Shown: one piece after another, positions 1 through 64,000 of the stretch
How the letters are laid out: every line of letters begins with the position of its first letter
Numbering within the stretch: the first letter of the stretch is position 1
From: Candidatus Microgenomates bacterium
GTDB lineage: Bacteria > Patescibacteriota > Microgenomatia > UBA8517 > JACQJR01
NCBI GenBank assembly: GCA_016204995.1
Contig: JACQJR010000001.1
Span: 473,666-537,665, forward strand
Reading direction: 5' to 3'
DNA: 64,000 nt
Notes under the pieces: generated by a model
What the model was told of the DNA's origin: nothing
The model's input: the letters and a program-made list of their open reading frames with translations, nothing else
Databases searched by the model: none
Program-made: the position numbers and the translations under genes

Positions 1-405
1 GCGGAGAATTGGCCAAAGTAATTCATTAAGCTTGTCAATTGAAACTCCGCCATTAGCCACACTAAAAACTTTATTAAAGACGGAAAATAAGCCAAAGAAG
101 ATAACCATCTGCAGAATTTGCGGCAGACAACCAGCCATTTGATTAACCCCATGTTGTTTATAAAGGTCTGTCTGGGCCTGCATTAGCTTCATTTTATCTC
201 CTTGGTGGCGAGCTTTCAGACGCGCCAGATGGGGCGCCAGCTCCTTTATTTTTTGCATTTGCTTTAGGCTGGGTAGGACCAGAGGTGTCAAAAGCAAACG
301 AATAGCCACTGTAAAGAGAATAATGGCCACCCCTAAATTGCCAAAGATTTTATAAAATATAATTAGGCCGTTTAATAATGGTTGAACAATCAGTAAATCC
401 CACAT
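1..405 (-). CDS. yidC: Membrane protein insertase YidC, partial. Start codon at 405; the gene continues past the window edge.
   Basis: Minus-strand translation from ATG at 403-405 gives MWDLLIVQPLLNGL...MAGCLPQILQMVIFFGLF, a typical YidC/Oxa1 motif. It sits in the canonical rpmH-rnpA-yidD-yidC order. Confidence 0.8.
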   Translation of the reverse strand, partial: MWDLLIVQPLLNGLIIFYKIFGNLGVAIILFTVAIRLLLTPLVLPSLKQMQKIKELAPHLARLKARHQGDKMKLMQAQTDLYKQHGVNQMAGCLPQILQMVIFFGLFSVFNKVFSVANGGVSIDKLNELLWPILR

Positions 406-407
406 AT

Positions 408-671
408 TTAAATTACCGGTTTATAACCACCTTTCCCGCCGGGATGGCAATTGGCAATTCTTTTAAATCCCATAGCGCCACCTCTTAACCAACCATATTT
501 TCTGACTGCTTGTTCAAAGTATTGCGAGCAAGTGGGAAAGTAGCGACAGCTGGAGTAAGTTCCAGTAAGTTGGTTTACCAAAGGAGATATCACTATTCTA
601 TAGAGCTTCATCCCCAAATTGAAAATTGAAAAGGGTGTTTCCTTTGGAAAGTGAAAATTGAAAATTATCAT
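408..671 (-). CDS. yidD: Membrane protein insertion efficiency factor YidD
   Basis: 87 aa with the YidD motif CRYFPTCSQYFEQAVRKYGWLRGGAMGFKRIANCHP. Lies between rnpA and yidC. Confidence 0.85.
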   Translation of the reverse strand: MIIFNFHFPKETPFSIFNLGMKLYRIVISPLVNQLTGTYSSCRYFPTCSQYFEQAVRKYGWLRGGAMGFKRIANCHPGGKGGYKPVI

Positions 672-1015
672 TATTTTATAGCTCCTATCTTGTTGAGAAC
701 CATAGCCAACACTTCTTCCGCCTCTTTTTGATTAGAATATAATAACTTATGTTTGGCTAAAATTACCACCATAAATCCCTTATCCATCTTTTCCAGCAAA
801 TGTCGTAAGGACTCCCGTAGAATTCTTTTAATCCTATTTCTATCCACCGCTCTTTTGGAAATTCGCTTTGAGACAATCAAACCAAAGCGGGATGGCAAGT
901 TATCAGTTAGTTTGAGATAGCCTAAACCAAACAAGCTTGTTTGCTCCATTAGTCCTTTTTTTAAAACACGATCGAAGTCGCGTTTTTCATTTAAGCGGTA
1001 TTGTGATGGAAGCAT
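671..1015 (-). CDS. rnpA: RNase P protein component
   Basis: 114 aa, basic. Position immediately downstream of rpmH and upstream of yidD is diagnostic. RnpA-like KRISKRAVDRNRIKRILRE motif. Confidence 0.8.
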   Translation of the reverse strand: MLPSQYRLNEKRDFDRVLKKGLMEQTSLFGLGYLKLTDNLPSRFGLIVSKRISKRAVDRNRIKRILRESLRHLLEKMDKGFMVVILAKHKLLYSNQKEAEEVLAMVLNKIGAIK

Positions 1016-1020
1016 AAAGA

Positions 1021-1106
1021 AAATTAACCTAATTAATCTAATTTCTAATTGACCTAAATTGGGATATTGGGATTTATTTAGAAATTAGATATTAGTAATT
1101 AGAAAT
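1021..1106. repeat. Partial copy of the AT-rich intergenic repeat family (aatttctaatt...cccaaattggga...gaaattag words)
   Basis: Shares the words taatttctaattgacctaaattggga and gaaattagatattag with copies at 9740, 18580, 19845, 21785, 22741 and 24606. Confidence 0.5.
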
Positions 1107-1244
1107 TTAAACGTTTAATCGCGCCCTACCCTTCTTTCGCCGGCTGGCCAAAACAGCTCTGCCTGTTCTAGTCCTCATTCGTTTTCTAAAACCATGGACA
1201 CGCGCTCGTTGTTTTTTATGTGGCTGATAAGTACGCTTAGGCAT
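1107..1244 (-). CDS. rpmH: 50S ribosomal protein L34. Not in the ORF track because it is under 60 aa.
   Basis: Minus-strand translation gives [45 protein letters not shown], a textbook L34 sequence. Confidence 0.85.
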
Positions 1245-1317
1245 ATTAATAAATTATACATTATACCTTCTCAATTGTAAATTAATTCTTCTTCGTCTTT
1301 TTTTCTTCTTGACTGAT

Positions 1318-1326
1318 TGTGGATAA
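1318..1326 (-). promoter_or_regulatory. Consensus DnaA box (TTATCCACA on the minus strand) in the rpmH-dnaA intergenic region, a candidate oriC element
   Basis: Exact tgtggataa, 52 bp upstream of the dnaA start, within an AT-rich spacer. Confidence 0.55.
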
Positions 1327-1377
1327 CTCTTGTAATAATACATACCAAACTCCTGCTCTGTTTCACCCCACAGTACC

Positions 1378-2772
1378 ATGGATGAACAACAAACTTTGTG
1401 GAAACAAACGCTGGAAGTGGTTAAAGTGTCTGTTTCGGCGGCCACTTTTTCTACTTGGTTTAGCCAAACATTTATTGTCAAAATTACTCCAGCCGCGCCT
1501 GACCGTCAAACAGTAGAAATCGGCTGCCCTTCCTCCTATATTTCTAACACCTTGGAAAAGCGCTATTTTGGCCTTTTACAAGATGGTTTAAATCAAATTA
1601 CTAAAAAAACCAATAATCTTATCTTTATAGTTAAACAAAATCCGTTTTTTGCCAAAACCAAAACAGAAATTGCTTCTCCGTTATTTAATCAAACCATACC
1701 TAGCTCCGACCATCTTAAAGACAGGCTAATCCGAGCCGGCTTACCAATCCATTTTACCTTTGAAAATTTTGCGGTTTCTGGATCTAATCAACTGGCTTGG
1801 GCCGCAGCCAACGCGGTAGCTAAAAATCCCGGCCATGCCTATAATCCTTTATTTATCTGGGGCGGAGTAGGGGTGGGTAAAACTCATTTAGCGATCGCTA
1901 CAGCCAGAGAAATTATTACCAGCCTTAACGACACCAAAGTTCTTTATTGCACTGGGGAAGAATTTATGGTGGAAATTATCAACGCCATCCGCACCAAAAC
2001 TACCAATGACTTCAAAAAAAAGTACCGCAATATTGAAGTATTAGTAATTGATGATGTCCAATTTATTGCCGGCAAACCTACAGTTCAGGAAGAATTTTTC
2101 CACACTTTTAATGCTATCCAAAAGGCCGGCAGCCAAATTATTATGACCAGCGACATGCCGCCTAATGATATTCCCAAACTGGCTGACCGTTTGCGCAGCC
2201 GTTTTGAAGCCGGCCTTATTGTAGATATTGGTCAACCCGACTTTGAACTACTATGCGCCATTCTTTTAATTAAAGTTAAAGAAAAAGAAATTGATCTGCC
2301 GATAGAGAGCATTCAAAAAATCGCTTCTTGTGTTGATTCACCAAGAGCTTTGGAAGGGTTTTTAATTAAACTCCAGTCTCAATCTAAATTACTTAATAAT
2401 CCTATCACTGAAGAATTAATTAATAAAATGACCGGCCAAAAAGAGGGAGTTAATAACTCCACTAATGGTAATGGCCAAAGCCACCAAGTTTCACCCCAGG
2501 AAGTTATTTCCCGGGTTTGTAATTATTTTTCGGTGCCTAAAAAGGCTATTATTGCTCATGGCCGGACTAAAACTTTAGCTCATGCCCGTCAGGTTTTAAT
2601 GTATATTTTAAGAGTAGAAATGAAATTATCTCTAGAAGAAATTGGTCATATTTTAGGTGATCGGGACCATACCACTGTTTTATATGGAGTAGGTAAAATT
2701 AATGAACTTATCCCCACATCTGGCGATGTGGAACAGCAAATCCTGGGGATAAAAAAACAATTATGGGGATAA
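1378..2772 (+). CDS. dnaA: Chromosomal replication initiator DnaA
   Basis: 464 aa. Walker A GGVGVGKTHL, AAA+ box VLVIDDVQFIAGK, and a C-terminal DNA-binding helix-turn-helix (VLMYILRVEMKLSLEEIG). Confidence 0.95.
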   Translation: MDEQQTLWKQTLEVVKVSVSAATFSTWFSQTFIVKITPAAPDRQTVEIGCPSSYISNTLEKRYFGLLQDGLNQITKKTNNLIFIVKQNPFFAKTKTEIASPLFNQTIPSSDHLKDRLIRAGLPIHFTFENFAVSGSNQLAWAAANAVAKNPGHAYNPLFIWGGVGVGKTHLAIATAREIITSLNDTKVLYCTGEEFMVEIINAIRTKTTNDFKKKYRNIEVLVIDDVQFIAGKPTVQEEFFHTFNAIQKAGSQIIMTSDMPPNDIPKLADRLRSRFEAGLIVDIGQPDFELLCAILLIKVKEKEIDLPIESIQKIASCVDSPRALEGFLIKLQSQSKLLNNPITEELINKMTGQKEGVNNSTNGNGQSHQVSPQEVISRVCNYFSVPKKAIIAHGRTKTLAHARQVLMYILRVEMKLSLEEIGHILGDRDHTTVLYGVGKINELIPTSGDVEQQILGIKKQLWG

Positions 2773-2918
2773 TTTTTAAATTATTAACAAACTAGTTTAG
2801 TTATCAAGATTGATTATTAACACAAGATCGTATTTAATATACACATTGGTATTTAAGTTGGTGTAGGCTTAATTATTCAGATATCAACAGTTACTACTAC
2901 AACTACTAGTATTAATAT

Positions 2919-4025
2919 ATGCAAATATCACTATTACAAGAAGAATTAATAAAGGGGATAAATACAGTTTACCGCTTTGTCAGTACTAAATCTCAACTTC
3001 CCATTCTTTCCCATATTCTAATTTCAATTGAAAAAGGTAGAATTAGACTTTGTGGTACTAATTTAGAATCAGGTATTAATTATTGGTTAGGAGCAAAGGT
3101 AGAAGAAGATGGGCAAATAGCAGTTCCAGCCAAGATTTTAGTAGATACTATTAGTAGTTTAAAACCGGGTAAAATAGAACTTACGGAAAAAGAGGGAATA
3201 TTAACCATCTCTTCTGGTAATTCATTAATTACTATTCCTACTATTCCAGCTAATGATTTCCCCCAAGTTGATTATGAGTTATCTAAACAAAAAATAGTTT
3301 TACCTAAAAATTTACTTGAAAGTATTGTTCATCAAGTATTATTTACCGCCGGAGGCGAGGAAGGGAGAGTAGAATTTACTGGGGTGTTATTTTGGCCTCG
3401 TGATAAAGAATTAGTAGTGGTAGCTACAGACGGTGTCAGATTATCTGTTAAAAGATTAACTACCTCTCTGGATTTACCAGGAAAAATGTTAATTCCCGCT
3501 AAAATTATCGGTGAAATTAATAAAATTTTTAATAACTCTGAAGTTAAATTTAGTTTTGATGAAGATAAAAATCAGGCATTATTTGGTAATGAAGATATAG
3601 TAGTAGTTTCTAAAGTATTGGATAGCGAGAAATATCCTGATTTTGAGCGAATTATTCCTCAAGGTGTTAATGTTACCATACTAGCTGATAAAGAAGAATT
3701 ACAAAATACCCTGAAACTCTCGGCTATTTTTTCCCGAGATTATGGAGTAAGACTAGAATTTGCCAATAATGAATGTGTTTTGGTTTCGGAAAATCCCCAA
3801 ACTGGCACTCAAAAATCCACAATTCCGGTTAAACTGGAGGGTGATAGTTTAATTATCTCCTTTAACTGGCGTTTTCTTAATGACTTTTTAAATTCAGTGA
3901 GTGGTAGCGAGGTAGAATTTAAGTTTGTTAATAATATGTCGCCTGGTTTATTTATTGACCCCAAAGACAAAACCTATACTCATTTAATTATGCCCATCCG
4001 GACTAACGAAGCAGAAAGTAGTTAG
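2919..4025 (+). CDS. dnaN: DNA polymerase III beta sliding clamp
   Basis: 368 aa immediately after dnaA. Three-domain clamp-like length. N-terminus MQISLLQEELIKGINTVYRFV is typical. Confidence 0.9.
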   Translation: MQISLLQEELIKGINTVYRFVSTKSQLPILSHILISIEKGRIRLCGTNLESGINYWLGAKVEEDGQIAVPAKILVDTISSLKPGKIELTEKEGILTISSGNSLITIPTIPANDFPQVDYELSKQKIVLPKNLLESIVHQVLFTAGGEEGRVEFTGVLFWPRDKELVVVATDGVRLSVKRLTTSLDLPGKMLIPAKIIGEINKIFNNSEVKFSFDEDKNQALFGNEDIVVVSKVLDSEKYPDFERIIPQGVNVTILADKEELQNTLKLSAIFSRDYGVRLEFANNECVLVSENPQTGTQKSTIPVKLEGDSLIISFNWRFLNDFLNSVSGSEVEFKFVNNMSPGLFIDPKDKTYTHLIMPIRTNEAESS

Positions 4026-4968
4026 AAGAAATGGCTGGGATACCTATTTGGGCAGTATTATTTTCTCCACCCAGAATAAATACCGGTGAAAGGATGGTAT
4101 TTTTAGGAGATAGGTAATAAACCAATTTACTTTTAGTGATTCCCAAACTATTGAGGGTAATTTGATCGTTTTCAGTAGATTGTCCACTATTAAAAATTTT
4201 TCCTTCAGTTAAAATCATTGCCTGGATTTCGCGAATATTTTTCAAAGGATAAGATGGGCCGGCTGTTAAATTAGGCAAAATAGTTGTTTTTAAGCTGTAA
4301 AGAGTTTTGTCGCGGCTAATTCTCATTATGGCTAGAGGTTGGCCAAAAAAGGTGGTAATGGAGATGTTATTAATTTGGGGAGTGGCAGTTAATTCCAGTA
4401 AATTTGCCCGGCTGATATCAGTTTCAGCTAAATTGTAGCCATTAGTTTTCAAAAAGCGCGTTTGTTGGACTTTAAATTCTAAATTTGAACTCAAACCTAA
4501 ATTTTTCGCCAGCTCGTTAAATAAATTTTCTACTTCATCGGTAGTGGGAAAAGGAAGTGTATTATCCTGGGGAGCTTGATAATGACCAAAACTAATTTCC
4601 CCATTGTTAATATTAACTGACAAAAACTTATCCTGATCATTCCAATAATAAACAGTTGATTGGGAATCCTGGACCATAGAAGGGGAGACAGTGAAGTTTA
4701 ATATTTTGGCTATATTGTTAATTTGTTCACTGGTTAAAGCAGTGTTTTTATAAGTATAAATAACAGCTTGGGTGGGAAGTGGGCTAGTGATATTAAAACT
4801 CAAAGAAGTATTAAGACTAATAGCCGGCCCTTCCAGTTCGGAGATGGTGATTTTTGGTAGGATGGGTAGTTTTTGTAAAGATTGGCCATATAACCATAGG
4901 GTTACCAAAAAAGTAGCCAACGCTCCTAAAAATATAAATAGCCAGTGCTTTTTAAGAAAATTAATCAT
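4003..4968 (-). CDS. Hypothetical membrane-anchored protein. Last gene of the T4SS-like operon.
   Basis: One N-terminal TM helix (HWLFIFLGALATFLVTLWLY), then a large extracytoplasmic domain. Start taken at the internal Met (MINFLKK) to avoid overlap with the upstream stop. Confidence 0.45.
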   Translation of the reverse strand: MINFLKKHWLFIFLGALATFLVTLWLYGQSLQKLPILPKITISELEGPAISLNTSLSFNITSPLPTQAVIYTYKNTALTSEQINNIAKILNFTVSPSMVQDSQSTVYYWNDQDKFLSVNINNGEISFGHYQAPQDNTLPFPTTDEVENLFNELAKNLGLSSNLEFKVQQTRFLKTNGYNLAETDISRANLLELTATPQINNISITTFFGQPLAIMRISRDKTLYSLKTTILPNLTAGPSYPLKNIREIQAMILTEGKIFNSGQSTENDQITLNSLGITKSKLVYYLSPKNTILSPVFILGGENNTAQIGIPAISSNYFLLR

Positions 4969-4970
4969 CT

Positions 4971-7241
4971 TTACCAACTGACTCCGCAATTATCAGCACA
5001 ACCCCGTTTAATTGCCAACGGAATAAATGGTGGTTCTATTGGTAAGCCTATAAATTGATAATGTAAATGCGGTCCTGTGGTGTAGGCGCCGGTGTTGCCG
5101 ACATTGCCTACCCGCTCTCCTTTATTAACATTTCTATTAATAATATCAGCATTATAAGAAGATAAATGGACGTAGCGGCTTCTGAATTCTTTACCGTTGC
5201 AAACTCCTACCACTTCCACTACATTGCCGCCGCCATAGGTGGGAGTATAAATAGCCCGGCCTTGATGGCTGGTAAAAACCGGCGTACCCACTTCATTGCC
5301 GCCAATATCTAAAGCCTCCAGGCTTTGATGTGAGTAGACTCCATCAGGACCTTGAGTAACTGTACCATGTTCTAACGGCCAGCCGGAGGGACAATCTTGT
5401 GGTGGAGAGCCGATGATGATGGTGACAGTCGTGCTATTGGTTTGAGTAGGTTGTTTTTCCACCGAAGCAGAAACAGTGACGGTGTTAATTAATAAACTAT
5501 CTTTCAACTGTTCTTTAATCTGACTAACATCAACAGTAAAAGTTTTTTGCCAACTATCAATTATTTCATCAGCCGTCCAGCTTTGAGAAGGAATAGTCGG
5601 GGCACTGCCTTGTTTACTGACGGTAAATTTATCTTCAATGGTGGCAGCAGTTAATTTGCCGCTTTTAGGAGAAACGGTAATGGTATAGGAAATACTATCA
5701 GGCAGATTGTCGTTGGTAAAAATTGTTTGGGGAGTGGTTTTAACGATGTTAATATATTTTGATTCTTCTTCTGCTCCGCCTAAAAAGGCGCTTTGGTGGG
5801 TATTAATATTAATCATAGTTAGTAAGATTAATACAGCAAAAATTCCAATAATAACTGCTAATACAATACCCCCTGAAACACCGGCAATGGTACCACCAAA
5901 CACCCCACTTACAGAAACTCCACCCAGGGAAGTTAAGCCTTTGAGAAAATTAAGGCCACCGCCTAAAAATTTACCCATTCCAGAAAAACCAGCTTGTAGG
6001 CCGCGAGCAGTAAGAGTTTGACCTGGACCAGTGATGGCGCGAGTGGCCATCTGTCCAATCTGACCTACCTGCGTAGGCAGGCCCACCGGACCAAAACCTA
6101 AAGCACTTTTCAAATCCTGGGGTGCACGAATGGTAATAATTTGTAATCGGGAGATAATGTTTGCTGATAAGTTACGCAAAGGAGAAGTAATAGTTCTAAC
6201 CAAAGGGCTTTGGCCAAGGCTGGTTAAGATGTTTTTTCTATTGCCGCCAGTGGTATTTTCCACTCCAACAAGCTTTTGATTTAGATCAAGTTTCAACTTA
6301 AAAACTTCCAGCTTAGCTTTTAATTGAGGTGTGGGTTCGCCAGAGCCACCAGCAATAGGTGGGCGGGTAGACATTGACCATTGGATATTTTCCGGATGAT
6401 TAATAGTATTAAGAATTGAAGAAAGTAAAGGATGTTGTCTTTCCCAGAGATTAAGAATACTAGCTTGTTTGAGTATGGCTTGGGCTACGTGGCGTTCACT
6501 TAAAGATGCTGTTTGACTAAAATTATTGGCGGCAGTAGTCAGTGATTGAGCAGTTACCCCCACTTGAGCTAGAGCTAAAGTAGAAGCTCCTTGAGGATTT
6601 TGTTTACCGAGAGCTTCTTGACCGAGAGAAATAGTACCTCGGATAATTTGTAAAGGTAAAGAGGAAATGGCATTGGTGACTTCTTTTAAAATAGGGGCGC
6701 TAACTTGGTTTTTGACTAGGTAAACTTCGCTGGGAACTGATTCAGTAGTGGGGGTAGAAGTTGGGGGCTGTGGGGCGGGCCGCAGGCTTTGAGCGCCTGC
6801 AGTGAGCGAAGTCGAACTGGGGTTAAGGGGTGGAGTGGCAGGAGAAGTAGTAGTAATAACCGGTCTTGTCTTAGTTAATGGTTCTGTTGTAGCCGCAGGC
6901 TGATCTGGCGGTTGGAATTTACCTTCTTTAATTAAATATTGGGCTACCACATATTGTCTAACCCATCTGCGGGCGTTCATTTTTATTTCTTCGTTGCGAC
7001 TTTGAACATCTTCCAGTTTTTGCACTAATTCTTTAAGGTTAGGGGGAATATTGGCAGTCAATTCACCACCGGCTATTTTTTCCAAAGTGATCACAACTTG
7101 TGAGAGGTCTTGCTTACCGAATAATTCAGTGACTATTTGGAAGAATTCTTCCCGGCTAAAATCCTGCCATATGAGCAAATGGGGGTCGCCGGCAAAGGCT
7201 TTAACGCCTTGCAATAAAAAATTGGCTAAATTTTGATTCAT
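4971..7241 (-). CDS. Membrane-anchored M23 (LytM-type) peptidoglycan peptidase. Cell-wall hydrolase of the T4SS-like locus (PrgK/TcpG-like role).
   Basis: 756 aa. Central TM cluster (IVLAVIIGIFAVLILL). The C-terminus has M23 motifs (HQSLEALDIG, GPHLHYQF). It is translationally coupled to virB4 by an ATGA overlap. Confidence 0.6.
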   Translation of the reverse strand: MNQNLANFLLQGVKAFAGDPHLLIWQDFSREEFFQIVTELFGKQDLSQVVITLEKIAGGELTANIPPNLKELVQKLEDVQSRNEEIKMNARRWVRQYVVAQYLIKEGKFQPPDQPAATTEPLTKTRPVITTTSPATPPLNPSSTSLTAGAQSLRPAPQPPTSTPTTESVPSEVYLVKNQVSAPILKEVTNAISSLPLQIIRGTISLGQEALGKQNPQGASTLALAQVGVTAQSLTTAANNFSQTASLSERHVAQAILKQASILNLWERQHPLLSSILNTINHPENIQWSMSTRPPIAGGSGEPTPQLKAKLEVFKLKLDLNQKLVGVENTTGGNRKNILTSLGQSPLVRTITSPLRNLSANIISRLQIITIRAPQDLKSALGFGPVGLPTQVGQIGQMATRAITGPGQTLTARGLQAGFSGMGKFLGGGLNFLKGLTSLGGVSVSGVFGGTIAGVSGGIVLAVIIGIFAVLILLTMININTHQSAFLGGAEEESKYINIVKTTPQTIFTNDNLPDSISYTITVSPKSGKLTAATIEDKFTVSKQGSAPTIPSQSWTADEIIDSWQKTFTVDVSQIKEQLKDSLLINTVTVSASVEKQPTQTNSTTVTIIIGSPPQDCPSGWPLEHGTVTQGPDGVYSHQSLEALDIGGNEVGTPVFTSHQGRAIYTPTYGGGNVVEVVGVCNGKEFRSRYVHLSSYNADIINRNVNKGERVGNVGNTGAYTTGPHLHYQFIGLPIEPPFIPLAIKRGCADNCGVSW

Positions 7242-9736
7242 GTTGACGGTTTGGGATTAGGAGTGAGGTTCCAAGTGACAGTGGCGGGTATGGTAGCAGT
7301 GGGTGGTTCTGGATTAGGGGCGGGTTGTGGATTTTGAATTGAGCCGAAGGATTGCCTAGCAGCTAGTTCTTCCGGCTTAGTAGTGATTAACGCATGTTCT
7401 TTTTCCGAAGCGACCGAGCGCATGGCGACGTGATGGGGTCCGGCAAAGAAAATACCTTCGCCAATATCAGCAGATAACAATAATTGTTTTTCTCCTTCAG
7501 AGAGATGAAAAACCTCACCCACCCGGTCAATAGCGCTAGCCGATTGTTTCATCAGAATCCGCATGGCGGCATTATTAACAATGGCTTTGCCGATTTCTTG
7601 AGCCAAGAAATCTTCTACGTCTTGGGTAATAGTGGATAGTCCCAGCCAATATTTACGGGCTCGCTTGGCAACAGACCATAGAAACATGGCTGAGTCTGGA
7701 TAGCGCATCATATGCCAAGCTTCATCCACAATTAAAATCCGCCGCTTGATATCGCGCCGGACCCTGGTCCAGATAAAGTCCAGAATAATAAACATGGCAA
7801 TTGGCCGCAAGGCATCCTCCAAGTCCCGCACGGAAAAAACCGTAAAAGGATTGGTAATATCAACCGTGGTATGCTGGTCAAAGATGCCGGTAAAACTACC
7901 CTTGACAAATTTTTCCAAACGGGCGGCTAAATTGGCCGCTTCCGGCTCTTCCATGCCGATAAAAGTTTTATATAAATCTTCCATTAAAGGGGCTTCGCGG
8001 TTGTGCGTTTGGGGGTCTTGGGTGATGCCTTTGGCCCGATAGGTAGATATCATCGCTCTGTCCAGCAAAGCCTCTTCCTGGGGCGTTAGTGCGCCCATAA
8101 TAACCTTAAAAAGGGAGTGGAGAGATAATAGTTTTAATGCCAGTTGGTTTTCCCCCGGCGCCTGGACGGTTTGTAAGTCAAAAGGATTAATTTTACTGGG
8201 GGAGCCAAAAGAAAAAGAAATTAATTGGCCGCCGACTGCTTCACATAAAGTCTGATATTCTGCTTCCGGGTCAATAATAATTATTTCTGTGCCTACCATC
8301 AAATAGCGTACAGCTTCTAATTTTACAAAGTAAGATTTGCCGCTGCCGGAAGTACCAAAAATAGTGGTATTGGGATTTTCCAGCTTAAAGCGGTCAAAAA
8401 TAATTAAAGAACCATTGTCTTCGTTAATGCCATACATTACCCCTTCTTCTTGAGATAGTTCTGCCGAGGTAAAGGGAAAGGTGGTAGACAGAGAAGAAGT
8501 GTCCATATTGCGGGTGATGGTCAACTCGTCATAACCCAAGGGCAAAGAAGAAATAAAGCCGTCTTCTTGAGACAGAGTAGCGGGTTTGGCATTAATTAAT
8601 AAAGCTCCTAAAGTGGACTGGATTTGTTTGGTAACATTTTCCAATTCTTCCCGATTGTCCGCCGGGATGGTAATGTAAAAACCAAACTGGAAAAAACGTT
8701 CGGCACCCCGCACCAGCTGCTCTTGCAGGCCAATAGCATCTTCCAGTTTAGCTTGGGTGCCGGGATTAATAATCCGGCCCCGTTGGACATCAGTAGATAT
8801 TTCTGCTTCCATCTCGGCAATTTTGCGGCGCAAATCATCCAAGACAGTTTTTCCTTCTACCGGATAGATAAAGAAAGATAAATTAAGAGTGTGGTCAAAA
8901 TTAATAATCGGATCCAGCCAGCCGGCGGTGACAAAGCGGGGATACCCCGAGACAAAGATGGTGCGATATAAACGGTTGTCCATATTAATAAAGGAAAAAT
9001 CAATTTCCATAGACAGGGGGGAGAGCAAATCTACCAAATTATTGTTATCATTTTGCAGGCCTGCCTGCGCAGACAGGCTGGAGCGCTCCAGATTTAAAGT
9101 TTGCTGTTGAGCCAGTAATTTATCCCGTATTTGCGGATTATAAAGTTCAAAGAAAACATCAGTCAGTTCGTCGGTGGTTAGTTGTCTAATTTTTAATCCC
9201 AGTCTGCCGGCCTGGCGGATTAAGTGATCGCGTTTAGGGTAAAGAGAAGTTTTGGCCTTTTTAATAATATAAGAACGGGAATAAGGTAATTTTTTCGGTT
9301 TTCTGGCCAACGTCAATAAAGCTTGCTTGACTCCTAATTCTAAAGGAGAGAAAGGAATAACAATAAAAAATCTTTTAGACAGCACCCCTTTTTTCTTGAC
9401 AGTTTGAGAAATAAAGTTTTTATACTCATCCATCATTTGTGACAGTTTGGGATTGGTTTGCTTTTGCCGGGCCTCTTCTAAAAAGTCCAGATACTGCAGA
9501 ACATCTTTTTTCTCTGAGCGAACGACAATTTGGGTGGGGAATGAAAGAGAGTTAATAAAGGAGGCGTAAGCGGCCAGAATAGCTTCCTGTTCCCGTTCAG
9601 ATAGTAAAGAAAAATTAAGGGAAGTAGAAGTAAGTACTAAAGCCGCGCCGCCATTTTTTAAAAGAACTAAATCTTCGGCAATATCGGCAATAGGTAACTG
9701 TGTTTGGGTGGAGGCAGTGATCGGTTTAGCAGCCAT
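7238..9736 (-). CDS. virB4: VirB4/TrbE/TraC-family type IV secretion ATPase
   Basis: 832 aa. Walker A GTSGSGKS, Walker B ILIVDEAWHMM, and a VirB4-like LGLSTITQDVEDF segment. Confidence 0.8.
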   Translation of the reverse strand: MAAKPITASTQTQLPIADIAEDLVLLKNGGAALVLTSTSLNFSLLSEREQEAILAAYASFINSLSFPTQIVVRSEKKDVLQYLDFLEEARQKQTNPKLSQMMDEYKNFISQTVKKKGVLSKRFFIVIPFSPLELGVKQALLTLARKPKKLPYSRSYIIKKAKTSLYPKRDHLIRQAGRLGLKIRQLTTDELTDVFFELYNPQIRDKLLAQQQTLNLERSSLSAQAGLQNDNNNLVDLLSPLSMEIDFSFINMDNRLYRTIFVSGYPRFVTAGWLDPIINFDHTLNLSFFIYPVEGKTVLDDLRRKIAEMEAEISTDVQRGRIINPGTQAKLEDAIGLQEQLVRGAERFFQFGFYITIPADNREELENVTKQIQSTLGALLINAKPATLSQEDGFISSLPLGYDELTITRNMDTSSLSTTFPFTSAELSQEEGVMYGINEDNGSLIIFDRFKLENPNTTIFGTSGSGKSYFVKLEAVRYLMVGTEIIIIDPEAEYQTLCEAVGGQLISFSFGSPSKINPFDLQTVQAPGENQLALKLLSLHSLFKVIMGALTPQEEALLDRAMISTYRAKGITQDPQTHNREAPLMEDLYKTFIGMEEPEAANLAARLEKFVKGSFTGIFDQHTTVDITNPFTVFSVRDLEDALRPIAMFIILDFIWTRVRRDIKRRILIVDEAWHMMRYPDSAMFLWSVAKRARKYWLGLSTITQDVEDFLAQEIGKAIVNNAAMRILMKQSASAIDRVGEVFHLSEGEKQLLLSADIGEGIFFAGPHHVAMRSVASEKEHALITTKPEELAARQSFGSIQNPQPAPNPEPPTATIPATVTWNLTPNPKPST

Positions 9737-9739
9737 AAC

Positions 9740-9832
9740 ATTAAATTTTTAATTTCTAATTACTAATTTCTAATCAAATCCCAAATTGGGAAATTTCTAA
9801 ATCTTGGTAATTTTTTAGGTCAATTCTTTAAT
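9740..9832. repeat. Intergenic repeat copy (module A plus a partial module B) upstream of virB4
   Basis: ttaatttctaattactaatttctaatcaaatcccaaattgggaaatttctaa...ttaggtcaatt, directly abutting the virB4 start codon. Confidence 0.6.
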
Positions 9833-10982
9833 TTGCCCTAGCTTTAATGGCCAAAGGTTGAACGATTTGATTACTAATTTCTACTTGAATCGGGTCGAAT
9901 ATCAAACCTTCTTTCTCTACCATAATTTCATATTGGCCTGGCATTAAAGGGGTGGCGGTTAAAAAGTGGCCGACTTTATTAGTGCGTAAAGCCCGGACTG
10001 GCCGGCCCTCACTGTCTTTAATTTCAATAATGGCCGCTTCAATTACTTTATCTTGGGGATCTATGACTTGGCCAACAATAATGTTGGGAGCAGCCGGAGC
10101 AGGCGGAGGCACAGAGGATATTTCCAGCCTTGGTGCATTTAGACGGGGGCGGCCAGGGCCACGGCGGGGCATCACCTCTGGTCTAAAGACTGGCGATAAT
10201 GGTGAAAAAGGCATAGGCGTAGCACTGGTAAACATGGAAGGAGGATTTTGGGGAGGAGGGGGCGCCACCTGAACCGGTGCATTATAGGGTACAGTAGTCA
10301 CTTTTTGATTGAGCCAGACAGGAATTTGGGTTGGGGGTTGTGGGTTAGGAGTTATGGGTGGAGAAGGTGGGGCGTATTGGGTTTGCAGTGATGGTTCAAT
10401 CGCGGAAGTCTGTGCTGCCTGAACTGGTTCTACCTCTTGGACAGGCTGGACCGATTGGGGTGCCGATGTTGGCCGCAGGCCCTGAGCGGAGTCGAAGGGT
10501 GATTTGACAGTAGGAAATAAAGAAAGCATTTTTTGGAAAAATGATCGTTCTTTTTCTTCCAGGCTAGAAACAGCTGGTTCTTCAGAAGTAGCAGGGGTGG
10601 CTAGATAAATTTCCGCCGCTTGCTCTCCGCCAGGCGTGGCCGCTATTTGCATGACCGAGACCGGCCCGGTTTCCGGCGCAAAGGTGTCAAAAGCGGCTCC
10701 TTTTTGCCAGGCAAATTTAGTAGGAGAATAAATGGCCCGCAAAAAGGCCACAAACCACATTGATAAGGGCCGATCTTCAATCGGCAGGAAAGCAAAGGCG
10801 ACGCCTAAACCGCTAAACAAAAAAATAATTGGCCATTTGATAAAACCGGGTAAAGGCGAAGCGTAAAAAAGCAAAGCCACTAAGGCGCCACCAGCCACTT
10901 GAAAGAACTGCTTTAAGGTCATGTCGCCGACCAAACGGAACTCATAACTGGCAATATTTTGCGGTACCGGGTGCTGCTGCAT
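9828..10982 (-). CDS. Two-TM membrane protein with a proline-rich linker and a C-terminal transthyretin/CarbopepD-regulatory-like beta domain. First gene of the virB4 operon; possible VirB3-like role.
   Basis: N-terminal hairpin of 2 TM helices (GGALVALLFYASPLPGF / IIFLFSGLGVAFAFL). Long P/Q-rich low-complexity segment. C-terminal GQYEIMVEKEGLIFDP motif. Confidence 0.45.
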   Translation of the reverse strand: MQQHPVPQNIASYEFRLVGDMTLKQFFQVAGGALVALLFYASPLPGFIKWPIIFLFSGLGVAFAFLPIEDRPLSMWFVAFLRAIYSPTKFAWQKGAAFDTFAPETGPVSVMQIAATPGGEQAAEIYLATPATSEEPAVSSLEEKERSFFQKMLSLFPTVKSPFDSAQGLRPTSAPQSVQPVQEVEPVQAAQTSAIEPSLQTQYAPPSPPITPNPQPPTQIPVWLNQKVTTVPYNAPVQVAPPPPQNPPSMFTSATPMPFSPLSPVFRPEVMPRRGPGRPRLNAPRLEISSVPPPAPAAPNIIVGQVIDPQDKVIEAAIIEIKDSEGRPVRALRTNKVGHFLTATPLMPGQYEIMVEKEGLIFDPIQVEISNQIVQPLAIKARAN

Positions 10983-10989
10983 AAAAGTT

Positions 10990-11100
10990 TAAAATTCGAA
11001 GCACGAATATCGAAGCTCGAAACAAATTCTAATGTTTTGAATTTTAAATATTTGAAACTTAAATATTGTTTCGGATTTCGGATTTAGGATTTCGTGCTTA
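10990..11100. promoter_or_regulatory. Long imperfect inverted repeat in the divergent intergenic region between the T4SS operon and the methyltransferase gene
   Basis: ttcgaagcacgaatatcgaagctcgaaac ... gtttcggatttcggatttaggatttcgtgcttat. The arms are reverse-complementary over about 30 nt. Confidence 0.4.
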
Positions 11101-11192
11101 TATTCTAAGGTATCATATGAAACGCAAGATGCAAGTTTTGTAAATTTACACGGAAGTTGCGGGTAGAGTACACTTAGGTCATATTTGAGACC

Positions 11193-11723
11193 TTGGGCAT
11201 ATTATTGTTACTCTTAGTGGCTTTATTTTTTATGCTGCCGTATTTGCGCAGCGGCACGAAATTCGGCGCGCCGTTTGTACCAATGGGTAAAGATGTGGTA
11301 GCGCGGGTGATGAAATTAGGAGAAGTAGGTCCGGGTAAAAAGTTTTATGATTTAGGATCAGGTGATGGCCGGTTGGTGATTGCCGCAGCCATGTTGGGAG
11401 CAGAGGCGGTAGGGGTGGAAATTGATGCGATCCGGGTTCTTTATTCAAGGCTGTGGTTAAAAGTGTTGGGTATTAAGAATGCCAGAATTATTAAGGGAAA
11501 TTTGTTTGATCAGGATTTAAGTAGCGCTGATATTGTCAGTCTGTATCTACTAGAAGAAACTAACGAAAAGTTAAAACCCAAACTGGAAGAAGAATTAAAA
11601 CCAGGAACGCCAGTAGTAGCCACCGGTTTTCCTATTCCCGGTTGGAAGCCAATTAAAGTTGATCCCCATGGTCCAGTCTACGGACCGATATACTTTTATA
11701 AAAAGATAAATTCTAAGCACTAA
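11193..11723 (+). CDS. Small class I SAM-dependent methyltransferase (TTG start as drawn in the ORF track)
   Basis: SAM-binding motif I YDLGSGDGRLVIAAAMLGAEAVGVEID, followed by an acidic post-motif II. Confidence 0.55.
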   Translation: MGILLLLLVALFFMLPYLRSGTKFGAPFVPMGKDVVARVMKLGEVGPGKKFYDLGSGDGRLVIAAAMLGAEAVGVEIDAIRVLYSRLWLKVLGIKNARIIKGNLFDQDLSSADIVSLYLLEETNEKLKPKLEEELKPGTPVVATGFPIPGWKPIKVDPHGPVYGPIYFYKKINSKH

Positions 11724-11747
11724 GCCCTAAATTCTAAATAAATTAGA

Positions 11748-12110
11748 ATGATCAAACAGCAAAATTCAAAACAATATGATTTAGAAGAGAGGACGCTAAA
11801 TTTTGCTAAAAGAGTGAGGTTGTTTGTCGTTAAGTTTCCTAAAACAATTAGTAATATTGAAGATGGAAAACAACTAGTAAGATCTTCAGGATCGGTAGGA
11901 GCAAATTATATAGAAGCAAATGAGTCTTTAAGTAAAAAGGATTTTGTAATGAGAATTAAGATTTGTCGCAAAGAAGCAAAAGAAAGTAGGTATTGGTTAT
12001 TGTTAATTGAACCCTTAGAAGAAAATAGAAAAGAAAAAGACGAATTATTACAAGAAGCAATGGAATTAACAAAAATTTTCGGCTCAATTGTAGAAAAATC
12101 TAGAGTTTGA
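11748..12110 (+). CDS. Four-helix-bundle protein (TIGR02436 / 23S rRNA intervening-sequence protein family)
   Basis: 120 aa. Family signature YDLEERT...SSGSVGANYIEAN...KICRKEAKESRYWL. Paralog of 19906..20298. Confidence 0.7.
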   Translation: MIKQQNSKQYDLEERTLNFAKRVRLFVVKFPKTISNIEDGKQLVRSSGSVGANYIEANESLSKKDFVMRIKICRKEAKESRYWLLLIEPLEENRKEKDELLQEAMELTKIFGSIVEKSRV

Positions 12111-12169
12111 AAATTTGTTAAATTTGAAATTGAATATTATTTAGGATTTAGATATTAGAATTTAGGATT

Positions 12170-13120
12170 TTAGAGTGTATCTGCACATGGTTGGCAGATC
12201 TTGCACGGACCTACTTCGCGGCTTTTATTACAGACTCGGCAAACTCCAAAATGCCATCCTTCCTCATGTGTTGCTGTTTTCAAACTGCCATCAGCATTCA
12301 TTTGATAATAATTAAATTCATATCCTTGCATTAATTCTAAATTAGAAATACCGCAGCCAAATTTTTTAGTATCCATTCTCCACCCCATTTCCATCATTTG
12401 TCTTTCTGCCAAAGCTCCAGCCAGTAAATAATCGTAATTAGTTTGGGCTTCACTAATAAGAGAGATTACTGCTTGGGTAATTGAGCGCGCATCTTGTTTG
12501 GCTACTTCCTTAATTTTTTCCGGAGCGGCGGTTTTAATGGCTTGCCAGATTTGGGGTAAGGGAATAAGATTTTCCAAAAAGGTAAATTCGTCATCCGGTC
12601 TGGGAAGGTGAAAAGTCATGCTTCTGATATCTTTAATATTGGTAATCGGCGGATAGGGCATGGGTGATAAATCGGTAATTTTCCTGGCTATGTCTATATA
12701 TTTTTCCTCAATCCATGAATCAATAGGAATGCCCCAACAATTAATAATTTTCCCTGAAAGGGCCCCTTCGGGGTTGGTGGTGCTGATACCAACTACTAAT
12801 CTACCTTCTGGATAGGGTTTAGGCGGGCTGAACCAGATGGCTAGGCTATCTTCTTTTTGGCCTAGAAAATAATTTTTAAACATTAATGCAGCCAGAGCTG
12901 TCTCGCGGTCTAATTCTGTCTCCCAGGCACAACCTTCTACTAAATCTCTATCATTTTCATTAACCAGTTGATCTTGGTTTACCTTTAACTGATAAGGATT
13001 AATTCGTTGATCTGGGGGAACATCATTAACTTCAATTGCGAGAGATGCTAAATCATCCACCAGTTGGAAGGAAGAAGCTTTCTGATATAAACTGGTATCA
13101 AAGGCCAGACGTTCAGCCAT
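12170..13120 (-). CDS. Hypothetical protein with a C-terminal Cys-rich zinc-ribbon-like tail
   Basis: 316 aa, no TM. C-terminus CRVCNKSREVGPCKICQPCADTL (CxxC...CxxC...C). Confidence 0.45.
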   Translation of the reverse strand: MAERLAFDTSLYQKASSFQLVDDLASLAIEVNDVPPDQRINPYQLKVNQDQLVNENDRDLVEGCAWETELDRETALAALMFKNYFLGQKEDSLAIWFSPPKPYPEGRLVVGISTTNPEGALSGKIINCWGIPIDSWIEEKYIDIARKITDLSPMPYPPITNIKDIRSMTFHLPRPDDEFTFLENLIPLPQIWQAIKTAAPEKIKEVAKQDARSITQAVISLISEAQTNYDYLLAGALAERQMMEMGWRMDTKKFGCGISNLELMQGYEFNYYQMNADGSLKTATHEEGWHFGVCRVCNKSREVGPCKICQPCADTL

Positions 13121-13281
13121 AGTTCCTGCTCGGGATAAATTAAGAAGTTGCTAGTTTTCTGGCTATAACAGTTGCGGCACAGCTCCGGAATTACACCGGA
13201 ATTCCTTCAACACAACTTCGTTATTGACTATGTCAAAGATAGAATTGACTGTCAAGGGGGTTTTCGTGTTAAAATGCAGAC

Positions 13282-15681
13282 ATGGATGAAACTGCCCAAG
13301 ATAATCCTATGAGCATAGAACAACCACGATCAATTGAAGAAGCTCAAGTGGCTAAAGCCGTAGAACAGGCTTCTGGTTTTGAGCAGTTCCGCCGCGCCGG
13401 CGAAATAAAATCTCCTGCAGATTTAGCACCAAGTGTCCAGGCGGTGAAAGGTGTAGAAAATATGGCACAACAAGTCGAATCAGATGAAGAGAGGAGTAGG
13501 CGTGAACAAGCAGAAAGAGAGTTTGCGGAGTTAACTCATTTAGAATCGTTAACAGCGGAGCGCTCTTTCAGAAAAATAGAGAGAGCATCAGTAGAGGAGT
13601 TGGAATATTATTCTCCAGAACAAGTAGGGCTTCTTTTCTTAAGAAAAATTGAGAATACATTAGTGGCATTACAGGAATACGGGAAAATGCCTGAAGATTT
13701 TAGATGGGTTTCTCAAAGCGAGTTAAGAGAATTAGAAAAAGTTATCCAAACATTAGAAGAATTACCAACCTCCACTGTTCAGCAAAGAATACGGCAAGGT
13801 TATCCCGAAATAAGGATGGAGCATTTAGTTAAGATGGGAAATGAGCAATTGGGAGATTATATCAAAATAGATCGGGCTTTAAAAATATATCGTAGTTTAC
13901 AGGAAGCGGTTGTTTTAGAGCCCAGAGAATTGAGGCTGCAACAAGCTTTAGAAGCTACTATACTGGTCGCTGCCAAAAAAGAGGGTGTAGAAAGAGAAAA
14001 TAAGGAAGAATCCATTAGTGAGTTGGATAAGTTGGTTAGGCGAAAAGTACAAGATGCGATAAAAGAAACTTTTGGTAGTAGAGCAGAAAAGCTTAAGGCA
14101 TTAGAAAAAGCTATGATTGGTTTTAATCATATTGTAGAGTTTTATGGTGAGGTGCAAAAACCTTTGTCTGCGGAGGTTAGAGAATATCATCATTTTGTAG
14201 GAAATGCTGCTAGAAGGGATAAGGTTGTTCCAACAGGATCTGACTACAAGGGTTTGTTCTTCGCACCCGAGCTTTTGCCTGATACCCCCCCCCTAAGCCA
14301 ATTAATAGAAGGAACATTAAGGCCTTTACTTGATGTAGTAATGGGTGAGGAGGAGAATATGCCCAATATATATATTAGAGAACCATCTGCGGAAAAAAGG
14401 AGACAGCTTTTAGAATTTTTAGAGAATAAATTATTTTATGATCAACATTTAAATGATAAAGAGATTGTTATTGATCCTTCTAAAGAGATGCACAAACATC
14501 TTGCAAATGTAGCTGCTAGGATCGCATTATTATTAATTCATCATTGGGATGTTCATGAATCAGCTGTTTGTGCTGCAGAATATGGTGAAGAAGGCAAGTT
14601 TAAAAAAATTACCGTAGAAACAAGTTACGGTGATCAATACAAAATGCAGTTTCCTGCTGCTAGAGCTATTGGGGAATGGAAAGCATTTCGTTCCCCCTTT
14701 GGCAATCCCGCCTATACCGGAGCAATGTTTGCCCTGACCGATAATTATCTTAAGGTAGTAGCTCCTTTGCTAGAAAGTAATGATGGTATTTCGTTGAGAG
14801 TGTCCTTATGGGATTTAATAAAAACCCATGGTTTTAGTTTAAAAGATGTGCCTTGGCTGGGAGAAGATTTAATAATTGATCCAAATGAGTTAATAATTAA
14901 AGAAGAAAAAGATGAAGGTAAGATAACTGCGCAAAGGCTTCCTTTAAATCTTAGAACTAACCTTCAAAATATTAAATATAGAGGTGAATCCAAAAATTGG
15001 AAGAAGATGACTGGTTTTCGAGAGGATTCGTTAGCAGTACCTTGGGGATTACATCTTGCCTATCTAGGTGCCTTTTATGATGCCATGACCACCACAAATT
15101 TTGCTAAATTACTAGAAAATATGGGCAATGTGGATTTTTGGGATGATTTTAATAAAGGCTTTGATATAGGGTCCAAAATTTATTTAAGTTCTAGGGGTCT
15201 TAACGAAGAAACAATATTTAAATTAATGCTAATTGCCAAAATTAATTTAGTGGCAGGTATAAATGCTGCTATACAAGATAAGCAAATGATTACAGATGTT
15301 GAATTACGTCGTTTGCGGACCAGGCATGGTGGTGGTGCCGGTTTAAGTGAGCAAGAAATCTTTGATGCTATTTTTAAAAGTGGTTTTTTAGCAGAGAGCA
15401 TGAATGTGGTAAAAATTGGCCAAAGTGAATACCCTATAAATATTGATGTTAGAAATTTAATAAATAATGTTAAAAAACAAAAGAGGGGTATTGTTCCAGG
15501 AGATGTATTAATAAAAGATTTGTTTAGTAATATAGAAATACAGCAAATAGAAAATAGTAAAGTCTATAGACCATACCGCTTACATCGTGAAAAAGAGTTT
15601 ACCGATCAAAAAGGAAAAGATCCTCTTTATATTATTGACGCTCTTGAGGATGCTATCGCTAATCCTCTAGATAGGGCTTGA
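13282..15681 (+). CDS. Large hypothetical soluble protein (799 aa) with an acidic coiled-coil N-terminus and no recognisable domain
   Basis: Long uninterrupted ORF with coding-like composition. Divergent from 12170..13120. No TM helices and no known motif found by eye. Confidence 0.5.
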   Translation: MDETAQDNPMSIEQPRSIEEAQVAKAVEQASGFEQFRRAGEIKSPADLAPSVQAVKGVENMAQQVESDEERSRREQAEREFAELTHLESLTAERSFRKIERASVEELEYYSPEQVGLLFLRKIENTLVALQEYGKMPEDFRWVSQSELRELEKVIQTLEELPTSTVQQRIRQGYPEIRMEHLVKMGNEQLGDYIKIDRALKIYRSLQEAVVLEPRELRLQQALEATILVAAKKEGVERENKEESISELDKLVRRKVQDAIKETFGSRAEKLKALEKAMIGFNHIVEFYGEVQKPLSAEVREYHHFVGNAARRDKVVPTGSDYKGLFFAPELLPDTPPLSQLIEGTLRPLLDVVMGEEENMPNIYIREPSAEKRRQLLEFLENKLFYDQHLNDKEIVIDPSKEMHKHLANVAARIALLLIHHWDVHESAVCAAEYGEEGKFKKITVETSYGDQYKMQFPAARAIGEWKAFRSPFGNPAYTGAMFALTDNYLKVVAPLLESNDGISLRVSLWDLIKTHGFSLKDVPWLGEDLIIDPNELIIKEEKDEGKITAQRLPLNLRTNLQNIKYRGESKNWKKMTGFREDSLAVPWGLHLAYLGAFYDAMTTTNFAKLLENMGNVDFWDDFNKGFDIGSKIYLSSRGLNEETIFKLMLIAKINLVAGINAAIQDKQMITDVELRRLRTRHGGGAGLSEQEIFDAIFKSGFLAESMNVVKIGQSEYPINIDVRNLINNVKKQKRGIVPGDVLIKDLFSNIEIQQIENSKVYRPYRLHREKEFTDQKGKDPLYIIDALEDAIANPLDRA

Positions 15682-15707
15682 AAATCGTTTTTATTTAATT
15701 ACCTAAC

Positions 15708-17093
15708 CTATCCAAAGAATCTTCTTGTTACACCTTGTGTTATACCGCCCAAAGCTTGTTGGATTTGTGCTTGAGCTTGGGGTAGTTGTATAGGAATAGG
15801 TTTCGTGCCAAGTAGTTGATTAATTATATCTGGTATAGTAGGCAGAAGCATAACAGCTCCTAATCCAATCATACCCTGAATTATAGTTGCTCCTCCTCCT
15901 ACGTAAGGGGGTGTCCATAATGCTCCTCCTGCTTGTCCTACTAACTCAATTAAAACTCCGGTTAAAAAAATAATTATTCCAACTGTTGGAAAAACAAGAA
16001 CATTTGCTAAAACTCCTCTTAACCATGAATTCCATATTCCTTCTCCGCGTATAGCTCCCCACAGTATAAAAAGAGGAGCTAGTATAAGGTAAAATAATAG
16101 AAGTAGATAGGATCTAGCAAGAGCGAATAATACGCGAATAAGAAAGAATAAAACTGCGAGTATAAGCATAAGTAGAACTGGTAAAAATGGACTGGCAACC
16201 GCCCCAATCGCTTGCCCTAGAGTAAGTACGGTGCCAGCGGCTGAAGGTATTTTTGTCAATAGTAATACTACAGCTGCTAGTATGCCAGCTATTGCCGCTC
16301 CAATACCTGCCGATAGTCCCCCTAATCCTTGAGCAATATTCCAAGCCCCCCCCATTCCTTGGCTAGAGATGAATCCTATTGTTTGGGCAAAACCCGCTGA
16401 TGTATATTCCTGATATCTAGCTGAGGGATCAATTATGACAGTGAGACCTGTAGAGTGTAAACCAAATACCAGTAAGCCAAAGCCCAAGTATGTCAGATCG
16501 ATTATAAATCCCACAATAGCATAAGAGAATGTTACAAATATGAGGGCTATAACAATACGAGGTAAAGCTGATTGTATGGTGATAACTGCTTGAGGGGAAA
16601 TCTTAGTGCGTAGCATAATAGCTACACCAAAACCTACTGCTGCTATCACGAAAAGTAAGTAGGTAAAATTCCTGGTGGCACTCCAAGCCATTTGAAATGG
16701 GTTAATAGCATTAAAGCCAAATCCGGTTTGGGCGTAAGCTGGTTGAACTATATTCATTCGTCGTCCCAGATCTGCTAGGTAACTCACGCCCGAGGCTGGT
16801 GGGTGTGTAACCATGCCTGCTATAGCGTTTCCGGTAGCAGGTATAGCGCCTATTTTCAACTCATCTGGACAGGTTTCATTAGCACACCCTACTAACATAG
16901 TTGTTAATCCTCCCATTAATCCTGTTAGGCTTTGGAAATCAAAGCTTTCTTTGTTATATTGATTCTTTGATATATTTAGCTGGAAATCTCCTAAATTAAG
17001 AGTGCCAATAGTTGCATAGGCAGGTGAGGTTGTGAACAAGAGTCCAAAAATAAAGATTAAAATAATTACTTTCCAGTTTTTAAGAATATTCAT
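15708..17093 (-). CDS. Polytopic membrane protein, VirB6/TrbL-like candidate of the T4SS-like locus
   Basis: 461 aa. Signal peptide (FTTSPAYA), a periplasmic segment, then at least 6 hydrophobic helices rich in G/A/L. Confidence 0.45.
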   Translation of the reverse strand: MNILKNWKVIILIFIFGLLFTTSPAYATIGTLNLGDFQLNISKNQYNKESFDFQSLTGLMGGLTTMLVGCANETCPDELKIGAIPATGNAIAGMVTHPPASGVSYLADLGRRMNIVQPAYAQTGFGFNAINPFQMAWSATRNFTYLLFVIAAVGFGVAIMLRTKISPQAVITIQSALPRIVIALIFVTFSYAIVGFIIDLTYLGFGLLVFGLHSTGLTVIIDPSARYQEYTSAGFAQTIGFISSQGMGGAWNIAQGLGGLSAGIGAAIAGILAAVVLLLTKIPSAAGTVLTLGQAIGAVASPFLPVLLMLILAVLFFLIRVLFALARSYLLLLFYLILAPLFILWGAIRGEGIWNSWLRGVLANVLVFPTVGIIIFLTGVLIELVGQAGGALWTPPYVGGGATIIQGMIGLGAVMLLPTIPDIINQLLGTKPIPIQLPQAQAQIQQALGGITQGVTRRFFG

Positions 17094-17135
17094 GCTTTAA
17101 TTATACATTGTCAATTTTCAATTATGAATTAGCTG

Positions 17136-18578
17136 TTATCTACTAACTTCATCATACCAGTTTTTTAAGTTGTTGACAAAGTTGGGGTTATTAGCACAGA
17201 TTGGTTGAACTTGGGGACCGCAGAAATATTTCATCCATTCGGTAAAGTCGTTAGGATGTTCTATAGAAGTGAAATTTATAAAGCAGTTTAATGATTTATC
17301 AAAGGGTACGCGTTGACTAGTATCGCCGTTAGGAAAACAGCCAAATTCACTGTATCCTCCAGTGACCGGGATAGCGCCGCCGGCTGCACTTTCTTCAATC
17401 CAAATAGCCATGGTAAAAGCCGGATTGACGCCAGCTGATCGGGACCGGCTGACAACAGTATCCCAATAATCAAAAATTTTACTGTTGGGCCAATTTTGTA
17501 AAACCCGCTGGATTAATCTTTGTTTAGTCTCATTAGAAATAATAAAATTGGCATCGCGATAGGGAAGAGTATAAGTTAAACCAGTGCCGGTATTGGTGGT
17601 AGTACCGCCATTGTCAGTAGTCCCGCCAGAACTTACTAAATATTGCAGTTCTTGGGGATAAAGAGATTGTTTAAGTAAAGTTTCCCCTTGCCTGGCTCCG
17701 GCCACGCCTCTAAAGGCAATTTTTATATCTTTAGTATCATTGCCTATAGCATAGTCTGTGTTTACTAATTCATCTACTTGTTTAGGGCATAAATTTTCTG
17801 GACAGAAGCTTCTTAGAAAACCCATTTCTTCTGATGTTTGTCTGGCAAATGCTGCTTCTCCTTGAAGGAACTTTTGAGGCTTGATAATGACTGAGGCGAC
17901 TTGGGATTGTCCAGGTAAGAAACCCTTGACGATCTCAATAATTTTTTCCAACCAACTAAATTTAACATTAGTGAAAGTTCCATGTGTTTCGGTATCAACA
18001 CTACTATTTGAAGTAATTCCGGCTAATTCGGGAGGGCAATTAGGAAGTTCCTGGTTTCCATCAGGAATGGAGGAGGGAGAATTTGGCAAAGATAATTCTA
18101 CATCGGAAGAATTGCCTGGTACACCAATGGCTTGATTTAATTTAGTGGCACCAATTAATTTAGACCAATAATCCGGCGCAGAGAATTCTTTACTACCCTT
18201 AGCTTCTGCAGATTTTTCTCCTTGAGTTTTGCAGCCGGGGTTATAAATGACTCCTTTTAAATTTGTATTTGCTTCTGGTAATTTTAGTTTTTGTAGCTGG
18301 TCATCTGGTAATAAAAAGGGTAAGGCTCGGGTAGCAGTATTAGTTAAGTCATTAAGGTCAGGAAACTTTACCTTATCCCTGGGTCCGACATTAACTTCTG
18401 TGGGAGGATGTTTAACTGTAACCGCCCCTGGTGTGCCTTCAGCTACCACACTATCTCCCAAGGGTATGTTTTCTCCGAAGGTGGGAGTGTCAGCGCTCGT
18501 ATCAATTTCTTCAGCATAAACAGGAATGGTAAGCAGTAGGCAATAAGTAATAAGCGATAAAATAAATAAGAAGCGCAT
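17136..18578 (-). CDS. Secreted protein with a C-terminal lytic-transglycosylase-like (VirB1-like) region
   Basis: 480 aa with a signal peptide. The C-terminal AGVNPAFTMAIWIEESAAGG resembles the SLT motif V.P.L..AIA..ES. Confidence 0.4.
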   Translation of the reverse strand: MRFLFILSLITYCLLLTIPVYAEEIDTSADTPTFGENIPLGDSVVAEGTPGAVTVKHPPTEVNVGPRDKVKFPDLNDLTNTATRALPFLLPDDQLQKLKLPEANTNLKGVIYNPGCKTQGEKSAEAKGSKEFSAPDYWSKLIGATKLNQAIGVPGNSSDVELSLPNSPSSIPDGNQELPNCPPELAGITSNSSVDTETHGTFTNVKFSWLEKIIEIVKGFLPGQSQVASVIIKPQKFLQGEAAFARQTSEEMGFLRSFCPENLCPKQVDELVNTDYAIGNDTKDIKIAFRGVAGARQGETLLKQSLYPQELQYLVSSGGTTDNGGTTTNTGTGLTYTLPYRDANFIISNETKQRLIQRVLQNWPNSKIFDYWDTVVSRSRSAGVNPAFTMAIWIEESAAGGAIPVTGGYSEFGCFPNGDTSQRVPFDKSLNCFINFTSIEHPNDFTEWMKYFCGPQVQPICANNPNFVNNLKNWYDEVSR

Positions 18579-18579
18579 G

Positions 18580-18693
18580 TTTTAAATTTCTAATTACTAA
18601 TTTTTAATTTCTAATCAAATTCCAAGATTGGGAAATTTCCCCAATTAGGATTTATTTAGATTAATTAGAATAATTAGGTCAATTAGGTTAATT
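18580..18693. repeat. Full intergenic repeat unit (module A + module B)
   Basis: taaatttctaattactaatttttaatttctaatcaaattccaagattgggaaatttcc...ttaattagaataattaggtcaattaggttaattct. Confidence 0.65.
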
Positions 18694-19023
18694 CTATTGT
18701 GTTACTTTAAATATCGTTACGTCTACTCCGGTAAACTCTTTGATAAATTGAAGAATAAGGAAGGCCGAGATAATAACCACAAATCCAATTAAAGCATAAG
18801 TTAAAGTTTGTTTGGCGCCTTCCACTCCTTGTTTATCGCCGCCGGCAGTTAAGAATTTAAACCCTCCACTAATTAACATGATAAAAAGAGCAATACCAGC
18901 TAGAGCTATGGCAATGGTAACTACATTGGAAAAAATTACCTCTAACCCTTTTATAGTAGCTACGCCGTTTTCAGTAGCTCCGGGTACATCTTCTAACTTT
19001 GTTTGCGCCAAATAATTAACCAT
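18694..19023 (-). CDS. T4SS pilin-like protein (VirB2/TrbC-like), paralog 1
   Basis: 109 aa. Core SGGFKFLTAGGDKQGVEGAKQTLTYALIGFVVIISAFLIL is shared by all eight paralogs. Confidence 0.65.
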   Translation of the reverse strand: MVNYLAQTKLEDVPGATENGVATIKGLEVIFSNVVTIAIALAGIALFIMLISGGFKFLTAGGDKQGVEGAKQTLTYALIGFVVIISAFLILQFIKEFTGVDVTIFKVTQ

Positions 19024-19112
19024 TAATTTAGTGTATCAATAGCTTAGGCAAGAAGCAAGTCATGACAGTGAGTTATGTTGAAATACTTATAGTAGTGAGC
19101 AACGCCGAACTA

Positions 19113-19502
19113 TTAAGGTTTAAGGCTGGGGATAGATAGATTAAGAATGTTGATGCCGAATAGGGCGTTAATTAATTGTAAGATGGCCCAAGCGGAAAAG
19201 ACAATGACCAATCCCACGAGAGCGGCGGTAATTTGACCTCTGGCGCCTTCAGTAGCTTGTTTATCCCCTCCGGACATAATCCAGCGGATACCGCCAATTA
19301 CTAAAATGAAAAAGAAAACTAAAGCGGCAATAACTAAAGTTAAGCTGACTAATCCAGAAACTACGCTAGCAGGAGTTAATTTACCAAGAGGCTCAAAATC
19401 TCCTTTAGCATTAAGATCAATTTTATCGGCAGCAAATGCGGGTAAGGCTGATAATAAAAAAGCCGCTCCGGTAGCGGTGGCGGTTTGCAGGGTTCTTTTC
19501 AT
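19113..19502 (-). CDS. T4SS pilin-like protein, paralog 2
   Basis: Signal peptide, then IGGIRWIMSGGDKQATEGARGQITAALVGLVIVFSAWAIL. Confidence 0.65.
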   Translation of the reverse strand: MKRTLQTATATGAAFLLSALPAFAADKIDLNAKGDFEPLGKLTPASVVSGLVSLTLVIAALVFFFILVIGGIRWIMSGGDKQATEGARGQITAALVGLVIVFSAWAILQLINALFGINILNLSIPSLKP

Positions 19503-19517
19503 AGTTACAATTAAATT

Positions 19518-19841
19518 TTATAAGGCCAATTTGCTAATGTCAAGAACTAAAATATTTATGTCAAAAAGTCCTTCTAGCAGGGTGGCTAAGGCAAAAACGG
19601 TAAAAACGATAAATAAACCAATTAAAGCGCTCGTCAGATGGCCGCGGGCTGATTCCACTTTTTGTTTGTCGCCGCCAGCCGTCATCCAAGAAATACCGCC
19701 TAAGAGCATCATAAAGATAAAGATAATAGCGGCTATGACTAAAGTAACTGTAATCAGCATCGGCAAAAGTTTAGCAAAAAAGTCCTCTCCTGACAGATTC
19801 TGTAAATCTTTATTTAATAAGGGATTAGTAACGCCTTTCAT
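19518..19841 (-). CDS. T4SS pilin-like protein, paralog 3
   Basis: LGGISWMTAGGDKQKVESARGHLTSALIGLFIVFTVFAL. Confidence 0.65.
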   Translation of the reverse strand: MKGVTNPLLNKDLQNLSGEDFFAKLLPMLITVTLVIAAIIFIFMMLLGGISWMTAGGDKQKVESARGHLTSALIGLFIVFTVFALATLLEGLFDINILVLDISKLAL

Positions 19842-19844
19842 AAT

Positions 19845-19905
19845 TATATTTAAATTTCTAATTACTAATTTTTAATTTCTAATCAAATCCCAATTCGGAA
19901 ATTAT
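19845..19905. repeat. Intergenic repeat copy (module A)
   Basis: taaatttctaattactaatttttaatttctaatcaaatcccaattcggaaat, abutting the paralog 3 start. Confidence 0.6.
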
Positions 19906-20298
19906 TTAGAACAATGAGAAATTAGGTTGATTTCTTTTCTGCTTTAGTTTATTAACTATTGAATTAAAAATCAAGTTTAATTCTTTAGCTTCTTGCCAAA
20001 TGATTTTTGCTTCATCTTTTAATTCTGGAACAGCTATAGGAATTATTCTTAGCCAATGCTTTACCTCTCTAGCTTCCTTTTTACATATACCAATTTTATG
20101 TTTAAAATCATCTCTGCTTTCTGCATCATCAGCTTCGCAATAATTTGCGCCTACGCTCGTTCCCGCCTTAACAAGCTGGGTTATTAATGGATCGGTGGTA
20201 GGACTTCTTGGAATTTTTCTACAAAATTTAATAATTTCCTCTCCAAATTTAGCTGTTCTTTCTTCCAGATCATATTGAAACTTTGTGTCATTGGGCAT
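19906..20298 (-). CDS. Four-helix-bundle protein (TIGR02436 family). Second paralog, inserted inside the pilin array.
   Basis: YDLEERTAKFGEEI...AGTSVGANYCEAD...ICKKEAREVKHWL. Aligns with 11748..12110. Confidence 0.7.
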   Translation of the reverse strand: MPNDTKFQYDLEERTAKFGEEIIKFCRKIPRSPTTDPLITQLVKAGTSVGANYCEADDAESRDDFKHKIGICKKEAREVKHWLRIIPIAVPELKDEAKIIWQEAKELNLIFNSIVNKLKQKRNQPNFSLF

Positions 20299-20347
20299 TC
20301 TTTAGATCAATTAGAAATTAGGTCAATTAGAGTAATTTAATTCTCCT

Positions 20348-20725
20348 CTATTGAGGAGATAAGGTTTTAACTACGTTTTCAATATCCAAAATAGTACTGA
20401 TGCCAATCAAGTTGGTAATTAGGCGGATTAAGAAAATGGCAAAGACTACTACTGCCAAACCGATAATGGCGCTGGTTAATTTACTGCGTGCTTCGCCCAA
20501 TTTATTTTTATCTCCGCCCGAGCTTAACCATTGAATGCCGCCAACTAACAGCTGAAAGATAAACCAGATGGCGGCAATAATGGTCATAAAGCCGATGACG
20601 TTGGAAATTAATTGAGCAAAAATTGCAGGGGCGTCAAAAGCGCTTTTATTATCGCCCAAACCCAGAGGTCCGATACCGCGAAAGCCTTTTCCACCAGAAA
20701 TATCAAAGGGTATTTGTAGTAACAT
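20348..20725 (-). CDS. T4SS pilin-like protein, paralog 4
   Basis: VGGIQWLSSGGDKNKLGEARSKLTSAIIGLAVVVFAIFLI. Confidence 0.65.
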   Translation of the reverse strand: MLLQIPFDISGGKGFRGIGPLGLGDNKSAFDAPAIFAQLISNVIGFMTIIAAIWFIFQLLVGGIQWLSSGGDKNKLGEARSKLTSAIIGLAVVVFAIFLIRLITNLIGISTILDIENVVKTLSPQ

Positions 20726-20732
20726 ATTTTAT

Positions 20733-21095
20733 TTATCCATCAATACTTGGTCCGCCGCTGGGTGGACGGAAAAGTTTTGGTTTAATCAAAATGGTGGGAT
20801 CGCCGAAGAGTATTTGTCCGAAAATAGCGCCTAAGACTAATGCTCCGGCAATAAATAATAAACCTAACAGAGATTGCCAAATTTTGGCCCAGGCTTTAGC
20901 CATATCGTCCGGCTTACCGCCGGCTGACAAGAACTGATAGCCGGCAATAATGATATTAAATAAAGTATAAATACCACCAGCGATAGTGAGAAAAAGAAGG
21001 ATATTGTTTAGAAAATCCACCAGTCCTCCCTCTTGCAGGCTGCCATACCTAGAAACACCAGGAGGGGGGTTTACTTCGCCGAAAATATTGATCAT
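20733..21095 (-). CDS. T4SS pilin-like protein, paralog 5 (more divergent)
   Basis: IAGYQFLSAGGKPDDMAKAWAKIWQSLLGLLFIAGALVLG. Confidence 0.55.
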   Translation of the reverse strand: MINIFGEVNPPPGVSRYGSLQEGGLVDFLNNILLFLTIAGGIYTLFNIIIAGYQFLSAGGKPDDMAKAWAKIWQSLLGLLFIAGALVLGAIFGQILFGDPTILIKPKLFRPPSGGPSIDG

Positions 21096-21097
21096 GT

Positions 21098-21457
21098 TTA
21101 AAATATTGGTTTTAGTATAGAAACTCCAGTAATAGTCTCAATTATTTGAATTATCCAATAACTGGTAAAAATAATCAAGAAGCCTATAACTGCGGCAGTA
21201 ATAGCCTGTTTGCCTTGAGCGGTTTTTTGTTGTTCTCCACCGCCTGCGCTCATAATAATTTTCAAACCTCCGAAAACAAGCAAGAAAAGCACAATAACGC
21301 CAGCAATGATATAGGCATTGGAAATAATAACAGAAATCAGTGAACCAAAACTTTTGACAGGGGAGTTAAAAGTGTCTCCAATATCCACAGCATAAGTAGC
21401 AGTTGGTATTAAAAACCCTAAGAGCCCAATTGCCCAAAAGCCTAATAGCTTCCTCAT
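21098..21457 (-). CDS. T4SS pilin-like protein, paralog 6. Start moved to the internal Met (MRKLLGFW) so it does not overlap paralog 7.
   Basis: FGGLKIIMSAGGGEQQKTAQGKQAITAAVIGFLIIFTSYWII. Confidence 0.6.
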   Translation of the reverse strand: MRKLLGFWAIGLLGFLIPTATYAVDIGDTFNSPVKSFGSLISVIISNAYIIAGVIVLFLLVFGGLKIIMSAGGGEQQKTAQGKQAITAAVIGFLIIFTSYWIIQIIETITGVSILKPIF

Positions 21458-21458
21458 A

Positions 21459-21782
21459 TTATTTGCTAAATATTTGTTGAATTTGATTAACACCAAAAAT
21501 TAAACCGATAGCTTGCACCAGCCAATAAGCAGTAAAGATAATCACAAAACCGATAAGAGCATGGGTTACTTTATCCTTGCCTTCTTTTAGTCCTGCCGGA
21601 TCTCCGCCGGAAGTCATCATTTGAAAGCCGCCAAAAATAAGAAAAAGAAGTACAGTAAGTCCCGCAAAGACGAAAAGGTACTTAAGTAATTCCGAAGTAA
21701 TACTACCCACAGAATTTAAATTTTGCTTTAAGCCTACAGCTCCTTGCAGCTGGTTCCAATCAATTTGAGCTAAATATTGCAT
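21459..21782 (-). CDS. T4SS pilin-like protein, paralog 7
   Basis: FGGFQMMTSGGDPAGLKEGKDKVTHALIGFVIIFTAYWLV. Confidence 0.65.
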   Translation of the reverse strand: MQYLAQIDWNQLQGAVGLKQNLNSVGSITSELLKYLFVFAGLTVLLFLIFGGFQMMTSGGDPAGLKEGKDKVTHALIGFVIIFTAYWLVQAIGLIFGVNQIQQIFSK

Positions 21783-21784
21783 AG

Positions 21785-21915
21785 TTTAAATTTCTAATTA
21801 CTAATTATTTTAATTAACCTAAATAAATCCCAATGACCAAATTGGGAAATTTCTAATTTTTAGTCATTATTTAGAGCAATTAGAAATTAGATTAATTAGG
21901 TCAATTTAAAATTCT
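21785..21915. repeat. Full intergenic repeat unit (A + B). A short insertion splits the cccaa..ttggg palindrome.
   Basis: taaatttctaattactaattattttaattaacctaaataaatcccaatgaccaaattgggaaatttctaa...gcaattagaaattagattaattaggtcaattt. Confidence 0.65.
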
Positions 21916-21920
21916 CTATA

Positions 21921-22703
21921 TTAGAATCCTGGTAAACCTAAAATATCAAGTCCGATTAATTTTAACAGAAATACGGCAAAAATCAGAAATAGCAAACCGG
22001 AAATAGCAGCAGTCAATTGTTCTTTACCGCCCTTTAGCTGATCTGGATTTCCACCCGAAGTGAGAATTTTGAGGCCACCTACTAAAATTAACAAAAAGGC
22101 AATTCCTCCGGCAATACCCAATATCCATCTTAGAGTCCATGTTACAAATTCGCTAGTATTAGTTACAGGGATGCATCCAAGTGCAGTGACTATACCCTCA
22201 TTCCCATCTGGGCAATTTGTAATAGCAGCCCCTTTTCCAGCCTCGCCGACTATAGGAGGGGAATTGGGATCTCTTACTATAAAAAGATTTTCCCCTACAT
22301 ATTTATCGGTAGGATCTAAAAATTCGCTGCTTTGTTCATATAACATAAGATGCCAAACTCCTTCTGTAAAGGTGAGTGAACCGCAATCGTTGTGTACATG
22401 TGTATCGCCACAAAAGTACTGTACTACTATTTTTCCTGCTGCATCAGGTTTCTGGTTATAGAATACATTTGCCTCGGCACCCTTTTTACCATCTCTGGCA
22501 ATTCTTTTTGTTATTAAGGTATATTCCTTATCGGCTTTTAATCGGCTAATAGTAATTTTGACATTCTGGGGTGTAGTAGGCGCAAAAAGGGAGGGATTAA
22601 TACTGATAACTTGAGCATTTGCTATGCTGTAATTTTTGGGAAAAACAAATAAAATAGTCCATAACCCCAGTAGTAAATAGAGGGCCAATAAAATCTTTGC
22701 CAT
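21921..22703 (-). CDS. Pilin-like protein, paralog 8, with a roughly 190 aa Cys-containing N-terminal globular domain fused to the conserved pilin core
   Basis: 260 aa. C-terminal VGGLKILTSGGNPDQLKGGKEQLTAAISGLLFLIFAVFLL matches paralogs 1-7. N-terminal domain has CGDTHVHNDCGS and NCPDGNEGIVTALGC. Confidence 0.6.
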   Translation of the reverse strand: MAKILLALYLLLGLWTILFVFPKNYSIANAQVISINPSLFAPTTPQNVKITISRLKADKEYTLITKRIARDGKKGAEANVFYNQKPDAAGKIVVQYFCGDTHVHNDCGSLTFTEGVWHLMLYEQSSEFLDPTDKYVGENLFIVRDPNSPPIVGEAGKGAAITNCPDGNEGIVTALGCIPVTNTSEFVTWTLRWILGIAGGIAFLLILVGGLKILTSGGNPDQLKGGKEQLTAAISGLLFLIFAVFLLKLIGLDILGLPGF

Positions 22704-22740
22704 TTACTAAATTGTAGCATGAAGGAAAACAAGGGGCAAA

Positions 22741-22860
22741 TCAATTTAATTTCTAATTCCTAATTACTAATTTCTAATCAAATCCAAATTTTGGGAAATT
22801 TCTAATTTTAGTCATTTTTTAGGTCAATTAAAAATTAGAATAATTAGGTTAATTCTAACT
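22741..22860. repeat. Full intergenic repeat unit (A + B) in the divergent region between pilin paralog 8 and the SpoIID-domain gene
   Basis: taatttctaattcctaattactaatttctaatcaaatccaaattttgggaaatttctaa...ttaggtcaattaaaaattagaataattaggttaattct. Confidence 0.65.
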
Positions 22861-22874
22861 GGTATAATTACTTT

Positions 22875-24602
22875 ATGAAATTGGTGTTAGCTGTTTTAGT
22901 AATCTTACTTTCCCTCTACGTTCTCGGTTCTAAGTTCTATACTCTAGCATCTAATTGTCCAGCGACGGATTATGATTGTCAGATTAAGGAAATCCAAGCA
23001 GAAATTGACGCCCTCAAACCAGCCCATGAGCAAAATGAGAAAGAACTGGCTGATTTACGCAAACAAATTAATAGTATTAAAAGCAGATTGGCCAATATTG
23101 ACAGCCAATTGTCAGCCTTGGCCAAAAGTATTGCCGCACGGGAAGAAGATTTGGAGCTACAAAAGCAACTATTGGAAATTCGGGTCAGTAATTTGTATGT
23201 GCGAAGCAGAGTTTATTCGCCGTTAATAGTTTTTCTGGCGGCCAACTCGGCGGCAGAATTTACCAGGGAATTAGTAATTAGGGAGCAGATTACTGCCGAA
23301 GACAGGCGGGTAATTGGAAGCCTGGCCGATGAGCTAATTAAGTTAAACCAGGATAAAGAAACTTTGAAAAACGCCCAAGCCAGTTTAACTAAAACTAAAA
23401 CCCAGCTAGATCAGCAGGCGGGGTTTTTAGCCAAAGAAGTAGAAAAAGTTGGTTCCTATCTTTCCACGCTTTCTTCCCGGCAAAATGAGCTACTGGCCTT
23501 AAAAGCCGGCGGCTTTTCTGCTTCCATTGGAGATACTCCACCGACACTTGAGCCTTGTTCGGGCCCGCCAGGTTCTTCTGCTTTTTGCGACCCCGGGTTT
23601 CGGGCCGCCTTTGCCGCCTTTTCTTTCGGGGCGCCGCATAGAAAAGGCATGAGTCAGTTTGGCGCTTTTGGCAGGTCTAAAGCCGGCCAAAGCTACCAGC
23701 AAATTTTACAAAGCTATTATGGCGATGTGGAGATTAGAAAAGTAGGCATGCCTGCTCAAATTAATACTACTGTCGGCGCCTTGGCTTTTGAAGGCAGATA
23801 TTTACGGGGCATTGCCGAAATGCCCACTAAATGGGCAGATGAAGGCGGCTATGAAGCCTTAAAGGCCCAGGCAGTCGCCGCCCGCAGCTATGCCCTGGCT
23901 TATGTCGGTTGGCGAATTGGTAATCCTAGTGCCGGGGGTAAAATTTGCGTCACCGAAGCCTGTCAAGTTTATAAAAATAGCAAAGCCGATAGTCCTGGTA
24001 GGTGGGCTGAGGCGGTTAGTCAGACTGAAGGAGAAGTATTGGTCAGTAAGGCGAGCGGTGAAATTGTCAATGCTTTTTATGCTTCAACGGCTGGCGGTTA
24101 TACCTTTTCTTATGCGAGCATTGGTCATAATACGCCGGGTTTGTGGGATACTTCTGATGGTAAAGGCGGCTGGCCGGATCAGTCTTGGGAGAAAAAGGCC
24201 GGCTCGCCATGGTTTTATAAAGCCTGGTTTAAAACCAGAAGTGGTGCCAGTTGCGGCAAAGCCAATCCTTGGTTAACCAGCGAGGAACTGGCTGATATTT
24301 TAAATGCCTGGCGGGTACTGGCGGGCGCTGGTGGTGACGTCTCGCGAGTTTCACCAATTACTACTTCGTGCTTTTCCGGCAATCCATATTCTCTTTCTGA
24401 TTTACAAAATATTGGCGGTTTTAACAGTGTTAGTGATGTTTCCGTAGTTTATGGTAATGATGGTTCTACTCAAACAGTCGGTTTTACTACCAACAAAGGG
24501 CAAGTCGGTGTGCCGGCGGAAGAATTTAAAAAGGCTTTTAATTTACGCGCCCCCGGCTATATCGGGATTAAGAGTAGCTTGTTTAATATTGTGAAGCTAT
24601 AG
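22875..24602 (+). CDS. Secreted coiled-coil protein with a C-terminal SpoIID/LytB-type peptidoglycan-remodelling domain
   Basis: Signal peptide, then a long heptad-rich region (QAEIDALKPAHEQNEKELADLRKQ...). The SpoIID signature is EGGYEALKAQAVAARSYALAYVGWR. Confidence 0.6.
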   Translation: MKLVLAVLVILLSLYVLGSKFYTLASNCPATDYDCQIKEIQAEIDALKPAHEQNEKELADLRKQINSIKSRLANIDSQLSALAKSIAAREEDLELQKQLLEIRVSNLYVRSRVYSPLIVFLAANSAAEFTRELVIREQITAEDRRVIGSLADELIKLNQDKETLKNAQASLTKTKTQLDQQAGFLAKEVEKVGSYLSTLSSRQNELLALKAGGFSASIGDTPPTLEPCSGPPGSSAFCDPGFRAAFAAFSFGAPHRKGMSQFGAFGRSKAGQSYQQILQSYYGDVEIRKVGMPAQINTTVGALAFEGRYLRGIAEMPTKWADEGGYEALKAQAVAARSYALAYVGWRIGNPSAGGKICVTEACQVYKNSKADSPGRWAEAVSQTEGEVLVSKASGEIVNAFYASTAGGYTFSYASIGHNTPGLWDTSDGKGGWPDQSWEKKAGSPWFYKAWFKTRSGASCGKANPWLTSEELADILNAWRVLAGAGGDVSRVSPITTSCFSGNPYSLSDLQNIGGFNSVSDVSVVYGNDGSTQTVGFTTNKGQVGVPAEEFKKAFNLRAPGYIGIKSSLFNIVKL

Positions 24603-24605
24603 TGA

Positions 24606-24690
24606 TATAATTGACCTAAATAATGTCCAAGATTGGTAAATTTCTAAAATTTGGGATTTATTTAGATATTAGATATTAGAAATTTTTACC
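24606..24690. repeat. Intergenic repeat copy (module B-like, gaaatttc/attag words)
   Basis: ttgacctaaataatgtccaagattggtaaatttctaaaatttgggatttatttagatattagatattagaaattt. Confidence 0.5.
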
Positions 24691-24693
24691 TTT

Positions 24694-25389
24694 ATGCCGG
24701 ATATTTACATAGATAATTCAAAAAAAGATAGTTCTGGGTCTGGAGTTGGTAGTTCGGCGAAGGATAAAAAAATAGTATCAGATTCTCCTAACCCTGAACT
24801 TATCACTCATAACCAACCTGGCCATACTCATAATCCCTTAGCCTCCTATTGCTATCAGCCGGAAAATGTTTCTTTTGAAACACAAGATCCCCAAGAAAAA
24901 ATAATTTTATTTCTACGCAAGCACCCTATTATCAATCTTCCTTGGATAATTATTGCGGTAATTCTATTACTGGCGCCCACTTTTATTTTACCAATTTTTC
25001 CCTTGCTTTCCTTCCTGCCGGCTAAATTTCAGCTAGTAGCTATTTTAGGTTGGTATCTGGTGACAGTGGCTTTTATTTTGGAAAACTTTTTATCTTGGTT
25101 TTTCAACGTGGATATAGTGACTGATGAAAGGGTGATTGATATAGACTTTCATAATTTAATTTATCGTGAGGTATCGGAAACAAAGATAGATAAAGTTCAG
25201 GATGTAACTTATAAAATGGGAGGTGTACTGCGAGCTATGTTCAATTATGGTGATGTATTTTTACAGACAGCCGGTACGGTGCCTAATTTTCAATTTTTGG
25301 CAGTGCCTAGGCCAGATGAGGTAGTAAAAGTCTTGCAAGCTTTGAGAATGGAAGAAGAACAGGAAGCTTTGGAGGGGAGGGTTAGATAA
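24694..25389 (+). CDS. Membrane protein with a bacterial PH domain (bPH_2, YdbS/YdbT-like)
   Basis: Two TM helices, then DERVIDIDFHNLIYREVSETKIDKVQDVTYKMGGVLRAMFNYGDVFLQTAG, typical of bPH_2. Confidence 0.5.
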   Translation: MPDIYIDNSKKDSSGSGVGSSAKDKKIVSDSPNPELITHNQPGHTHNPLASYCYQPENVSFETQDPQEKIILFLRKHPIINLPWIIIAVILLLAPTFILPIFPLLSFLPAKFQLVAILGWYLVTVAFILENFLSWFFNVDIVTDERVIDIDFHNLIYREVSETKIDKVQDVTYKMGGVLRAMFNYGDVFLQTAGTVPNFQFLAVPRPDEVVKVLQALRMEEEQEALEGRVR

Positions 25390-25390
25390 A

Positions 25391-25606
25391 ATGCCGGTTG
25401 ATAATTCAGTAATTTGGCTGGCTGGTAAATTATTTGCCATTGTGGCTTTTGCTATTTATGTGATTTTTGCGGCGGTGGTAGTGCGCCAGGTCTATTTAAT
25501 GACTAAAACTATTAGTGTGGGTTTTGAGTTACCTGTTCAGACAATAGCCTGGATACACCTTATAATAGCGGTGGCGATCTTATTATTTGTGGTTGTTTTT
25601 CTCTAA
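25391..25606 (+). CDS. Small two-TM membrane protein
   Basis: 71 aa, two hydrophobic helices. One-nucleotide gap from the upstream gene. Confidence 0.35.
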   Translation: MPVDNSVIWLAGKLFAIVAFAIYVIFAAVVVRQVYLMTKTISVGFELPVQTIAWIHLIIAVAILLFVVVFL

Positions 25607-25625
25607 ACGAAATTCCCTTCACCCT

Positions 25626-27413
25626 GCCATGCTGCAAATTACAAAGATTATCGGTCGTCAAACTGATGCCTGGTCTGAAGTCTACGTTAAAAACGGTTTA
25701 GTAATTTTACTAATAGCCCCCAGCCAGGAAATTGGCAGTCCCATTTTAAAAGAGATAGTTGAGTCTAATAATCTACCTTCTACCCTCCACCATCTACCAT
25801 CCGATGATATAACTGCAATTGCTTTATTATTTAAAAGCGGTTATGTCCGCGGCTGGGTTTTAGGAAATGTTCAACTCAACATTGGCCGCAATGGCAAAAC
25901 CGGCATTTTGGTGGCTGGTAAAAAAGGTGAAGCAAAATCAGTCAATGGTCCGGCAAAGCCGGGTGATACTTTGTTGTTAACAACTACTTCTTTATTTGCG
26001 GCTGTGCCGGATAAAGAAATTACGGCTGGGTTAGTCAATCCCACCAGTGAATCTTTTTCTCAAATTGCCAGTTTTATTGGTAAGTACAATAAAGATTTAG
26101 TAGCTAGTGTTTTCGTACACCTGCCTGCGCAGGCAGGCTTACCCCGATCTAATCAGGGTCTGTCAGGCAAAAAATTTAATATCAAGGTGGTGCGGGTAAA
26201 ATTGCCTAAGTTGCCCCAAGCATCCAGACGAGCTTTCAGTAATACCATATTTTTATCTTCACTTTTCCTCAAACGCTTAAGAAGGCGGGAAATTTATATT
26301 AGCGAAAACCATCCTAAAAGAAGCGCTTTTATTATGGGAATTAGCTTTTTGGTGATGGTGACCTTAGTAGTTGTAATTGGTATGCAACGATCTTCCCAAG
26401 AAACAGCTTTAGCCAAATATCAACCATTAATGATCCAAATTGGTAGCAATCTGCAAGCAAGTAAGGATTTGGTAGAGCTTAACGCGGCTCGGTCGCAAGA
26501 GCTGGCCCGTCAGGTTAAAAATGATTTAGCAAGTCTGGCCGCGGACAGTCCTAAAAATAAAAATGTACTGGAATTTATTAATCAAACAGAAAGCGACTTA
26601 AACGACTTATTGGGGGAATATCGGGTAACCCCGTCGGTGTTGGTTGATTTAAGCTTGGTCCGGGATGGATTTCAAACGGGGGAAGTAGCCCTAGATGGCG
26701 AGAAAATCACCGTTTTGGATAACCAAAAGCGTCTATTGATCTCTTTTGACTTTGCCGGCCGTAATATGAAAGTGTTGGCTGGACCGGATACAATTCCTCA
26801 AGCCAGACTGGTAGCTATTGATGACGGTCAAGTTTTTGTTTTGGACGGTCAAAGGGTGGCTCGCATTGAGCAAAGCAGTAGTCAAACCACCGCTCGTTCA
26901 GCGATTATTCCTGAAGGCAGCTGGGGCAGAATTTCCCATCTAGCCGCTTTTACCGGCAATCTTTATCTTCTGGATTCGGCTAAAAATCAGATTTGGCGCT
27001 ATAGTGAGGCAAGTTCGGAACGGGCAGGAGCAGGTGAAGCTTGGCTAGCTAAAGATACAGTTATTGATTTAAGTAATATTAATTCCATGGCCATTGATGG
27101 ATATCTTTGGTTATTGGATAAAAATGGCCAGATCAGTCGCCTGTCGCGGGGGAATAAGGTAGGTTTTAATGTGACAGGGTTAGAAAAGGCTTGGATTACA
27201 CCTGTTGCCTTATTTACCGCTGAAAATCTGAAAAATCTTTATATTTTAGATGCTGAAAAAAAGCGGGTAGTGGTAATTGATAAATCCGGTGTTTATCACG
27301 CTCAATATTTATCAGATCAGTTAAAAGAGGCAACAAATTTAGTAGTTTCCGAGGAGAATAAAAAGATGTTAATTTTTGCCGGCAGCAAAGTCTATGAAAT
27401 TGAGCTAAAATAG
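25626..27413 (+). CDS. Hypothetical protein with one mid-protein TM helix. Start placed at the internal Met (MLQITKII).
   Basis: Long ORF. TM segment SAFIMGISFLVMVTLVVVIGM. The C-terminal half is repetitive and beta-rich (possible propeller). Carries an in-frame LPAQAGL palindromic insert. Confidence 0.45.
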   Translation, partial: AMLQITKIIGRQTDAWSEVYVKNGLVILLIAPSQEIGSPILKEIVESNNLPSTLHHLPSDDITAIALLFKSGYVRGWVLGNVQLNIGRNGKTGILVAGKKGEAKSVNGPAKPGDTLLLTTTSLFAAVPDKEITAGLVNPTSESFSQIASFIGKYNKDLVASVFVHLPAQAGLPRSNQGLSGKKFNIKVVRVKLPKLPQASRRAFSNTIFLSSLFLKRLRRREIYISENHPKRSAFIMGISFLVMVTLVVVIGMQRSSQETALAKYQPLMIQIGSNLQASKDLVELNAARSQELARQVKNDLASLAADSPKNKNVLEFINQTESDLNDLLGEYRVTPSVLVDLSLVRDGFQTGEVALDGEKITVLDNQKRLLISFDFAGRNMKVLAGPDTIPQARLVAIDDGQVFVLDGQRVARIEQSSSQTTARSAIIPEGSWGRISHLAAFTGNLYLLDSAKNQIWRYSEASSERAGAGEAWLAKDTVIDLSNINSMAIDGYLWLLDKNGQISRLSRGNKVGFNVTGLEKAWITPVALFTAENLKNLYILDAEKKRVVVIDKSGVYHAQYLSDQLKEATNLVVSEENKKMLIFAGSKVYEIELK

Positions 27414-27418
27414 TCATC

Positions 27419-27859
27419 ATGCAGATTCTTAACCGCCGCGCCCCTTACGAGTACATATTATTAGACAGAATTGAAGCTGGAATTATGCTGGCTGGCAGTG
27501 AGGTTAAATCTATCAAAAACGGCCGCTTAGATCTCTCTACCAGCTTTGCCAGAATTAATAATGGAGAGGTTTATCTGGTTAATGCCAATATCCCTCCTTA
27601 CCAGGGAGGAGTACCGGAAAATTATGATCCTAGCCGTAGCCGTAAGCTTCTTTTAAGTAAAGATGAAATCCTGTCTTGGGAGACTAAATCCAAGCAGCAA
27701 AAATTGACAATTGTGCCCACCAAAGTATATACTAAAGGACAGCTGGTTAAGGTGGAATTAGCCTTGGCCAAGCCTAAACGCCAGTTTGAAAAACGTGAGG
27801 CTAAGAGAAAAAAAGATGTGGCGCGTGAGGTAGAAAGAGAACTTAGATTACGGGGATGA
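27419..27859 (+). CDS. smpB: SsrA-binding protein SmpB
   Basis: 146 aa. RRAPYEYILLDRIEAGIMLAGSEVKSIKNGRLDL...SRKLLLSKDEI is a classic SmpB sequence. Confidence 0.9.
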   Translation: MQILNRRAPYEYILLDRIEAGIMLAGSEVKSIKNGRLDLSTSFARINNGEVYLVNANIPPYQGGVPENYDPSRSRKLLLSKDEILSWETKSKQQKLTIVPTKVYTKGQLVKVELALAKPKRQFEKREAKRKKDVAREVERELRLRG

Positions 27860-28215
27860 CAGGTTTCGACGGAGAGCACCTTAACACTATAGCAAGCCGG
27901 CTTTGATGAATAGCCGTTAAACAGCATCAAAACAAAAGCGTCAACTCAAAAGGTAACGCTCCAGCATACGCTTACGCGTCTTAAACTGCTGGCATCTTTA
28001 CTAGGCTCTCCTGTGGTTTGGATAAAGGTGTAAAAATAGCAGGATGCTTTTCAAGTTTGGTTGATCAGCAAACTTGAAGAAAAGACTTTCTGAAATTACT
28101 TAAAAATGAGTGTCAATTATCAAATTTTTAAGGACATAAAATAATTGACTAAGCTTGTATAACTATAGTATTTCGGTCTTTTCGGATGAGGGTCCAATTC
28201 CCTCCATCTCCACCA
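27852..28215 (+). ncRNA. ssrA: tmRNA (ssrA)
   Basis: 5' end GGGGATGACAGGTTTCGACGG. 3' tRNA-like end GGATGAGGGTCCAATTCCCTCCATCTCCACCA with encoded CCA. The 5' GGGGATG pairs with the 3' CATCTCC. A candidate tag ORF ends ...NAPAYAYAS-stop. Confidence 0.85.
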
Positions 28216-28324
28216 TAAGATACTTTCATTTTTTTTGCGAATTCTATTTGTTTCTTTTCCTTGCCACACCCTCCCTGCGCGGAAAAAGGCAAAGTACCCC
28301 TAAAACCAATAAACTTATGTGCTA

Positions 28325-28369
28325 ACTATAGTATGTAGAACCAAAGTTAGCAAGAGCGTAGACTATAGT
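28325..28369. promoter_or_regulatory. Two copies of the palindrome ACTATAGT upstream of the C-protein gene, a candidate C-box operator
   Basis: aACTATAGTatg at 28325-28332 and gACTATAGTt at 28362-28369. The latter ends 9 bp before the ATG. Confidence 0.35.
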
Positions 28370-28377
28370 TATCAACT

Positions 28378-28590
28378 ATGAAAAGAGAGATTTTAATAAA
28401 ATTTGGTAAAAAAGTTCGTGAGCGACGCTTTGAGCTTGGATTGTCGCAAGAGGAATTAGCGGCAAGAGCGGGTGTACATCGCACCTATGTTGGCATGATA
28501 GAGCGAGCGGAAAAGAATATCACACTAACGAATATCGAAAAAATTGCAAAAGCTCTCGATTTTTCACTAGACGAAATCACGAAATTATAA
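28378..28590 (+). CDS. Restriction-modification controller (C) protein, XRE-family HTH
   Basis: 70 aa HTH (LSQEELAARAGVHRTYVGMIERAEKNITL). Gene ends 2 bp before the endonuclease gene, as in C-R-M systems such as PvuII. Confidence 0.55.
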   Translation: MKREILIKFGKKVRERRFELGLSQEELAARAGVHRTYVGMIERAEKNITLTNIEKIAKALDFSLDEITKL

Positions 28591-28592
28591 AT

Positions 28593-29189
28593 ATGGGAAC
28601 AAACGAATTAAGAAAAAGAAAAATTTGGCAGGATGTCAGCGGTGGAAAGGCCGGAGTTGCAGAGAAGAAATTTTTTGACATCTTCACGAAGGAGTTTAAA
28701 GGTACAAATTTTAGAATTCGCTCAAAACCGAGAGAATTCAAAGATATTTACTCAAAAATAAAACTTACCGCAGAAATATTAAAGGGTATCTATAACCCAA
28801 ACGAAACTTGGGTACACGGACTAATTCCTGACTACGCAATAGATAACATCAAGACAGGGAAAACACTGTATGTAGAGGTTAAAAGGCAGGATGGGTGGGT
28901 TGAGGGTAAACCTTGCAAAGCTGGTAGAGGAAATGCCCATGAGAGATCGAATAAACTGTTCACTCCAGGAATACTAAAATTAATGAGAGAACACGGAAAA
29001 ATAGGAAAGGACGTGTTGCCGTTCTGGGTTGTTTTTCAGGGAGATATAGCTCGCGACCCCAAAAGAGTTAGGGAAATACATTTTTGGTACGGGGATTATT
29101 CCGACAACTTCTTTTTATGGAGTAATTCTTTGGATGAGAAATCTGTAATTAATCACTTCAACAAAAAACTGAAACGCTTTTTACTTTAG
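28593..29189 (+). CDS. Putative type II restriction endonuclease (PD-(D/E)xK)
   Basis: 198 aa. LIPDYAIDNIKTGKTLYVEVKRQ gives a PD...EVK catalytic motif. Lies between the C gene and a convergent methyltransferase. Confidence 0.45.
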   Translation: MGTNELRKRKIWQDVSGGKAGVAEKKFFDIFTKEFKGTNFRIRSKPREFKDIYSKIKLTAEILKGIYNPNETWVHGLIPDYAIDNIKTGKTLYVEVKRQDGWVEGKPCKAGRGNAHERSNKLFTPGILKLMREHGKIGKDVLPFWVVFQGDIARDPKRVREIHFWYGDYSDNFFLWSNSLDEKSVINHFNKKLKRFLL

Positions 29190-29191
29190 TT

Positions 29192-29908
29192 CTACCGTTC
29201 CGTAAAAACATCTAAGCCCCACGCTGTCCATCCATCGGCTTTATTGCGAGCAAATAACTCAATTCGTTTGTGGTGAGGAAACATTTTTTCTATCGCCCCC
29301 ATCACTTCTTTTGGTTTTTCGCTGTGCTCTCCTCTCCGAACTCGCACAAGCTGTTTAATATTTCTTGCGCCTCTCGGTTTTGGTATTTTGCCGCGCTTAA
29401 ATACCAAGCATAACTCACAATTTGAAAGTGTATACTGGCCTGGATTGTGATTCATTTTGTCCCAAACAAAAGCAACGGTTTTGTAATTAAATCCCCACGC
29501 CTCGCCCAATGCGACTGCTTGGGCTAAATGAGGATTTGATGTCCACATGAACAAAAGGCAATCATTATTTGCAATCTCTTGTACTGGTAATTTTTTTAAC
29601 TCTTCCGTTTTGAGTGTTGGATACTTAAACGATGCCGAGCTTATAAATATTTTTCGGGATAAATCGATTTTATCGACGCTAGCACTACTTTTATCAAATT
29701 GCAGTTTGCCATTGTAGTCCCAAGGAGGGTCGGCGTAAATTATATCGAACTTTTGATTGGGTAATTTTGGATAAAGCTCATCCAAAGTGTTTTGCCTTGT
29801 TCGTTTCTTGGCGTCGTGTTTGTAAATTGAATAACCAGTTTGTTTTTTCGATAGACCAAACATAGTTTGTTGACTAATTTCTCTCATGTTGATAACTGTA
29901 GTATACAC
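29192..29908 (-). CDS. MT-A70-family N6-adenine DNA methyltransferase. Start is GTG at 29908 or ATG at 29887.
   Basis: Motif IV IIYADPPWDYN. Convergent with, and 2 bp away from, the endonuclease gene. Confidence 0.7.
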   Translation of the reverse strand: MYTTVINMREISQQTMFGLSKKQTGYSIYKHDAKKRTRQNTLDELYPKLPNQKFDIIYADPPWDYNGKLQFDKSSASVDKIDLSRKIFISSASFKYPTLKTEELKKLPVQEIANNDCLLFMWTSNPHLAQAVALGEAWGFNYKTVAFVWDKMNHNPGQYTLSNCELCLVFKRGKIPKPRGARNIKQLVRVRRGEHSEKPKEVMGAIEKMFPHHKRIELFARNKADGWTAWGLDVFTER

Positions 29909-29944
29909 ATGCTAAAATAACTATGCAAGTGGAATAAGCACAAA

Positions 29945-30694
29945 ATGACAAAATCTTTCAAGGAAATAGCTCATGAAATCCTAAAGGGAGCAGGTAAGCC
30001 GCTTCACAGTAAAGAAATAACGAGAATAGCAAAAGAACGCGGCTTGCTTCAAACCGAAGGAAAAACGCCAGAGGCGACAATGAACGCCCAGCTTCTTGTT
30101 GATGTAAATAGCAGAGGTGAGTTATCAAGCTTTAAAAAAGTTGGACCAAGCACATTTACTATCAATGATAAAAAAGTTGAAATTCAAGAAGAAGCAAAAC
30201 CTGATCGCATCATCGAGGAACTGGAGCTTGAGGAAGAGAAACAGGTTGAGGGTGGATACATTGGAAAAGCTGGTGAACATACCGTACTTTCAGAACTTCT
30301 ATTCCGCGGATACAATGCCGCGCTTATGTCGGTTGATGTTGGCGTAGATATTCTAGCGACGAGAAATAACGAAACTTTCCATATTCAGGTTAAAACGCGG
30401 AATATCAGCAAGCGACATGATGCTTTCCATTTCAATTTACGAATTGTCTCGTTTGAGAGGCACAACGCAGGAAAAACTTTTTATATCTTTGTCTTGAGAG
30501 AAAATGGAAAGCTAGATTATTTGATTTTGCCACTGCTTGAAGTAGAAAAAGCGATAGAGCAAGAATTTGTTCATGTTGTTGGGAAAGGGAAACTCTATCG
30601 CATTACAATTACACGCAGAGAGGGCAAAATTTATCTTGGCAGACGAGATAATGAAGTTTCGTACTTTTTGAATAAATGGGATATTATTAAATAG
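29945..30694 (+). CDS. HARE-HTH + Mrr_cat-like restriction endonuclease (Mrr-like)
   Basis: N-terminal FKEIAHEILKGAGKPLHSKEITRIAKERGLLQTEGKTPEATMNAQL is a HARE-HTH domain. C-terminal DVGVDILA...FHIQVKTR is an Mrr-type D..(Q)xK core. Confidence 0.55.
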   Translation: MTKSFKEIAHEILKGAGKPLHSKEITRIAKERGLLQTEGKTPEATMNAQLLVDVNSRGELSSFKKVGPSTFTINDKKVEIQEEAKPDRIIEELELEEEKQVEGGYIGKAGEHTVLSELLFRGYNAALMSVDVGVDILATRNNETFHIQVKTRNISKRHDAFHFNLRIVSFERHNAGKTFYIFVLRENGKLDYLILPLLEVEKAIEQEFVHVVGKGKLYRITITRREGKIYLGRRDNEVSYFLNKWDIIK

Positions 30695-30774
30695 AATTCG
30701 CCAAAAAATTTTTGTGAAGCCCAAGCCAAGGCGCGGCGGTTAAGAATAGTCATGACCTATTATATACTAGCCTA

Positions 30775-31455
30775 ATGGGTTTATCTCTGCTTGACCTAAT
30801 TTTTCCCAGGAAATGTGTTAGCTGTTTTAAGTTTGGTAGTTATCTCTGTAATGATTGTAGAGATAAAATTAAGCCTGGCGCACCGCAGATTTGTCCGGTC
30901 TGTGAGCGAGCTGCTATTGACGGATTAACTCATGTTAGTTGTAAAAATAACCTTGCCTTAGATGGTTTGAGCTATTTATTTATCTATAAACCGCCAATTT
31001 CTCTGCTTTTGAAGAAGCTAAAGTATCAATTTGGGACGGATGTGAAGAATGTTATTTTAGAATTGGCGTTAAATGAACTTAAAAACTACCTCTTAATGAA
31101 AAGAAAATTAACCTTAATTCCTATTCCTTTACATAATTTGCGCCGTAATTGGCGGGGATTTAACCAGTCGGCTTTATTGGGTCAGGAAATAGCTAATAAG
31201 CTGGGCTGGGAATTTCGTGAGGACCTGCTTTGGCGCATAAAATTAAAACCACCTCAAGCGAGCCTTAAAGGCAAAGCCCGCCAAGCTAATGTATCCGGCA
31301 TTTTCTCAACTAATCCTAAGAGCCTAACAGCCCAATTACCTAATGTCCTCTTATTTGACGATGTCTGGACCACTGGTTCTACCATGAAAGAAGCGGCCAA
31401 GGCGCTGAAAAAGGCCGGAGTCAAATTCGTTTGGGGAATAACAATTGCCAGATAA
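30775..31455 (+). CDS. comFC: ComF family phosphoribosyltransferase (competence protein ComFC)
   Basis: N-terminal double zinc ribbon (CVSCFKFGSYLCNDCR...CPVCER...HVSC). C-terminal PRTase motif VLLFDDVWTTGSTM. Confidence 0.7.
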   Translation: MGLSLLDLIFPRKCVSCFKFGSYLCNDCRDKIKPGAPQICPVCERAAIDGLTHVSCKNNLALDGLSYLFIYKPPISLLLKKLKYQFGTDVKNVILELALNELKNYLLMKRKLTLIPIPLHNLRRNWRGFNQSALLGQEIANKLGWEFREDLLWRIKLKPPQASLKGKARQANVSGIFSTNPKSLTAQLPNVLLFDDVWTTGSTMKEAAKALKKAGVKFVWGITIAR

Positions 31456-31460
31456 AAAAT

Positions 31461-31787
31461 CTACTCTTTAAACAAAGTTACTTTATTTTGTGAGTCATAT
31501 CTAGTTCCAGTAATTGAGTCATCTACCAGTCTGTCATATGCATGAGGGTTGATTTTAATATAAAAACCAGTTGCTGTTCTTTCAAGAATAACACCATCGC
31601 CTAAGTCATCAAAAAGTAGCTTTTGCACCACTACGGTTAAATCTTTTCCATTATCAGCTAGGCAGGAAATTGTTAAAGGAATTCCGATAATTTTATTGCC
31701 TTCTATCATTATTTGGCCTAGCTTCCGGGTTTCATCCTCGGAAAGGTAAATGTTTAGATCATCATTGAAATATTCAGCGCGTCCCAT
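31461..31787 (-). CDS. Small hypothetical protein. Start trimmed to the internal Met (MGRAEYF) to remove the out-of-frame overlap.
   Basis: The ORF-track 172 aa call overlaps the upstream gene by 158 nt in another frame. The shorter version removes that overlap. Confidence 0.35.
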   Translation of the reverse strand: MGRAEYFNDDLNIYLSEDETRKLGQIMIEGNKIIGIPLTISCLADNGKDLTVVVQKLLFDDLGDGVILERTATGFYIKINPHAYDRLVDDSITGTRYDSQNKVTLFKE

Positions 31788-31821
31788 AATCTTTTTCTTC
31801 AAGGGGGTTAATAAGAAATTA

Positions 31822-32700
31822 TTATTTAAGTAAGTTCTCGTCGATATGCCCCGATGCACTTGTTCCGATCTTTCTCCACGATACATGCACATCGCCAGTT
31901 TTTTTATCAAGCGTATTGGTAACGATATGGTACGTGTATTCGGCGGGTACGCCCCAGTCTGCAGGGTGTGTAAGTGCAACCTTAAATGAAATTATTACAT
32001 TGTCTGTATTCTCCATAATCGATACGTTATGAAGCTTGTTTTCGGTAATATAGGTCCAACCTTGACCATAGTAATATTCAAGAAAATTTAAAAAACTGTC
32101 AGCGGTTTTAGGAGAATATTTAAATGTACCAATCGATAGTGAATAATCACTGCCTAGAGTTATGGTATGTTCTTTGGTAGTTGGAGTAAAATAATTGCAA
32201 TTTTCTAATAGAATATGTCTCCAAAAGGATTCTCCCGCAGTTGAAATTACATAGTGGTAATGGGTATCAGCTTTCCAGTGATCAACAAGGTGCCAGGTAC
32301 CATAACCTTCTGCCATTCGTTGTTTTTTCTGTTCGGGTGTCTTTTGAGGGTCATCAAGCACGATGTCGTGATTTTCAGCGGCTAGATATTTTGTAAAAAT
32401 CGACATAGCTGAATCCTCATCGGTTCCACAGAGTTTATAGTACTGTGTTGATGTTGAATCAGTTGGAGTTAATATTCTTGCATCTATGAAATTATATGGC
32501 ACATTATTGGGATTTTTTACATATTTACCGAAACCCAACGATTCAGAGACATTCTTTATTTGAATAACTTTAATTGTCTTGATATCTTGATTTTTATTCG
32601 TTAGTTTCTCTTGTCTAGAAAAAATAAAATAGCTACCACCAATTAGGATTGTACTAATAATTACAATTAGGGCTAGATTCACAAATCCTTTTTTATTCAT
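31822..32700 (-). CDS. Hypothetical membrane-anchored protein. Start moved to MNKKGFV; the track's N-terminal extension runs over a tRNA.
   Basis: TM helix FVNLALIVIISTILIGGSYFIF follows the proposed start. The first 48 codons of the track ORF overlap tRNA-Ser. Confidence 0.45.
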   Translation of the reverse strand: MNKKGFVNLALIVIISTILIGGSYFIFSRQEKLTNKNQDIKTIKVIQIKNVSESLGFGKYVKNPNNVPYNFIDARILTPTDSTSTQYYKLCGTDEDSAMSIFTKYLAAENHDIVLDDPQKTPEQKKQRMAEGYGTWHLVDHWKADTHYHYVISTAGESFWRHILLENCNYFTPTTKEHTITLGSDYSLSIGTFKYSPKTADSFLNFLEYYYGQGWTYITENKLHNVSIMENTDNVIISFKVALTHPADWGVPAEYTYHIVTNTLDKKTGDVHVSWRKIGTSASGHIDENLLK

Positions 32701-32704
32701 ATCT

Positions 32705-32789
32705 GCGGAAGGGGCGAGATTCGAACTCGCGTAGGGATTACTCCCTATGGTTTTCAAGACCATCCCGTTTGGCCGCTCCGGCACCCTTC
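32705..32789 (-). tRNA. tRNA-Ser (anticodon TGA)
   Basis: Minus strand GGAAGGG..CTTGAAAAC (anticodon loop)..long variable arm GGGAGTAATCCCTAC..GCGAGTTCGAATCTCGC..CCCTTCCG. The 7 bp acceptor stem is perfect. Confidence 0.8.
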
Positions 32790-32850
32790 CTAGACTTGCG
32801 CGATAAGCGTAGCTTGGCCCTTGCGGGCTAAACCGCTCGGCCAACCCTCC
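32790..32850 (-). other. tRNA-like 5' fragment (Ser/Leu-type D-arm, GGAGGGTTGGCCGAGCGG...) directly upstream of tRNA-Ser(TGA); possible remnant
   Basis: Shares its acceptor/D-arm start with tRNA-Ser(GCT) at 33535 (GGAGGGT) and the GCCGAGCGG D-loop. Lacks a T-arm. Contains a GCCC-GCAA-GGGC tetraloop hairpin. Confidence 0.3.
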
Positions 32851-32855
32851 AATAA

Positions 32856-33116
32856 TTATTTAGCCATTCCCTCAAAAAGAAGCTTTTTGATTAAAGCTTG
32901 ATAGGGCACATCCATTTTATTAGCCGCTATTTTCAATCTCTCAATCAAAGTTTGCGGTAAGCGGATAGTAATAGGTTTGCTAGTTAATTTGAGGTTGGGA
33001 AACTTTACATTTTTGACAGAACTATAGTCAACATATTCAGTAGAATCATGAGTTTGCCAAAATTTCCTTTCCTCAGCTTCATTTTTAAAGTGGGGTATGG
33101 TTTTTAATTGTTTCAT
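32856..33116 (-). CDS. brnA: BrnA antitoxin (CopG/RHH-like)
   Basis: 86 aa. FKNEAEERKFWQTHDSTEYVDYS...RLPQTLIERLKIAANKMDVPYQALIKKLL matches the BrnA family. 4 bp overlap with brnT. Confidence 0.75.
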   Translation of the reverse strand: MKQLKTIPHFKNEAEERKFWQTHDSTEYVDYSSVKNVKFPNLKLTSKPITIRLPQTLIERLKIAANKMDVPYQALIKKLLFEGMAK

Positions 33117-33409
33117 ACTTTTTTATAATAAACCTCTCTTTCTTTTTTATTTGCTAGCCTGCCTGATATGACCCTTACTTGATTACTCCTAACAGTAAAT
33201 ACCACAAACAAGATTTTATTCTCTGTAGTTTTACCAATGGCGATAAAACGTTGCTCTTGTTCTTGATGTTTAATATCCTCTTCTATTTTAACATTTTCAT
33301 CCAAAAATATTTCTTCAGTTTCATTGGGTGTAATATTATGTTTTTGATAACTCTTATCAAGGTTGCCTTTATCCCATTCAAACCCAGAAAGTTTTTTAAA
33401 ATCAGTCAC
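33113..33409 (-). CDS. brnT: BrnT toxin (DUF497 ribonuclease toxin)
   Basis: 98 aa. FEWDKGNLDKSYQKHNITPNETEEIF...RFIAIGKT...ILFVVFTVRSNQVRVISGRLANKKEREVY matches the BrnT family. Confidence 0.8.
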   Translation of the reverse strand: MTDFKKLSGFEWDKGNLDKSYQKHNITPNETEEIFLDENVKIEEDIKHQEQEQRFIAIGKTTENKILFVVFTVRSNQVRVISGRLANKKEREVYYKKV

Positions 33410-33410
33410 T

Positions 33411-33445
33411 GTACATATTATATATGTACAAATTTATATTGTCAA
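33411..33445 (-). promoter_or_regulatory. brnTA promoter with an overlapping near-palindromic operator
   Basis: Minus strand reads TTGACA (33440-33445), 17 nt, TATAAT (33417-33422). The -10 lies inside the palindrome gtacatattatatatgtac (33411-33429). Confidence 0.45.
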
Positions 33446-33534
33446 CATATAATTTTTGTTGAATATGATCTTTCTGCTGAACAGAAACGGTTAGTTTACT
33501 AATTCCCATAATTAGTTTATAATTGGGCTGCCCA

Positions 33535-33618
33535 GGAGGGTGGGCCGGACGGTAAGGCACAGGTTTGCTAAACCTGCAGGGCGAAAGTCCTGAGTGGGTT
33601 CAACTCCCACACCCTCCG
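33535..33618 (+). tRNA. tRNA-Ser (anticodon GCT)
   Basis: GGAGGGT..CAGGTTTGCTAAACCTG (anticodon loop)..long variable arm..GGTTCAACTCC..ACCCTCCG. Confidence 0.8.
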
Positions 33619-33625
33619 CTTGTAT

Positions 33626-34147
33626 ATGGATACAACTGCCGAACAAAACAGGGATAGTACTTTGAAAAAAGAGGAGATGCTGTTTTCTTGGAAAGCTCCT
33701 GTGAGGCCATTTAAGGCTCGGGGAAGCCAGTTTTTTTCAACAGTAGTCTTGTTAGGCATTTTACTATCAGTAATTGGCTTTGTTTTAGAAGGACCGATGG
33801 TAGTAGTTCTAGTCTGGGCAGTGGTATTTTTGGTTTTTGTCTTGTTTAGCGTTCCGCCGGAAGAGATTGAATATACTATTACTAATAAAAATATCGTTAT
33901 CGCCGGTAAAAAATATGGTTTGGATGAAGTATCGCGTTTTTGGTTAACCGAAAGGTGGGGGCATAATTTATTAGTTTTTGAGATGCCAGTGAGGTTTCCA
34001 GGCAGACTAGAAATGGTAATTAATTCTGGGGATCGCGAGAAAATTAAAGAGACTTTAGAAAATTATTTAACATATGAGGAAGAACCACCGGGTATGGCTG
34101 ATAAAACAGCTAGCTGGCTGTCTAAAAAGCTATCGCTTGATAATTAA
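33626..34147 (+). CDS. Hypothetical membrane protein with two adjacent TM helices. ATG start at 33626.
   Basis: FFSTVVLLGILLSVIGFVL and VVVLVWAVVFLVFVLF helices. The track start at 33620 is a TTG abutting the tRNA. Confidence 0.4.
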   Translation: MDTTAEQNRDSTLKKEEMLFSWKAPVRPFKARGSQFFSTVVLLGILLSVIGFVLEGPMVVVLVWAVVFLVFVLFSVPPEEIEYTITNKNIVIAGKKYGLDEVSRFWLTERWGHNLLVFEMPVRFPGRLEMVINSGDREKIKETLENYLTYEEEPPGMADKTASWLSKKLSLDN

Positions 34148-34165
34148 CTTGCCCGCAAGGAATAT

Positions 34166-34239
34166 GTGCTCGTAGTTCAATTGGATAGAACACCAGGTTG
34201 CGGACTTGGCGGTTGGAGGTTCGAATCCTCTCGGGCACA
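34166..34239 (+). tRNA. tRNA-Arg. Anticodon reads GCG, which is unusual and needs confirmation.
   Basis: GTGCTCG TA GTTCAATTGGATAGAAC A CCAGG TTGCGGA CTTGG CGGTT GGAGGTTCGAATCCTCT CGGGCAC A. Cloverleaf is good; loop is TTGCGGA. Confidence 0.6.
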
Positions 34240-34329
34240 CTAAATAAATTAGGAGAGGTGCAGGGAATGGCTATCCGGACGGTTTCGCCACCGCGAAGCG
34301 GGGTCCCGCTCCGCGGGAAAAACCATCAG

Positions 34330-34411
34330 GGAGGGTTGGCAGAATGGTAATGCGCCGGTTTCGAAAACCGGTGGGCGAAAGCCCATAGAGGTTCGAGCCC
34401 TCTACCCTCCG
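34330..34411 (+). tRNA. tRNA-Ser (anticodon CGA)
   Basis: GGAGGGT..CCGGTTTCGAAAACCGG (anticodon loop)..long variable arm TGGGCGAAAGCCCATA..GGTTCGAGCCC..ACCCTCCG. Confidence 0.8.
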
Positions 34412-34429
34412 CCCTGAGTTCACCGAAGG

Positions 34430-34503
34430 GCTCTCGTAGCGCAACTGGACAGAGCACCAGCTTCCGGAGTTGGGGGTTGCGAGTTCAAATCTCGCCGAGA
34501 GCA
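34430..34503 (+). tRNA. tRNA-Arg (anticodon CCG)
   Basis: GCTCTCG..CCAGC TTCCGGA GTTGG (anticodon loop)..GCGAGTTCAAATCTCGC..CGAGAGCA. Confidence 0.75.
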
Positions 34504-34505
34504 CT

Positions 34506-34955
34506 ATGGCAGATGAAATATTTGTTAGCGGAGCCCTGGTTTTCAAACCAAGGGGTAAAAAAACGCTGTGGTTAGTGGTTAAGCCGTCGCATGAAGATGC
34601 TTGGCAATTACCTAAAGGGGTGGTGCGGCCAGGTGAATCTTCGGTCAGGGCGGCCATGCGAACAGTGTCCAAGCTAACTGGATTGCGGGCCAATGTGGTG
34701 GAAGAAATCAGTAGAATTAATACTACCACCACCCGCAACAGCGCTCCTATTCCCCGTAGGACCCTTTATTACTTAATGGAAGGCAAGGAGAAAGATATTG
34801 AAGTAGAAGTTACCCCCAACGTCAGACTGGAATGGAAAGAATTCCCCACGGCCAAATCTAGATTGGCTACTTTAACTGAAAAAAAGATCCTTTCCCAAGG
34901 TCGGTCAGTACTTGCCTCATGGTACAAAAGAGACGGACAAAGACTAATGCAATGA
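34506..34955 (+). CDS. NUDIX-like hydrolase (degenerate Nudix box). ATG start at 34506, directly after the tRNA.
   Basis: LPKGVVRPGESSVRAAMRTVSKLTGL approximates G-x5-E-x7-RE..EE.G. Confidence 0.45.
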   Translation: MADEIFVSGALVFKPRGKKTLWLVVKPSHEDAWQLPKGVVRPGESSVRAAMRTVSKLTGLRANVVEEISRINTTTTRNSAPIPRRTLYYLMEGKEKDIEVEVTPNVRLEWKEFPTAKSRLATLTEKKILSQGRSVLASWYKRDGQRLMQ

Positions 34956-35362
34956 AGCGGGAATTTTCTGCCGGTGGAGTAGTCTTCAATGATCAAGGCC
35001 AAGTTCTTTTAATAATAGTTGACGCAGCCAAGCGTCATTACTGGGAATTCCCCAAGGGTCATATTGATGGAGATGAAACAACGAAAGTTGCTGCTTTAAG
35101 AGAAGTAGAGGAAGAAGCTGGTATTAAAACGGAAATTGCGGATAAAATTGATATCTCCAAGTATATTTACACCAGCAGGACCGGCGAGAAAATCTTTAAG
35201 GTAGTGACTTTCTTTTTGATGAAATACCTCAACGGAGAACCAAAGCCGATGGAAGGTGAGATAGCAGAAGTGGGTTGGTTTACTCCCCAAGAAGCGATGA
35301 AGAAATTAAGCTTTGCTCAAGACAAACAACATCTGGCAAAGGCTTTAGAGATGTTAAGTTAG
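34952..35362 (+). CDS. NUDIX hydrolase
   Basis: Canonical Nudix box GHIDGDETTKVAALREVEEEAGI. Start at MKREFSAGG, a 4 bp ATGA overlap with the upstream gene. Confidence 0.7.
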   Translation: MKREFSAGGVVFNDQGQVLLIIVDAAKRHYWEFPKGHIDGDETTKVAALREVEEEAGIKTEIADKIDISKYIYTSRTGEKIFKVVTFFLMKYLNGEPKPMEGEIAEVGWFTPQEAMKKLSFAQDKQHLAKALEMLS

Positions 35363-35390
35363 CGGGCGCTTTGTTTTGATATAATGCGCT

Positions 35391-35741
35391 ATGGATGAAC
35401 AATGGAAAATACTCTTATACAGAACTCTTCAAGGAGACTCGCCAGTACAAAAATTCATTAATAGTTTAGAATTAAGAGCGCAAGCAAAAGTTTATGATGC
35501 AATAAACTTATTGAGGAATTTTGGCATAAAGTTAGGTTCACCACACGTCAAGAAAGTGGCTGGAACTCAAATCTGGGAACTGCGCATTTTAGGAGCGGAT
35601 AGTATACGATTGTTTTATATTGCCATAACTGGTAAAACATTCTTAATCTTGCATGGCTTCAAAAAGAAAAAGGATAAGACTTCGCCAAAAGAGATTAGAA
35701 TCGCCGAAGAAAGACTAGTAAATCATAGATCTCGGGTATAA
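35391..35741 (+). CDS. RelE/ParE-superfamily toxin (HigB / phage Gp49-like addiction-module killer)
   Basis: 116 aa. GTQIWELRILGADSIRLFYIAITGKTFLILHGFKKK is typical of HigB/Gp49-like toxins. Followed 1 bp later by an HTH gene. Confidence 0.6.
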   Translation: MDEQWKILLYRTLQGDSPVQKFINSLELRAQAKVYDAINLLRNFGIKLGSPHVKKVAGTQIWELRILGADSIRLFYIAITGKTFLILHGFKKKKDKTSPKEIRIAEERLVNHRSRV

Positions 35742-35742
35742 A

Positions 35743-36105
35743 TTGAAATCTTGCAATTATAAGCAGAGCTTGAAATTTGCAATTATAGCAGTTCTGCTAT
35801 ATAATAGATTTATTATGAAAAATTATGGACATTTAGATTGGAAAGATTTTGAAAAAGAATTACTGGCAAGGCCTGATTTCAAAGAAGCACAAAAGGAAAC
35901 AAGACTTGAGTATGAGATTGCTAGAGCTTTGATCAAGGCCAGACTTGAAAAAGGCTTAACTCAAGCTGAGATTGCCAGAAGGATGAATACTAAACAATCT
36001 GTTATTTCTCGCGTTGAAAACGCCAGAACTATACCTTCTCTTGCTTTCTTAAAAAGATTGGCAGAGGTTTTAAATGCTTCTTTAGAAGTCCAATTTAAAT
36101 TCTAA
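35743..36105 (+). CDS. XRE-family HTH antitoxin (HigA-like)
   Basis: LTQAEIARRMNTKQSVISRVENARTIPSLAFLKRLAEVL helix-turn-helix. Lies downstream of the toxin, as in higBA. Confidence 0.55.
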   Translation: MKSCNYKQSLKFAIIAVLLYNRFIMKNYGHLDWKDFEKELLARPDFKEAQKETRLEYEIARALIKARLEKGLTQAEIARRMNTKQSVISRVENARTIPSLAFLKRLAEVLNASLEVQFKF

Positions 36106-36115
36106 AATTATTTAT

Positions 36116-36379
36116 CTATATTTCTATCAACTTGTCTATAGATACCCCGAGCACTTTAGCAATTTTCCACATCACAAATACAGTTGGATGGTACTTACCT
36201 AATTCTAAATGTCCCACATAAGTCAAATGTAACCCTGCCTTATCAGCTAATTCCTGTTGGGTCATTTTCTTATTCCTTCTAGCCTCTTTTATTTGCTGAC
36301 TTAAATGTTTAGCAAACTTATCCTTGAGTCTTCTATTCTCCTTAGCATCTACCGGAGTTTTGAAATTTAAAGTAGCCAT
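36116..36379 (-). CDS. XRE-family HTH transcriptional regulator
   Basis: MTQQELADKAGLHLTYVGHLELGKYHPTVFVMWKIAKVLGVSIDKL. Confidence 0.55.
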   Translation of the reverse strand: MATLNFKTPVDAKENRRLKDKFAKHLSQQIKEARRNKKMTQQELADKAGLHLTYVGHLELGKYHPTVFVMWKIAKVLGVSIDKLIEI

Positions 36380-36465
36380 ACCTTAAATTTTCTAGAGTAG
36401 TCATATATTTTTATATAGCGTACTCATCTAATTTCTGATAAGATATTGATGGAGAAATTACCTAT

Positions 36466-38202
36466 ATGTCTAATTTTGTAAGAGCAAATTTTTATTTAAT
36501 TCTGGTTTTCTTTTTAGCTTTTTTATTAAGAGTGTGGTGGTTAAATATTTTTCCAATAGCCATAACGCATGATGAGCAAGAGTATATTATGCAGGCTAAA
36601 TCTTTATTCTTTACAGGGCAAGGGATACCGACTGCTCCTATGTTTGGTTTATTCTCCTGGGGACAACAAAGTTCTGGTAATGTATTGGCTGAATTACCAT
36701 CTTTCTTAATTGCACCGATAATAGGACTATTTAGTTCTTCCCAATTTATTGCCAGATTACCATATGCCTTTGTTTCCTCCCTTACAGTAGTGATTGTTTA
36801 TTTCATTTTTAGTTTTCTAACTAAGAAAAAGTTTCTAGCACTTTTAATAAGTTTGATCTTAGCCTTAAATCCTTGGAGTATCCATTTTGGGAGAACAAGC
36901 TTTGAGTTTACATTTTCTGTATTCTTTTATCTAACTGGTATTTATTTTGCAGTTAAGGCTAACAAATGGAGTATTTTTTATGCTCTACCCTTTTTTACAT
37001 CAGGTTTCCTAAGCTATCATGGAGCTAAATTATTATTTTTTCCTTTAATAGCTTTAGTTTGTCTATGGAAATATTTAGATAATAGGAAAATAGACTGTAA
37101 ACCATTACTATCTCTAGTCACTTTAGCCTTGCTTATCAGTTTTTCTTATTTTGTCACACTTAAATATCAGCCATCTAACGCCAGAGCAGGAGAATTAGTT
37201 TTCTATAATAGTGACATTGCAAGTAGCAGCGTTGATAATGAAAGAAAATCAGCTGTTCCAGGATTTCAGCAACAGATCTTTTTGAATAAGGCAACATATT
37301 TTTACAAAAGGCTTACAGATACCTATCTACACACTTTTTCAACAGACTTTCTATTCGTTTCGGGAGAGAATCGGGGAGCATATTCATTCTGGATCCACGG
37401 ACTATTTTACTATATAGATTTTCCTTTAATAATTCTGGGGTTAATAGGTCTTTACACCATCAGTAAGAGAGTCTGGTGGCTGATTGTTGGTATTATAGCC
37501 ATATCTCCTATAACTTCGGTGCTAAGCGGAGGAGAACCATCATACGTAATCAGATCTGGATTAATTTTTCCATTATTAGCAGCTTTATCAGGAATAGGGA
37601 TTTGGTTTTTATTGAACCAATTAAAAAGGTACAGAGTTTTTATAGGAGGAGCCATTCTGATTATTTACCTTTTTTCGGTAGCCAACTTTCTTAATCTATA
37701 TTTTACTCGTTATCCAATTTACAACAGTGAAGGGTTCTTCTTTAGTAACAAAGTTTTATCAAGGTATGTTGATTTAAATTTAGCCAAAGGATCGGCAACT
37801 CCAATCATAATTTCAGTAGTAGAACCAAGAATAGTCTTTGAAAAATTTCTTTTCTACAATAATTTCTACACCAAAGGAAGTGCTAGAGACATTAACCAAA
37901 AAATAGCTCAAAAGGATTTTAGTTATAAAAATATAAGATTTATTGATAAATGTGATCAGATTACAGCTACTAGTAGTGCCACTTACGTCTACGAAGCAAA
38001 AATGGAATGCAATAAACAACTTCAACCAACTACAAGAATTTTGTCCCCAGTTGATGCTGGATCGTTGTTTATCATTAAAAATGATAAATTATGTAAATCA
38101 TATAATTTATCTAGGTACCCAAGAATAAATAAAATATCTGAGTTTAATGTTTATAAACTTTCAGAAGACGACTTTTGTAAGATTTGGATCTCCATGCTTT
38201 AA
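36466..38202 (+). CDS. GT-C fold membrane glycosyltransferase (ArnT/PMT, family 39-like)
   Basis: 578 aa, about 11 TM helices. An early loop carries an acidic motif (AITHDEQEY). Similar architecture to 54850..56508. Confidence 0.55.
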   Translation: MSNFVRANFYLILVFFLAFLLRVWWLNIFPIAITHDEQEYIMQAKSLFFTGQGIPTAPMFGLFSWGQQSSGNVLAELPSFLIAPIIGLFSSSQFIARLPYAFVSSLTVVIVYFIFSFLTKKKFLALLISLILALNPWSIHFGRTSFEFTFSVFFYLTGIYFAVKANKWSIFYALPFFTSGFLSYHGAKLLFFPLIALVCLWKYLDNRKIDCKPLLSLVTLALLISFSYFVTLKYQPSNARAGELVFYNSDIASSSVDNERKSAVPGFQQQIFLNKATYFYKRLTDTYLHTFSTDFLFVSGENRGAYSFWIHGLFYYIDFPLIILGLIGLYTISKRVWWLIVGIIAISPITSVLSGGEPSYVIRSGLIFPLLAALSGIGIWFLLNQLKRYRVFIGGAILIIYLFSVANFLNLYFTRYPIYNSEGFFFSNKVLSRYVDLNLAKGSATPIIISVVEPRIVFEKFLFYNNFYTKGSARDINQKIAQKDFSYKNIRFIDKCDQITATSSATYVYEAKMECNKQLQPTTRILSPVDAGSLFIIKNDKLCKSYNLSRYPRINKISEFNVYKLSEDDFCKIWISML

Positions 38203-38233
38203 AAATTGACTTTTTCTGCACTATCCCGAAATG

Positions 38234-38317
38234 CGGAGGAGGTGGGATTCGAACCCACGAGAGCTTGCGCTCACACGCTTTCCAAGCGTGCGGAATAAAC
38301 CGCTATCCGACTCCTCC
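38234..38317 (-). tRNA. tRNA-Ser (anticodon GGA)
   Basis: Minus strand GGAGGAG..ACGCTTGGAAAGCGT (anticodon loop)..long variable arm..GTGGGTTCGAATCCCAC..CTCCTCCG. Confidence 0.8.
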
Positions 38318-38344
38318 AATTAGTGTATAATTCTACCACATATT

Positions 38345-38794
38345 ATGGCTGAAAGACTAGAGAAGGGTGTTGATTATCCCGGCGTGACTATTGTTTATTT
38401 TTGCCATGACGGTAATGGCAAGTTCATCATGGCTAAAAGAAGTCATAATACCCGCGATGAACATGGTAGGTGGGATATTAGGGCTGGCGCTTTAGAATTT
38501 GGAGATACACCAGAGCAAACACTCCGTAAAGAAATAAGCGAAGAATATTGTACAGAAGTAGTTAGTTTTGAATTTTTAGGTTTTAGAGATGTCCAAAGGG
38601 AACATCAAGGAAAAAAGACTCATTGGCTTGCTTTAGATTTTAAAATGCGAGTTGATCCTAGCAAAGTTAAAAATGGTGAGCCACACAAATTTGAAGCAAT
38701 AGGTTGGTTTAGTTTAGATGATAGGCCAGCGGACGAGGAAGTTCATTCTCAATTCCCGCATTTTCTAGAATTGTATACATCAAAACTTCGTTAA
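38345..38794 (+). CDS. NUDIX hydrolase
   Basis: Nudix box GALEFGDTPEQTLRKEISEEYC. Confidence 0.7.
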   Translation: MAERLEKGVDYPGVTIVYFCHDGNGKFIMAKRSHNTRDEHGRWDIRAGALEFGDTPEQTLRKEISEEYCTEVVSFEFLGFRDVQREHQGKKTHWLALDFKMRVDPSKVKNGEPHKFEAIGWFSLDDRPADEEVHSQFPHFLELYTSKLR

Positions 38795-38835
38795 AAAATT
38801 TCCTTTTAGTGTTACAATAGAGGCCACCAAATCTT

Positions 38836-40656
38836 ATGGACTCGCTGGAAGAAATTAAATCTAAATTGGATATTGTTAGTTTTATTTCCGAGTCTGTTAA
38901 TTTGACCCGCAGTGGCCGCAATTTTAAAGCTCCCTGTCCTTTCCATAAAGAAAAAATCGCCTCTTTTATTGTCTCGCCAGAACTGCAACTGTGGCATTGT
39001 TTTGGCGCCTGTAATGAAGGGGGGGATATTTTTAAATTTTTGATGAAAATGGAGGGGATGGATTTCGGGGAGGCCCTGCGTGAAATGGCCAAGCGTACTG
39101 GTGTCAAACTGGCGTCAATTTCTGCCACTCAAGTCAGCGAAAAAGAGCAGCTTTATAAAGTTAATTATGAGATTGCCAAGTTTTATCATTATGCTTTAAC
39201 CGGCCACGAAGTGGGGCAAAACGCTCTTTATTATTTGCAACATGTGCGCGGTTTAAACATGGAAACCATCAAAACTTTTGGTTTAGGATTTGGGCCGGAT
39301 AATTCTAACTTACTGACTCAATTTCTCTTAAATAAACGTCAATTTAGCCGACTTGATGTCTTAAAAAGCGGGGTGATGATTGAGTCTAATGGGAAGCTGG
39401 TAGATAGATTTCGCAACCGCCTGGTTTTCCCTTTGCGAGATAGTCAATCTAATGTAGTTGGATTTTCCGGCCGGATTTTGCCAAAAGACGAGAATAAGGA
39501 TTTAGCTAAATACGTTAATACCCCGGAAACGTTGGTTTATCAAAAACGGCGGCATTTGTTTGGAATTGATATTACCCACCGGGCTATTAAAGAAGCAGGC
39601 TACGTCGTAGTAGTAGAAGGAGAATTTGATTTATTAAGCATCTGGCAGGCCGGCCTGCCTGCGCAGGCAGGGATTCGCAATATAGTAGCGATTAAAGGGA
39701 CGGCTTTTACAGCCGATCAAGCCAGGCTGTTAGTTCGTTTTACTAGCGAGGCAGTTTTTGCTTTAGATAGCGATAGCGCAGGCGAGCATGCGACCAAACT
39801 CGGAATTTTGATTGCCCAGGAGCAAGGTTTAAATGTCAAGGTGGCAAGTCTGGGCAGTTTTAAGGATCCGGATGAAGCAGTCCGGAGCGATGTAGTTAAA
39901 TTCAAACAGAGGCTTGAAACGGCTGTACCGGCTTATGACTTTTTTATTGATTCGGCTTTTACTAAATTTAGCGCCACCACCGCCGGAGGCGTGGCGGCAA
40001 TTAGCAAAGAACTCTCTCCTATTATTGCCGGAATTTCCGATAAAATTGTCCAGGCTCATTACATTAGGGTGCTGGCCGAAAGGTTAAGAATTAACGACGA
40101 GGCAGTGGCGGCTCAAATTGAGGGGTTAGTGAAAAGAAACAGTCTAAGTTTGCCTGCCCTGCCTGCGCAGGCAGGGCAGGCAGGTTTAAGTGGTGAAGGT
40201 CAGAAGGAAGTCGGTAAGAGCCGGCGGGAATTAATTGAGGAACAACTGGTCAGTTTAAGTTTACAGAGAGACCCGTCATTATTAACTAATGATTCTCTAA
40301 ATGAGTTGCTGCAAACGCCCATTTTAAAACGGATTAAAGAAGAATTAAAAAAATTTATCCAGGATCATCATAAATTTACCCCTCGGCAATTTTTAGAGAG
40401 TCTACCAGCAGAATTGAAAGATGAGACTGCTTCTTTACTTCTGGTAGAAGTGGCTAATGAGGATAAAGCCAAGGGCGAATTTGATCATCTTTGCGACGAA
40501 ATAGCTACAATAGATTTAAATTCCCAGATTGAACAAGTGACCAGTTTAATGAAAGCCAAAGAGCAAAAAAGTGAAAGTTTAAGTGTGGAGCAGGCCGAGC
40601 TGGCCCGACTGGTGATTGCCCTTTCGGTGATCAGGAAGCGAAACTTGTCAATTTGA
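38836..40656 (+). CDS. dnaG: DNA primase DnaG
   Basis: CHC2 zinc finger CPFHKEKIASFIVSPELQLWHCFGAC. TOPRIM (VVVVEGEFDLLS). Located upstream of rpoD. Confidence 0.9.
   Translation: MDSLEEIKSKLDIVSFISESVNLTRSGRNFKAPCPFHKEKIASFIVSPELQLWHCFGACNEGGDIFKFLMKMEGMDFGEALREMAKRTGVKLASISATQVSEKEQLYKVNYEIAKFYHYALTGHEVGQNALYYLQHVRGLNMETIKTFGLGFGPDNSNLLTQFLLNKRQFSRLDVLKSGVMIESNGKLVDRFRNRLVFPLRDSQSNVVGFSGRILPKDENKDLAKYVNTPETLVYQKRRHLFGIDITHRAIKEAGYVVVVEGEFDLLSIWQAGLPAQAGIRNIVAIKGTAFTADQARLLVRFTSEAVFALDSDSAGEHATKLGILIAQEQGLNVKVASLGSFKDPDEAVRSDVVKFKQRLETAVPAYDFFIDSAFTKFSATTAGGVAAISKELSPIIAGISDKIVQAHYIRVLAERLRINDEAVAAQIEGLVKRNSLSLPALPAQAGQAGLSGEGQKEVGKSRRELIEEQLVSLSLQRDPSLLTNDSLNELLQTPILKRIKEELKKFIQDHHKFTPRQFLESLPAELKDETASLLLVEVANEDKAKGEFDHLCDEIATIDLNSQIEQVTSLMKAKEQKSESLSVEQAELARLVIALSVIRKRNLSI
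40152..40181. repeat. 30 bp perfect GC-rich palindrome (gcctgccctgcctgcgcaggcagggcaggc) inserted in frame in dnaG. One member of a dispersed palindromic element family.
   Basis: Exact self-reverse-complement. Encodes LPALPAQAGQAG. 18 bp core copies at 39654-39671 and 26120-26137; a degenerate copy at 9060-9077. Confidence 0.85.
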
Positions 40657-40671
40657 GGTATAATTATCTTA

Positions 40672-41757
40672 ATGGTGAAGCTAAGGAAAAATTCCCAGGA
40701 ATTATTAGGCAAAGGGCAAAAGCAGGGATTTCTGACCATAGAGGAAATCCTGGAGATCTATCCTGATGCCGAGGAAAGGTTAGTAGAGCTGGATGAATTG
40801 TTTAGGCAATTAGTGTTAGAGGGGGTGGATGTTTTTGAATCTATTAGCGAAGAAGAAATGTTGGATGTGGCTAAATCTCAAGATGATTTTGAGCGGGAGA
40901 TTGAGGCTTTGGCGAAACTGGAGCAAGGAGAAGCCACCGATCCGGTGCGACAATATCTGCGGGAAATTGGTCGCTATCGCTTATTGACTTCCGAAGAAGA
41001 AGTGGAGCTAGCTAAGCGAGTAGAGAAAAGTGATCGTCGGGCTAAGGAAAAATTAACTCAATCCAATCTGCGTTTAGTAGTTTCCATAGCCAAAAAGTAT
41101 GTCGGTCGCGGTTTGTCTCTTTTGGATTTAATCCAGGAAGGCAATCAGGGTTTAATCAGGGCCGTGGAAAAATATGACTGGCGCAAAGGTTTTAAGTTTT
41201 CCACTTATGCCACTTGGTGGATTAGACAAGCGATTACCCGGGCTATTGCCGATCAAGCCCGCACCATCCGTATCCCCGTCCATATGGTGGAAACCATTAA
41301 TAAAGTTTTCCGTACATCGCGCCGTTTGATGCAAGAGTTAGGCCGGGAACCCACTAATGAAGAAATTGGCCATGAACTGGAATTAACTGGTGACCGGGTA
41401 GCAGAGATTTTCAAAATTGCCCAGGATACTACTTCTTTAGAAACACCGGTTGGCGAAGATGATGACTCAATTTTAGGTGATTTTATTGATGATACCATTA
41501 CGCCAAAGCCCGAGGAAGTGGCGGCCCGCGAACTTTTAAAGCAACAATTAGAAGAGGTATTATCTACTTTAACTCCTCGTGAAGCCCAAGTGTTGCGGAT
41601 GAGATTTGGTTTAGATGCCGGTAAAGCCCGGACTTTAGAAGAGGTAGGTCGGGAATTTGGGGTGACGCGCGAGCGGATTCGCCAAATTGAAGCTAAAGCT
41701 TTGAAAAAACTGCGCCATCCGTCCCGTCGCAAAAAACTGCAGGATTACCTTGACTGA
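40672..41757 (+). CDS. rpoD: RNA polymerase sigma-70 factor RpoD
   Basis: Regions 1.2-4 present. Region 2.4 [27 protein letters not shown]. Region 4 [16 protein letters not shown]. Confidence 0.9.
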
Positions 41758-41760
41758 TGT

Positions 41761-42900
41761 ATGATTCTTTACGAATTTGAAGGTAAAAAACTTCTCGTCA
41801 GTGCTGGCATTAGTGTCCCTAATTCTCAATTAATTGAATCAGCTTCTGAAAAAATAAATCTAACGGCACCTCTAGTTTTGAAGGCCCAAGTATTATCGGG
41901 TAAAAGAAAGGATGTCGGCGGAATAGTCGTAGTTGACGAAATCTCAAATCTCAAATCTCAAATCTCAAATCTCTTAAGAAAAGAAATTAATAAAGAGAAA
42001 GTAGAGAAAATTTTAGTGGAAGAAAAAGTAGATTATGAAGGCCCAGAATATTACATTTCAATTTCTTATGATACTGACAGTCGCGGGCCGGTGTTGACAA
42101 TCTCTGAAAGTGGCGGGACAGGTGTGGAAGAAAGGAAAGTTCAAGTTTATCCCATCTCTCCTCTTAATCCAGACCTTCCAGTCACTGATATTCCAGTGGA
42201 AATTTTACAAAAACTGGTGAATTTATTTTTTGATCAGGATATGTTACTTTTAGAGATTAATCCTTTGGTAAAAACTAAAGATAATCAATGGTTGGCTCTT
42301 GATGCCAAGATTAATTTAGATGATACCGCAAGAGATCGTCATCAAGAGTGGAATTTTCCGCCCCGGGCTGTAGCTGGTCATAGTCCTACGGAAGCAGAAA
42401 TTGCCGCTAAAAAAATTGATGAGGGTGATTATCGGGGGACGGCTGGCTCTACTTATTTTGATCTAGACGGCGACATTGCCATTCTGGCCTCAGGCGGCGG
42501 GGCCTCGCTGACCGCCATGGATGCACTGCTGACTGCCGGTGGCAAGCCGGCCAATTACACTGAATATTCTGGTAATCCGCCTCGCGAAAAAGTAACTAAA
42601 CTGACGCAGATTGTGCTATCCAAACCTAATTTGCATGGCTTGTGGATTGTAGGGGCTGTTGCTAATTTTACTGATATTTATGAAACATTGTCTGGTTTTA
42701 CTGAAGCTTTGCGGCAGGTTAAACCTAAACCTAATTATCCGATTGTGATTCGGCGGGGCGGGCCGCGAGATACAGAAGCCTTTGAAATGTTAAAAAACGT
42801 TCGCGATTTTGATTTACATATTTATGGGGCTGAAACGTCAATTAACGAATCGGCTAAAATTATGAGCAAGCTTGCTAAAACTTATGCTGCTGCTTCCTAA
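41761..42900 (+). CDS. Succinyl-CoA synthetase beta-subunit-like ATP-grasp protein (candidate citryl-CoA synthetase large subunit)
   Basis: 379 aa. ATP-grasp N-terminus (LYEFEGKKLL...VLKAQVLSGKRKDVGGIVVV). CoA-ligase domain (LLEINPLV, ILASGGGASLTAMD). Confidence 0.75.
   Translation: MILYEFEGKKLLVSAGISVPNSQLIESASEKINLTAPLVLKAQVLSGKRKDVGGIVVVDEISNLKSQISNLLRKEINKEKVEKILVEEKVDYEGPEYYISISYDTDSRGPVLTISESGGTGVEERKVQVYPISPLNPDLPVTDIPVEILQKLVNLFFDQDMLLLEINPLVKTKDNQWLALDAKINLDDTARDRHQEWNFPPRAVAGHSPTEAEIAAKKIDEGDYRGTAGSTYFDLDGDIAILASGGGASLTAMDALLTAGGKPANYTEYSGNPPREKVTKLTQIVLSKPNLHGLWIVGAVANFTDIYETLSGFTEALRQVKPKPNYPIVIRRGGPRDTEAFEMLKNVRDFDLHIYGAETSINESAKIMSKLAKTYAAAS
41943..41974 (+). repeat. Heptanucleotide tandem repeat (tctcaaa) x4.5 inside the sucC-like coding sequence
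   Basis: atctcaaatctcaaatctcaaatctcaaatctc encodes ISNLKSQISNL. Because the unit is 7 nt, adding or losing one unit would shift the frame. Confidence 0.8.
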
Positions 42901-43789
42901 AGGCGCCAAAATTATCGGTCAGGGAATTACCGGTTCTGAAGGATCGGTGGCAACGGGCTGGATGAAGGCTTATGGCACTAATTTAGTAGCCGGAGTGACG
43001 CCGGGCAAAGGCGGGCAAGTTGTGGAAGGGGCGCCCATTTTTAATACCATAAAAGAAGCGTTGGAGAAGGTTGACCCCGATAAAATCGGGGTTGATGGAG
43101 CAGTTCAATTTGTACCGCCTTTGCGCGTTAAAGATGCAGTGCTGGAAGCAATTGAAGCTGGCATCAAGTTTATTTTAATCGGGGCTGAAAAAGTACCCAC
43201 CAAAGACGCGGTTATTATTTATAGCCAAGCCCAGAAAAATAACGTTAATATTATCGGTCCGAGTTCTGTTGGTTTAATTAATCCGGCCAGAAAACTAAAG
43301 ATTGGTTCTATTGGCGGAGCCAATCCTGATCGGGTGTTTGCCGAAGGCTCTGTTGCGGTAATTTCCAAATCCGGCGGCATGACTTCAGAAATTGGTTTAC
43401 TATTAAAAAATAACGGTTTAGGGGTGTCGTGGGCGGTGGGAATTGGCGGAGATAGAATTATCGGCACTGATTTTAGCGATTTTTTACTGGCCGTTGAGGA
43501 AGATAGCGAAACACAGGCTTCAGTGATGTTTGGGGAATTAGGGGGCACTTATGAAGAAAGAGTGGCAAAACTGGTGAAGGAAGGTAAGATTACTAAGCCA
43601 GTGGTAGCTTTTATCGCCGGTGAATTTACTGCCCTGTTACCCAGCCAGGTGCAATTTGGTCATGCAGGTGCCATAATTGAAGGAAAGCGGGGTTTGCCTG
43701 ATTATAAAAGGAAAGTCTTAAAAGAAGCCGGAGTATTGGTAGCAGAAACGCTTGATGATATAGTAAAATTACTATTGCCTAATGCCTAG
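42872..43789 (+). CDS. Succinyl-CoA synthetase alpha-subunit-like CoA-binding protein (candidate citryl-CoA synthetase small subunit)
   Basis: CoA-binding Rossmann fold (KIIGQGITGSEGS). GVTPGKGG motif. Phosphohistidine loop region (QFGHAGAII). Confidence 0.75.
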   Translation: MLKLMLLLPKGAKIIGQGITGSEGSVATGWMKAYGTNLVAGVTPGKGGQVVEGAPIFNTIKEALEKVDPDKIGVDGAVQFVPPLRVKDAVLEAIEAGIKFILIGAEKVPTKDAVIIYSQAQKNNVNIIGPSSVGLINPARKLKIGSIGGANPDRVFAEGSVAVISKSGGMTSEIGLLLKNNGLGVSWAVGIGGDRIIGTDFSDFLLAVEEDSETQASVMFGELGGTYEERVAKLVKEGKITKPVVAFIAGEFTALLPSQVQFGHAGAIIEGKRGLPDYKRKVLKEAGVLVAETLDDIVKLLLPNA

Positions 43790-43795
43790 TCCCTA

Positions 43796-44476
43796 GTGCC
43801 TAATAATATGGCAAAAACAGTGACGCATCAAAATCTGCAAAGTTTATTTGGCCAAGATGATCTTTTGGCGGTCAGTCAAAGTAAAAGTTTTGTCGGCATG
43901 ATTTTTGAATTGTTATCTGAAAAAGAACCAACAGGGCAAGAACTAGCCATTTTTGAATTAATTTTGAATTTGTCAATTGACCATGGTCCAGAGACTCCTT
44001 CGGCTACAGCCGTGATTGAAGCAGCTAAAACCGGTAAAACTATTTCTGAAAGTTTGGCCGCAGGAATTTTACAAATTAATGATGTTCACGGTGGTGCCGG
44101 AGAACAGGCAATGGAACTTTTTTATCAAGTTCAAGGTGAAAAGTTAAAAGTGCAAAGTTTGGTGGAAAATTCTTTAAAAGAAGGAAAGAGGATGGCTGGA
44201 TATGGGCATAGATTGTATGAAGATATAGATCCGCGGGCGCAGTTGATTTTACAAAAACTACAGGAAGTAAATTTAGGAGAGGAATATATTAAGATTGCTC
44301 AAGAAATTGAAGCAGAATTGGCCAGTCAAAAAGGTAAAAAATTACCCTTGAATATTGATGGAGCCATTGCGGTCGTTCTTTGTAGCTTTGGTTGGGAGCC
44401 TAAACTTGCTAAATCTGTCTTCATCATTGCCCGCACTCCCGGCCTCTGTGGACAATTTTTAAATAATTCAAAATAG
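43796..44476 (+). CDS. Citrate synthase-like small protein (candidate citryl-CoA lyase)
   Basis: 226 aa holding only the C-terminal catalytic core of the citrate synthase family (SIDHGPETPS, NDVHGGAGEQAM, GYGHRLYEDIDPRAQ). Confidence 0.65.
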   Translation: MPNNMAKTVTHQNLQSLFGQDDLLAVSQSKSFVGMIFELLSEKEPTGQELAIFELILNLSIDHGPETPSATAVIEAAKTGKTISESLAAGILQINDVHGGAGEQAMELFYQVQGEKLKVQSLVENSLKEGKRMAGYGHRLYEDIDPRAQLILQKLQEVNLGEEYIKIAQEIEAELASQKGKKLPLNIDGAIAVVLCSFGWEPKLAKSVFIIARTPGLCGQFLNNSK

Positions 44477-44512
44477 ACTTAATGTGTTCAAAATGGTAAA
44501 ATATGGCAACAT

Positions 44513-44587
44513 TCCGGTGTAGCTCAATGGTAGAGCAGGTCGCTGTTAACGACAAGGTTAGAGGTCCGAATCCTCTCGCCGGAGCCA
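44513..44587 (+). tRNA. tRNA-Asn (anticodon GTT), CCA encoded
   Basis: TCCGGTG TA GCTCAATGGTAGAGC A GGTCG CTGTTAA CGACA..GAGGTCCGAATCCTCT CGCCGGA G CCA. Confidence 0.8.
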
Positions 44588-44644
44588 GGTGGCACTTAAT
44601 GTACGCAGACTTATTTGTTATGATGGATAAAAGGAGATAAAAGC

Positions 44645-44989
44645 ATGGCAAGTAAAAATATCAACAATAATCTTTTCGTCTATCTGGCAGTAGCTGTTTT
44701 AGTTAGTGGCCTGGTTGGCTACTTGATTGGTAAAAATAACAGACCATTTTCCGAAAGTTATATGAGTGAGACTATTTCAATGATGAAAAGCAATGGTTCT
44801 ACTATGATGCAGATGGGGAAAATGATGATGAGCGATGGTCAGATGATGCAACAGAAGGGTCAAAAGTATGGAGATTCGGAAATGATGCAGCAGGGTAAAG
44901 AACTGGAAGAAAATGGCTCAATGATGCAAAATACAGGGAATGGCATGATGGAACGAGGTACGGGTATGAGTCAAATGATGGGGCAATGA
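44645..44989 (+). CDS. Small N-terminally membrane-anchored Met/Gln-rich low-complexity protein
   Basis: 114 aa. TM helix LFVYLAVAVLVSGLVGYLIG. Then repeated MMQ/MxM motifs (MMQMGKMMMSDGQMMQQKGQ...MMQQGK...MMQNTGNGMMERGTGMSQMMGQ). Confidence 0.5.
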   Translation: MASKNINNNLFVYLAVAVLVSGLVGYLIGKNNRPFSESYMSETISMMKSNGSTMMQMGKMMMSDGQMMQQKGQKYGDSEMMQQGKELEENGSMMQNTGNGMMERGTGMSQMMGQ

Positions 44990-45209
44990 AGATCATACTC
45001 TTGCTTTACCATAATATTATTTCTTCAATCTGGAATACAAGCTTCCACCTTCCAGTCCCGCGTCTAGGCGGGCGGGTGTAATCGGAAGCATGATATCTGC
45101 CAGGTGAGTTAAGTCCCGTAATTGATTTAAGGTGTTGATTTTGCTATATTTCCTCCATGCTCTTACCAGAGATGGAGTTGATATAAGTCTAGAAGGTGGA
45201 GAAGTTTAA

Positions 45210-45692
45210 ATGAAATTAAATAATAGATATTTTATTAGTGGGTTAGTAATGGTGATTATTATTGTTGTTGTAGGTGGGTTTTTAGTTTTAAGACAGAAGG
45301 AAACTGCTCCAAAAATTCACCCCTCGCCAAGTTCCACGCCAGCTGCTACTATTAGTACAGTAAATATGGAAGGATTAAAAATTGAAGAAATCACAGTAGG
45401 TACAGGGGAAGAAGCTGTCAGTGGCAAAAAAGTGACGGTCAATTACGCCGGTACTTTAACTGACGGCACTAAATTTGACAGTTCCTACGATCGCGGCACT
45501 CCTTTTAGCTTTAATTTAGGAGCGGGAGAGGTGATTAAAGGTTGGGATTTAGGGGTAGCCGGGATGAAAGTGGGCGGTAAAAGGAAGCTAACTATTGCCC
45601 CGGAGCTGGGATATGGGGCCAGCGGGGCTGGCGGCGTCATCCCTCCCAACGCTACCTTGATTTTTGAGGTAGAACTACTGAAAGTGGAGTGA
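45210..45692 (+). CDS. FKBP-type peptidyl-prolyl cis-trans isomerase, membrane-anchored
   Basis: VTVNYAGTLTDGTKFDSSYDRGTPFSFNLGAGEVIKGWDLGVAGMKVGGKRKLTIAPELGYG...LIFEVELLKV is a canonical FKBP domain. Confidence 0.8.
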   Translation: MKLNNRYFISGLVMVIIIVVVGGFLVLRQKETAPKIHPSPSSTPAATISTVNMEGLKIEEITVGTGEEAVSGKKVTVNYAGTLTDGTKFDSSYDRGTPFSFNLGAGEVIKGWDLGVAGMKVGGKRKLTIAPELGYGASGAGGVIPPNATLIFEVELLKVE

Positions 45693-45888
45693 AATTAGCT
45701 TTAAATTGGACTTTTAGACTAAGCTGTGTTATACTTCTGTATCGGCAGATTGAGATAATACATCTGCTTAACGAGACTTTTTGAGTTTGTTAGATAAAGG
45801 TACCCCAAATTTATATTAATTTTTTATTGTATCTTTTCTCCATACTTCAGCAATTTCTCCCTTAAGCAGTTGCGTTCTTTCAATTTAT

Positions 45889-47085
45889 ATGTACAGAAAC
45901 AGAAATTCCTCATTTGGGCGACCTAGATTCCGCCGGGGAGGAAACAACCACTTTCGTTCCGGAGGTTTTAGGGGCGGACGCCAAATCAAAAGGATTGATC
46001 CACGTTTCTTTGTGCAAAAAGCGACTGGCGAAGCAGAGGAAGTTTACCAGCCTCAACATGCCTTTGCCGATTTTACATTGCATTGGCAACTGGCCCAAAA
46101 CATTGTCAGCCGCGGTTATATCAATCCTACTCCTATTCAAGACCAGGCTATTCCCTATTTATTGGCAGGCCGTGATTTAGTAGGGACAGCCAGCACTGGT
46201 ACTGGTAAAACCGCAGCCTTTTTAATTCCGCTAATTAATAAAGTAGCTCAAGATCCATTTCAACGGGTTTTAATTGTGGTGCCAACTCGTGAACTGGCAG
46301 TCCAAATTAGGGATGAATTTAACCAATTTGCCAGAGGTTTAAATCAATTCTCCGCTCTTTGTATTGGCGGCGTCAGCATGCGGCCGCAAATTCAATCTTT
46401 ATCCCGCCGGCCTCATTTTGTGATTGGCACACCCGGCCGTTTGCAAGATTTGGAAAGACAAAGAAAATTGTCGTTTGCCTCTTACAATAATATCGTTTTG
46501 GATGAGGTGGATCGGATGTTGGATATGGGCTTTGTCCATGAAGTAACCGAGATAGTTCCCAAGCTGTCTTATCCCCGCCAATCATTATTTTTCTCCGCTA
46601 CTATGACCAGTAATGTCCAACGCGTGATGCAGGGATTTTTGAATAATCCAATCACAGTCGCTGTGCGAGCGACTCAACCTTCTGCCAATGTAGATCAGGA
46701 TATCGTTCGTCTGGCTGGGCAGGCCAAAGTAGATGTCTTGCATAATCTGCTTCAACAAGAGGGTTTTGATAAAGTGTTGGTTTTTGGCCGGACTAAATGG
46801 GGGATGGAGAAATTATCACAAGCATTAGCCCAGAAAGGCCATCGGGTAGCTTCCATTCATGGCAATAAAGGCCAAAGCCAAAGACAAAGAGCCATCACCG
46901 ACTTTAAACAAAATCGGGTTAAGGTCTTATTAGCCACTGATATTGCCTCTCGCGGTTTGGATATTGAAAATGTTACTCATGTGATTAATTTTGACCAGCC
47001 GGAAAGCTATGAAGATTATATTCACAGAATTGGCCGGACCGGCCGGGCTAACCGCAAAGGCATTGCCTTAACCTTCGTGGAGTAA
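45889..47085 (+). CDS. DEAD-box ATP-dependent RNA helicase with an R/G-rich N-terminal tail
   Basis: Q-motif. Walker A ASTGTGKTAAF. DEVD box. SAT. HRIGRTGR. Confidence 0.9.
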   Translation: MYRNRNSSFGRPRFRRGGNNHFRSGGFRGGRQIKRIDPRFFVQKATGEAEEVYQPQHAFADFTLHWQLAQNIVSRGYINPTPIQDQAIPYLLAGRDLVGTASTGTGKTAAFLIPLINKVAQDPFQRVLIVVPTRELAVQIRDEFNQFARGLNQFSALCIGGVSMRPQIQSLSRRPHFVIGTPGRLQDLERQRKLSFASYNNIVLDEVDRMLDMGFVHEVTEIVPKLSYPRQSLFFSATMTSNVQRVMQGFLNNPITVAVRATQPSANVDQDIVRLAGQAKVDVLHNLLQQEGFDKVLVFGRTKWGMEKLSQALAQKGHRVASIHGNKGQSQRQRAITDFKQNRVKVLLATDIASRGLDIENVTHVINFDQPESYEDYIHRIGRTGRANRKGIALTFVE

Positions 47086-47089
47086 ATTT

Positions 47090-48928
47090 ATGAATATCCG
47101 CAACGTTGCCATTATTGCTCACGTTGACCATGGTAAAACTACCTTGGTTGATGCTTTGCTGACCCAATCAAAAACCAAACTCAAAAAATATACGGCGGCG
47201 ACTTTGATTATGGATAGCAATGAGTTGGAGCAAGAACGGGGTATTACTATTTTTTCTAAAAATGCCTCTGTAGTTTGGCAGGATACAAAGATCAATATTA
47301 TTGATACACCAGGCCATGCTGATTTCGGGGGAGAAGTGGAACGGGTTTTAACCATGGCTGATGGCTGTTTACTGTTAATTGATGCCAAAGAAGGGCCGAT
47401 GCCTCAAACCAGGTTTGTTCTTAAAAAAGCTTTGGAAATGAAGCATAAAATTATTGTGGTAGTTAATAAAATTGACCGGCCGGACGCCCGGATTAATTAT
47501 GTTCTTGATAAAACTTTAGATTTATTTTTAGAGTTAGGGGCAGATGACGAGACAGCTGATTTCCCCATTGTTTATGCTTCGGCCAAAGTTGGTAAGGCAG
47601 GTTTCGCCGATAAACTTAGTGAGATGACTGATATCTCGCCGGTTTTTGAGGCCATTTTAGAGCATGTACCTGCTCCTTCCGGAAATAATGAAACTCCTTT
47701 ACAGATGTTAGTGACCAATATCACTCGCGATCTGCATCGGGGTCGGATTGCTATTGGTAGAATTTACAATGGTACTATGAGCGCGGGACAAGAGGTTATG
47801 TATATTAACCGACAAGGTGTACAAAATAAATATAAGTTAACTTCTTTGATGACTTTTGAAGGCTTAGAACGAGTGGAAACAACCTGGGGTGAAACCGGCG
47901 ATATCGTGGCTATTTCCGGAATTTCCGATATTACTATTGGTGAAACCATTGCCGATGTGACAAATCCTATCGCTTTACCACTCCTTGACATTGAAGAGCC
48001 GACCATGAAGATGACTTTTATGGCCAATTCTTCTCCTTTTGCTGGCCTTGAAGGTGAGTTTAAAACCGCCCGCCAAATCCGCGAGAGGCTTTATAAAGAA
48101 TTGGAAACAGACATGGCCTTAAAGGTAGTAGATGATGCGCGAGGGGGTTGGGAAGCCTCCGGCCGGGGCGAGCTGCATTTGGCTATTTTAATTGAGCGGA
48201 TGAGACGGGAAGGCTATGAATTTCAGGTGGAAAGTCCGCAAGTAATTGAAAAGCAAACTGCCGATGGTATTCTGACTCCTTATGAACGGGTATTAATAGA
48301 AGTGCCGGAAGAATTTTCCGGTATTGTCATGCAAAAAATGGGCTCCAGACATGGCGAGCTGCAGGATATGAAGTCGGAAAACGGCCTAGTCACCATGGAA
48401 TTTGTAATCGCGACCCGCAGCTTTTTCCGCTATAGAAGTGAGTTTATGACAGATACTCATGGTTTAGGAGTAATTAATGCCTCGTTTTATCAATTTGGCA
48501 AGGGCGGCGAGTCTTATAATCGGGAACAAGGGTCACTGGTGGCTCATGAAAGCGGCCTTACTAATGCTTATGGGTTAACCAATGCCCAAGACCGTGGTTT
48601 ATTGTTCATCGGGCCAGGAGTACCGGTTTATAAAGGACAAGTAGTGGGGAGGCACGCTCGGTCAGGAGATTTGCGGGTGAATGTTTGTAAGACTAAACAG
48701 CTGACTAATCATCGCTCTAAAGGAGAAGGAGTGACAGAATATTTTAAGACCCCGCATGTGATGGATTTGGAAGAGGCTTTGGAATATATCGCAGATGATG
48801 AATTAGTAGAAGTAACTCCCAAAAATATTAGGATTCGCAAGAAAATATTAGATGAGATGGAGGAACGTCGTAAACGCTCTCAAGGCTTGATGTCTAGGGA
48901 GAAGGTAGATATGGTAAACTTAATTTAA
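47090..48928 (+). CDS. typA: Translational GTPase TypA/BipA
   Basis: AIIAHVDHGKTTLVDALL G1 motif, DTPGHADF G3 motif, NKIDR G4 motif. 612 aa. Confidence 0.9.
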   Translation: MNIRNVAIIAHVDHGKTTLVDALLTQSKTKLKKYTAATLIMDSNELEQERGITIFSKNASVVWQDTKINIIDTPGHADFGGEVERVLTMADGCLLLIDAKEGPMPQTRFVLKKALEMKHKIIVVVNKIDRPDARINYVLDKTLDLFLELGADDETADFPIVYASAKVGKAGFADKLSEMTDISPVFEAILEHVPAPSGNNETPLQMLVTNITRDLHRGRIAIGRIYNGTMSAGQEVMYINRQGVQNKYKLTSLMTFEGLERVETTWGETGDIVAISGISDITIGETIADVTNPIALPLLDIEEPTMKMTFMANSSPFAGLEGEFKTARQIRERLYKELETDMALKVVDDARGGWEASGRGELHLAILIERMRREGYEFQVESPQVIEKQTADGILTPYERVLIEVPEEFSGIVMQKMGSRHGELQDMKSENGLVTMEFVIATRSFFRYRSEFMTDTHGLGVINASFYQFGKGGESYNREQGSLVAHESGLTNAYGLTNAQDRGLLFIGPGVPVYKGQVVGRHARSGDLRVNVCKTKQLTNHRSKGEGVTEYFKTPHVMDLEEALEYIADDELVEVTPKNIRIRKKILDEMEERRKRSQGLMSREKVDMVNLI

Positions 48929-49089
48929 TGAGAGGAATTAAAAAGTTAATATTTGTGGGTTTAATTGGAATTGGAGGACTACTTCTAACTTTAGCCGGAC
49001 TTAATTTAATCTCTCTATCAGAAACTTTAATTTTATACGCCGGTATCTTACTATTGGTGGTTTCCACGCTGTTATATTTCTTCCTGTAA
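48928..49089 (+). CDS. Candidate small two-TM membrane protein (53 aa) whose ATG overlaps the typA stop (TAATG). Not in the ORF track.
   Basis: MRGIKKLIFVGLIGIGGLLLTLAGLNLISLSETLILYAGILLLVVSTLLYFFL gives two clean hydrophobic helices. Confidence 0.3.
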   Translation: MRGIKKLIFVGLIGIGGLLLTLAGLNLISLSETLILYAGILLLVVSTLLYFFL

Positions 49090-49092
49090 ATT

Positions 49093-49110
49093 TACGTAAT
49101 TAGTTACGTA
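49093..49110. terminator. Hairpin tacgtaa-ttag-ttacgta between convergent genes (candidate bidirectional terminator)
   Basis: 7 bp perfect stem, 4 nt loop, between the small ORF's stop and the GDSL gene's stop. Confidence 0.35.
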
Positions 49111-49915
49111 ACTCGCGCAGTTTTATACTTTTGGCAATCAATTCGGCGACGTATATTTGTCCTTCTTTGGACGGATGAATGTTGTCATAAGAATCGGTGT
49201 ATCTTCCATCTCCAAACTTTCCATTCACAGAGGTGGCTGTATAAGCATCAATTAATTTAACTTTGGGTATCTCATGCACTAAGGTAATGACATTTTCCAA
49301 ATTATTGGCAATTTGAGTAGATTGAGCGCGGCTCAATTCTTCCGGCCAATTTGGTCCGCCTTCTCCCTTTCCAAAATCTTTCTCCAGTGGCGCAATTTCG
49401 GCCAGGAGATAAACTTGTGATTGAGTATTAATTGCTTCCTGGACGAGCTTTGCTAAGTTTTCCTTATATTTTGATGAGTCGTAAGGAAAAGGTGGGTTAT
49501 AGGCAAAAGAACCTACAATCAGAATGTCAGGGTGTAAATGAGTAAGCGACGGATAGTCTCTATCGCCATGATTAAAAGGTAAAGAAAAGCGTGCCAGACC
49601 TTCCACGACATTTTGCGAGCCAAGGCCATAGTTATAAAGCTTAAAAGTGACGCCTGGATATTTTTCCCTTAAGGCGGCATCCAAATATTCCAAACCCTCT
49701 CCCATAGTTTCCACCATAGAATCGCCGATAATGGCAATAGAATAGACTCGCGTAGTATCTATGCCTAACACATTGGGAAATTTAGAGAAAATCGTCAGTT
49801 TAACAAATCCAATAAGCAGAAGAAAAATTATAAACCAACGCAGGGACTGCATGTAACTATCATACCATCTTGGTGAAACTGTATAATAAAAAATAACATG
49901 AACTACGTTCATCAC
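49100..49915 (-). CDS. SGNH/GDSL-family hydrolase, membrane-anchored
   Basis: N-terminal TM. GDS motif IAIIGDSMVETMG. A DxxH-like motif near the C-terminus (DNIHPS). Confidence 0.6.
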   Translation of the reverse strand: MMNVVHVIFYYTVSPRWYDSYMQSLRWFIIFLLLIGFVKLTIFSKFPNVLGIDTTRVYSIAIIGDSMVETMGEGLEYLDAALREKYPGVTFKLYNYGLGSQNVVEGLARFSLPFNHGDRDYPSLTHLHPDILIVGSFAYNPPFPYDSSKYKENLAKLVQEAINTQSQVYLLAEIAPLEKDFGKGEGGPNWPEELSRAQSTQIANNLENVITLVHEIPKVKLIDAYTATSVNGKFGDGRYTDSYDNIHPSKEGQIYVAELIAKSIKLRELRN

Positions 49916-50458
49916 TGGAAATATAAAAATCTCACCATTGCTTTAACTGGTATTATACTGGCCATTATTCTTTCTCAAATTGAGGCCTTTCATTATTTCC
50001 TTTTGCATCTGGGTAGTTTTGGCTATGTGGGGTTATTTATTGGGGGAATGCTTTTTACTTCCATGTTCACTGCGGCAACCAGCATTTTAATTATCTCCAC
50101 GCTGGCTGAAAACATTTCTCCTCTAACAATCGGTTTAATCGGAGGAGCTGGAGCAGTGATAGGCGATCTATTAATCCTTAATTTGATTAAAGACAATTTG
50201 GCTGCCGAAATTGAGAGTGTTTATGACAATTTAGACAGTAAGGGCTATTTCAAGAAATTATTTCACTCTAAATATTTTAATTGGATGTTGCCGGTAATTG
50301 GAGCTATGATTATTGTTTCACCACTGCCGGATGAACTGGGTATTAGTTTAATTGGATTGTCCAATATCAGTAAAACCAAGTTTATTCTTCTATCTTACTT
50401 TTTAAATTCTCTGGGAATTTTTTTGATTGCTTCGGCTTCCATGCTCATCAGGCTTTAA
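49898..50458 (+). CDS. Polytopic small membrane protein (hypothetical)
   Basis: 186 aa with 4-5 hydrophobic helices. Confidence 0.4.
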   Translation: MNYVHHWKYKNLTIALTGIILAIILSQIEAFHYFLLHLGSFGYVGLFIGGMLFTSMFTAATSILIISTLAENISPLTIGLIGGAGAVIGDLLILNLIKDNLAAEIESVYDNLDSKGYFKKLFHSKYFNWMLPVIGAMIIVSPLPDELGISLIGLSNISKTKFILLSYFLNSLGIFLIASASMLIRL

Positions 50459-50468
50459 GAAAACTACC

Positions 50469-52916
50469 ATGCTGCCAAATGAACCGGGCTTATCGGATGA
50501 AGAAGTAAAAAAGAGCCAGCTTAAGTATGGCTTAAATATTTTACCTGAAAAACCGCCTCCGAGTAAGTTTGCTTTGCTCGTTCAACAATTAAAGAGTCCC
50601 CTGATTTACGTTTTACTGGTAGCAGCCCTTATTACTCTGGCGATTGGTCATTTTTCCGATGCGGCAATTATTTTATTAGCAGTTTTTATTAATACTATTT
50701 TAGGTTTTATTCAGGAAAATAAAGCTACCAAGGCGTTGCTGGCGCTTAAGGAGTACGTTACCAATAAAGCTATAGTCATTCGATCGGGCAAGAGGATGTC
50801 TGTTAACACTGCGGAAGTTGTGCCCGGGGATTTAGTGATTTTAGATCAGGGGGTAAGGATATGCGCAGATGGTAAGCTGGCATTTGCCAATCGTTTTTAT
50901 GTAGACGAGTCTATTCTCACCGGCGAGAGCGTGCCGGTTAATAAGACTCGTGGGGAAGATGTTTTTATGGGGACCATCGTGGCTGCCGGACAAGCGTTAA
51001 TGAGAGTGGAGGCAATTGGCTTGGCGACCAAGATGGGGATAATTGCCCGTCATTTACAGAAACCAGAAGAGGAAACACCGCTTCAGCGTCAGCTCAAAGG
51101 TTTCAGCAAACAACTGGTATTAATGATTGGGTTACTAACAGTATTGGTTTTTATTTTAGGTATTTTATATAAATTCAGCGTTACGAAAATATTTATTACT
51201 TCTGTGGCACTAGCTGTCTCCAGCATTCCTGAAGGGTTATTAGTATCGCTAACTGTGGTGCTGGCTATAGGTATGCAAAAGATAGTTAAGCGTCGGGGTT
51301 TGGTGAGGAGACTATCAGCAGCTGAAGCATTAGGAGGAGTAACAGTAATTTGTGTGGATAAAACTGGCACCTTAACGCAGGGAAAGATGAAAGTAGTTGA
51401 ATTTATGGGAGACAAAAAAGCCCTAGCAGAGCAATCTCTTTTAGCAAATGATTTGGATGACCCAATTGTTATTGCGGCATTTGAATGGGGGCGTACCATC
51501 ATAAAAAATTTTGTCGCCGAGCATCTTCGGTTGGACAGCATTCTTTTCTCTTCACAGGAACGGTTTTTTGTCAGCCTCCATCAGTGGTCGGACAAAAGTA
51601 ATATGTTGTATGTTAACGGAGCTCCAGAGCTTCTTTTGGGATGGACAAAGGTGTCAGAAGAAGAGAAGAAAGAGATTATGGCTAACATTGATGCTTTGAC
51701 CAAACAAGGTAAAAAGTTGATCGGTTTTGCCCGCAAAGAGATATCTTCCGCTAAGAAAAATTTAGAAGGAGTTGCTATTAAGGAAAGTTTAACTTGGGTA
51801 GGTATTCTGGCTTTTTCCGATCCCGTGCGGTTAGGGGTGAAGGAGGCGCTTAAGCTAGCTCAAGAAGCCGGTATAAAAACCGTGGTGATTACCGGGGATT
51901 ATCAGAAAACCTCAGAGTTTGTCTTATCAGCTCTAGGGTTAACTGTTAACAAAAAAGAAATCATGACAGGGCAGGATCTGGGAAATTTAACCGTTGATGA
52001 GTTGTCGCACCGAGTAAAATCAATCCGGCTATTTGCCAGAACCACGCCTGACCAAAAATTAATGATTGTGGAGGCGCTTAAAAGAAATAGAGAGGTAGTA
52101 GCGATGATGGGTGATGGGGTGAATGATGCGCCGGCTTTATATAAAGCCGATATAGGTATAGCAGTGGGTGAGGCGACTGACGTAGCTAAAGAATCATCAG
52201 GTTTAATCCTGTTGGACTCTAATTTTTCTACCATAGTGGCAGCCATTGAGGAAGGAAGGGCTATTTTTGAAAATATCCGCAAAATCATTTTGTACTTGAT
52301 GAGCGATGCTTTTGTGGAGATTATGGTAGTCGTCGGCAGTATAGCTTTAGGTTTACCTTTGCCTATCACAGCTGCTCAAATTCTTTGGATAAATTTAGTG
52401 TCTGATGGATTTCCCGTCTTGGCTTTAACTGTTGATCCAAAGAGAGTTAACATTATGCGGGAGAAACCCAGGCGGTTGGGCGAGCGCCTGTTTAACAGAT
52501 GGATGATAATACTTATAAGTTTAGTAAGCGTAGTAGCTGGTTTGATAGCCCTGACTTCCTTTATTGTTGTCTACAAGGTTTCAGGTGATGTTACTGTGGC
52601 TCGTTCTTTTACTTTTATTGTACTGAGCCTCAATTCTTTAGCCTATGTTTTTTCGGCTAGAACTCTGATGACACCTTTCTGGAAGAACCATTTGCTGGAG
52701 AATAAATGGTTGGTGTTGGCCGTACTCGCGGGATTTAGTTTGCAGATACTACCCTTTTTAACACCTGCTTTAAGACAGTTTTTTGGCCTGGAAAGTCTTA
52801 GCTTAATTTATTGGCTAGTGGCAGTTGGTTTATCAATTTTACTGTTTTTAACAGTGGAGGTATTTAAATTAATTTATCAGCAAAAAGCAGAAAACCACGG
52901 ATTTATCCGTGGATGA
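50469..52916 (+). CDS. P-type cation-transporting ATPase, type II (Ca2+/Mg2+-like). Start placed at MLPNEPGL.
   Basis: DKTGTLTQG phosphorylation motif. PEGL motif in TM4. MMGDGVNDAPAL hinge. No CPC metal-binding motif. Confidence 0.85.
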   Translation: MLPNEPGLSDEEVKKSQLKYGLNILPEKPPPSKFALLVQQLKSPLIYVLLVAALITLAIGHFSDAAIILLAVFINTILGFIQENKATKALLALKEYVTNKAIVIRSGKRMSVNTAEVVPGDLVILDQGVRICADGKLAFANRFYVDESILTGESVPVNKTRGEDVFMGTIVAAGQALMRVEAIGLATKMGIIARHLQKPEEETPLQRQLKGFSKQLVLMIGLLTVLVFILGILYKFSVTKIFITSVALAVSSIPEGLLVSLTVVLAIGMQKIVKRRGLVRRLSAAEALGGVTVICVDKTGTLTQGKMKVVEFMGDKKALAEQSLLANDLDDPIVIAAFEWGRTIIKNFVAEHLRLDSILFSSQERFFVSLHQWSDKSNMLYVNGAPELLLGWTKVSEEEKKEIMANIDALTKQGKKLIGFARKEISSAKKNLEGVAIKESLTWVGILAFSDPVRLGVKEALKLAQEAGIKTVVITGDYQKTSEFVLSALGLTVNKKEIMTGQDLGNLTVDELSHRVKSIRLFARTTPDQKLMIVEALKRNREVVAMMGDGVNDAPALYKADIGIAVGEATDVAKESSGLILLDSNFSTIVAAIEEGRAIFENIRKIILYLMSDAFVEIMVVVGSIALGLPLPITAAQILWINLVSDGFPVLALTVDPKRVNIMREKPRRLGERLFNRWMIILISLVSVVAGLIALTSFIVVYKVSGDVTVARSFTFIVLSLNSLAYVFSARTLMTPFWKNHLLENKWLVLAVLAGFSLQILPFLTPALRQFFGLESLSLIYWLVAVGLSILLFLTVEVFKLIYQQKAENHGFIRG

Positions 52917-52960
52917 ATGCTTTTCTTCGCCGAAGGCGAGTCAGCGTAACAGCTTTGCTG

Positions 52961-53015
52961 TGAAGCTGTATGAGAAGATACCACGGCTCCAGCCGTGGAG
53001 CTTCATCAAAAGTTA
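52961..53015. terminator. Nested hairpin (tgaagct...cacggctccagccgtg...agcttca) between the convergent ATPase and the minus-strand gene
   Basis: Outer 7 bp stem and inner 7 bp stem (cacggct/agccgtg), GC-rich. Confidence 0.4.
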
Positions 53016-53033
53016 CATAAAAATCGTCTGTAG

Positions 53034-53459
53034 CTAGAATGACAATCGGTGGCGGAGGCGGTCGCCTAGACTTTCACCTTGGTGGTGTGTAGCTTCATGA
53101 GTTTTTTCGCGCGCTTCCATCCTTAATTTTTCATTTTCTTCTTCCAGATCATGAATTTCTTTCTGTAGATTAGAAATAGTTTTTTCGTCGTCTCTAATTT
53201 GGCGGTCTTTGTCAGAAATCATGGCGGTAGAGGATAGCCAGCCGCCCAGGTTAAACACCCAGGCAGCGAGCACTCCCGCCATCAATGACCCCAGTGCTAT
53301 TAAATATAAAGGAAAAGTCCAGGTATAAATTCCAGCATGCAAAGTTATCAGAGCCGTGTTTTGAGTAGCTAAGAAGGCAAAGCCAGCTCCTAATATTACT
53401 GCCAAAATAAGAGTTAACATATAACTTATATAATAGTAAAAGGGTGAGAAACCAAGCAA
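53034..53459 (-). CDS. LapA-like membrane protein with a C-terminal coiled coil
   Basis: Two N-terminal TM helices, then a heptad region (ISNLQKEIHDLEEENEKLRMEARE). Confidence 0.4.
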   Translation of the reverse strand: MLGFSPFYYYISYMLTLILAVILGAGFAFLATQNTALITLHAGIYTWTFPLYLIALGSLMAGVLAAWVFNLGGWLSSTAMISDKDRQIRDDEKTISNLQKEIHDLEEENEKLRMEAREKTHEATHHQGESLGDRLRHRLSF

Positions 53460-53583
53460 AGGAAGGCAAGAAATAGGTAAGAATTACATTTTCTTCTCTT
53501 ACACAGTTCTTGCTTATTGTTGCTTTAATTTTAATTATTGGTCTTTATAGTCTAAAAAGACAAAGGAGGTGAGAATAAATTTT

Positions 53584-53835
53584 ATGGGGATTATATCTTG
53601 GATTATTTTTGGAGCAGTAGTGGGGATTATTGCTAATGTTCTTGATCCTCAACCTGCCAAAGGAGGTTTGCTAGGTGCTATTGTTTTGGGCGTAATCGGA
53701 GCGATGGTGGGAGGTTTTTTGAGCAGTTTATTCTTAGGTATAGATGTGACTGGTTTTAACTTACCATCATTTGCGATTGCCGTCGGAGGATCGTTATTGC
53801 TACTATTTATTGGACGGGCACTGGCTCGTTATTAA
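53584..53835 (+). CDS. GlsB/YeaQ/YmgE-family small membrane protein (transglycosylase-associated protein family)
   Basis: MGIISWIIFGAVVGIIANVLDPQPAKGGLLGAIVLGVIGAMVGGFL. Strong SD AAGGAGGTGA 9 nt upstream. Confidence 0.65.
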   Translation: MGIISWIIFGAVVGIIANVLDPQPAKGGLLGAIVLGVIGAMVGGFLSSLFLGIDVTGFNLPSFAIAVGGSLLLLFIGRALARY

Positions 53836-53850
53836 GGAGGTGAAAAAACG

Positions 53851-54033
53851 ATGGCAAAGTACGGTAAAAAAGCTCAAGAAAAAGTAGAGCAGACGATGCA
53901 TGAGTATAAGCAAGGTAAGCTGCGCTCCGGCAAAAGCGGTCGGGCGGTCAGAAGCCGAAAACAGGCGATTGCAATTGGTTTATCCAAAGCGCGTCGCGCC
54001 GGAGCGAAAGTGCCACCTGCGCGCGAAGAGTGA
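53851..54033 (+). CDS. Small basic hypothetical protein (60 aa)
   Basis: Preceded by SD AAGGAGGTGA. K/R-rich. Confidence 0.4.
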   Translation: MAKYGKKAQEKVEQTMHEYKQGKLRSGKSGRAVRSRKQAIAIGLSKARRAGAKVPPAREE

Positions 54034-54046
54034 AATATAATATAAT

Positions 54047-54853
54047 TTGGGCGTGACACGACTCATCATTGTTCTTAGTTTAATTTTTTGGCCCCTTAGT
54101 TTATTTTTAGCCAATACTGTAGGTGATTTTGTTAAATACTTTTTTCCAGTCTTATTGCTTATTTTAAGTTGGCAATTATTTAAAAAGAACAACTCGCTAT
54201 TTTTATGGCCTACTTTGCTAATTCCTTTTTTTGAGCCAAAACTGGCTGTTCTCCCTTTGCTGTTAGGAGTAATGAATCTGAAACGCCACTGGTTATTTAT
54301 TGGAGCAACAGCGATAGTTTTAGCGTTTAATTTTAAAGCTTTTTGGGGTCAAACTATTTTTAAGGCTGATTATGAGGCCCAGCAGGAAATTATTGGCAAG
54401 TCATATCTTTATCCTAATGTGCCGCTGGCTCGGCTTTTTCAAAATAAAGGCCGGATTTATGTAAATAAATTTACTGCTAATTTTCTAGCATTAAGCGATC
54501 CTAATAATTATTTTTTTGGTTTTCATCCTCGGGAAATAAAAGTTGATAATCAAAATTTAAGGAAATTTCCCTTTTTAGGAATAATGTTTATGTTGTTAGG
54601 ATTTTATTATTTGGCCCAGTTGCCGCAAAAGAAATTTGTCATGGTGCTTTTAACTGCTTCTTTCATTTCTTTAACTGTTTTAAATATTTTTGACCGTCAT
54701 GATGTTATTTTATGGTTACCCCTATCTATACTTTACATTCATGGGGTAAAAGAATTTTCTACTAAGAAGTGGTGGTGGCACCGACTTAATCGGGGTTTTT
54801 ATGTAGTGTTTATTATTTTTACTGTCTGGGAATTAATTAGATTATTTTTATGA
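54047..54853 (+). CDS. Polytopic membrane protein, partner of the downstream GT-C glycosyltransferase
   Basis: 268 aa, about 8 TM helices. 4 bp overlap with the downstream gene. Confidence 0.45.
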   Translation: MGVTRLIIVLSLIFWPLSLFLANTVGDFVKYFFPVLLLILSWQLFKKNNSLFLWPTLLIPFFEPKLAVLPLLLGVMNLKRHWLFIGATAIVLAFNFKAFWGQTIFKADYEAQQEIIGKSYLYPNVPLARLFQNKGRIYVNKFTANFLALSDPNNYFFGFHPREIKVDNQNLRKFPFLGIMFMLLGFYYLAQLPQKKFVMVLLTASFISLTVLNIFDRHDVILWLPLSILYIHGVKEFSTKKWWWHRLNRGFYVVFIIFTVWELIRLFL

Positions 54854-56508
54854 TTAAAAGGCTGTTGATTTTATCCATTCTACTAACAGCTATTGTTTTG
54901 GCCATAGTCACTCGCTTTTATAAACTAGGGACGGCGCCGGCCGGACTATATTTGGATGAGGCAGGTCAAGGTTATAACGCTTATTCAATTTTAAAAACTG
55001 GACGAGATGAGTTTGGTAAATCATTTCCTTTTGTTTTTCGATCGTTTATTGATTTTAAAACCCCAGTGTATGTTTATTTAATTGTACCCTTAATTCCTTT
55101 TTTTGATTTAACCCCCCTTACAGTCCGTTTACCCTCATTTATTTTCAGTATTTTAACTTTGCCGATTTTGTTTCTATTACTTAGGAAACTTTCACCGCCA
55201 AAATTAGCTATTCCTTTATCATTACTTTCTACTTTGCTCTTAGCTATCTCGCCTTGGCATATTCTTTTCGGAAGGACGAATTTTGAGTGTAATGTAGCCT
55301 TATTTTTTTTCTTAGCAGGAGTTTATTTTTTCTATAAATCTCTGGCTAAGCCTATTTGGCTGATACCGGCGGCAGCACTATTTGCTGTTGCTATTCCGGC
55401 TTATCATTCGCAAAGAATTGTTACGCCAGCCATCTTAATATTTTTATTAATTCGTTATCGGCAAAAGCTGCTGGCCAAGAATTTTCGCCCCTTTTTAATT
55501 TTAAGTTTGGCAATTGGATTGATTATCTCTTTGCCGACGATCAGCATTATGTTTACACCAGGATTTTTGGCGCGCGCTGCTGGACTTAATATTTTTTCAA
55601 GTCCTCACCCAGCCGGTTTTCTAGATAATTATCACGGATGGTGGGAATGGTTAGTTAACAACAGAATTTTTCTATCAACTTGGGAGTTTGCCTCGCTGTA
55701 TGTTTCTTATTTATCACCGCGCGATATGTTTTTATTGGGGGATTATGGGCCGCGCAGTTCATTTCCGGAACTAGCCACTTTCTATCTTTGGCAATTTCCT
55801 TTTTATCTTTACGGAATTTATCTATTAATTAAAAACAAAACTTTAGGCGAGCTGCGGACTTTTTTAATGGCCTTTTTATTAATTGCTCCCATTCCGGCCG
55901 CTTTAACCCGCGATCCATATTCCACCATTCGGGCTTTACCTTTAGTAATTCCCCAGCTAACTATTATTGCTTTGGGGATGATATTTTTTTGGCAAAAATT
56001 TAGTAGTAAATTATGGCGATGGGGGATGATGATAGCTTTAGCGATAATAGTTTTTTATTCCCTGACTAAACTTTATAGTTCAGTGATTATCTTAAATGAA
56101 TTTTTTAGGGCCAAGTATTGGGATTATGGCTGGCAAAAAGTAGTAGAAGTTATTCAACGTGACTTGGATCCAAAATTACCGATTGTGGTAGATAACAGCC
56201 GCTTTGAGCCTTATAGCCAGTTAGTTTTCTTTTTAAAATATGATCCCCTTAAGTACCAGCATGATAATTACGAGGTACCTTTGAATGAGTATTACGCCAA
56301 TATGAATAGGAATAGGACCAAAATAATTGGCAACATTATAACGCGAGCAATTGATTGGGAGCATGATTTGTTAGCAGAACAATATTTGATTGGCGATGAG
56401 TTGTCTATTTCTTACACTCAAATTAAGGAACATAATTTAACATTAATTTCCGAAATTCTTTATCCCGACAGAAGCGTGGCTTACCGAATTGTCAAAATCA
56501 AGAAATAA
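54850..56508 (+). CDS. GT-C fold membrane glycosyltransferase (ArnT/PMT family-like), second copy
   Basis: 552 aa. First loop YLDEAGQGYNAYSILKTGRDEFGKSFPFVFRSF carries DE..RDE acidic motifs typical of GT-C. Confidence 0.55.
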   Translation: MIKRLLILSILLTAIVLAIVTRFYKLGTAPAGLYLDEAGQGYNAYSILKTGRDEFGKSFPFVFRSFIDFKTPVYVYLIVPLIPFFDLTPLTVRLPSFIFSILTLPILFLLLRKLSPPKLAIPLSLLSTLLLAISPWHILFGRTNFECNVALFFFLAGVYFFYKSLAKPIWLIPAAALFAVAIPAYHSQRIVTPAILIFLLIRYRQKLLAKNFRPFLILSLAIGLIISLPTISIMFTPGFLARAAGLNIFSSPHPAGFLDNYHGWWEWLVNNRIFLSTWEFASLYVSYLSPRDMFLLGDYGPRSSFPELATFYLWQFPFYLYGIYLLIKNKTLGELRTFLMAFLLIAPIPAALTRDPYSTIRALPLVIPQLTIIALGMIFFWQKFSSKLWRWGMMIALAIIVFYSLTKLYSSVIILNEFFRAKYWDYGWQKVVEVIQRDLDPKLPIVVDNSRFEPYSQLVFFLKYDPLKYQHDNYEVPLNEYYANMNRNRTKIIGNIITRAIDWEHDLLAEQYLIGDELSISYTQIKEHNLTLISEILYPDRSVAYRIVKIKK

Positions 56509-56543
56509 CTTGACAAGTCATATTGTGATGTGTCCATAATGAA

Positions 56544-56777
56544 GTGGTGAACGAAAGAGGAATTGTTACCCTAATTCCCCTACTCCTTTTACTGCTAGCA
56601 GTAGTAGTTATCTATCTTCTGGTCTCTGGCGGGATCATCAAAAATCTTAACCTACCTGGTTTGAAAAAAGAGGCCAAAGTAGAACTGCAAACACAATATC
56701 AAAATCCCTTTGATAAAGATGCTCAATATGTCAATCCTTTTGCTTCCTACAAAAACCCATTTGACCAACTAAAATGA
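56544..56777 (+). CDS. Small single-TM protein
   Basis: 77 aa. TM LIPLLLLLLAVVVIYLLVSGGII. Overlaps the downstream gene by 4 bp. Confidence 0.3.
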   Translation: MVNERGIVTLIPLLLLLLAVVVIYLLVSGGIIKNLNLPGLKKEAKVELQTQYQNPFDKDAQYVNPFASYKNPFDQLK

Positions 56778-58426
56778 GAAGACTTATTTTTTTGGCAGTC
56801 ATGATGATTTCCTTGGTGGTAGTGACTCCAGCTTACGGTCAAAGTACTGCAAATAACCCAGAAGAAATTGCCCAGAAATATAATGTTACCTTTCCCATTG
56901 CTGATTTGGGAGGATGTACAGATTATGCCTCATGCAGGACTTTTTGCGAAGATCCGGTCAATGCCGCCAGCTGTATAAATTACGCCAAGTCAAAAGGTTT
57001 TTATAAAGAAGACGTCATTGAAACCAAAAAAGAAGTAGTTTTGCGGGCTGCCAGGCAAACACTAGGCTGTGATTCCCAGGAGTCATGCGTGAGTTTTTGT
57101 TCTTTGGCAGAAAATCACGACAAATGCGACGCTTTTGCCAAAAGACAAGGATTGGCTGGCGGACGGGTAGAGGATCCCAGTAAAACCCAAGTAATTGCTA
57201 AAGCTAAGGAAATTCTGGGTTGCGATTCTGCTGTTGGTTGCCAATCTCTTTGTTCTCAAGAGGAAAACAGACAGAAGTGTTCAGATTTTGCCAGACAAGT
57301 GGGTTTGCGGGGCGGCGAGCGACAGGTTGGCCCGGGAGGATGTAATAGCGAAGAATCCTGTCGGTCCTATTGTAGCGATCATGAAGATGAGTGTCGGGGA
57401 GTGGGGGGCCCTGGCGGCTCTCCGCCGCCTGGTTATAATCCGCAGGAAATGTGCAGTAGAACTCCCAATTGCCGCTGGGAAAATGATACTTGCCAATGCA
57501 GTTCTTACGGGAGGCCAGAGGATGCCGCCAAAAGAGCGGAAGAATACGCCAAGTTCTGTCGGGAGAATCCTGATAAGTGTAGACCGGGCCAACCAGGGGA
57601 TTTTAGAAATGAGAAGGAACGGAACAGCTTTGAAGATTATTGCCGCCAAAATCCTGAAAGATGTATCTATCAGGGTACAGCTTCCTGTTCAGGACCAAGC
57701 GGCGGATGTGGCTCGGGATACAGTTGGGATAAAGGGACTTGTACTTGTAAACCATCGTCTGGCTGTCCGGCGGGTACTTCCTGGAATGGTTCATATTGCA
57801 TGAAAGATTCTGGCCCTTCTGGCGGAGGTTGCTCTCCGCCTGCTGGAGGATGCGGCAGCGGTTGGTTTGACAATAGTTCCTGTTCTTGTAAACCGGCTTC
57901 AGCAGAAGGTTGTTACAATGTGTCGGCCTCCAGTTGCGGCAGCGGATTTACTTGGGATGCCTCTGCCTGCACTTGTCGCTCTAATACGCCTAGCGGTGGC
58001 GGAGGTAGTTGCGGTTCCGGTACCTACTGGACCGGCTCTTATTGTAAAGAATATTCTGAAGGTTCAACGCCGGCCGGCGGAGGTGGTTACACCAATACTC
58101 AAACCCAATATGAAGATCCGGCTACTGCTTGCGCGAGAGGTACTAACTGTACTTGGACCGGCAGCAGTTGTAATTGCACTCCTTCCGGCGGCTCATCGGG
58201 ATCCAGCACTCCTGCTCCTGAACAGCCGCAGCAATCCACTCCTCAGCCGGAGCAACCCGCCCCCCAACCTGTTCCAGATTCCGGTTCTTCCGGCGGCTCA
58301 TCAGGCGGTAGTTGCCCGGAGGGTTCTTACATGAAAGACGGAGCTTGTGTGTCAGGAGTTCAGGGAGTCAGTACTGTCAGGGGCATCTTTAAACAACTGT
58401 TAGATCTTTTCAGTGTTTGGTTTTAA
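56774..58426 (+). CDS. Secreted Cys-rich protein with four tandem 35-40 aa Cys modules and a G/S/C/P-rich tail
   Basis: Signal peptide, then repeats GC(T/D/N)(D/S)..SC(R/V/Q)(T/S)(F/L/Y)CS......C..(Y/F)A(K/R).G x4. Then CxxGxxW and GGSSG low complexity. About 45 Cys in total. Confidence 0.55.
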   Translation: MRRLIFLAVMMISLVVVTPAYGQSTANNPEEIAQKYNVTFPIADLGGCTDYASCRTFCEDPVNAASCINYAKSKGFYKEDVIETKKEVVLRAARQTLGCDSQESCVSFCSLAENHDKCDAFAKRQGLAGGRVEDPSKTQVIAKAKEILGCDSAVGCQSLCSQEENRQKCSDFARQVGLRGGERQVGPGGCNSEESCRSYCSDHEDECRGVGGPGGSPPPGYNPQEMCSRTPNCRWENDTCQCSSYGRPEDAAKRAEEYAKFCRENPDKCRPGQPGDFRNEKERNSFEDYCRQNPERCIYQGTASCSGPSGGCGSGYSWDKGTCTCKPSSGCPAGTSWNGSYCMKDSGPSGGGCSPPAGGCGSGWFDNSSCSCKPASAEGCYNVSASSCGSGFTWDASACTCRSNTPSGGGGSCGSGTYWTGSYCKEYSEGSTPAGGGGYTNTQTQYEDPATACARGTNCTWTGSSCNCTPSGGSSGSSTPAPEQPQQSTPQPEQPAPQPVPDSGSSGGSSGGSCPEGSYMKDGACVSGVQGVSTVRGIFKQLLDLFSVWF

Positions 58427-58440
58427 AAGGAGGTGAGAGA

Positions 58441-58650
58441 ATGATGAAAATGTTGCACATAGCCGCCTATACGCTGTTATGGGTAGGTGGTTTGAATTGG
58501 TTACTGGTGGCTTTTAATTTTAATTTAGTGGAAACCCTATTGGGAACAGGTTCCATGTTAACCAACGTAGTTTATATTTTAGTAGGTTTGTCTACAGTTT
58601 ATATTATTGCGGCCCATAAGAGTGATTGTAAGGTATGTGGGAGTAAATGA
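58441..58650 (+). CDS. DUF378-family small membrane protein
   Basis: MMKMLHIAAYTLLWVGGLNWLLVAFNFNLVETLLG...VYILVGLSTVYII. SD AAGGAGGTGA. Confidence 0.6.
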   Translation: MMKMLHIAAYTLLWVGGLNWLLVAFNFNLVETLLGTGSMLTNVVYILVGLSTVYIIAAHKSDCKVCGSK

Positions 58651-58702
58651 TTAAAAGTAGTACAAAAATGCTTATCAGATAGAAGCTGGAGTTGGATGAT
58701 GG

Positions 58703-59083
58703 TTATATCTTTTTGGTGTAGGAAATTGATCCGCCGTTTTTGAGGGTGAAATCTACATTTAGTTTGATATTTTTTACCCCTTTATGATAAACACAAACTT
58801 TCTTGGAGCAGGTGCCTAAAAGCAGAGTGCGGGCGAGAGTCGCGCCTTTGGGTTTAACGGTGCCGCTGACACCTTGGGCGCCTTTGGTGGAATCATAAGT
58901 TAAAGTGTATTTAAACGATTTGACGTTTGTTAAATTGGCAAAGTTGATGATGACCGATAATTTATTCTTAGATAAAGTAATGCCCGCGGAGGGATTTTTG
59001 CCGACCTTTTTAGGAGCAGCTTGTATAGGAACCGCCAGTCCCAGAAAAAGTAATAGTCCCAACACAAAAACAATTTTCTTCAT
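58703..59083 (-). CDS. Secreted hypothetical protein
   Basis: Signal peptide MKKIVFVLGLLLFLGLAVPIQA, then a beta-rich region. Confidence 0.4.
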   Translation of the reverse strand: MKKIVFVLGLLLFLGLAVPIQAAPKKVGKNPSAGITLSKNKLSVIINFANLTNVKSFKYTLTYDSTKGAQGVSGTVKPKGATLARTLLLGTCSKKVCVYHKGVKNIKLNVDFTLKNGGSISYTKKI

Positions 59084-59140
59084 TATTTAAACTTTCTTAA
59101 GTCAAGCTTTGCTTATAATAGCATATTCTTGACTTCGATT

Positions 59141-59175
59141 AAATCGGTCCCGATTTAATCGGGATCGGGGTTGAC
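59141..59175. promoter_or_regulatory. Cluster of overlapping perfect palindromes (cgattaaatcgg tc ccgatttaatcgg gatcgg) in a divergent promoter region
   Basis: ccgatttaatcgg is a 13 bp perfect palindrome. ttaaatcgg / ccgatttaa form a 9 bp inverted repeat with a 2 nt spacer. Confidence 0.4.
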
Positions 59176-59225
59176 AAAGGGAAAAGATAATAACTAAACT
59201 GAAATACAAGGAGGTGATGGAGTAA

Positions 59226-59432
59226 ATGGCAAAGAAAAAAGCGACAACAAAGGCCTGGCACGAGCAATGGAAAGAGTACGCTCATTGGTTAATTGCAGGC
59301 AGCATTTTAGCAGTCATTTTAGCTAGTGTTGGCTATATGGGTGTTGATATTTGGTTGGCTTCTACTCAATGGCTCTTGGTAGCGGCAGTGTTGGCGGCTC
59401 TGGGCGTCTACGCGAAACTGGAATCAAAGTAA
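59226..59432 (+). CDS. Small two-TM membrane protein
   Basis: SD AAGGAGGTGATGG upstream. Two hydrophobic helices. Confidence 0.4.
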   Translation: MAKKKATTKAWHEQWKEYAHWLIAGSILAVILASVGYMGVDIWLASTQWLLVAAVLAALGVYAKLESK

Positions 59433-59525
59433 GTGACGGCTACGTTCATGTAAACTGAACGTAGCGGGTATTCTGCGGTCATTATGCGGTATTTTTTGCT
59501 TCTTGTACTGTGTTAAACTAACTTC

Positions 59526-60248
59526 ATGCTTGATATCAGTTTGCCGGTGGCTTTTGTGGCCGGAGTTGCTTCGGTTTTTGCCCCCTGCGTAGTGCCTTTG
59601 CTGCCGGTTTATGTGGCTTATGTGACCGGCATAACGCTGACTGATTTAAAAAAGCATAATGATGCCATTTACCAGCGCAGACTTCTTTTAGCCTCCCTTT
59701 TTTACGTGTTGGGATTTTCTCTAATTTTTATAATGTTGGGTCTGGCCGCGGCCGGCATCGGGGGATGGCTGCGTCATTATCAGTCAATTTTACAGATCAT
59801 TGGCGGCATCTTAATTACTATCTTTGGTTTAGAACTGGCCGGGATTATCAATTTGCCGCTTTTGGCTCGGGGCAAAATGCTAATTTTGCCAGCCTGGACT
59901 GCGCGACTTGGTTACGGGCGACCACTGCTGATTGGTATGCTTTTTGCTCTGGTCTGGGCTCCTTGTGTGGGAGTGATATTGGGGGCCATTTTGACTATCG
60001 CAGCCGTTCAGGGCCAAGCGTTTCTGGGAGTGCAGCTATTATTTGTTTACTCACTGGGCATCTCTCTTCCCTTTATCCTTATTTCCTTAACCTTAGGCCA
60101 TTTACATAAGTATTGGAGTTTTGTGAGTCAAAGTAGCATCATCCTATCCCGTGCCAGTGGTTTTTTATTGCTGATGATAGGAGTATTATTAATGACTAAC
60201 ACTTACAAATATGTCAATAATTGGATTTTTGCCTTATTATTAAAATAA
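59526..60248 (+). CDS. ccdA: CcdA/DsbD-core thiol-disulfide transporter (cytochrome c biogenesis protein CcdA family)
   Basis: Two conserved Cys, each within a TM helix (VFAPCVVPLLP and VWAPCVGVILG). 6 TM helices. Confidence 0.7.
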   Translation: MLDISLPVAFVAGVASVFAPCVVPLLPVYVAYVTGITLTDLKKHNDAIYQRRLLLASLFYVLGFSLIFIMLGLAAAGIGGWLRHYQSILQIIGGILITIFGLELAGIINLPLLARGKMLILPAWTARLGYGRPLLIGMLFALVWAPCVGVILGAILTIAAVQGQAFLGVQLLFVYSLGISLPFILISLTLGHLHKYWSFVSQSSIILSRASGFLLLMIGVLLMTNTYKYVNNWIFALLLK

Positions 60249-60379
60249 GGTATATGAAAAAGAGTCAGCAGGAATTATTATTTAGGATAGGAGTGGTGAT
60301 TACAATCGGAAGTGTTGCTTTATTAATTTTTTGGTGGGGAGGAAGACTGGCCGGGTTCTAAATATGTTAAAATATTTTA

Positions 60380-60808
60380 ATGAGTAAAAATTCCTTGATC
60401 ATTTTTGGTGTTTTAGTGGCGCTGGCTTTAGGAGCTTTAGTTTTTGTGATGCTGGCTCCTAGTAAGAATATTCCTGGGCCAACTGCGACTATGACACCTG
60501 TTGTAAATCCTGCTGCTCCTCAAGCCGGTGCGGTACAAGAAATAGAAGTAAGTGGTAGTGAATATAAATTTACTCCTCGCACCTTAGTCTTTACCAAAGG
60601 CGAGAAGGTGAAATTAACTTTTAAAAACATGGGCAAAATGCCGCATAATTTAATGATTCCCGAACTTAATGTAGCGACTGACACCATTGCCGGCGGTGAG
60701 ACCACTACTGTGGAATTTACTCCGGGAGAGAGCGGTAGCTTTGCCATGTTTTGCAGCGTGGGCAATCATCGGGCCCTAGGCATGGAAGGAATGATGGAGG
60801 TAAAGTAA
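60380..60808 (+). CDS. Membrane-anchored cupredoxin (plastocyanin/azurin-type blue copper protein)
   Basis: N-terminal TM, then type-1 Cu ligand set H (MPHNLMIP) ... C-x2-G-x-H-x4-M (FCSVGNHRALGMEGMM). Confidence 0.65.
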   Translation: MSKNSLIIFGVLVALALGALVFVMLAPSKNIPGPTATMTPVVNPAAPQAGAVQEIEVSGSEYKFTPRTLVFTKGEKVKLTFKNMGKMPHNLMIPELNVATDTIAGGETTTVEFTPGESGSFAMFCSVGNHRALGMEGMMEVK

Positions 60809-61063
60809 ATGCGGGTTAAAATTTATTCCACAGTAACTTGTCCTTATTGCAAAATGCTTAAGGACTATCTAACTGAAAAAAAGATTACCTTTGAAAATGT
60901 GTTTGTGGATCAGGACGAAAAGGGTAAGGAAGAAATGATGCAGGCTTCAGGCGGATTTTTAGGGGTACCATTTACGGTGATAACTAAGGGTGATGGGATC
61001 AAAGAAACAGTATTAGGATTTGACAAGAATAAGATTAATGACGTACTCGGAATAACCGGATAA
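60809..61063 (+). CDS. Glutaredoxin / NrdH-like thiol-disulfide oxidoreductase
   Basis: KIYSTVTCPYCKMLKDYL is a CPYC active site in a thioredoxin fold. 84 aa. Confidence 0.7.
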   Translation: MRVKIYSTVTCPYCKMLKDYLTEKKITFENVFVDQDEKGKEEMMQASGGFLGVPFTVITKGDGIKETVLGFDKNKINDVLGITG

Positions 61064-61083
61064 TCGGCGAACTCTGATTTAGG

Positions 61084-61752
61084 ATGATTTTTGTTAACTT
61101 TAAAACTTATCAGGAAGCGACCGGAACTCGGGCGGTGGAACTGGTGCGGATTTTATCACTTTGTCAGTCGCAAACGAAAATTCCTATTATTCCGGTAGTG
61201 CAAGCGATGGATATCCGTTCTTCGATGATTGCCACAGACTACAATATTTGGGCCCAACATATAGATGGGGTAGAGCAAGGCCAAACTACCGGTTGGATAA
61301 CAGCTCCGGCCGTGAGTCAAGCTGGAGCCGTCGGCACTTTTTTAAATCACAGTGAACATAAATTGCTAGATAAAGAATTAACAGCTGCTTTTGCCCAAGC
61401 AGCAGCCATGGCCTTAGATACTTTAATTTTTGCCGCCGATATTCCCGAATTAAAAAAAGTTATGAAGCTGGCACCTACTTATATGGCTTACGAGCCGCCG
61501 GAGTTAATTGCTGCCAAAGATACTTCAGTTTCTCGCGCCAAGCCACAAGTAATTGCCGAAGCAGTTAAAATTGCCCAAGCAGCCAATATTCCCTTAATTG
61601 TAGGGGCAGGAGTTAAAACGGCCGCTGATGTTAAAAAAAGTTTGGAATTGGGTGCAGCTGGAGTTGCCGTGTCGTCAGCAGTAGTACTGGCCGATGATCC
61701 TAAAAAAGCTATTTTGGAACTGGCGAAAGGATTTAAGCCAAGCTTGGCTTAG
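61084..61752 (+). CDS. tpiA: Triosephosphate isomerase, archaeal-type (short, about 220 aa)
   Basis: VNFKTYQEATG...AGAVGTFLNHSEHK...YMAYEPPELIAAKD...VGAGVKTAADVKKSLELGAAGV aligns to the archaeal TIM pattern (NFKTY, LNHSE, EPPELIG). Confidence 0.6.
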   Translation: MIFVNFKTYQEATGTRAVELVRILSLCQSQTKIPIIPVVQAMDIRSSMIATDYNIWAQHIDGVEQGQTTGWITAPAVSQAGAVGTFLNHSEHKLLDKELTAAFAQAAAMALDTLIFAADIPELKKVMKLAPTYMAYEPPELIAAKDTSVSRAKPQVIAEAVKIAQAANIPLIVGAGVKTAADVKKSLELGAAGVAVSSAVVLADDPKKAILELAKGFKPSLA

Positions 61753-61764
61753 GAAAGCTAAAAA

Positions 61765-62217
61765 ATGACAGAAATTTATATTGGGGCTGATCATGGAGGT
61801 TACGAATTAAAGGAAGAGCTCAAGAAATATTTGAGTGAGTTGGGGTATCAAGTGGAGGATGTGGGAAATCATCAAGTAGATCCGCAAGATGATTATCCGG
61901 ATTTTATTATTCCGGTAGCTCAAAAAGTGGTGGAAAATTCCGATAGTTTAGGAATAGTTTTAGGCAGATCAGGCAATGGCGAGCAAATCGCCGCCAATAA
62001 AATTAAAGGTATTCGGGCGGCGCTATGTTTAAGCGAAAAAATGGCCGAACTAGCCCGGACTCATAATGATGCTAACGTGTTGTCGTTAGGAGGAGATTTT
62101 GTCAGTGTAGACGAAGCCAAAAAAATTGTTAAAACCTTCCTGGAAACCCCCTTTTCCCAAGAGGAACGGCACAGCCGCAGGATAGATAAAATTAAAGTTT
62201 ACGAGAATCAGCCTTAG
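61765..62217 (+). CDS. rpiB: Ribose-5-phosphate isomerase B
   Basis: IYIGADHGGYELKEELKKYL...GIVLGRSGNGEQIAANKIKGIRAAL is a canonical RpiB/LacAB sequence. Confidence 0.8.
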   Translation: MTEIYIGADHGGYELKEELKKYLSELGYQVEDVGNHQVDPQDDYPDFIIPVAQKVVENSDSLGIVLGRSGNGEQIAANKIKGIRAALCLSEKMAELARTHNDANVLSLGGDFVSVDEAKKIVKTFLETPFSQEERHSRRIDKIKVYENQP

Positions 62218-62293
62218 CTTCTACCTATAATCCTATAGTTTTGATTTGTAGTATTTTAATGGTATAATTAGCCATCCTGAATGGGGTCAGCTT

Positions 62294-63103
62294 ATGAAGA
62301 AGCGCCCAAAGAAAGGGGACAGCCGTGGCAAACGCCCGGGGACAACCTCGGTGGATCGCAGACTGGTAGAGCATACAGTTCAGGCGGTTCCAGGAGACGT
62401 TAGGGAGGAGGTTATCAAAGGCCATCTCAATAACAAAGCACGTTCACATAATTTAATAAGGGAACTTTTAGGGACAGACCCGACGAAGGTTAACCTAGAG
62501 CTTTTCGCTCAAGCTCTGAAAGGCACAAATATTCCTGTAGCAATACGGGAATTTGCCTCGTCAGATATGCTGGAGCAGGTTAAGGCTTTAGGAGGTCAAT
62601 TCGGCGAAGCGTGGATGACCGAAGTACCAGGCGGGGAAACATTTGACCAGCAAAGAGACAGGGTGATAAAATTCTGGTCGTCATGGCACTGGGAGAAAAA
62701 AGAGAAGGTCAGACTGACAATTGAACCCAGTATTGCCTCACAGGTTATCTATTTTCCCAATCTTATTGAAGGCAGTTTAGGCTGTACTTACGACAAGATT
62801 GATGAAGAAGGGAAACTCTGTGCCGACGAAATACGCGACTCATTACCTCATGTGGCAGGACTCCGTTGGATAGTTGGTAATCCACCGACTGTTACCAGAG
62901 TTCTGGCCAATCACTTGCAGGAGACAGGCGAGTATTTATTGCCAAACATTTACACCTGGACGAATGGCAAGTGCCAGCCACAATACGGTCTCCGCCAGTT
63001 GGTCGTTGGTGGCTTCCATGGCGGTGGTGTCGGTGTCGGCAGCCTGCGGTCTGGTCACTGGGATGACGTTGTCGGTCTGTTTGTCTTGGGAGTTCCTGAT
63101 TAG
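62294..63103 (+). CDS. Hypothetical protein with a basic N-terminus and a G/V-rich C-terminus
   Basis: 269 aa ORF. Promoter-like TTGATT-16-TATAAT upstream (62240-62268). Confidence 0.4.
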   Translation: MKKRPKKGDSRGKRPGTTSVDRRLVEHTVQAVPGDVREEVIKGHLNNKARSHNLIRELLGTDPTKVNLELFAQALKGTNIPVAIREFASSDMLEQVKALGGQFGEAWMTEVPGGETFDQQRDRVIKFWSSWHWEKKEKVRLTIEPSIASQVIYFPNLIEGSLGCTYDKIDEEGKLCADEIRDSLPHVAGLRWIVGNPPTVTRVLANHLQETGEYLLPNIYTWTNGKCQPQYGLRQLVVGGFHGGGVGVGSLRSGHWDDVVGLFVLGVPD

Positions 63104-63170
63104 AACGTTAGTTTTGGGTTCTTTGGCCTTTGGCTTGGTCATTGGAGCTTGACACAACGTCATGATTTGG

Positions 63171-63224
63171 GGCCGCGGTAGTGGTGAATTAAAAAATCAT
63201 CAACTACTTGCGGCCCCTTTTTCT
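63171..63224 (+). terminator. Rho-independent terminator candidate downstream of 62294..63103
   Basis: ggccgcggtagt...actacttgcggcc stem, followed by CCTTTTTCTT. Confidence 0.4.
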
Positions 63225-63260
63225 TGGTTGGAAGTGCTAAAATACAATTAGATATTTGTC

Positions 63261-64000
63261 ATGAAACTGCCTAAACTTCAAGATTTAAAGGTCGGGGGTA
63301 AGATAGTTTTGGTACGGGTGGATTTGGATATGCCACTAGTGGATGTGGAAAACAAACAAGATAGGACCCATGAGTTCAAGGTTTTAGATGATAGTAGATT
63401 AAGAACAGCAATTCCTACGATTAAACTTCTTTTAGATAAAGGCGCAGAACATGTTCTGATAATGGGGCATATCGGCAAATTAAAAGTTTCCAGCTTCTGT
63501 TTATATCCAGTTTTAAATAAACTTTTAGGAGAGAGAATGTCTTTTTGGGGAGAGGAGACAATAAATTCTGGTAAACGATTTAAGGCTGATCCAACAGAAG
63601 ATGGAAGAGTTCATCTAATGGAAAACCTTAGATTATTTGAGGGTGAAGAAGAAAATGATCCAGTCTTTGCCAAAAAGCTAGCGTCTTTGGGCGATATCTA
63701 TATTAATGAATCATTTGCTGATTCACATCGGGCGCATGCTTCAATCGTTGGATTACCTAAATTATTACCCCATGCTGCTGGTCTTCATTTAATGGAAGAG
63801 ATAGAAAATTTAAGTAAAGTTTTAGAAAAACCTAAGTCTCCTGTGGTATTTATTATCGGTGGAGCCAAGAGCGATAAAGTGCAATATATAGATAAGCTGC
63901 TTGATCGGGTAGATTGGGTGTTAGTGGGAGGATTATTACCACGGATGGTGGAATCCTATTGCCGGGATGATAACAAAATCTGTGTCATAGCTGCTAAATT
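63261..64000 (+). CDS. pgk: Phosphoglycerate kinase, N-terminal part. Runs off the window end.
   Basis: MKLPKLQDLKVGGKIVLVRVDLDMPL...DSRLRTAIPTIKLLL...NLRLFEGEE...FIIGGAKSDK are conserved PGK motifs. Confidence 0.85.
   Translation, partial: MKLPKLQDLKVGGKIVLVRVDLDMPLVDVENKQDRTHEFKVLDDSRLRTAIPTIKLLLDKGAEHVLIMGHIGKLKVSSFCLYPVLNKLLGERMSFWGEETINSGKRFKADPTEDGRVHLMENLRLFEGEEENDPVFAKKLASLGDIYINESFADSHRAHASIVGLPKLLPHAAGLHLMEEIENLSKVLEKPKSPVVFIIGGAKSDKVQYIDKLLDRVDWVLVGGLLPRMVESYCRDDNKICVIAAK

Follow-up and report, generated by a model that had tools for sequence, protein, structure and literature searches.

A probable horizontally acquired MunI-family restriction-modification cassette with a candidate accessory nuclease gene next to ssrA in a Patescibacteria genome

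The window, by which we mean the whole 64,000-nt stretch of DNA that was analysed, comes from a CPR/Patescibacteria genome and contains four intact genes between ssrA and comF, termed C, R, M, and ORF4. These genes, their flanks, and the non-coding sites associated with them are as follows.

27419-27859: smpB, directly before ssrA (Pfam SmpB, 5.6e-48)
27852-28215, plus strand: ssrA (tmRNA), the left flank (ARAGORN; Rfam RF00023, 145.8 bits, full length)
28230-28249: left inverted-repeat remnant (TTTTTTTGCGAATTCTATTT), where homology to a second copy of the cassette (L096, described below) begins
28320-28377, plus strand: C/R regulatory region with TATA-centred C-box-like palindromes
28378-28590, plus strand: C, controller protein with a helix-turn-helix, 70 aa (Pfam HTH_3, 8.7e-18)
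28593-29189, plus strand: R, MunI-family type IIP restriction endonuclease, 198 aa (Pfam RestrictionMunI, 5.3e-67)
29192-29887, minus strand: M, MT-A70/M.MunI-like N6-adenine DNA methyltransferase with a DPPW motif, 231 aa from the ATG at 29887
29888-29906: second operator-like site (GTTGATAACTGTAGTATAC), abutting the M start codon
29889-29918, plus strand: ORF4 promoter-like site (TTGATA, 18 nt, TG-n-TAAAAT)
29945-30694, plus strand: ORF4, 249 aa, with a HARE-HTH (residues 4-72), a linker (77-107), and a PD-(D/E)xK nuclease domain (108-249)
30689-30741: right inverted-repeat arm remnant, overlapping the ORF4 stop codon
30775-31455, plus strand: comF (ComF/GntX family), the right flank (NCBIfam ComF, 1.2e-27)

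A first-pass annotation had placed C, R, M, ORF4, and the tmRNA gene at these positions, with the M stop 2 bp from that of R, and the same layout was recovered here. The tmRNA gene is intact, as the RF00023 match spans model positions 1-374 and the CCA end is encoded in the gene itself. The first-pass annotation had also seen no integrase, and a domain search likewise identified no integrase or transposase between ssrA and comF, nor in the ORFs scanned from 25587 to 34147.

The 198-aa R protein, initially described as a nuclease of the general PD-(D/E)xK kind, belongs specifically to the MunI family. It scores 225.8 bits against Pfam PF11407 (cut-off 25), with residues 7-191 aligned to model positions 6-191 of 193, and it matches both PADLOC REase_II (1.1e-65) and the MunI structure 1D02 (5.3e-63 over residues 1-197). 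The catalytic residues PD(79-80)...E95-V-K97 align with 1D02, and the AGRGNAHERS segment is identical to that of R.MunI. In MunI itself, Deibert and colleagues reportedly assigned roles to D83/E98/K100 and R115...R121 in 1999. Conservation of R relative to the L096 copy is 94, 99, and 69% at codon positions 1, 2, and 3, respectively. The predicted target of R is CAATTG, which is given as a prediction because the identity to R.MunI is only moderate (100 of 197 residues, 51%). As a homodimer, R would cut CAATTG when it is unmethylated.

M is convergent with R, and its first assignment as a DPPW methyltransferase was borne out by matches to Pfam MT-A70 (5.9e-23, 82.1 bits versus a cut-off of 23.9) and PADLOC MTase_II (1.9e-63). 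The DPPW motif lies within FDIIYADPPWDY, and the PDB matches are MT-A70 family structures (best 2.6e-13). The open frame reaches a GTG at 29908 (ORF 29192-29908), and the ATG at 29887 is the probable start because the L096 homologue, which is 92.6% identical at the protein level, starts at the equivalent ATG. M.MunI and MT-A70 enzymes represent a circularly permuted type of N6-adenine methyltransferase (PMC4738411). M would methylate an adenine in CAATTG.

The C protein matches PADLOC Control_protein (4e-21) and is 88.6% identical to its L096 counterpart; its gene is co-directional with R and stops 2 nt before the R start. C.MunI is among the controller proteins whose sites have been defined experimentally (PMC2632904). 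In the regulatory region before C, the palindromes AAC-TATA-GTA (28324-28333) and GAC-TATA-GTT (28361-28370) lie on either side of a degenerate box around 28338-28350, an internal inverted repeat was detected by repeat search, and ACTATAGT is present four times in the window, where 0.56 occurrences would be expected. Between the window and L096, this region (28320-28377) is 98.3% identical, whereas the remaining non-coding DNA reaches about 74% and third codon positions 68-76%. The spacing from the C-boxes to the start codon departs from the usual 17-18 nt, and TATAGT at 28364-28369 is a possible -10 element for a near-leaderless C transcript. No terminator or insulator was found between the highly expressed ssrA and C-R.

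The second operator-like site, at the M start, is the reverse complement of the site before the C start (19 nt, 89% complementary to 28358-28376). A single mismatch separates it from its counterpart in L096, where the pair of inverted repeats is found as well. The ORF4 promoter-like site scores highest in the region, agreeing with the consensus at 10 of 12 positions and having an extended -10 TG, and its putative -35 falls inside the operator-like site; these promoter sites are consensus matches, and their total in the region is not above shuffled expectation. In the Esp1396I system, which has a convergent C-R/M layout and GAC-TATA-GTC operators, C represses M (PMC3488213). In our reading, C would be made from a weak, probably near-leaderless promoter and would first activate and later repress the C-R operon via the TATA-centred C-boxes at 28320-28377. 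It would also bind 29888-29906 and turn down M as in Esp1396I, possibly together with ORF4. This regulatory logic for C-R/M is inferred, as are the promoter roles.

The earlier description of the segment as an island agrees with the ssrA flanks of related genomes. In 5 of 5 relatives (L016, L018, L019, L021, and L031), the order is smpB-ssrA-comF with only 0-50 nt between ssrA and comF (50 nt in L016, whose comF is 51% identical to that of the window), and no homologues of C, R, M, or ORF4 were found in these five. The cassette is read as an insertion because comF follows ssrA so closely in these relatives and all four genes are missing from them, the nearest available relative being distant (SmpB 74%). 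The proposal that the 3' end of ssrA served as the integration site fared less evenly: the segment is absent from the relatives, whereas neither an integrase nor a direct repeat of the ssrA 3' end (within 27800-31500) was found.

A copy of the cassette is present on another metagenome contig (L096), with 87.5% nucleotide identity, and begins there about 200 nt 3' of a tRNA-Ala gene. Homology between the two copies extends from 28230 to about 30739-30741 and has sharp borders. Identity is 90% at the left remnant versus 29% in the 14 nt before 28230, and 85% over 30695-30741 versus 26% beyond. The L096 cassette is bracketed by inverted repeats of 144 nt (98%). In the window, the 20-nt left remnant is 95% complementary to 30689-30708 (repeat search), and the right remnant matches the L096 arm with 90% identity over 50 nt (blastn). 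The arms of these inverted repeats are composed of dispersed CPR repeat modules. L101 and L155 likewise have inverted repeats, of 106 and 91 nt, respectively. Such repeats bracket 3 of about 80 ORF4 loci, and about 70 others are without them.

The cassette is mobile as a unit, because the L096 copy is located in a different context with 144-nt repeats and the window retains remnants of these repeats. Neither a flanking direct repeat (target-site duplication) nor a transposase was seen at the cassette. It may have moved by the inverted repeats or by another route. The first-pass annotation had left a choice between an old insertion and acquisition by another route; the insertion stands, and the statement can be sharpened to a cassette that moves as a unit and has a copy at another site.

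All four genes are under purifying selection, since identity between the window and L096 is 91-99% at codon positions 1 and 2 and 68-76% at position 3. GC content and skew show no anomaly at the cassette. GAATTC is depleted over the whole window (13 sites versus 23.7 expected), and 4 of the 13 sites are inside the cassette, an enrichment that gives a hint of foreign origin. For CAATTG, the window shows no avoidance (25 sites versus 26 expected), which fits a recent arrival and would fit an inactive system too.

The N-terminal domain of ORF4 is a HARE-HTH (Pfam PF05066; 7.4e-19, 68.4 bits versus a cut-off of 25.9, residues 4-72), which is matched in 32 of 32 family members. In the model this domain folds as a winged helix and resembles linker histones, forkhead domains, and the RNAP delta subunit. 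It is followed by a disordered, acidic linker (77-107) and by the nuclease domain, in which E111, D135, Q148, and K150 are invariant in 32 family sequences and Q148 takes the place of the canonical acidic residue. The model puts the nuclease residues on a helix (109-120) and two strands (136-140 and 143-153). Conservation of the family (about 247 aa) is strong over the full length, with purifying selection.

ORF4 had been annotated as Mrr-like. The winged helix, the nuclease domain, and the D...QxK pattern agree with this, whereas the Pfam evidence stays below threshold. The window ORF4 has no match to Mrr_cat or Mrr_cat_2 in Pfam at E <= 0.1, and across the family Mrr_cat_2 is matched in 19 of 32 members (best E 0.011) and Mrr_cat in 2 of 32 (best E 0.034), all sub-threshold. 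A weak match to PDDEXK_5 (Pfam PF11645) covers residues 106-177 with an E of 0.011 and 16.2 bits against a threshold of 26.1. No sequence-level relative of ORF4 was found in the PDB. In sequence and fold, the closest relatives are PDDEXK_5, I-Ssp6803I, and Hjc, and the fold is matched best by a homing endonuclease and not by a restriction enzyme.

In 48 distinct contexts, homologues of ORF4 follow immediately on the 3' side of R-M operons, mostly with type I, II, IIG, and III genes, and their partners also include Shedu and GmrSD. An amino-methyltransferase motif is present upstream in 36 of the 48 contexts compared with 3 of 86 controls (p about 8e-19). In 43 of 48, the next gene upstream runs in the same direction as ORF4; the gap has a median of about 14 nt, and the far-side flanks differ in every context. 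The amino-methyltransferases next to ORF4 homologues (50-94% identity) comprise D12/Dam-like, N6_N4, Eco57I-type, EcoRI methylase, MT-A70, and type I HsdM enzymes. An ORF with a C5-methyltransferase motif was never found adjacent to ORF4 homologues, an absence with little power because such ORFs are rare in control CPR loci too.

The pairing of an Mrr-like nuclease with an m6A methyltransferase, which had been considered unusual, is thus a recurrent arrangement, and fusions of this kind have already been published. Comparative genomics has described HARE-HTH-endonuclease fusions from loci of the N6A R-M, Dnd, and BREX types (PMC4738411, PMC10853773, PMC12839542). HARE-HTH-REase fusions are predicted to discriminate modified DNA (Aravind & Iyer 2012, via PMC4738411, PMC10853773, PMC12839542). 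Most likely, ORF4 is an accessory restriction nuclease of type IV character that senses DNA modification. Its winged helix would recognize a DNA modification foreign to the host, probably on cytosine, and its nuclease domain would cut DNA modified in this way. ORF4 would then act against phages that evade its R-M partner, which is sensitive to methylation.

Alternatively, ORF4 could be a free-standing, homing-type nuclease for mobility of the cassette, making double-strand breaks near tRNA-like genes or repeats by which ORF4 and the R-M genes are copied into new genomes. We consider this unlikely, as the strong full-length conservation of the family under purifying selection is unlike typical homing genes, which decay, and the co-directional position about 14 nt behind many unrelated R-M operons points to co-expression and a shared function. 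ORF4 loci also show no conserved target sequence in their flanks, the far-side flanks are always different, and inverted repeats bracket no more than 3 of about 80 loci.

PrrC, which serves as an abortive-infection backup in type Ic loci, provides an analogue for a different role of ORF4, that of an R-M-linked guard nuclease which is silent until a phage anti-restriction protein inhibits the partner R-M system; a DNA-binding regulator with an inactive nuclease (Q148) would be a variant of this. The tight co-directional linkage to R-M systems of every type, the Q in place of the canonical E/D, and the overlap in the window between the ORF4 promoter-like site and the C operator are all in line with such a guard or regulator. 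So are HARE-HTH-REase fusions among BREX "backup effectors" (PMC12839542) and I-Ssp6803I-like domains, which are reported to be oligomerization-activated effectors in work on SPARDA and Hna. However, partners ranging over types I, II, IIG, and III as well as Shedu and GmrSD make a specific protein-protein guard contact unlikely, and invariant E111, D135, Q148, and K150 are expected of an active PD-QxK site, as attributed to Mrr, whose catalytic domain is described as "PD-QXK" (PMC11037411). We regard a guard or regulator as rather improbable.

It is very unlikely that ORF4 is a type IV enzyme which depends on m6A and reads it through a winged helix in the manner of DpnI, in which case its specificity would have to suit M, a concern that the first-pass annotation had raised. 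Winged-helix domains fused to nucleases in prokaryotes have been shown to read 6mA (PMC11037411), and a possible role in reading m6A has been suggested for HARE-HTH (PMC4738411). Yet ORF4 homologues coexist with amino-methyltransferases of many specificities, and most of these hosts would be poisoned by a nuclease that depended on m6A in general. A further alternative is that there is no functional island, either because the locus had the four genes ancestrally and relatives lost them or because the R-M system is a relic without activity. This is hardly credible: the unremarkable GC and skew, the lack of an integrase and of an ssrA 3' direct repeat, the unavoided CAATTG, the distance of the nearest relative, and the presence of the four genes on all contigs of the same strain would be compatible with it, but ssrA abuts comF in 5 of 5 relatives, an unrelated context holds the cassette again with sharp borders, constraint is seen on the operators and on each of the four genes, and GAATTC is enriched in the cassette while depleted window-wide.

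Going beyond a role for ORF4 as an accessory nuclease, one might speculate that the ORF4 family, a C-like HTH gene, and inverted dispersed GC-rich repeats together form a modular "R-M cassette chassis" of CPR bacteria that does without an integrase, although we find this unlikely. The payload would vary (type I, II, IIG, or III) while ORF4 stays constant and may either mobilize the cassette, by breaks near tRNA-like genes or repeats, or act as a universal backup effector. The C-like HTH gene at the other end is present sometimes. If true, such a chassis would be a new principle for the spread or safeguarding of restriction systems in reduced genomes.

Taken together, we read the segment from about 28230 to 30740 of the window as a horizontally acquired 2.5-kb cassette that combines a complete, C-regulated MunI-family R-M system with the ORF4 accessory nuclease, and we put the probability of this at roughly 70%. 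The cassette is a clean case of already known kinds and not a new system.

Like genomic islands at the 3' end of ssrA, the cassette consists of foreign defence genes that follow immediately on the tmRNA gene and are absent from relatives; it differs from them in having no tyrosine integrase or att repeat and in starting 15 nt after the CCA. The MunI system of Mycoplasma sp. (1D02, M.MunI, C.MunI; CAATTG) resembles it in R, in the type of M, and in the position of C before R, and reportedly has a three-gene convergent layout, as described by Siksnys and colleagues in 1994. The cassette is distinguished from MunI by its CPR host, the 51% identity, the fourth gene ORF4, the inverted-repeat remnants, and its location beside ssrA.

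With Esp1396I, the cassette shares the convergent C-R/M arrangement, GAC-TATA-GTC-like operators, and one symmetric site at the M start. In contrast to Esp1396I, its half-sites are degenerate (AAC/GAC/TAC...GTA/GTT), a third box lies over the putative -10, and binding is predicted; the M-side operator also overlaps the promoter-like site of the divergent fourth gene.

I-Ssp6803I, a tRNA-intron homing endonuclease, and the archaeal Hjc resolvases are single-domain proteins with canonical acidic residues, whereas ORF4 adds a HARE-HTH and a linker, has an invariant Q148, and is found in an R-M operon context. ORF4 is also similar to E. coli Mrr, which is encoded beside the m6A R-M system hsd in K-12, as both join an N-terminal winged-helix reader to a C-terminal PD-QxK nuclease. 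Unlike Mrr, ORF4 has an N-terminal HARE-HTH and not Mrr_N, its Pfam matches are sub-threshold, and its fold is nearer to I-Ssp6803I/Hjc.

ORF4 resembles the published HARE-HTH-endonuclease fusions in architecture, in its place after modification genes, and in its predicted role. It differs from them in that the cassette already has a MunI-like REase, so ORF4 is a second nuclease and not the sole one, and in that the ORF4 family of CPR is compact (about 247 aa) and is found with all R-M types.

Four ORFs follow the tmRNA gene (ssrA), all of them intact, as the first-pass annotation had described. They are termed C (controller), R (MunI-like restriction endonuclease), M (methyltransferase) and ORF4 (HARE-HTH and nuclease-fold protein), and together form a cassette between ssrA and comF.

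Genes of the cassette and its flanks
27419-27859, smpB, upstream of ssrA
27852-28215, ssrA (tmRNA), intact, after smpB
28378-28590, C, 70 aa; HTH_3 8.7e-18, PADLOC Control_protein 4e-21
28593-29189, R, 198 aa; RestrictionMunI 5.3e-67, PADLOC REase_II 1.1e-65
29192-29908 (as ORF), minus strand, M; MT-A70 5.9e-23, PADLOC MTase_II 1.9e-63, DPPW motif
29945-30694, ORF4, 249 aa; HARE-HTH 7.4e-19, weak PDDEXK_5
30775-31455, comF, 3' of ORF4

The genome belongs to the CPR/Patescibacteria, and its closest SmpB homologues are found in MAGs labelled Roizmanbacteria, Paceibacterota, Nomurabacteria and others. The top match (74% identity) is in a record with "Gammaproteobacteria" in its title. The closest relative, contig L016 (CAYTZB010000006.1), is titled "uncultured Gammaproteobacteria", yet gene order and the counterparts of window proteins group it with the CPR lineage of the window, and its source record is probably mislabelled taxonomically.

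The restriction-modification (R-M) genes make up a well-formed MunI-family system of the ordinary kind. R aligns with R.MunI (PDB 1D02) over its whole length (5.3e-63, 100 of 197 residues identical), with PD...EVK in register and an identical AGRGNAHERS segment, which in MunI and EcoRI recognizes the central AATT together with the outer base pair. The 198-aa protein is thus a nuclease, as annotated at first pass, and more precisely one of the MunI family according to Pfam RestrictionMunI, PADLOC and PDB 1D02. M is classed as an MT-A70-type N6-adenine methyltransferase with DPPW, and M.MunI is a member of the circularly permuted methyltransferase class to which this type belongs (PMC4738411). 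M probably starts at ATG 29887 and measures 231 aa, since its homologue in L096, a metagenome contig with a second copy of the cassette, begins at the equivalent position. With 51% identity to R.MunI, C-R-M is predicted to be a CAATTG-specific type IIP system. There is no avoidance of CAATTG in the window (25 sites versus 26 expected), a count that is uninformative on R-M activity.

The proposal that the ssrA flank carries an island is supported by comparison with five relatives (L016, L018, L019, L021 and L031), which have the upstream 608-aa gene and smpB-ssrA in common with the window. At the ssrA 3' flank, all five show an empty site in which comF begins 0-50 nt past the end of ssrA, compared with 2,559 nt in the window, and none contains homologues of C, R, M or ORF4. 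This identifies the cassette as an insertion between ssrA and comF. The 608-aa protein (25587-27413, immediately 5' of smpB) has no Pfam domain; because its gene is kept in the same position in the five relatives (27-35% identity), it is a lineage-specific syntenic gene. The smpB neighbourhood of L018 includes a group I intron (12613-12859; Rfam RF00028, 62.1 bits) beside tRNA-Met.

The cassette is evidently mobile. The 3.3-kb contig L096 contains all four genes, their proteins being 89-95% identical to those of the window, and its DNA matches at 87.5% identity exactly over window 28230-30739. Its flanks are unlike those of the window, as the cassette is located ~200 nt 3' of tRNA-Ala(ggc), away from ssrA. 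Between the two copies, all four genes are 91-99% identical at codon positions 1 and 2 and 68-76% at position 3, a signature of purifying selection on C, R, M and ORF4.

Neither integrase, transposase, direct repeat of the ssrA 3' end nor target-site duplication was found at the cassette, and the ORF and domain scan bears out the earlier remark that an integrase is lacking. This integrase-free structure is of interest. No GC or skew anomaly was detected over the cassette. GAATTC is depleted in the window (13 sites versus 23.7 expected) and CAATTG is not; 4 of the 13 GAATTC sites fall inside the 2.5-kb cassette (binomial P ~1e-3). This pattern suggests that the cassette is of foreign origin and that the host has in the past been exposed to an EcoRI-like enzyme, and the undepleted CAATTG fits a recent arrival. 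The four cassette sites are at 28239, 28714, 28734 and 30694, two of them at the cores of the inverted-repeat arms. Neither ORF4 nor R is matched in the PLSDB plasmids, and just two full-length relatives of ORF4 (48%) turned up in the viral contigs searched, so nothing points to a plasmid or a phage as the vehicle. More distant ORF4 relatives (28-39% identity) occur on viral contigs of ~7-80 kb (L178-L197) and mostly match the nuclease domain alone (roughly residues 100-249), without HARE-HTH, except in L178-L180 (residues 7-196). No within-strain presence/absence polymorphism was seen, as contigs with the exact SmpB or ComF of the window are all compatible with presence of the island; sequencing runs SRR12113383, SRR12113420 and SRR12113430 contain this strain.

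A second variable segment lies between comF and tRNA-Ser(gct). In L016, comF is directly followed by a tRNA-Ser/Arg cluster, in which tRNA-Ser(tga) is forward.

Contents of the second variable segment (31461-33500)
Two minus-strand ORFs (172 and 340 aa), no Pfam match
32705-32790, tRNA-Ser(tga), inverted
32856-33409, toxin-antitoxin pair BrnA (CopG_antitoxin, 1.9e-29) and BrnT (3.9e-22)

In L096 the cassette is flanked by a 144-nt, 98% complementary inverted repeat reaching the contig end. In the window this repeat survives as a 20-nt piece of the left arm (28230-28249) and a piece of ~50 nt from the right arm (30689-30741). Two other metagenome loci of ORF4 homologues have comparable brackets, namely a 106-nt repeat around a C-like HTH gene, type III Mod and Res and ORF4 (L101) and a 91-nt repeat around a C-like HTH gene, type I HsdMS and HsdR and ORF4 (L155). 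The arms are pieced together from GC-rich modules that form hairpins and recur at 73-98% identity 3' of distant ORF4 homologues, between unrelated CPR contigs from different samples.

Sites of GC-rich modules (e.g. GGGCGAGGCGGAA...TTCCGCCTCGCCC)
L096 352-699; L157 6730-7000; L152 3422-3700; L101 120-420
Further sites: L067 ~10965-11006 and 14165-14212; L072 11419-11459

The repeats were considered as transposon ends, which was rejected because a bracketing repeat is present in just 3 of ~80 ORF4 loci, each time with one arm at a contig end, and is missing from ~70 others with adequate flanks, because the modules are also found in ordinary CPR loci retrieved with SmpB (L066, L067, L072), and because Rfam has no family matching them. 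They resemble dispersed REP/MITE-like intergenic repeats of AT-rich CPR genomes and may promote recombination.

The ORF4 family comprises 906 matches of ~247 aa each (50-94% identity), in Patescibacteria and Omnitrophica where named. HARE-HTH covers residues 4-72 of ORF4, and in the AlphaFold model (pLDDT 78) an acidic, disordered linker (77-107) connects two domains predicted with confidence. Ten residues (E111, E117, R121, D131, G133, D135, Q148, K150, T151 and N153) are invariant in 32 diverse members, all of which match PDDEXK_5 (best 1e-6). These residues, the model and PDDEXK_5 confirm the nuclease core proposed at first pass. Sequence searches of the PDB with ORF4 alone and with the family profile returned nothing useful. 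The label "Mrr-like" is apt for the architecture and the D...QxK motif, the Mrr catalytic domain being PD-QXK (PMC11037411), and is not borne out as family membership, Mrr_cat_2 matching only 19 of the 32 members, weakly (best 0.011). ORF4 adds a new member to a class known from computational work; no experimental characterization of HARE-HTH-nuclease fusions was found.

The neighbourhoods of ORF4 homologues were sampled through exact-protein look-ups and 80 metagenome loci, giving 48 distinct upstream contexts after clustering of the neighbour gene at 60% identity. The first and second genes upstream are mostly R-M components, the nearest being co-directional in 43/48 contexts with a median gap of ~14 nt, and DNA homology among the loci ends at the borders of ORF4.

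Genes upstream of ORF4 homologues
Type I: HsdR, HsdM, HsdS
Type II/IIG amino-methyltransferases: D12, N6_N4, Eco57I, MmeI, EcoRI methylase, MT-A70
Restriction endonucleases: AlwI, XamI, MunI
Other R-M: type III, type ISP
Other defence genes: Shedu, GmrSD

An ORF with an amino-methyltransferase motif, (D/N/S)PP(Y/F/W/H), is located within 6 kb upstream in 36 of the 48 contexts versus 3 of 86 control anchors (Fisher p ~8e-19). E. coli mrr likewise adjoins m6A hsd genes. Published precedents include HARE-HTH joined to endonuclease domains in R-M systems of the N6A type (PMC4738411). HARE-HTH-REase genes are also described directly 3' of the genes for Dnd modification and as backup effectors of BREX, and discrimination of modified DNA has been proposed for them (PMC10853773, PMC12839542). 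Since linkage to R-M genes is the rule across these contexts and such fusions are in the literature, the view that an Mrr-like nuclease beside an m6A methyltransferase is an unusual pairing is unsupported. Overall, the first-pass observation was confirmed and its interpretation was partly supported, for the island and the nuclease core but not for the pairing or the Mrr family.

Genes for C-protein-like HTHs, 34-51% identical to C by tblastn, head several operons ending in an ORF4 homologue. Controller proteins are normally seen as a type II feature. As a general architecture, a "C...ORF4 bookend" was rejected: such genes head 6 of the 48 representative contexts, plus L153, and are recurrent, not general.

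C-like HTH genes
L101 561-779, heads a type III operon
L155 273-482, heads a type I operon
L153 ~1224-1394, heads a type IIG operon
L165 159-368 and L166 331-543, same C-like gene

With a probability of roughly 0.45, ORF4 is an accessory type IV-like nuclease against foreign modified DNA, probably carrying cytosine modifications. It would complement its methylation-sensitive R-M partner by cutting modified DNA of foreign origin. That ORF4 is instead a homing or mobility nuclease is doubtful, and a guard or abortive effector, or a non-catalytic regulator, is unlikely. Dependence on m6A is highly improbable, as close relatives of ORF4 are found together with methyltransferases of many specificities, both adenine and N4-cytosine ones, so that such a general activity would be self-destructive. 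The type IV-like reading is favored for this reason and because cytosine modifications are named as the likelier HARE-HTH ligand in PMC11037411, which cites Aravind & Iyer 2012. No C5-methyltransferase-like ORF was found adjacent to ORF4 homologues, a result of low power, such ORFs being rare in control CPR loci too.

For defence acquisition by an ultra-small CPR genome, the locus offers a case of unusual completeness and interpretability: a type II system that is self-timed, ready to run and equipped with recognisable operators, set between two housekeeping genes without a recombinase. For HARE-HTH-nuclease fusions, reading of modified DNA has been predicted for more than 10 years, and ORF4 is a compact, well-conserved representative (~247 aa, confident two-domain model). 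Because the specificity of the partner R-M system is predictable (CAATTG, m6A), the cassette would be a convenient test bed for HARE-HTH recognition, a question that bears on eukaryotic ASXL and related chromatin proteins carrying the domain. The near-obligate 3' linkage of the family to CPR R-M operons is a useful annotation rule. The locus is chiefly valuable as a compact system for experiments on HARE-HTH function and on R-M cassette movement in CPR genomes.

Three TATA-centred palindromes precede C.

Palindromes 5' of C
28324-28333, C-box-like, AAC-TATA-GTA
~28338-50, degenerate box
28361-28370, C-box-like, GAC-TATA-GTT

The palindrome ACTATAGT has 4 copies in the window versus 0.56 expected, three of them within 210 bp. 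A 12-mer at the distal C-box, TAACTATAGTAT (28323-28334), has a second copy within the tmRNA gene (28160-28171), 44 nt from the ssrA 3' end and not kept in L016, which could be due to chance (roughly 1e-2), a C-binding site in ssrA or a recombination trace from cassette placement. The 19 nt directly 5' of the C start recur in reverse-complement form directly next to the M start codon (29888-29906), and the same inverted pair is found in L096. The 58 nt upstream of C form a clear phylogenetic footprint, since they are 98.3% identical between window and L096, compared with ~74% for other non-coding cassette DNA and 68-76% for third codon positions.

No terminator or insulating structure was found between ssrA and C (fold z = -0.99). 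C transcripts are commonly leaderless (PMC2632904), and TATAGT at 28364-28369 seems positioned for such a transcript. The best promoter-like site of the region is oriented towards ORF4 (29889-29918; TTGATA, 18 nt, TG-n-TAAAAT). As its -35 falls inside the M-side operator, C may also modulate ORF4, a suggestion based solely on this consensus match. Both the operator architecture and the convergent C-R/M layout match those of Esp1396I, where C activates and later represses C-R and, from a symmetric GAC-TATA-GTC site located where M transcription begins, represses M as well (PMC3488213).

Follow-up and report, generated by a model that had tools for sequence, protein, structure and literature searches.

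A GC-rich 18-bp palindrome inserted in host genes shares its termini and reading phase with GIY-YIG nuclease cassettes

Copies of the palindrome in the window and evidence for insertion

Why does the same GC-rich palindrome recur in unrelated genes of a Microgenomates genome, in the same reading frame each time, and where does it come from? We investigated this question in a 64-kb stretch of that genome (the window). The 18-base palindrome CCTGCCTGCGCAGGCAGG, termed P18, occurs there in three exact copies, one copy with one mismatch and one with two mismatches, distributed over four ORFs (Table 1). The chance expectation at up to three mismatches is 0.02 matches, and five copies were reached in 0 of 100 shuffles. 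The G+C content of P18 is 78%, compared to 33-45% for 2-kb windows of the sequence. The first base lies at codon position 3 in all five copies, and the encoded peptides are LPAQAG, LSAQAG or LPTQVG. The original prediction had described the exact self-complementary cores in the 608-aa ORF and at both dnaG sites, the one-mismatch virB4 copy, the GC-richness in an AT-rich genome, the presence in at least four unrelated genes and the constant frame, all of which we confirm. Its list of copies lacked the two-mismatch copy, its peptide was always (L)PAQAG, and its 30-bp extended palindrome in dnaG (40152-40181) is in fact a perfect palindrome of 32 bp. The window also encodes a ComF-like competence protein and its own MunI-like R-M pair, and the NCBI model of its VirB4-like gene starts just downstream of the palindrome.

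Table 1. Palindrome copies and their host ORFs in the window
Feature	Position	Strand	Reading and context
M23-peptidase-domain ORF, 756 aa	4971-7241	minus	
Decayed P18, 2 mismatches, CCTACCTGCGTAGGCAGG	6064-6081	minus (reading)	LPTQVG; host M23-peptidase-domain ORF
VirB4/TraG-like ATPase ORF	7238-9736	minus	
P18 copy, 1 mismatch, CCTGCCTGCGCAGACAGG	9060-9077	minus (reading)	LSAQAG; host VirB4/TraG-like ATPase, hypervariable linker
Separate 14-bp palindrome, CTGGAGCGCTCCAG	9078-9091		adjoins the 1-mismatch P18 copy
608-aa ORF, without Pfam match	25587-27413	plus	
Exact P18	26120-26137	plus (reading)	LPAQAG; host 608-aa ORF
DnaG ORF	38836-40656	plus	
Arm-like 9-mer, GCAGGCCGG	39645-39653	plus	codes conserved TOPRIM residues QAG; directly 5' of the insert, already there before insertion
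Exact P18 in DnaG TOPRIM domain	39654-39671		residues 273-278, LPAQAG; loop between helix 263-270 and strand 283-286
32-bp perfect palindrome	40151-40182		P18 at 40158-40175 in the centre of an older copy

P18 is an insertion in host genes and not conserved sequence, as had been predicted, and the comparisons with relatives bear this out. In the TOPRIM domain of DnaG, the window has W-QAG-LPAQAG-I, against W-QAG-I in every one of the 24 orthologues aligned, and the VirB4 copy is missing from an 81%-identical homologue (P0121). In addition, a set of related dnaG genes provides filled sites of the form CAAAA-P18-AACC (loci L120 and L122) and an empty site, CAAAAAACC (L121), that is, an exact gain of 18 bp without a target-site duplication. 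The palindrome is 100% intact in L120 and L122, while the third-codon-position identity between the two genes is only 47%. Flanking direct repeats of 4 bp or more are not in excess at the palindrome copies, no target-site duplication or longer conserved flank was found, and in an all-against-all BLAST of the flanks, longer repeats in common were limited to tRNA-fragment contexts and a few Bacteroidota MAGs. The edges of the element fall where the perfect stem ends. Not every junction is precise, because copies of a 20-bp variant (P20) in coding DNA (AtpA, PheS) give a net gain of 21 nt.

The DnaG and VirB4 copies of the window sit in loops or linkers. An AlphaFold2 model places both DnaG inserts in a loop or disordered linker, a position that the original prediction had proposed to check, and residues 437-459 have a pLDDT below 50. 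The 32-bp palindrome codes LPALPAQAGQAG in the disordered linker and is written TTTGCCTGC CCTGCCTGC GCAGGCAGG GCAGGCAGG TTT. Inteins or self-splicing introns are not a match, since P18 has no intein or intron features, and a coincidence with a homing site in DnaG was rejected, the intein of relatives being in the zinc finger, away from both P18 sites.

The sequence around the TOPRIM copy raises the question of whether the palindrome could arise de novo, by fold-back template switching at an existing GCAGGCAGG, with a direct-inverted-direct triplication adding 18 bp. This site consists of GCAGGCcGG, CCTGCCTGC and GCAGGCAGG in succession, and the empty orthologous sites already carry GCAGGCAGG where the window has its arm-like 9-mer. 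Arm-like flanks are also enriched overall (6 of 258 flanks versus 0.44 expected). However, most sites have no arm-like flank, and neither does the proven filled/empty pair (CAAAA/AACC). Template switching is refuted as a general mechanism and as an overall explanation is scarcely credible, but it could still hold for the TOPRIM copy alone.

Spread, centre variants and reading frame

P18 is common to many genomes across Patescibacteria and not confined to the Microgenomates source genome. The genome collection contains it in at least 119 loci, of which about 70 belong to named Patescibacteria lineages, and the same 18-mer is present in many Patescibacteria classes and across phyla, in assemblies from many unrelated projects and assemblers. 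Its identity across very deep lineages needs either the constraint of a conserved enzyme or frequent horizontal re-seeding, neither of which has been demonstrated. A phage reservoir was considered and rejected: the 25 viral-contig matches are mostly on contigs of 58-67% GC, with few of low GC, and because of these GC values most of the matches are probably due to chance. In the literature we found no record of the 18-mer, of LPAQAG or of palindromic in-frame insertions in Patescibacteria, and the only papers found for LPAPRP, two in number, were unrelated. That the copies represent no feature at all, only a conserved coding motif, chance or an assembly or adapter artefact, can be dismissed for practical purposes. 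Nothing was found in favour of it, and it is contradicted by the chance expectation, the always identical codons, the orthologues without the insert, the existence of decayed copies and the range of projects and assemblers; an artefact would also not yield an in-frame bias.

Most copies are intragenic, but non-coding copies also exist, including arrays such as four P20 copies in 1.5 kb. The frame bias is found only in coding DNA, with frame counts of 44:11:3 in long ORFs versus 8:8:6 at short-ORF, likely non-coding sites. The constant frame is mostly a survivor effect, and the bias looks like selection. Both the 18-bp length and the frame bias point to translation. The predicted mobile palindrome that colonises coding sequence in frame is upheld as an insertion, but its restriction to coding DNA is not. 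A preference for R at -1 and Y at +1 of the flanks is kept in the non-coding copies (40 of 54).

Centre variants of 19 bp (P19) and 20 bp (P20) breed true within a locus and are unmixed in the 13 multi-copy loci. Several simple schemes were rejected. Nested forms are not the usual outcome, as they are rare in a metagenome scan, where 2-nt and 1-nt centres dominate. A full-length element delimited by separated arms finds no support in the first 119 loci, where solitary arms are at about chance level, and the addition of one arm per 3' end of a break was rejected because there is no single-arm excess and the asymmetric P19 breeds true. The geometry of Type IIS/IIB restriction sites (BspMI-like and NmeDI-like) yields numerical coincidences only, with no supporting data. 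Other GC-rich perfect palindromes, for example TCCGCCAGCTGGCGGA, are in excess in the loci (26 observed versus 2-8 in shuffles).

The conservation of the 18-mer could suggest a selected functional site, useful to the cell and not mobile, for example one for DNA uptake, for binding or cleavage by a protein, or for forming a regulatory hairpin. The identical sequence in very divergent lineages fits such a site, and the intact palindrome in the diverged L120 and L122 genes suggests a constraint at the DNA level. In contrast, the copies come as clean 18-bp insertions and not by point mutation, their density in the window is low (about 1 per 13 kb), decayed copies persist, they lie inside loops of essential proteins with no common context, and a T-tract and promoter context are absent. 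DNA uptake sequences (DUS/USS) occur about once per kb, are built by point mutation and are lineage-specific, and P18, with five copies in 64 kb, whole insertions and many classes, does not meet this description. We consider a functional site very improbable.

GIY-YIG cassettes with the same termini

P18 corresponds to the two termini, left and right, of cassettes of about 300 bp, CCTGCCTGCGCCGCG…CGCGGCAGGCAGG, which are imperfect terminal inverted repeats. The cassettes encode a UPF0213/Slx1-like GIY-YIG nuclease and are read through as LPA-nuclease-QAG inside unrelated host proteins, or more fully as host-LPA(PRP..)-nuclease-(..AAR)QAG-host. Full-length cassettes lack their own start and stop codons, beginning at codon position 3 and ending at codon position 2. 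P18 is the left-end 9 nt of the cassette joined to the right-end 9 nt, i.e., LPA+QAG; in P19 and P20 the right-end part is 10 or 11 nt long, and 39-bp forms retain more. The DNA termini CCTGCCTGCGCCGCG...CGCGGCAGGCAGG are common to six independent cassettes, whose codon phase is that of P18; the six start with CCTGCCTGCG and finish with GCAGGCAGG. The original prediction had offered as its alternative a recognition or cleavage site for a DNA enzyme, which is probably partly right in that the arms are the termini of nuclease cassettes.

The HsdR gene of locus L070 contains four related inserts, namely P18, a decayed 21-bp form, a 39-bp terminal-repeat pair and a 300-bp in-frame GIY-YIG cassette, the last bounded by P18-type arms and splitting the HSDR_N domain. 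In two other sequences (P0248 and P0255), the cassette is followed directly by a 13-aa mini element, LPAPPSEATRQAG. An alignment of 17 homologues shows conserved borders (LPAPR...RQAG) and unrelated flanks. A cassette profile search of 1.84 billion representative proteins gave 178 matches at E<=1e-30. The best 150 of these are mostly proteins of 200-1100 aa with an internal match of about 95 aa, and among the 143 of these 150 whose borders were checked, LPAP-like and RQAG-like borders are both present in 66. The hosts include HsdS, HsdR, ArgRS, trigger factor, an RluA-type pseudouridine synthase, PD-(D/E)XK nucleases and Type III/IIG methylases. The cassettes, as well as the GIY-YIG ORFs neighbouring palindromes, match PF01541, and among solved structures the closest are those of UPF0213 proteins; the structure-specific nuclease SLX1 is matched weakly. 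The taxon label of locus L070 is WOR-3, and the other cassette loci carry none; among contigs with a secure assignment to Patescibacteria, we saw none that has a full-length cassette with these termini. There is also no GIY-YIG gene in the 64-kb window, the only part of the 609,565-bp contig that the analysis covered.

The match between short forms and cassette ends allows P18 to be read as an excision footprint only, in which P18 itself is immobile and marks a former cassette site, the cassette having been excised by cuts about 9 nt in from either end so that an LPA+QAG scar stays behind in frame. This would account for P18, P19, P20 and the 39-bp forms as a left end to which 9, 10, 11 or more nt from the right end remain joined, and for the presence of short forms and a full-length cassette together in one gene. 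It also fits the sister dnaG genes L120 (filled) and L121 (empty) with the filled outgroup L122, as a gain followed by an exact loss. However, the window has five short copies yet no cassette in 64 kb, the discrete size classes breed true within a locus, non-coding arrays such as the four P20 copies exist, and the nested copy in dnaG requires a second event at the centre of the first. We regard this footprint-only explanation as unlikely.

Another explanation does without a dedicated nuclease. Very stable GC-rich hairpins might survive the degradation of taken-up or damaged DNA and occasionally be ligated by the host into nicks or breaks, the cassettes having picked up the same hairpin. The lack of target-site duplications, the coincidence of element edges with stem ends, the excess of other perfect palindromes, the ComF-like protein and the occurrence of one sequence across phyla are all in line with this. 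But such a process leaves unexplained the dominance of one specific sequence, the match of both ends and of the reading phase to the cassettes, and the tight adjacency to GIY-YIG genes, and we find it improbable.

This adjacency concerns free-standing GIY-YIG genes in Patescibacteria loci, which share homology with the core of the cassette (hhalign probability 96.5%). A GC-rich palindrome (P18, P20 or a different one) lies 9-60 nt upstream of their start codons, and the genes adjoin tRNA fragments split by palindromes. GIY-YIG ORFs are within 500 bp of a palindrome in 7 of 13 cases in the loci versus about 1.6 expected; these statistics are rough, since the loci were picked for containing the palindrome. 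In three loci (L027, L223 and L037), the palindrome in the tRNA fragments is 13-14 bp from the cassette boundary. I-TevI-type enzymes cut at a distance, which this spacing recalls, and the palindromes recur at a position in tRNA fragments that would suit a preferred cleavage site. Classical homing, in which a nuclease-made break at one cognate target is repaired by copying in the gene, is hard to square with so many unrelated insertion sites.

Proposed origin and relation to known elements

Our best reading is that a GIY-YIG element gave rise to P18, either as a minimal non-autonomous derivative or as an excision footprint. P18 is probably a miniature non-coding member of a mobile family whose full-length members of about 300 bp carry a GIY-YIG nuclease, its movement being inferred. 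In this mechanism, the nuclease, supplied by a free-standing gene or by a domain embedded in a host protein, would recognise the arms, or the hairpin or cruciform that they form, and cut at their outer edge. Cutting would release the full cassette or the bare palindrome, and host ligation or end-joining may then insert the fragment into a break elsewhere, presumably with a preference for arm-like sequences and a purine-pyrimidine step. Selection would retain only LPAQAG-reading copies in tolerant loops. A close variant is that each P18 could be the defined scar of an excised full-length cassette. We know of no GIY-YIG enzyme acting as a transposase, and cleavage and mobility by the nuclease are inferred without cleavage or mobility data.

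Among known systems, Rickettsia palindromic elements (RPEs) are palindromic repeats inserted in frame in unrelated, often essential genes and translated as a surface peptide (PMC10969869). P18 resembles them in its in-frame insertion into unrelated protein-coding genes, with translation inferred. RPEs are about 100-150 bp, are found only in Rickettsia and have no identified autonomous partner, whereas P18 and its variants are 18-20 bp, are present in many Patescibacteria classes and others, and have both termini in common with a nuclease cassette; we saw no sequence relationship between the two. The predicted analogy to RPEs is therefore valid as a functional analogy but not as family membership. 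P18 is similar to MITEs in being non-coding, keeping only the terminal inverted repeats of a longer coding element and outnumbering its parent. The whole of P18 is two inverted 9-nt arms, and its termini are shared with a protein-coding element, the six GIY-YIG cassettes, although the protein is no known transposase. It differs from MITEs in lacking a target-site duplication, in being several-fold smaller than those described, and in having a putative parent that encodes a GIY-YIG nuclease in frame with the host gene, instead of an IS-type transposase.

GIY-YIG homing endonuclease genes, whether free-standing or borne by introns or inteins, are likewise selfish nuclease genes in conserved genes, including tRNA, R-M and aminoacyl-tRNA synthetase genes. 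The cassette differs from them in several respects: no intron or intein removes it, so that the host protein keeps the nuclease as one of its domains; its insertion sites are many and unrelated; it has terminal inverted repeats, absent from homing endonuclease genes; and its catalytic domain is UPF0213/Slx1-like, without NUMOD DNA-binding modules. P18 itself codes no nuclease. REP/REPIN sequences with RAYTs offer another parallel, being hairpin repeats whose presumed mobiliser is a single-copy nuclease that acts in trans and recognises the hairpin. However, REPs are extragenic, have a 5' GTAG head, flank a RAYT gene and are associated with Y1 (HUH) transposases, while P18 is mostly intragenic and without GTAG. 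A RAYT/IS200-like transposase was rejected as the mobiliser, with RAYT-like ORFs near palindromes in only 2 loci (L070 and L179). The L179 gene has its own GTAG-type REPs, and the L070 adjacency looks coincidental. Fungal mitochondria contain dispersed GC-rich palindromes in AT-rich genomes, such as the Neurospora PstI palindromes (18-bp core CCCTGCAGTACTGCAGGG) and the yeast GC clusters, which lie by tRNA genes, sometimes fall within coding regions and are suspected to be mobile. These are organellar and of different sequence, with no established nuclease partner, and the GC clusters of yeast measure 30-50 bp and have short target duplications.

An Slx1-like GIY-YIG domain was reported in Methylococcus capsulatus HsdR and, being absent from an 80%-identical homologue, was regarded as a recent insertion (Dunin-Horkawicz et al., 2006, PMC1564403). 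In all likelihood this insert is a cassette of the type seen here. The paper treated it as a curiosity standing alone, and its termini, reading-phase rule, host range and mini-derivatives were not described; this remark was the only relevant result of our literature search for GIY-YIG with terminal repeats or HsdS. The link between P18 and the cassette termini appears to be new here, and the cassette-type element appears to be previously undescribed. More tentatively, and short of what we would call probable, the palindromes and the LPA-GIY-YIG-QAG cassettes may constitute an unrecognised prokaryotic class of mobile DNA: a nuclease gene with terminal inverted repeats and without start or stop codons, translated within host proteins as one of their domains, mobilised by a structure-specific Slx1-like nuclease without target duplication, and spawning the smallest known non-autonomous elements (18-20 bp), which give LPAQAG or LPAGRQ in essential genes of Patescibacteria.

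If this is true, selfish DNA can live in essential genes without an intron or intein, as an in-frame element in loops, in the form of a functional nuclease domain or of a harmless scar of six residues. Mobile DNA would then reach down to 18 bp in size, and GIY-YIG/UPF0213 proteins of unknown function would gain a concrete role. A small nuclease recognising a defined 18-bp hairpin, a recognition that is inferred, could serve as a tool. The inserts may cause errors in alignment and start-codon annotation. They are natural evidence for insertion-tolerant loops in DnaG, AtpA, PheS, ArgRS, RuvX and others, and they mark recent genome dynamics in uncultured Patescibacteria.

Palindromic insertions in DnaG, VirB4 and other genes

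We searched the whole window for CCTGCCTGCGCAGGCAGG (P18), the 18-bp palindrome read as LPAQAG, allowing up to three mismatches, with dinucleotide-preserving shuffles as the background. Five P18-type sites are found (shuffle mean, 0.02 matches), in an M23-peptidase-domain protein, a VirB4/TraG-like ATPase, a 608-aa protein without Pfam hits and DnaG, which hosts two of them. The original prediction of a palindrome in several genes is borne out by these five sites in four hosts, but its list omitted the copy with two mismatches. As it also stated, the element is GC-rich in AT-rich DNA (78% G+C, surroundings 33-45%; the Candidatus Microgenomates source contig is 609,565 bp long) and its frame is constant here, the first base being codon position 3 of a long ORF in 5/5 copies, which encode LPAQAG, LSAQAG or LPTQVG. 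The extended palindrome in dnaG, described as 30 bp, proved to be a perfect 32-mer around the copy at 40158; its layout, TTTGCCTGC CCTGCCTGC GCAGGCAGG GCAGGCAGG TTT, is that of one P18 within the centre of another (nested copy).

The window DnaG was aligned with 24 homologues (41-56% identity). In the TOPRIM domain the homologues have W-QAG-I (24/24) and the window protein W-QAG-LPAQAG-I, in agreement with the predicted insertion. The same alignment shows NLPAQAG a few residues off in the linker of homologues P0002 and P0006, and not in P0004. At the DNA level, in dnaG genes from scanned loci, the filled sites GATCAAAA-P18-AACCAG (L120) and GAGCAAAA-P18-AACACG (L122) and the empty site GACCAAAAAACCAG (L121) differ by an exact 18-bp gain without target duplication. 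L120 and L121 form a sister pair (85.5% aa identity) to which L122 is the outgroup (about 75%), so either one nucleotide position received P18 on two occasions or a single copy was cleanly lost from it. Both filled genes, L120 and L122, keep P18 100% intact, although third-codon-position identity between them is only 47%. This intactness, and the conservation of the 18-mer across deep lineages, possibly reflect enzyme constraint, horizontal re-seeding or repeated insertion. The VirB4 copy lies within a hypervariable linker and is missing from an 81%-identical homologue, an empty-site-like state that also agrees with the prediction. In the AlphaFold2 model of DnaG (mean pLDDT 84.7), the TOPRIM insert falls in a loop that joins helix 263-270 to strand 283-286, where pLDDT drops locally to 64, and the nested insert lies within the sole segment with pLDDT below 50 (residues 437-459). 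These comparisons show P18 to be a GC-rich insertion that is perfectly palindromic and lacks target duplication; its copies in the window's DnaG and VirB4 are tolerated in loops and linkers.

Several other features of these genes and of the window were observed (see table). The 14-bp palindrome and the P18 copy in virB4 jointly encode LERSSLSAQAG, a peptide lacking in the closest VirB4 homologue. The NCBI protein of this gene (P0126) has only 590 aa and starts downstream of the palindrome; because relatives at 74-81% identity span 95-100% of the 832-aa ORF, the insert may have caused a start-codon miscall. LAGLIDADG inteins occur in relatives of the window DnaG (P0072 and P0098, in the zinc finger) and VirB4 (P0148), and different selfish elements have colonised both genes repeatedly. 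The type IV secretion-like set holds 2/5 palindrome copies, both decayed. Cumulative GC skew climbs through the whole window, and the replication origin is probably at its start. The three adjoining genes make up an ATP-citrate-lyase or citryl-CoA-like set, an uncommon finding in a small-genome Patescibacteria bacterium. The MunI-like pair has no relation to the palindrome sequence.

Coordinates of palindromes, inserts and neighbouring features (in the window unless a scanned locus, L, is named)
Feature	Position	Details
P18, exact copies	starts 26120, 39654, 40158
P18, one mismatch	start 9060	VirB4 linker
P18, two mismatches	start 6064
Perfect 32-mer	40151-40182
14-bp perfect palindrome CTGGAGCGCTCCAG	9078-9091	directly adjoins one-mismatch P18
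VirB4-like gene	7238-9736, minus strand
dnaA, dnaN	1378-4025	left end
Type IV secretion/conjugation-like set	4971-10982, 21921-22703	M23 peptidase protein, VirB4/TraG ATPase, PrgI-like protein, T4SS pilin
AdoCbl-II riboswitch	13145-13218, minus strand
SmpB, then tmRNA	27419-28215
MunI-like type II restriction enzyme, adjoining MT-A70 family methyltransferase	28593-29908
Five-tRNA-gene cluster	32705-34504	three Ser, two Arg
Three adjoining genes	41761-44476	ATP-grasp/citrate-binding, CoA-ligase, citrate-synthase C-terminal domains
Four P20 copies	L253 987-2469	AT-rich non-coding DNA
TCCGCC(AGCT)GGCGGA	L104 4962-4977
TCCGCC(AGCT)GGCGGA variant	L009 about 6912-6926	9 nt upstream of free-standing GIY-YIG ORF
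RAYT/IS200-like (Y1_Tnp) ORFs	L070 7479-7985; L179 2428-3526	beside palindrome hairpins
HsdR insert 1	L070	P18
HsdR insert 2	L070	decayed 21-bp form
HsdR insert 3	L070	39-bp form CCTGCCTGCcgcgccgcttcactttgcggcGCAGGCAGG, read LPAPQSEAARQAG
HsdR insert 4	L070	300-bp in-frame block, read LPAPRPGQ-[GIY-YIG domain]-LSAARQAG
Split tRNA fragments	L093	tRNA-Thr-like
Split tRNA fragment	L223	tRNA-Asn, P20
Split tRNA fragments	L230, L233	tRNA-Ser, P20
Split tRNA fragment	L210	T-arm fragment

Distribution, reading frame and size variants

P18 is widespread in Patescibacteria. At least 119 stretches of a one-genome-per-species collection contain the exact 18-mer, about 70 of them (counted from record titles) from named Patescibacteria lineages, including WWE3, Microgenomates groups, Parcubacteria/Paceibacterota groups, Saccharibacteria and Dojkabacteria. 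Other carriers are low-GC MAGs labelled Bacteroidota or Gammaproteobacteria, and some MAG labels may be wrong; a minority of the stretches are from GC-rich genomes, where chance matches are plausible. The 25 viral-contig matches, mostly in contigs of 58-67% GC, look like chance. No target duplication or palindrome extension was found in the flanks of P18 sites, and the sole preference is a purine at -1 and a pyrimidine at +1, kept in non-coding copies (40/54).

Over 124 sites the three frames are used 74, 27 and 23 times. In low-GC loci, the ratio LPAQAG:PACAGR:CLRRQ is 44:11:3 in ORFs of at least 150 aa versus 8:8:6 in ORFs below 80 aa, which are likely non-coding, indicating that the constant frame seen in the window mainly reflects survival of copies in their least harmful reading; the predicted fixed frame persists only as a bias towards LPAQAG in long ORFs. 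The longest-ORF rule undercounts LPAQAG (the L009 site really lies in a YqgF/RuvX-like protein). The residue preceding the insert is mostly D, G or N.

When metagenomes were scanned for the two arms (the 9-nt halves of P18) with 1-30 nt between them, 120 loci were recovered. The centre is CG in 70 cases, giving a 20-bp perfect palindrome (P20), C or G in 22 (P19), and CA or TG in 5. P20 in long ORFs reads LPAGRQ plus G, V, A or E, a net gain of 7 residues, in hosts including AtpA, PheS, PurH-like and UvrC-like proteins. P18 and P20 never occur together in 13 multi-copy loci, which argues that each variant is copied faithfully, not assembled anew.

Longer and different repeats were also seen. 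Two of the L253 P20 copies lie in ~40-bp inverted repeats bracketing a 1.3-kb segment with one gene, resembling a composite element. In Bacteroidota MAGs (L033, L071, L076, L082, L012/L101 of Sphingobacteriales bin43 and L004/L043 of Saprospiraceae), the 18-mer is the core of longer, mostly non-coding repeats, with perfect palindromes up to 36 bp and repeat units of 130-185 bp. A second recurrent GC-rich palindrome, TCCGCC(AGCT)GGCGGA, often followed by a terminator-like T-run, occurs in L066, L081, L096, L104, L106 and L111 and may be a sister family.

GIY-YIG cassettes with P18-like termini

In L070, a WOR-3 MAG locus, one HsdR gene carries four related inserts, and the longest encodes a Pfam GIY-YIG domain (residues 138-206) that interrupts the HSDR_N domain. 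Used as the query of a homology search, the longest insert returned 28 proteins with conserved borders, (D/N)LPAPR and (AA)RQAG, and unrelated flanks, including HsdS ("PND|EPAS"), the HsdM C-terminus, HsdR, MsrB and DUF899; a 13-aa mini element directly follows the cassette in two proteins. Six independent cassettes have the DNA termini CCTGCCTGCGCCGCG... and ...CGCGGCAGGCAGG, with the first base at codon position 3 and the last at position 2, exactly like P18. P18 therefore equals the left 9 plus right 9 nt, P19 the left 9 plus right 10, and P20 the left 9 plus right 11; the joined cassette termini match P18 exactly in both sequence and reading phase.

A profile search of 1.84 billion representative proteins gave 23,583 matches at E<=1e-3 and 178 at E<=1e-30. 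Most of the 150 best matches are proteins of 200-1100 aa in which the match of ~95 aa is internal, and 66 of the 143 checked among them have both LPAP-like and RQAG-like borders. Ten hosts checked by Pfam include HsdS, DUF1156 methylases, a PD-(D/E)XK nuclease, trigger factor, an RluA-type pseudouridine synthase, a Type III methylase, arginyl-tRNA synthetase and an Eco57I-type enzyme; like P18, the cassettes are in-frame insertions into many unrelated genes. Among solved structures, the UPF0213 proteins EF2693 and BH0048 come nearest to the domain, and T4 endonuclease II and SLX1 match it weakly. Full cassettes were not seen in any contig whose assignment to Patescibacteria is secure, and the only literature precedent found for the cassette is a 2006 remark on a single Slx1-like GIY-YIG domain that is inserted in HsdR of Methylococcus capsulatus and missing from an 80%-identical homologue (PMC1564403).

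Nuclease genes, split tRNA fragments and a proposed mechanism

Five Parcubacteria-type loci have a duplicated 5' tRNA-Gln fragment that P18 splits between nt 10 and 11, with an intact tRNA-Gln downstream of the fragment. The ORF alongside is a small GIY-YIG one in L027, L109 and L038, and in L037 it has HNH-like Cys/His motifs and no Pfam hit. The same architecture recurs with other tRNAs (see table), and the L230 GIY-YIG ORF has tRNA-Ser(1-16)+P20+(17-26) repeats on both sides. No palindrome-split tRNA fragment and no GIY-YIG gene were seen in the 64-kb window. Homology to the cassette core (hhalign probability 96.5%) is found for the free-standing GIY-YIG ORFs of Patescibacteria-type loci, and a GC-rich palindrome (P18, P20 or another sequence) usually lies 9-60 nt upstream of their start codon. 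By our own arithmetic, 7/13 GIY-YIG ORFs are within 500 bp of a palindrome versus about 1.6 expected, in loci ascertained by the palindrome itself. The L179 RAYT/IS200-like ORFs are themselves riddled with GTAG-type REP hairpins.

We infer that a UPF0213/Slx1-like nuclease would recognise the arms, or a hairpin or cruciform formed by them, and cut at their outer edge, and that host enzymes would join the released unit into breaks. This scheme would fit the existence of the nested copy and the enrichment of arm-like sequence directly beside the insert (6/258 flanks versus 0.44 expected), cases of which include the window TOPRIM site; the L070 cassette likewise has an exact arm directly before it. 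In the tRNA fragments the palindrome is 13-14 bp (L027, L223, L037) or, elsewhere, 6-11 bp from the cassette boundary, consistent with a nuclease cutting near its own element. To our knowledge, transposase activity has never been shown for a GIY-YIG enzyme. The short forms could be defined excision scars with no movement of their own, or mini-elements mobilised in trans. The choice is undecided here, but copy number, type fidelity and non-coding arrays lead us to favour trans-mobilised mini-elements.

Follow-up and report, generated by a model that had tools for sequence, protein, structure and literature searches.

A three-gene cassette of a Candidatus Microgenomates bacterium probably encodes a citryl-CoA synthetase and a short-tailed citryl-CoA lyase

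CPR bacteria (Patescibacteria) are abundant, mostly uncultured organisms that lack a TCA cycle and have a very limited metabolism overall, and finding in one of them three consecutive genes related to sucC, sucD and a shortened citrate synthase raises the question of which reaction their products may carry out. The genes, here termed P1, P2 and P3, lie in a 64 kb stretch (the window) of the 609 kb genome of a Candidatus Microgenomates bacterium, where NCBI names their products ‘acetate--CoA ligase family protein’, ‘succinate--CoA ligase subunit alpha’ and ‘hypothetical protein’, respectively. An initial annotation had taken them for a citryl-CoA synthetase with a lyase rather than for a plain succinyl-CoA synthetase, and the domains, the motifs and SucC/SucD scores below cutoff agree with that reading.

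The three genes are co-directional and tightly packed downstream of rpoD, and the ORF list bore out their placement on the plus strand straight after that gene (Table 1). Junction sequences showed a gap of 3 nt between the rpoD stop and the P1 ATG, and an overlap of 17 nt between the P2 ATG and the end of P1; P2 stops at 43789 ahead of the P3 start at 43808, the two being separate ORFs. The size first given for P1 (379 aa) stood, but the 305 and 226 aa given for the other two products became 301 and 222 aa, as the start of P2 is most likely the ATG at 42884 and not the TTG at 42872, and that of P3 most likely the ATG at 43808 and not the GTG at 43796. These predicted starts follow from the junction sequences, from an invariant Met at alignment position 5, from independent gene calls in other assemblies and from the deposited NCBI proteins (379, 301 and 222 aa). 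Stop and start codons that overlap or nearly abut suggest co-translation of the cassette, and dnaG, rpoD and the cassette likely share a transcription unit. A scan of 38.2-45.3 kb for sigma-70 promoters and terminators gave counts at or under shuffle expectation, with no terminator 3' of P3. The dnaG-rpoD-cassette order was also seen in one Woesebacteria lineage; since only 1 of the 80 other CPR loci described below displays it, the linkage to rpoD is lineage-specific.

Table 1. Features of the cassette and its surroundings (positions are those of the window).
Feature	Position	Strand	Description
dnaG	38836-40656		upstream of rpoD; part of the upstream context
rpoD (sigma-70)	40672-41757	+	directly upstream of P1; from ORF translation
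P1	41761-42900	+	379 aa; putative large (beta-type) subunit of citryl-CoA synthetase, CcsA/AclB-like
P2	42884-43789	+	301 aa; putative small (alpha-type) subunit of citryl-CoA synthetase, CcsB-like
P3	43808-44476	+	222 aa; short-tail citryl-CoA lyase-like protein
tRNA-Asn (GTT)	44513-44587	+	3' boundary of the cassette; ARAGORN

P1 contains the Pfam domains ATP-grasp_2 (3.3e-22) and Citrate_bind (PF16114; 8.6e-24, residues 230-363); like the Pfam assignments of P2 and P3, these lie far outside chance expectation. Its top PDB match was 6hxq_B, the large subunit of the H. thermophilus CCS (1.3e-47), and 6hxj_A (Chlorobium AclB) scored 4e-42, against 2e-28 or worse for SCS-beta chains. We then compared P1 with the citrate ligands of ACLY listed in PMC11365397, using a human ACLY reference sequence confirmed to be identical to the PDB chains. 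Equivalents of ACLY 307-310, 343-348 and R379 are all present, and the motifs YSG, ANFT and RR (ACLY 307-309, 345-348 and 378-379) are identical in P1, human ACLY and Chlorobium AclB, whereas the same positions read VGG, GGIV and RL in E. coli SucC and IGG, ANNT and RR in Hydrogenobacter CcsA; the citrate site of P1 is thus of the ACL type, unlike that of the Hydrogenobacter protein, and lacks the carboxylate site of SucC. The ATP-grasp residues K41, E165, N167 and D181 are invariant. Phylogeny, to which the initial annotation had left the separation from canonical SucC, placed P1 inside the ACL+CCS clade (78/100 bootstraps) and grouped it with AclB, leaving Hydrogenobacter CcsA outside (77/100), in trees that are neighbor-joining only and with key nodes at 77-78% support. 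The best NCBIfam name for P1 is SucC, yet with 176.8 bits against a cutoff of 370.

The small subunit gave a more mixed picture. P2 displays the Pfam domains CoA_binding (2e-18) and Ligase_CoA/Succ_CoA_lig, its phospho-histidine loop, QFGHAGA, holds the catalytic His, and an equivalent of ACLY E599 is present. Four features, namely GPSSVG, an IGSIGG insertion, SKSGGMT and a loop before the His that is longer by 3 aa, are common to P2, CcsB (6hxq_A) and ACLY, and are missing from the SucD proteins of E. coli, A. pernix, M. jannaschii and Thermus; the GPNCPG and SGTLTYE motifs of SucCD are in turn absent from P2. Among CPR homologues of P2 the long loop was found in 75/75 and SGGM in 64/75. The claim that P2 is not a canonical SucD therefore stands on these four derived features, but overall similarity marginally favours archaeal SucD (224.7 bits, against 207.2 for CcsB), identity to SucD being ~43-47%. 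The best NCBIfam name is again a succinate one, SucD, at 271.9 bits and under the curated SucD cutoffs of 336-353.

For P3, the earlier reading as only the C-terminal catalytic core of a citrate synthase was confirmed by Pfam, in which the protein covers positions 136-346 of the 357 of the Citrate_synt model (2e-33); both peptides quoted for the third ORF, GYGHRLYEDIDPRAQ and HGGAGEQA, are present in it. Its best NCBIfam match was the citryl-CoA lyase model NF004869 (146.6 bits, cutoff 212), with 145.9 bits for NF004864 (cutoff 261), so that P3 falls under every curated citryl-CoA lyase cutoff, although these scores are still double those that any model of citrate synthase gives. The same preference was observed against PDB, where Hydrogenobacter CCL (6hxp_A) matched with 4.9e-37 and the best citrate synthase with 1.9e-18. 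The AF2 model of P3 has a pLDDT of 93, and Foldseek returned 6hxp as its top match (TM 0.91, rmsd 1.8 A), with TM values of about 0.85 for the CCL modules of ACL and about 0.7 for citrate synthases. The 34 homologues compared show no variation at H59, H94, H134, R135, R143, D184 and R209, which the 80-locus set keeps as well, and we take H94, H134, D184, R143 and R209 to correspond to H274, H320, D375, R329 and R401 of pig citrate synthase. The catalytic triad, for which a check had been proposed, is accordingly present as His/His/Asp together with two Arg. In ACLY, H900, H975, R976, D1026 and R1065 have been named functional (PMC10115795), and the equivalents of all five are invariant in P3, which moreover keeps a citrate-synthase-like His where ACLY has Phe.

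Judging from sequence and structural model, the cassette probably encodes an ATP-dependent, two-enzyme citrate cleavage of the CCS/CCL type, yielding acetyl-CoA and oxaloacetate. The analysis shows which domains the proteins contain, which ligand and catalytic residues they have, the fold, how they group in trees and how well the cassette is conserved; its substrate, its direction and the action of the two enzymes in sequence are what we infer from these features. By family knowledge, the ATP-grasp domain of P1 would take up ATP and its ACL-type citrate-binding domain would take up citrate. On P2, the GHAGA-loop His would be phosphorylated and hand the phosphate to citrate, and CoA bound on P2 would displace the phosphate to form citryl-CoA. 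The His/His/Asp set of P3 could then carry out a retro-Claisen cleavage of citryl-CoA into acetyl-CoA and oxaloacetate.

The closest known counterpart is the CcsA/CcsB plus Ccl system of Hydrogenobacter thermophilus and other Aquificota (6HXQ, 6HXP), likewise made of three separate polypeptides, which provides the best PDB match for both P1 and P3 and shares the CcsB-specific motifs and indels with P2. The Aquificota proteins are longer (CcsA 429 aa and CcsB 353 aa in the PDB chains, CCL 258-259 aa, against 379, 301 and 222 aa), and, in contrast to that system, P1, P2 and P3 form a single cassette around which there is no evidence of a reductive TCA (rTCA) cycle. The same chemistry is expected of AclB/AclA (Chlorobium limicola, 6HXJ) and of ACLY, which have the citrate-ligand motifs of P1 and have SGGM as well as the QFGHAGA loop in common with P2. 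However, AclA (about 600 aa) fuses the alpha-type part and the lyase module, here encoded by separate genes, and the scores against AclA/ACLY are the lower ones for both P2 (118-130 bits, against 207-225 for CcsB/SucD) and P3 (53-57 bits, against 131 for Ccl). The proposed likeness to CcsA/CcsB plus Ccl was upheld, while that to a freshly split ACL was not, the cassette being of the CCS/CCL type. E. coli SucCD and GltA share ancestry and folds with the three proteins (ATP-grasp, CoA-binding/phospho-His and citrate-synthase core), although, relative to citrate synthase, P3 lacks the C-terminal arm and, at the N-terminus, some 135 positions of the model. The cassette is a natural unfused state, in which an ACL-like citrate site is combined with CCS/CCL-like partners.

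Such a module had been called unexpected in a CPR cell, a view that did not hold: relatives occur in at least 595 species genomes, as found by a scan that used a narrower alignment and whose sample is biased to relatives with the YSG motif, and a 2022 preprint had already grouped CPR sequences with CCS/CCL in a phylogeny. The enzyme type is thus already known and common among CPR bacteria, not rare. The best 80 loci of the scan were all from CPR genomes and have no bearing on DPANN or Aquificota loci; the order P1-P2-P3 was found in 66 of them, another 4 contain P1, P2 and P3, and contig ends cut the majority of the others. P2 and P3 were unfused in all 70 loci holding both, and the same cassette was found in unrelated genomic contexts. 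Reading this widely conserved and often mis-annotated cassette as a citrate-cleavage module corrects annotation in hundreds of genomes. As separate observations, two DPANN Diapherotrites were present among the labelled cluster representatives, and some loci of the Magasanikbacteria type carry heterogeneous ORFs inserted between the cassette genes.

The next question is what a cell of this kind would do with the products. A Pfam scan that took in about three dozen of the longer ORFs of the window, passing over the short ones as well as several of 120-200 aa, detected no other TCA gene; 2-oxoglutarate:ferredoxin oxidoreductase, fumarate reductase, aconitase and isocitrate dehydrogenase were all missing from the scanned ORFs. 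Neither a citrate transporter nor an oxaloacetate-consuming enzyme was identified in the 64 kb window, and rTCA genes were likewise missing from the flanks of the 80 related loci. We tentatively suggest that the cassette may act on its own, outside a reductive TCA cycle, and supply the cell with acetyl-CoA (and oxaloacetate) by cleaving citrate that has been scavenged; such CPR genes should be taken with caution as evidence of carbon fixation or the rTCA cycle.

What surrounds the cassette in other CPR lineages hints at a possible use. In 38 of the 80 CPR loci at least one of GlmS, YvcK, a small GNAT and a GlmU half lies within 4.5 kb, in at least six arrangements, a link that seems to be a new observation. 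YvcK was assigned by TIGR01826 (260 bits, cutoff 196), and the GlmU neighbour is a MurE-GlmU fusion with the uridyltransferase half only. This amino-sugar linkage is strong in loci of the Magasanikbacteria and Curtissbacteria types, is seen in only 2/24 loci of the window's own short-tail clade, and does not occur in the window itself. The cassette-linked GNAT matched GNA1 of six eukaryotes at 1e-11 to 1e-8, interleaved with other GNAT subfamilies and hence not diagnostically, and NCBIfam gave it just sub-threshold aminoglycoside or RimI-type names. These neighbourhoods suggest that a main consumer of the acetyl groups may be the N-acetylation of amino sugars that go into UDP-GlcNAc and the cell wall. 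A more specific and rather doubtful proposal is that the CPR cassette is a dedicated source of acetyl-CoA for the envelope: citrate from the host or the environment would be cleaved, a small GNA1-like GNAT would acetylate the glucosamine-6-phosphate made by GlmS, and YvcK/UDP-GlcNAc would exert control. Such a eukaryote-like GNAT route fits the truncated GlmU without its acetyltransferase half. Were this proposal true, peptidoglycan synthesis of an episymbiont would hinge on external citrate, and the short-tail lyase would be a functional, further-minimised version of the enzyme; the GlmS/YvcK/GNAT link is in any case a testable hypothesis on cell-wall acetyl groups and a possible host dependency.

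The same neighbourhoods bear on the direction of the reaction. Run in reverse, the enzymes would turn acetyl-CoA, oxaloacetate, ADP and Pi into citrate, CoA and ATP, acting as an ATP-conserving citrate synthase that would provide a fermenter with substrate-level phosphorylation, or with citrate for export or chelation. ADP-forming acyl-CoA synthetases do conserve energy in fermenters, and the citrate-synthase-like His that P3 keeps at the ACLY Phe position would suit synthesis; but the recurrent GNAT, GlmS and YvcK neighbours fit production of acetyl-CoA better than its consumption, no oxaloacetate source or citrate-using gene was seen nearby, and the two-enzyme route with free citryl-CoA is, to our knowledge, known solely in the cleavage direction, in Aquificota. 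We consequently regard the reverse direction as unlikely.

Citrate cleavage remains the preferred reading, with a lyase short of a tail that is otherwise conserved. P3 is not only shortened relative to citrate synthase but also shorter than canonical citryl-CoA lyases, ending 13 residues past R209, against 45 in Aquificota CCL. What is missing is a C-terminal arm of 30-odd residues bearing a conserved basic motif (EKPFSKRL in Aquificota, equivalent to ACLY R1085 and GltA R407), present in Aquificota CCL, long-tail CPR CCL, ACLY and citrate synthase. This motif in citrate synthase gives an Arg to the oxaloacetate site of the partner subunit. A search of the window for the missing tail as a separate peptide or in a downstream frame yielded nothing credible. 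Members of the short-tail clade, P3 included, extend for 12-21 residues beyond the R209 equivalent and have no EKPxRRL-like motif, whereas long-tail CPR lyases (Curtissbacteria, Magasanikbacteria and others), which share the cassette with its gene order and its catalytic signature, extend for 29-41 residues and retain EKPxRRL. The short-tail forms are monophyletic in the P1 tree, suggesting a single loss of the arm; as far as the sequences tell, the loss of the arm with its conserved Arg in this clade seems to be a new observation, and it offers a test of what the arm contributes to enzymes of the citrate-synthase fold.

Together with the scores below the CCL cutoffs, the missing arm makes an altered affinity or specificity possible. 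It could mirror a change of substrate to some other acid of the hydroxy- or polycarboxylic kind, such as malate, citramalate, 2-methylcitrate or homocitrate, with acetyl-CoA or propionyl-CoA and a different keto-acid as products, a reading to which both the clade's lack of the basic motif and the low CCL scores of P3 lend some weight. We nonetheless consider it improbable: all citrate-ligand positions of P1 are identical to those of bona fide ACLs, the remaining oxaloacetate/citrate-binding residues of P3 (R143, R209 and H134) are invariant, and short-tail and long-tail lyases have equally ACL-like P1 and P2 partners.

Finally, an ordinary SucCD, or an ADP-forming acetyl-CoA synthetase, next to a decayed citrate synthase fragment is very improbable, for although the NCBI names of the three proteins and the best NCBIfam names (SucC, SucD) point that way, it is contradicted by curated scores (177 against 370 bits for P1, 272 against 336 for P2, and only 71 against 567 for the acetate-CoA ligase alpha model), by motifs, with the C-terminal half of P1 being the ACL citrate-binding domain and not of the SucC type, and by family conservation. 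P3 itself is not a pseudogene, since its family is conserved across many genomes, its catalytic residues do not vary and its fold is predicted with confidence.

The three adjacent genes that follow rpoD in the window, referred to as P1 (CcsA/AclB-like large subunit), P2 (CcsB-like small subunit) and P3 (Ccl-like lyase), lie on the forward strand as the initial annotation had described, with P2 and P3 now starting at ATG 42884 and ATG 43808 instead of the starts chosen there. The new starts match the invariant Met of the family alignment and independent gene calls on other assemblies, and they agree with the NCBI entries MBI4059126-28, which are 379, 301 and 222 aa long. Reading of the junctions gave 3 nt between the rpoD stop and the P1 ATG and, with P2 from ATG 42884, an overlap of 17 nt between the end of P1 and the start of P2. 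The sequence comes from a MAG of Candidatus Microgenomates, in which the contig measures 609,565 bp. Just 3' of the tRNA-Asn that closes the unit, a 114-aa protein (44645-44989) without a Pfam match has a hydrophobic N-terminal segment and a repetitive C-terminus strikingly rich in Met, Gln and Gly (MMQMGKMMMSDGQMMQQKG...).

Features of the window and of two related cassette loci (L020, L025) from other genomes
Feature	Sequence	Coordinates	Strand	Remark
dnaA	window	1378-2772		window start
dnaN	window	2919-4025		window start
M23 peptidase	window	4971-7241	-	T4SS-like cluster
TraG/VirB4-like P-loop ATPase	window	7238-9736	-	T4SS-like cluster
T4SS pilin-like protein	window	21921-22703	-	T4SS-like cluster
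MunI-type restriction enzyme	window	28593-29189	+	Pfam 5e-67
MT-A70 methyltransferase	window	29192-29908	-	restriction-modification pair
large multi-pass membrane protein	window	36466-38202		no match; looks similar to the 54850-56508 protein
dnaG	window	38836-40656	+	upstream of rpoD and cassette
rpoD	window	40672-41757	+	directly before P1
P1	window	41761-42900	+	379 aa
P2	window	42884-43789	+	301 aa
P3	window	43808-44476	+	222 aa
tRNA-Asn	window	44513-44587		closes cassette unit
SGNH-domain protein	window	49100-49915	-	
large multi-pass membrane protein	window	54850-56508		PMT_2 match
MurE-GlmU(N) fusion	L020	9675-11636	-	adjoins cassette region
BLAST homologue of L020 MurE-GlmU(N)	L025	4373-5914	-	adjoins cassette

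The domains of the three proteins, their model scores, their residues, the fold of P3 and the tree of P1 support the earlier proposal of a split citrate-cleavage system rather than SucCD, and from these sequence comparisons we consider it likely that the cassette encodes a citryl-CoA synthetase/citryl-CoA lyase (CCS/CCL) system. By Pfam, P1 combines ATP-grasp_2 with the ATP-citrate-lyase (ACL) citrate-binding domain PF16114, P2 consists of CoA_binding and Ligase_CoA, and P3 covers only positions 136-346 of the 357 in the citrate synthase model. With NCBIfam, P1 scored 177 bits against the SucC model (curated cutoff 370) and P2 272 bits against that of SucD (curated cutoff 336); the top models for P3 were those of citryl-CoA lyase, at 146 bits, which is below the cutoff of 212 and double what any model of citrate synthase reached. 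When compared to all PDB sequences, P1 was nearest to 6hxq_B, the large subunit of Hydrogenobacter thermophilus citryl-CoA synthetase (1.3e-47), followed by Chlorobium AclB (4e-42) and then SCS-beta (2e-28), and P3 to the citryl-CoA lyase 6hxp of the same organism (4.9e-37), the top citrate synthase giving 1.9e-18. P2 was approximately equidistant from archaeal SucD (1.6e-65) and CcsB (3.4e-60), with human ACLY and AclA much more distant. Moreover, an AlphaFold2 model of P3 generated with 34 homologues was confident (pLDDT 93, pTM 0.89), and Foldseek ranked 6hxp first in the PDB (TM 0.91, rmsd 1.8 A), followed by the CCL modules of Chlorobium, Methanothrix and human ACL (TM about 0.85) and then by citrate synthases (TM about 0.7).

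At the residue level, native numbering was applied because the human ACLY sequence used is identical to the PDB chains. The citrate-binding positions of ACLY are 280-281, 307-310, 343-348, 379, 626 and 664-665 (PMC11365397); P1 displays SG, YSGN, AVANFT and R at the citrate positions, keeping N346, T348 and R379 as side-chain ligands together with the YSG turn, identical to human ACLY and Chlorobium AclB, whereas E. coli SucC shows VGG / GGIV / RL and H. thermophilus CcsA IGG / ANNT / RR. In P2 the catalytic His lies within QFGHAGA and the equivalent of E599 is present. Four derived characters of P2, common to CcsB and ACLY, are absent in SucD of E. coli, Aeropyrum, Methanocaldococcus and Thermus: GP[ST]S[VL]G replacing GPNCPG, an IGxIGG insertion, SKSGG[ML]T replacing SRSGTLTYE and a pre-His loop longer by 3 residues; all 75 CPR homologues of P2 have the long loop and 64 of the 75 have SGGM. 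The catalytic His/Asp residues of P3, which the initial annotation had singled out for verification, are present, H59, H94, H134, R135, R143, D184 and R209 all being kept and invariant in the 34 homologues. This set corresponds to H238, H274, H320, R329, D375 and R401 of pig citrate synthase. Its counterparts in ACLY are H900, H975, R976, D1026 and R1065, among which H900, R976, D1026 and R1065 have been named as functional (PMC10115795). P3 also has a His at the position of an ACLY Phe, as do citrate synthase and the Aquificota CCL.

Phylogenetic placement had been suggested earlier as a check, and for P1 we built a Neighbor-Joining tree from sequences found with P1, clustered at 50% identity to 112 representatives, to which CcsA, AclB, ACLY and SucC of E. 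coli were added. P1 is located inside a clade bearing an RR motif (78 of 100 bootstraps), which also contains ACL, CcsA and a large radiation of unnamed sequences; the SucC type is basal. P1 and AclB grouped with H. thermophilus CcsA outside in 77 of 100 bootstraps, and two members of the CcsA-like (ANNT) subgroup have names, both of DPANN Diapherotrites. These distance trees have moderate support; they rule out a placement of P1 with SucC and do not settle the branching order inside ACL/CCS.

P3 has 4,472 relatives in the database at E<=1e-10; the best 120 of them all belong to CPR, are 206-240 aa long and bear names varying from 'citrate synthase' to 'citryl-CoA lyase' and 'hypothetical'. 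A scan of one genome per species with the motif A[NA][YF]xEYSGNP revealed a P1 relative encoded in at least 595 genomes, the best 80 being all CPR and including Davies-, Woese- and Curtissbacteria from the Microgenomates and Magasanik-, Lloyd-, Giovannoni-, Taylor-, Jorgensen-, Harrison-, Wildermuth- and Staskawiczbacteria from the Parcubacteria. P1, P2 and P3 are consecutive on one strand in 66 of these 80 loci, and four have all three genes with insertions, most of the remaining loci being interrupted by contig ends. Since this order is kept in unrelated neighbourhoods, and since the rpoD linkage of the window, repeated in one Woesebacteria lineage, is found in only 1 of the 80 loci, it is the cassette that forms the conserved functional unit. 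Insertions of 0.4-2.7 kb between P1/P2 or P2/P3 were observed in several Magasanikbacteria-type and Curtissbacteria-type loci (L051, L080, L083, L086, L046, L040 and others); they contain unrelated ORFs, among which a secreted or membrane protein of ~310 aa recurs. Many CPR-type MAG loci in the range L013-L091, with P1 58-64% identical and the same cassette, bear record titles such as 'uncultured Gammaproteobacteria bacterium', 'uncultured Pseudomonadales', 'Alphaproteobacteria', 'Candidatus Udaeobacter' or 'uncultured archaeon' (L046), which look like placeholder or erroneous taxonomy.

The Aquificota CCLs retrieved by name for comparison (Thermocrinis, Hydrogenobacter, Persephonella) have 45 residues beyond the equivalent of R209, including EKPFSKRL, whereas P3 has only 13; the corresponding stretch contains a basic residue in ACLY (LYRHP, R1085) and in GltA of E. 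coli (IARP, R407). Across the 80 loci, a long-tail form with 29-41 residues and EKPxRRL was found in Curtiss-, Magasanikbacteria and others, and a short-tail form with 12-21 residues and without this motif in the window and in Davies-, Woese-, Giovannoni-, Lloyd- and Taylorbacteria. In the P1 tree all short-tail loci fall into one clade (24 short against 44 long; two apparent artefacts), suggesting that the tail was lost once and the short form then long retained, and no tail-like peptide was found elsewhere in the 64-kb window. We take the lost tail Arg to be equivalent to pig citrate synthase R421, which presumably extends into the oxaloacetate site of the partner subunit; its loss could lower affinity or change specificity. 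The remaining binding residues of P3 are unaltered in the short-tail system, as is the citrate site of P1 with its ACL-like character. Residue 135, the ACLY R976 equivalent after the second catalytic His, is Arg throughout the short-tail clade and varies among K, P, A, S and R in CPR lyases with the long tail; this constant Arg could compensate for the lost tail or simply reflect relatedness. In two long-tail lyases (L043, L056) the first His (H59) is replaced by Asn.

Around three dozen longer ORFs of the window were scanned with Pfam, leaving out short ORFs and several of 120-200 aa; no other TCA-cycle enzyme was detected among them, triosephosphate isomerase being the sole central-metabolism match. 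Cassette neighbours were also clustered over the 80 loci, and the recurrent clusters annotated. These included GlmS (24 loci), a CofD-family protein (26 loci; 260 bits, above the YvcK curated cutoff of 196), a small acetyltransferase of the GNAT type (27 loci), an HAD protein of the beta-phosphoglucomutase family (12 loci) and a MurE fusion that matches only positions 2-240 of ~450 in the GlmU model, having the uridyltransferase half without the acetyltransferase half. YvcK is a UDP-GlcNAc-binding protein. If such a GlmU is general in CPR, another enzyme must acetylate GlcN; the resemblance of the cassette GNAT to eukaryotic GlcN-6-P acetyltransferases is real, not diagnostic.

Gene-order mapping of the 80 loci displayed at least six arrangements of amino-sugar genes and cassette: a packed, co-directional GlmS-(HAD)-YvcK-GNAT-P1-P2-P3 array (22 loci; in L057, for example, adjoining genes overlap slightly or lie up to about 10 nt apart), a divergent GNAT directly upstream of the cassette (8 Curtissbacteria-type loci), GNAT directly 3' of P3 (L063), GlmS-P1-P2-P3-GNAT (L077), GlmS abutting P1 (L075), and YvcK and/or the MurE-GlmU(N) fusion adjoining (L020 and L025, of the short-tail clade). 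At least one recurrent amino-sugar-type neighbour lies within 4.5 kb in 38 of the 80 loci, a count that ignores kinship among phylogenetically non-independent loci; in the short-tail clade the link is seen in only 2 of 24 loci, and in the 64-kb window not at all. We infer reaction direction and physiological role from guilt by association: GlmS, YvcK, GNAT and MurE-GlmU(N) as neighbours favour the acetyl-CoA-producing direction, and we tentatively propose that amino-sugar N-acetylation for UDP-GlcNAc might be a principal consumer of this acetyl-CoA, a possibility to which we give somewhat less than even weight.

CCS/CCL systems are known from Aquificota and Leptospirillum. To judge from sequence, the window cassette would be of this type in function and architecture, corresponding to AclBA and ACLY in unfused form. 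Compared with the Aquificota prototype, it is distinguished by the ACL-like citrate site of P1, the smaller size of all three proteins, the gathering of the genes in one cassette, the loss of the C-terminal arm of the lyase in its clade and the absence of an apparent rTCA context around it. The occurrence of CCS/CCL in CPR is already known, not new: a 2022 preprint states that sequences of CPR and DPANN which carry SCS or CS annotations are monophyletic with CCS or CCL, some P3 relatives are already named 'citryl-CoA lyase' by PGAP and IMG, and a 2025 paper listed 'aclAB' as enriched in Saccharimonadia MAGs. No paper was found on the role of the CPR cassette, the short-tail form or the GlmS/YvcK/GNAT linkage, which, given incomplete coverage, is absence of evidence only. 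The enzyme family itself is ordinary; the analysis provides an annotation correction for hundreds of CPR genomes, a caution that the cassette genes are no basis for inferring rTCA carbon fixation, and a testable lead on acetyl-CoA supply in minimal episymbiotic bacteria.

Regarding the rest of the window, dnaA and dnaN stand at its start and cumulative GC skew climbs almost monotonically over all 64 kb; the window probably starts at the origin of replication and belongs to a single replichore. A cluster at 4971-22703 resembles a type IV secretion or conjugation-like apparatus, its many intervening ORFs giving no Pfam match where scanned (12170-18578), and a restriction-modification pair followed by a HARE-HTH protein occupies 28593-30694. 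The two large multi-pass membrane proteins, together with the SGNH-domain protein, suggest that envelope glycosylation or acylation functions may be encoded nearby.
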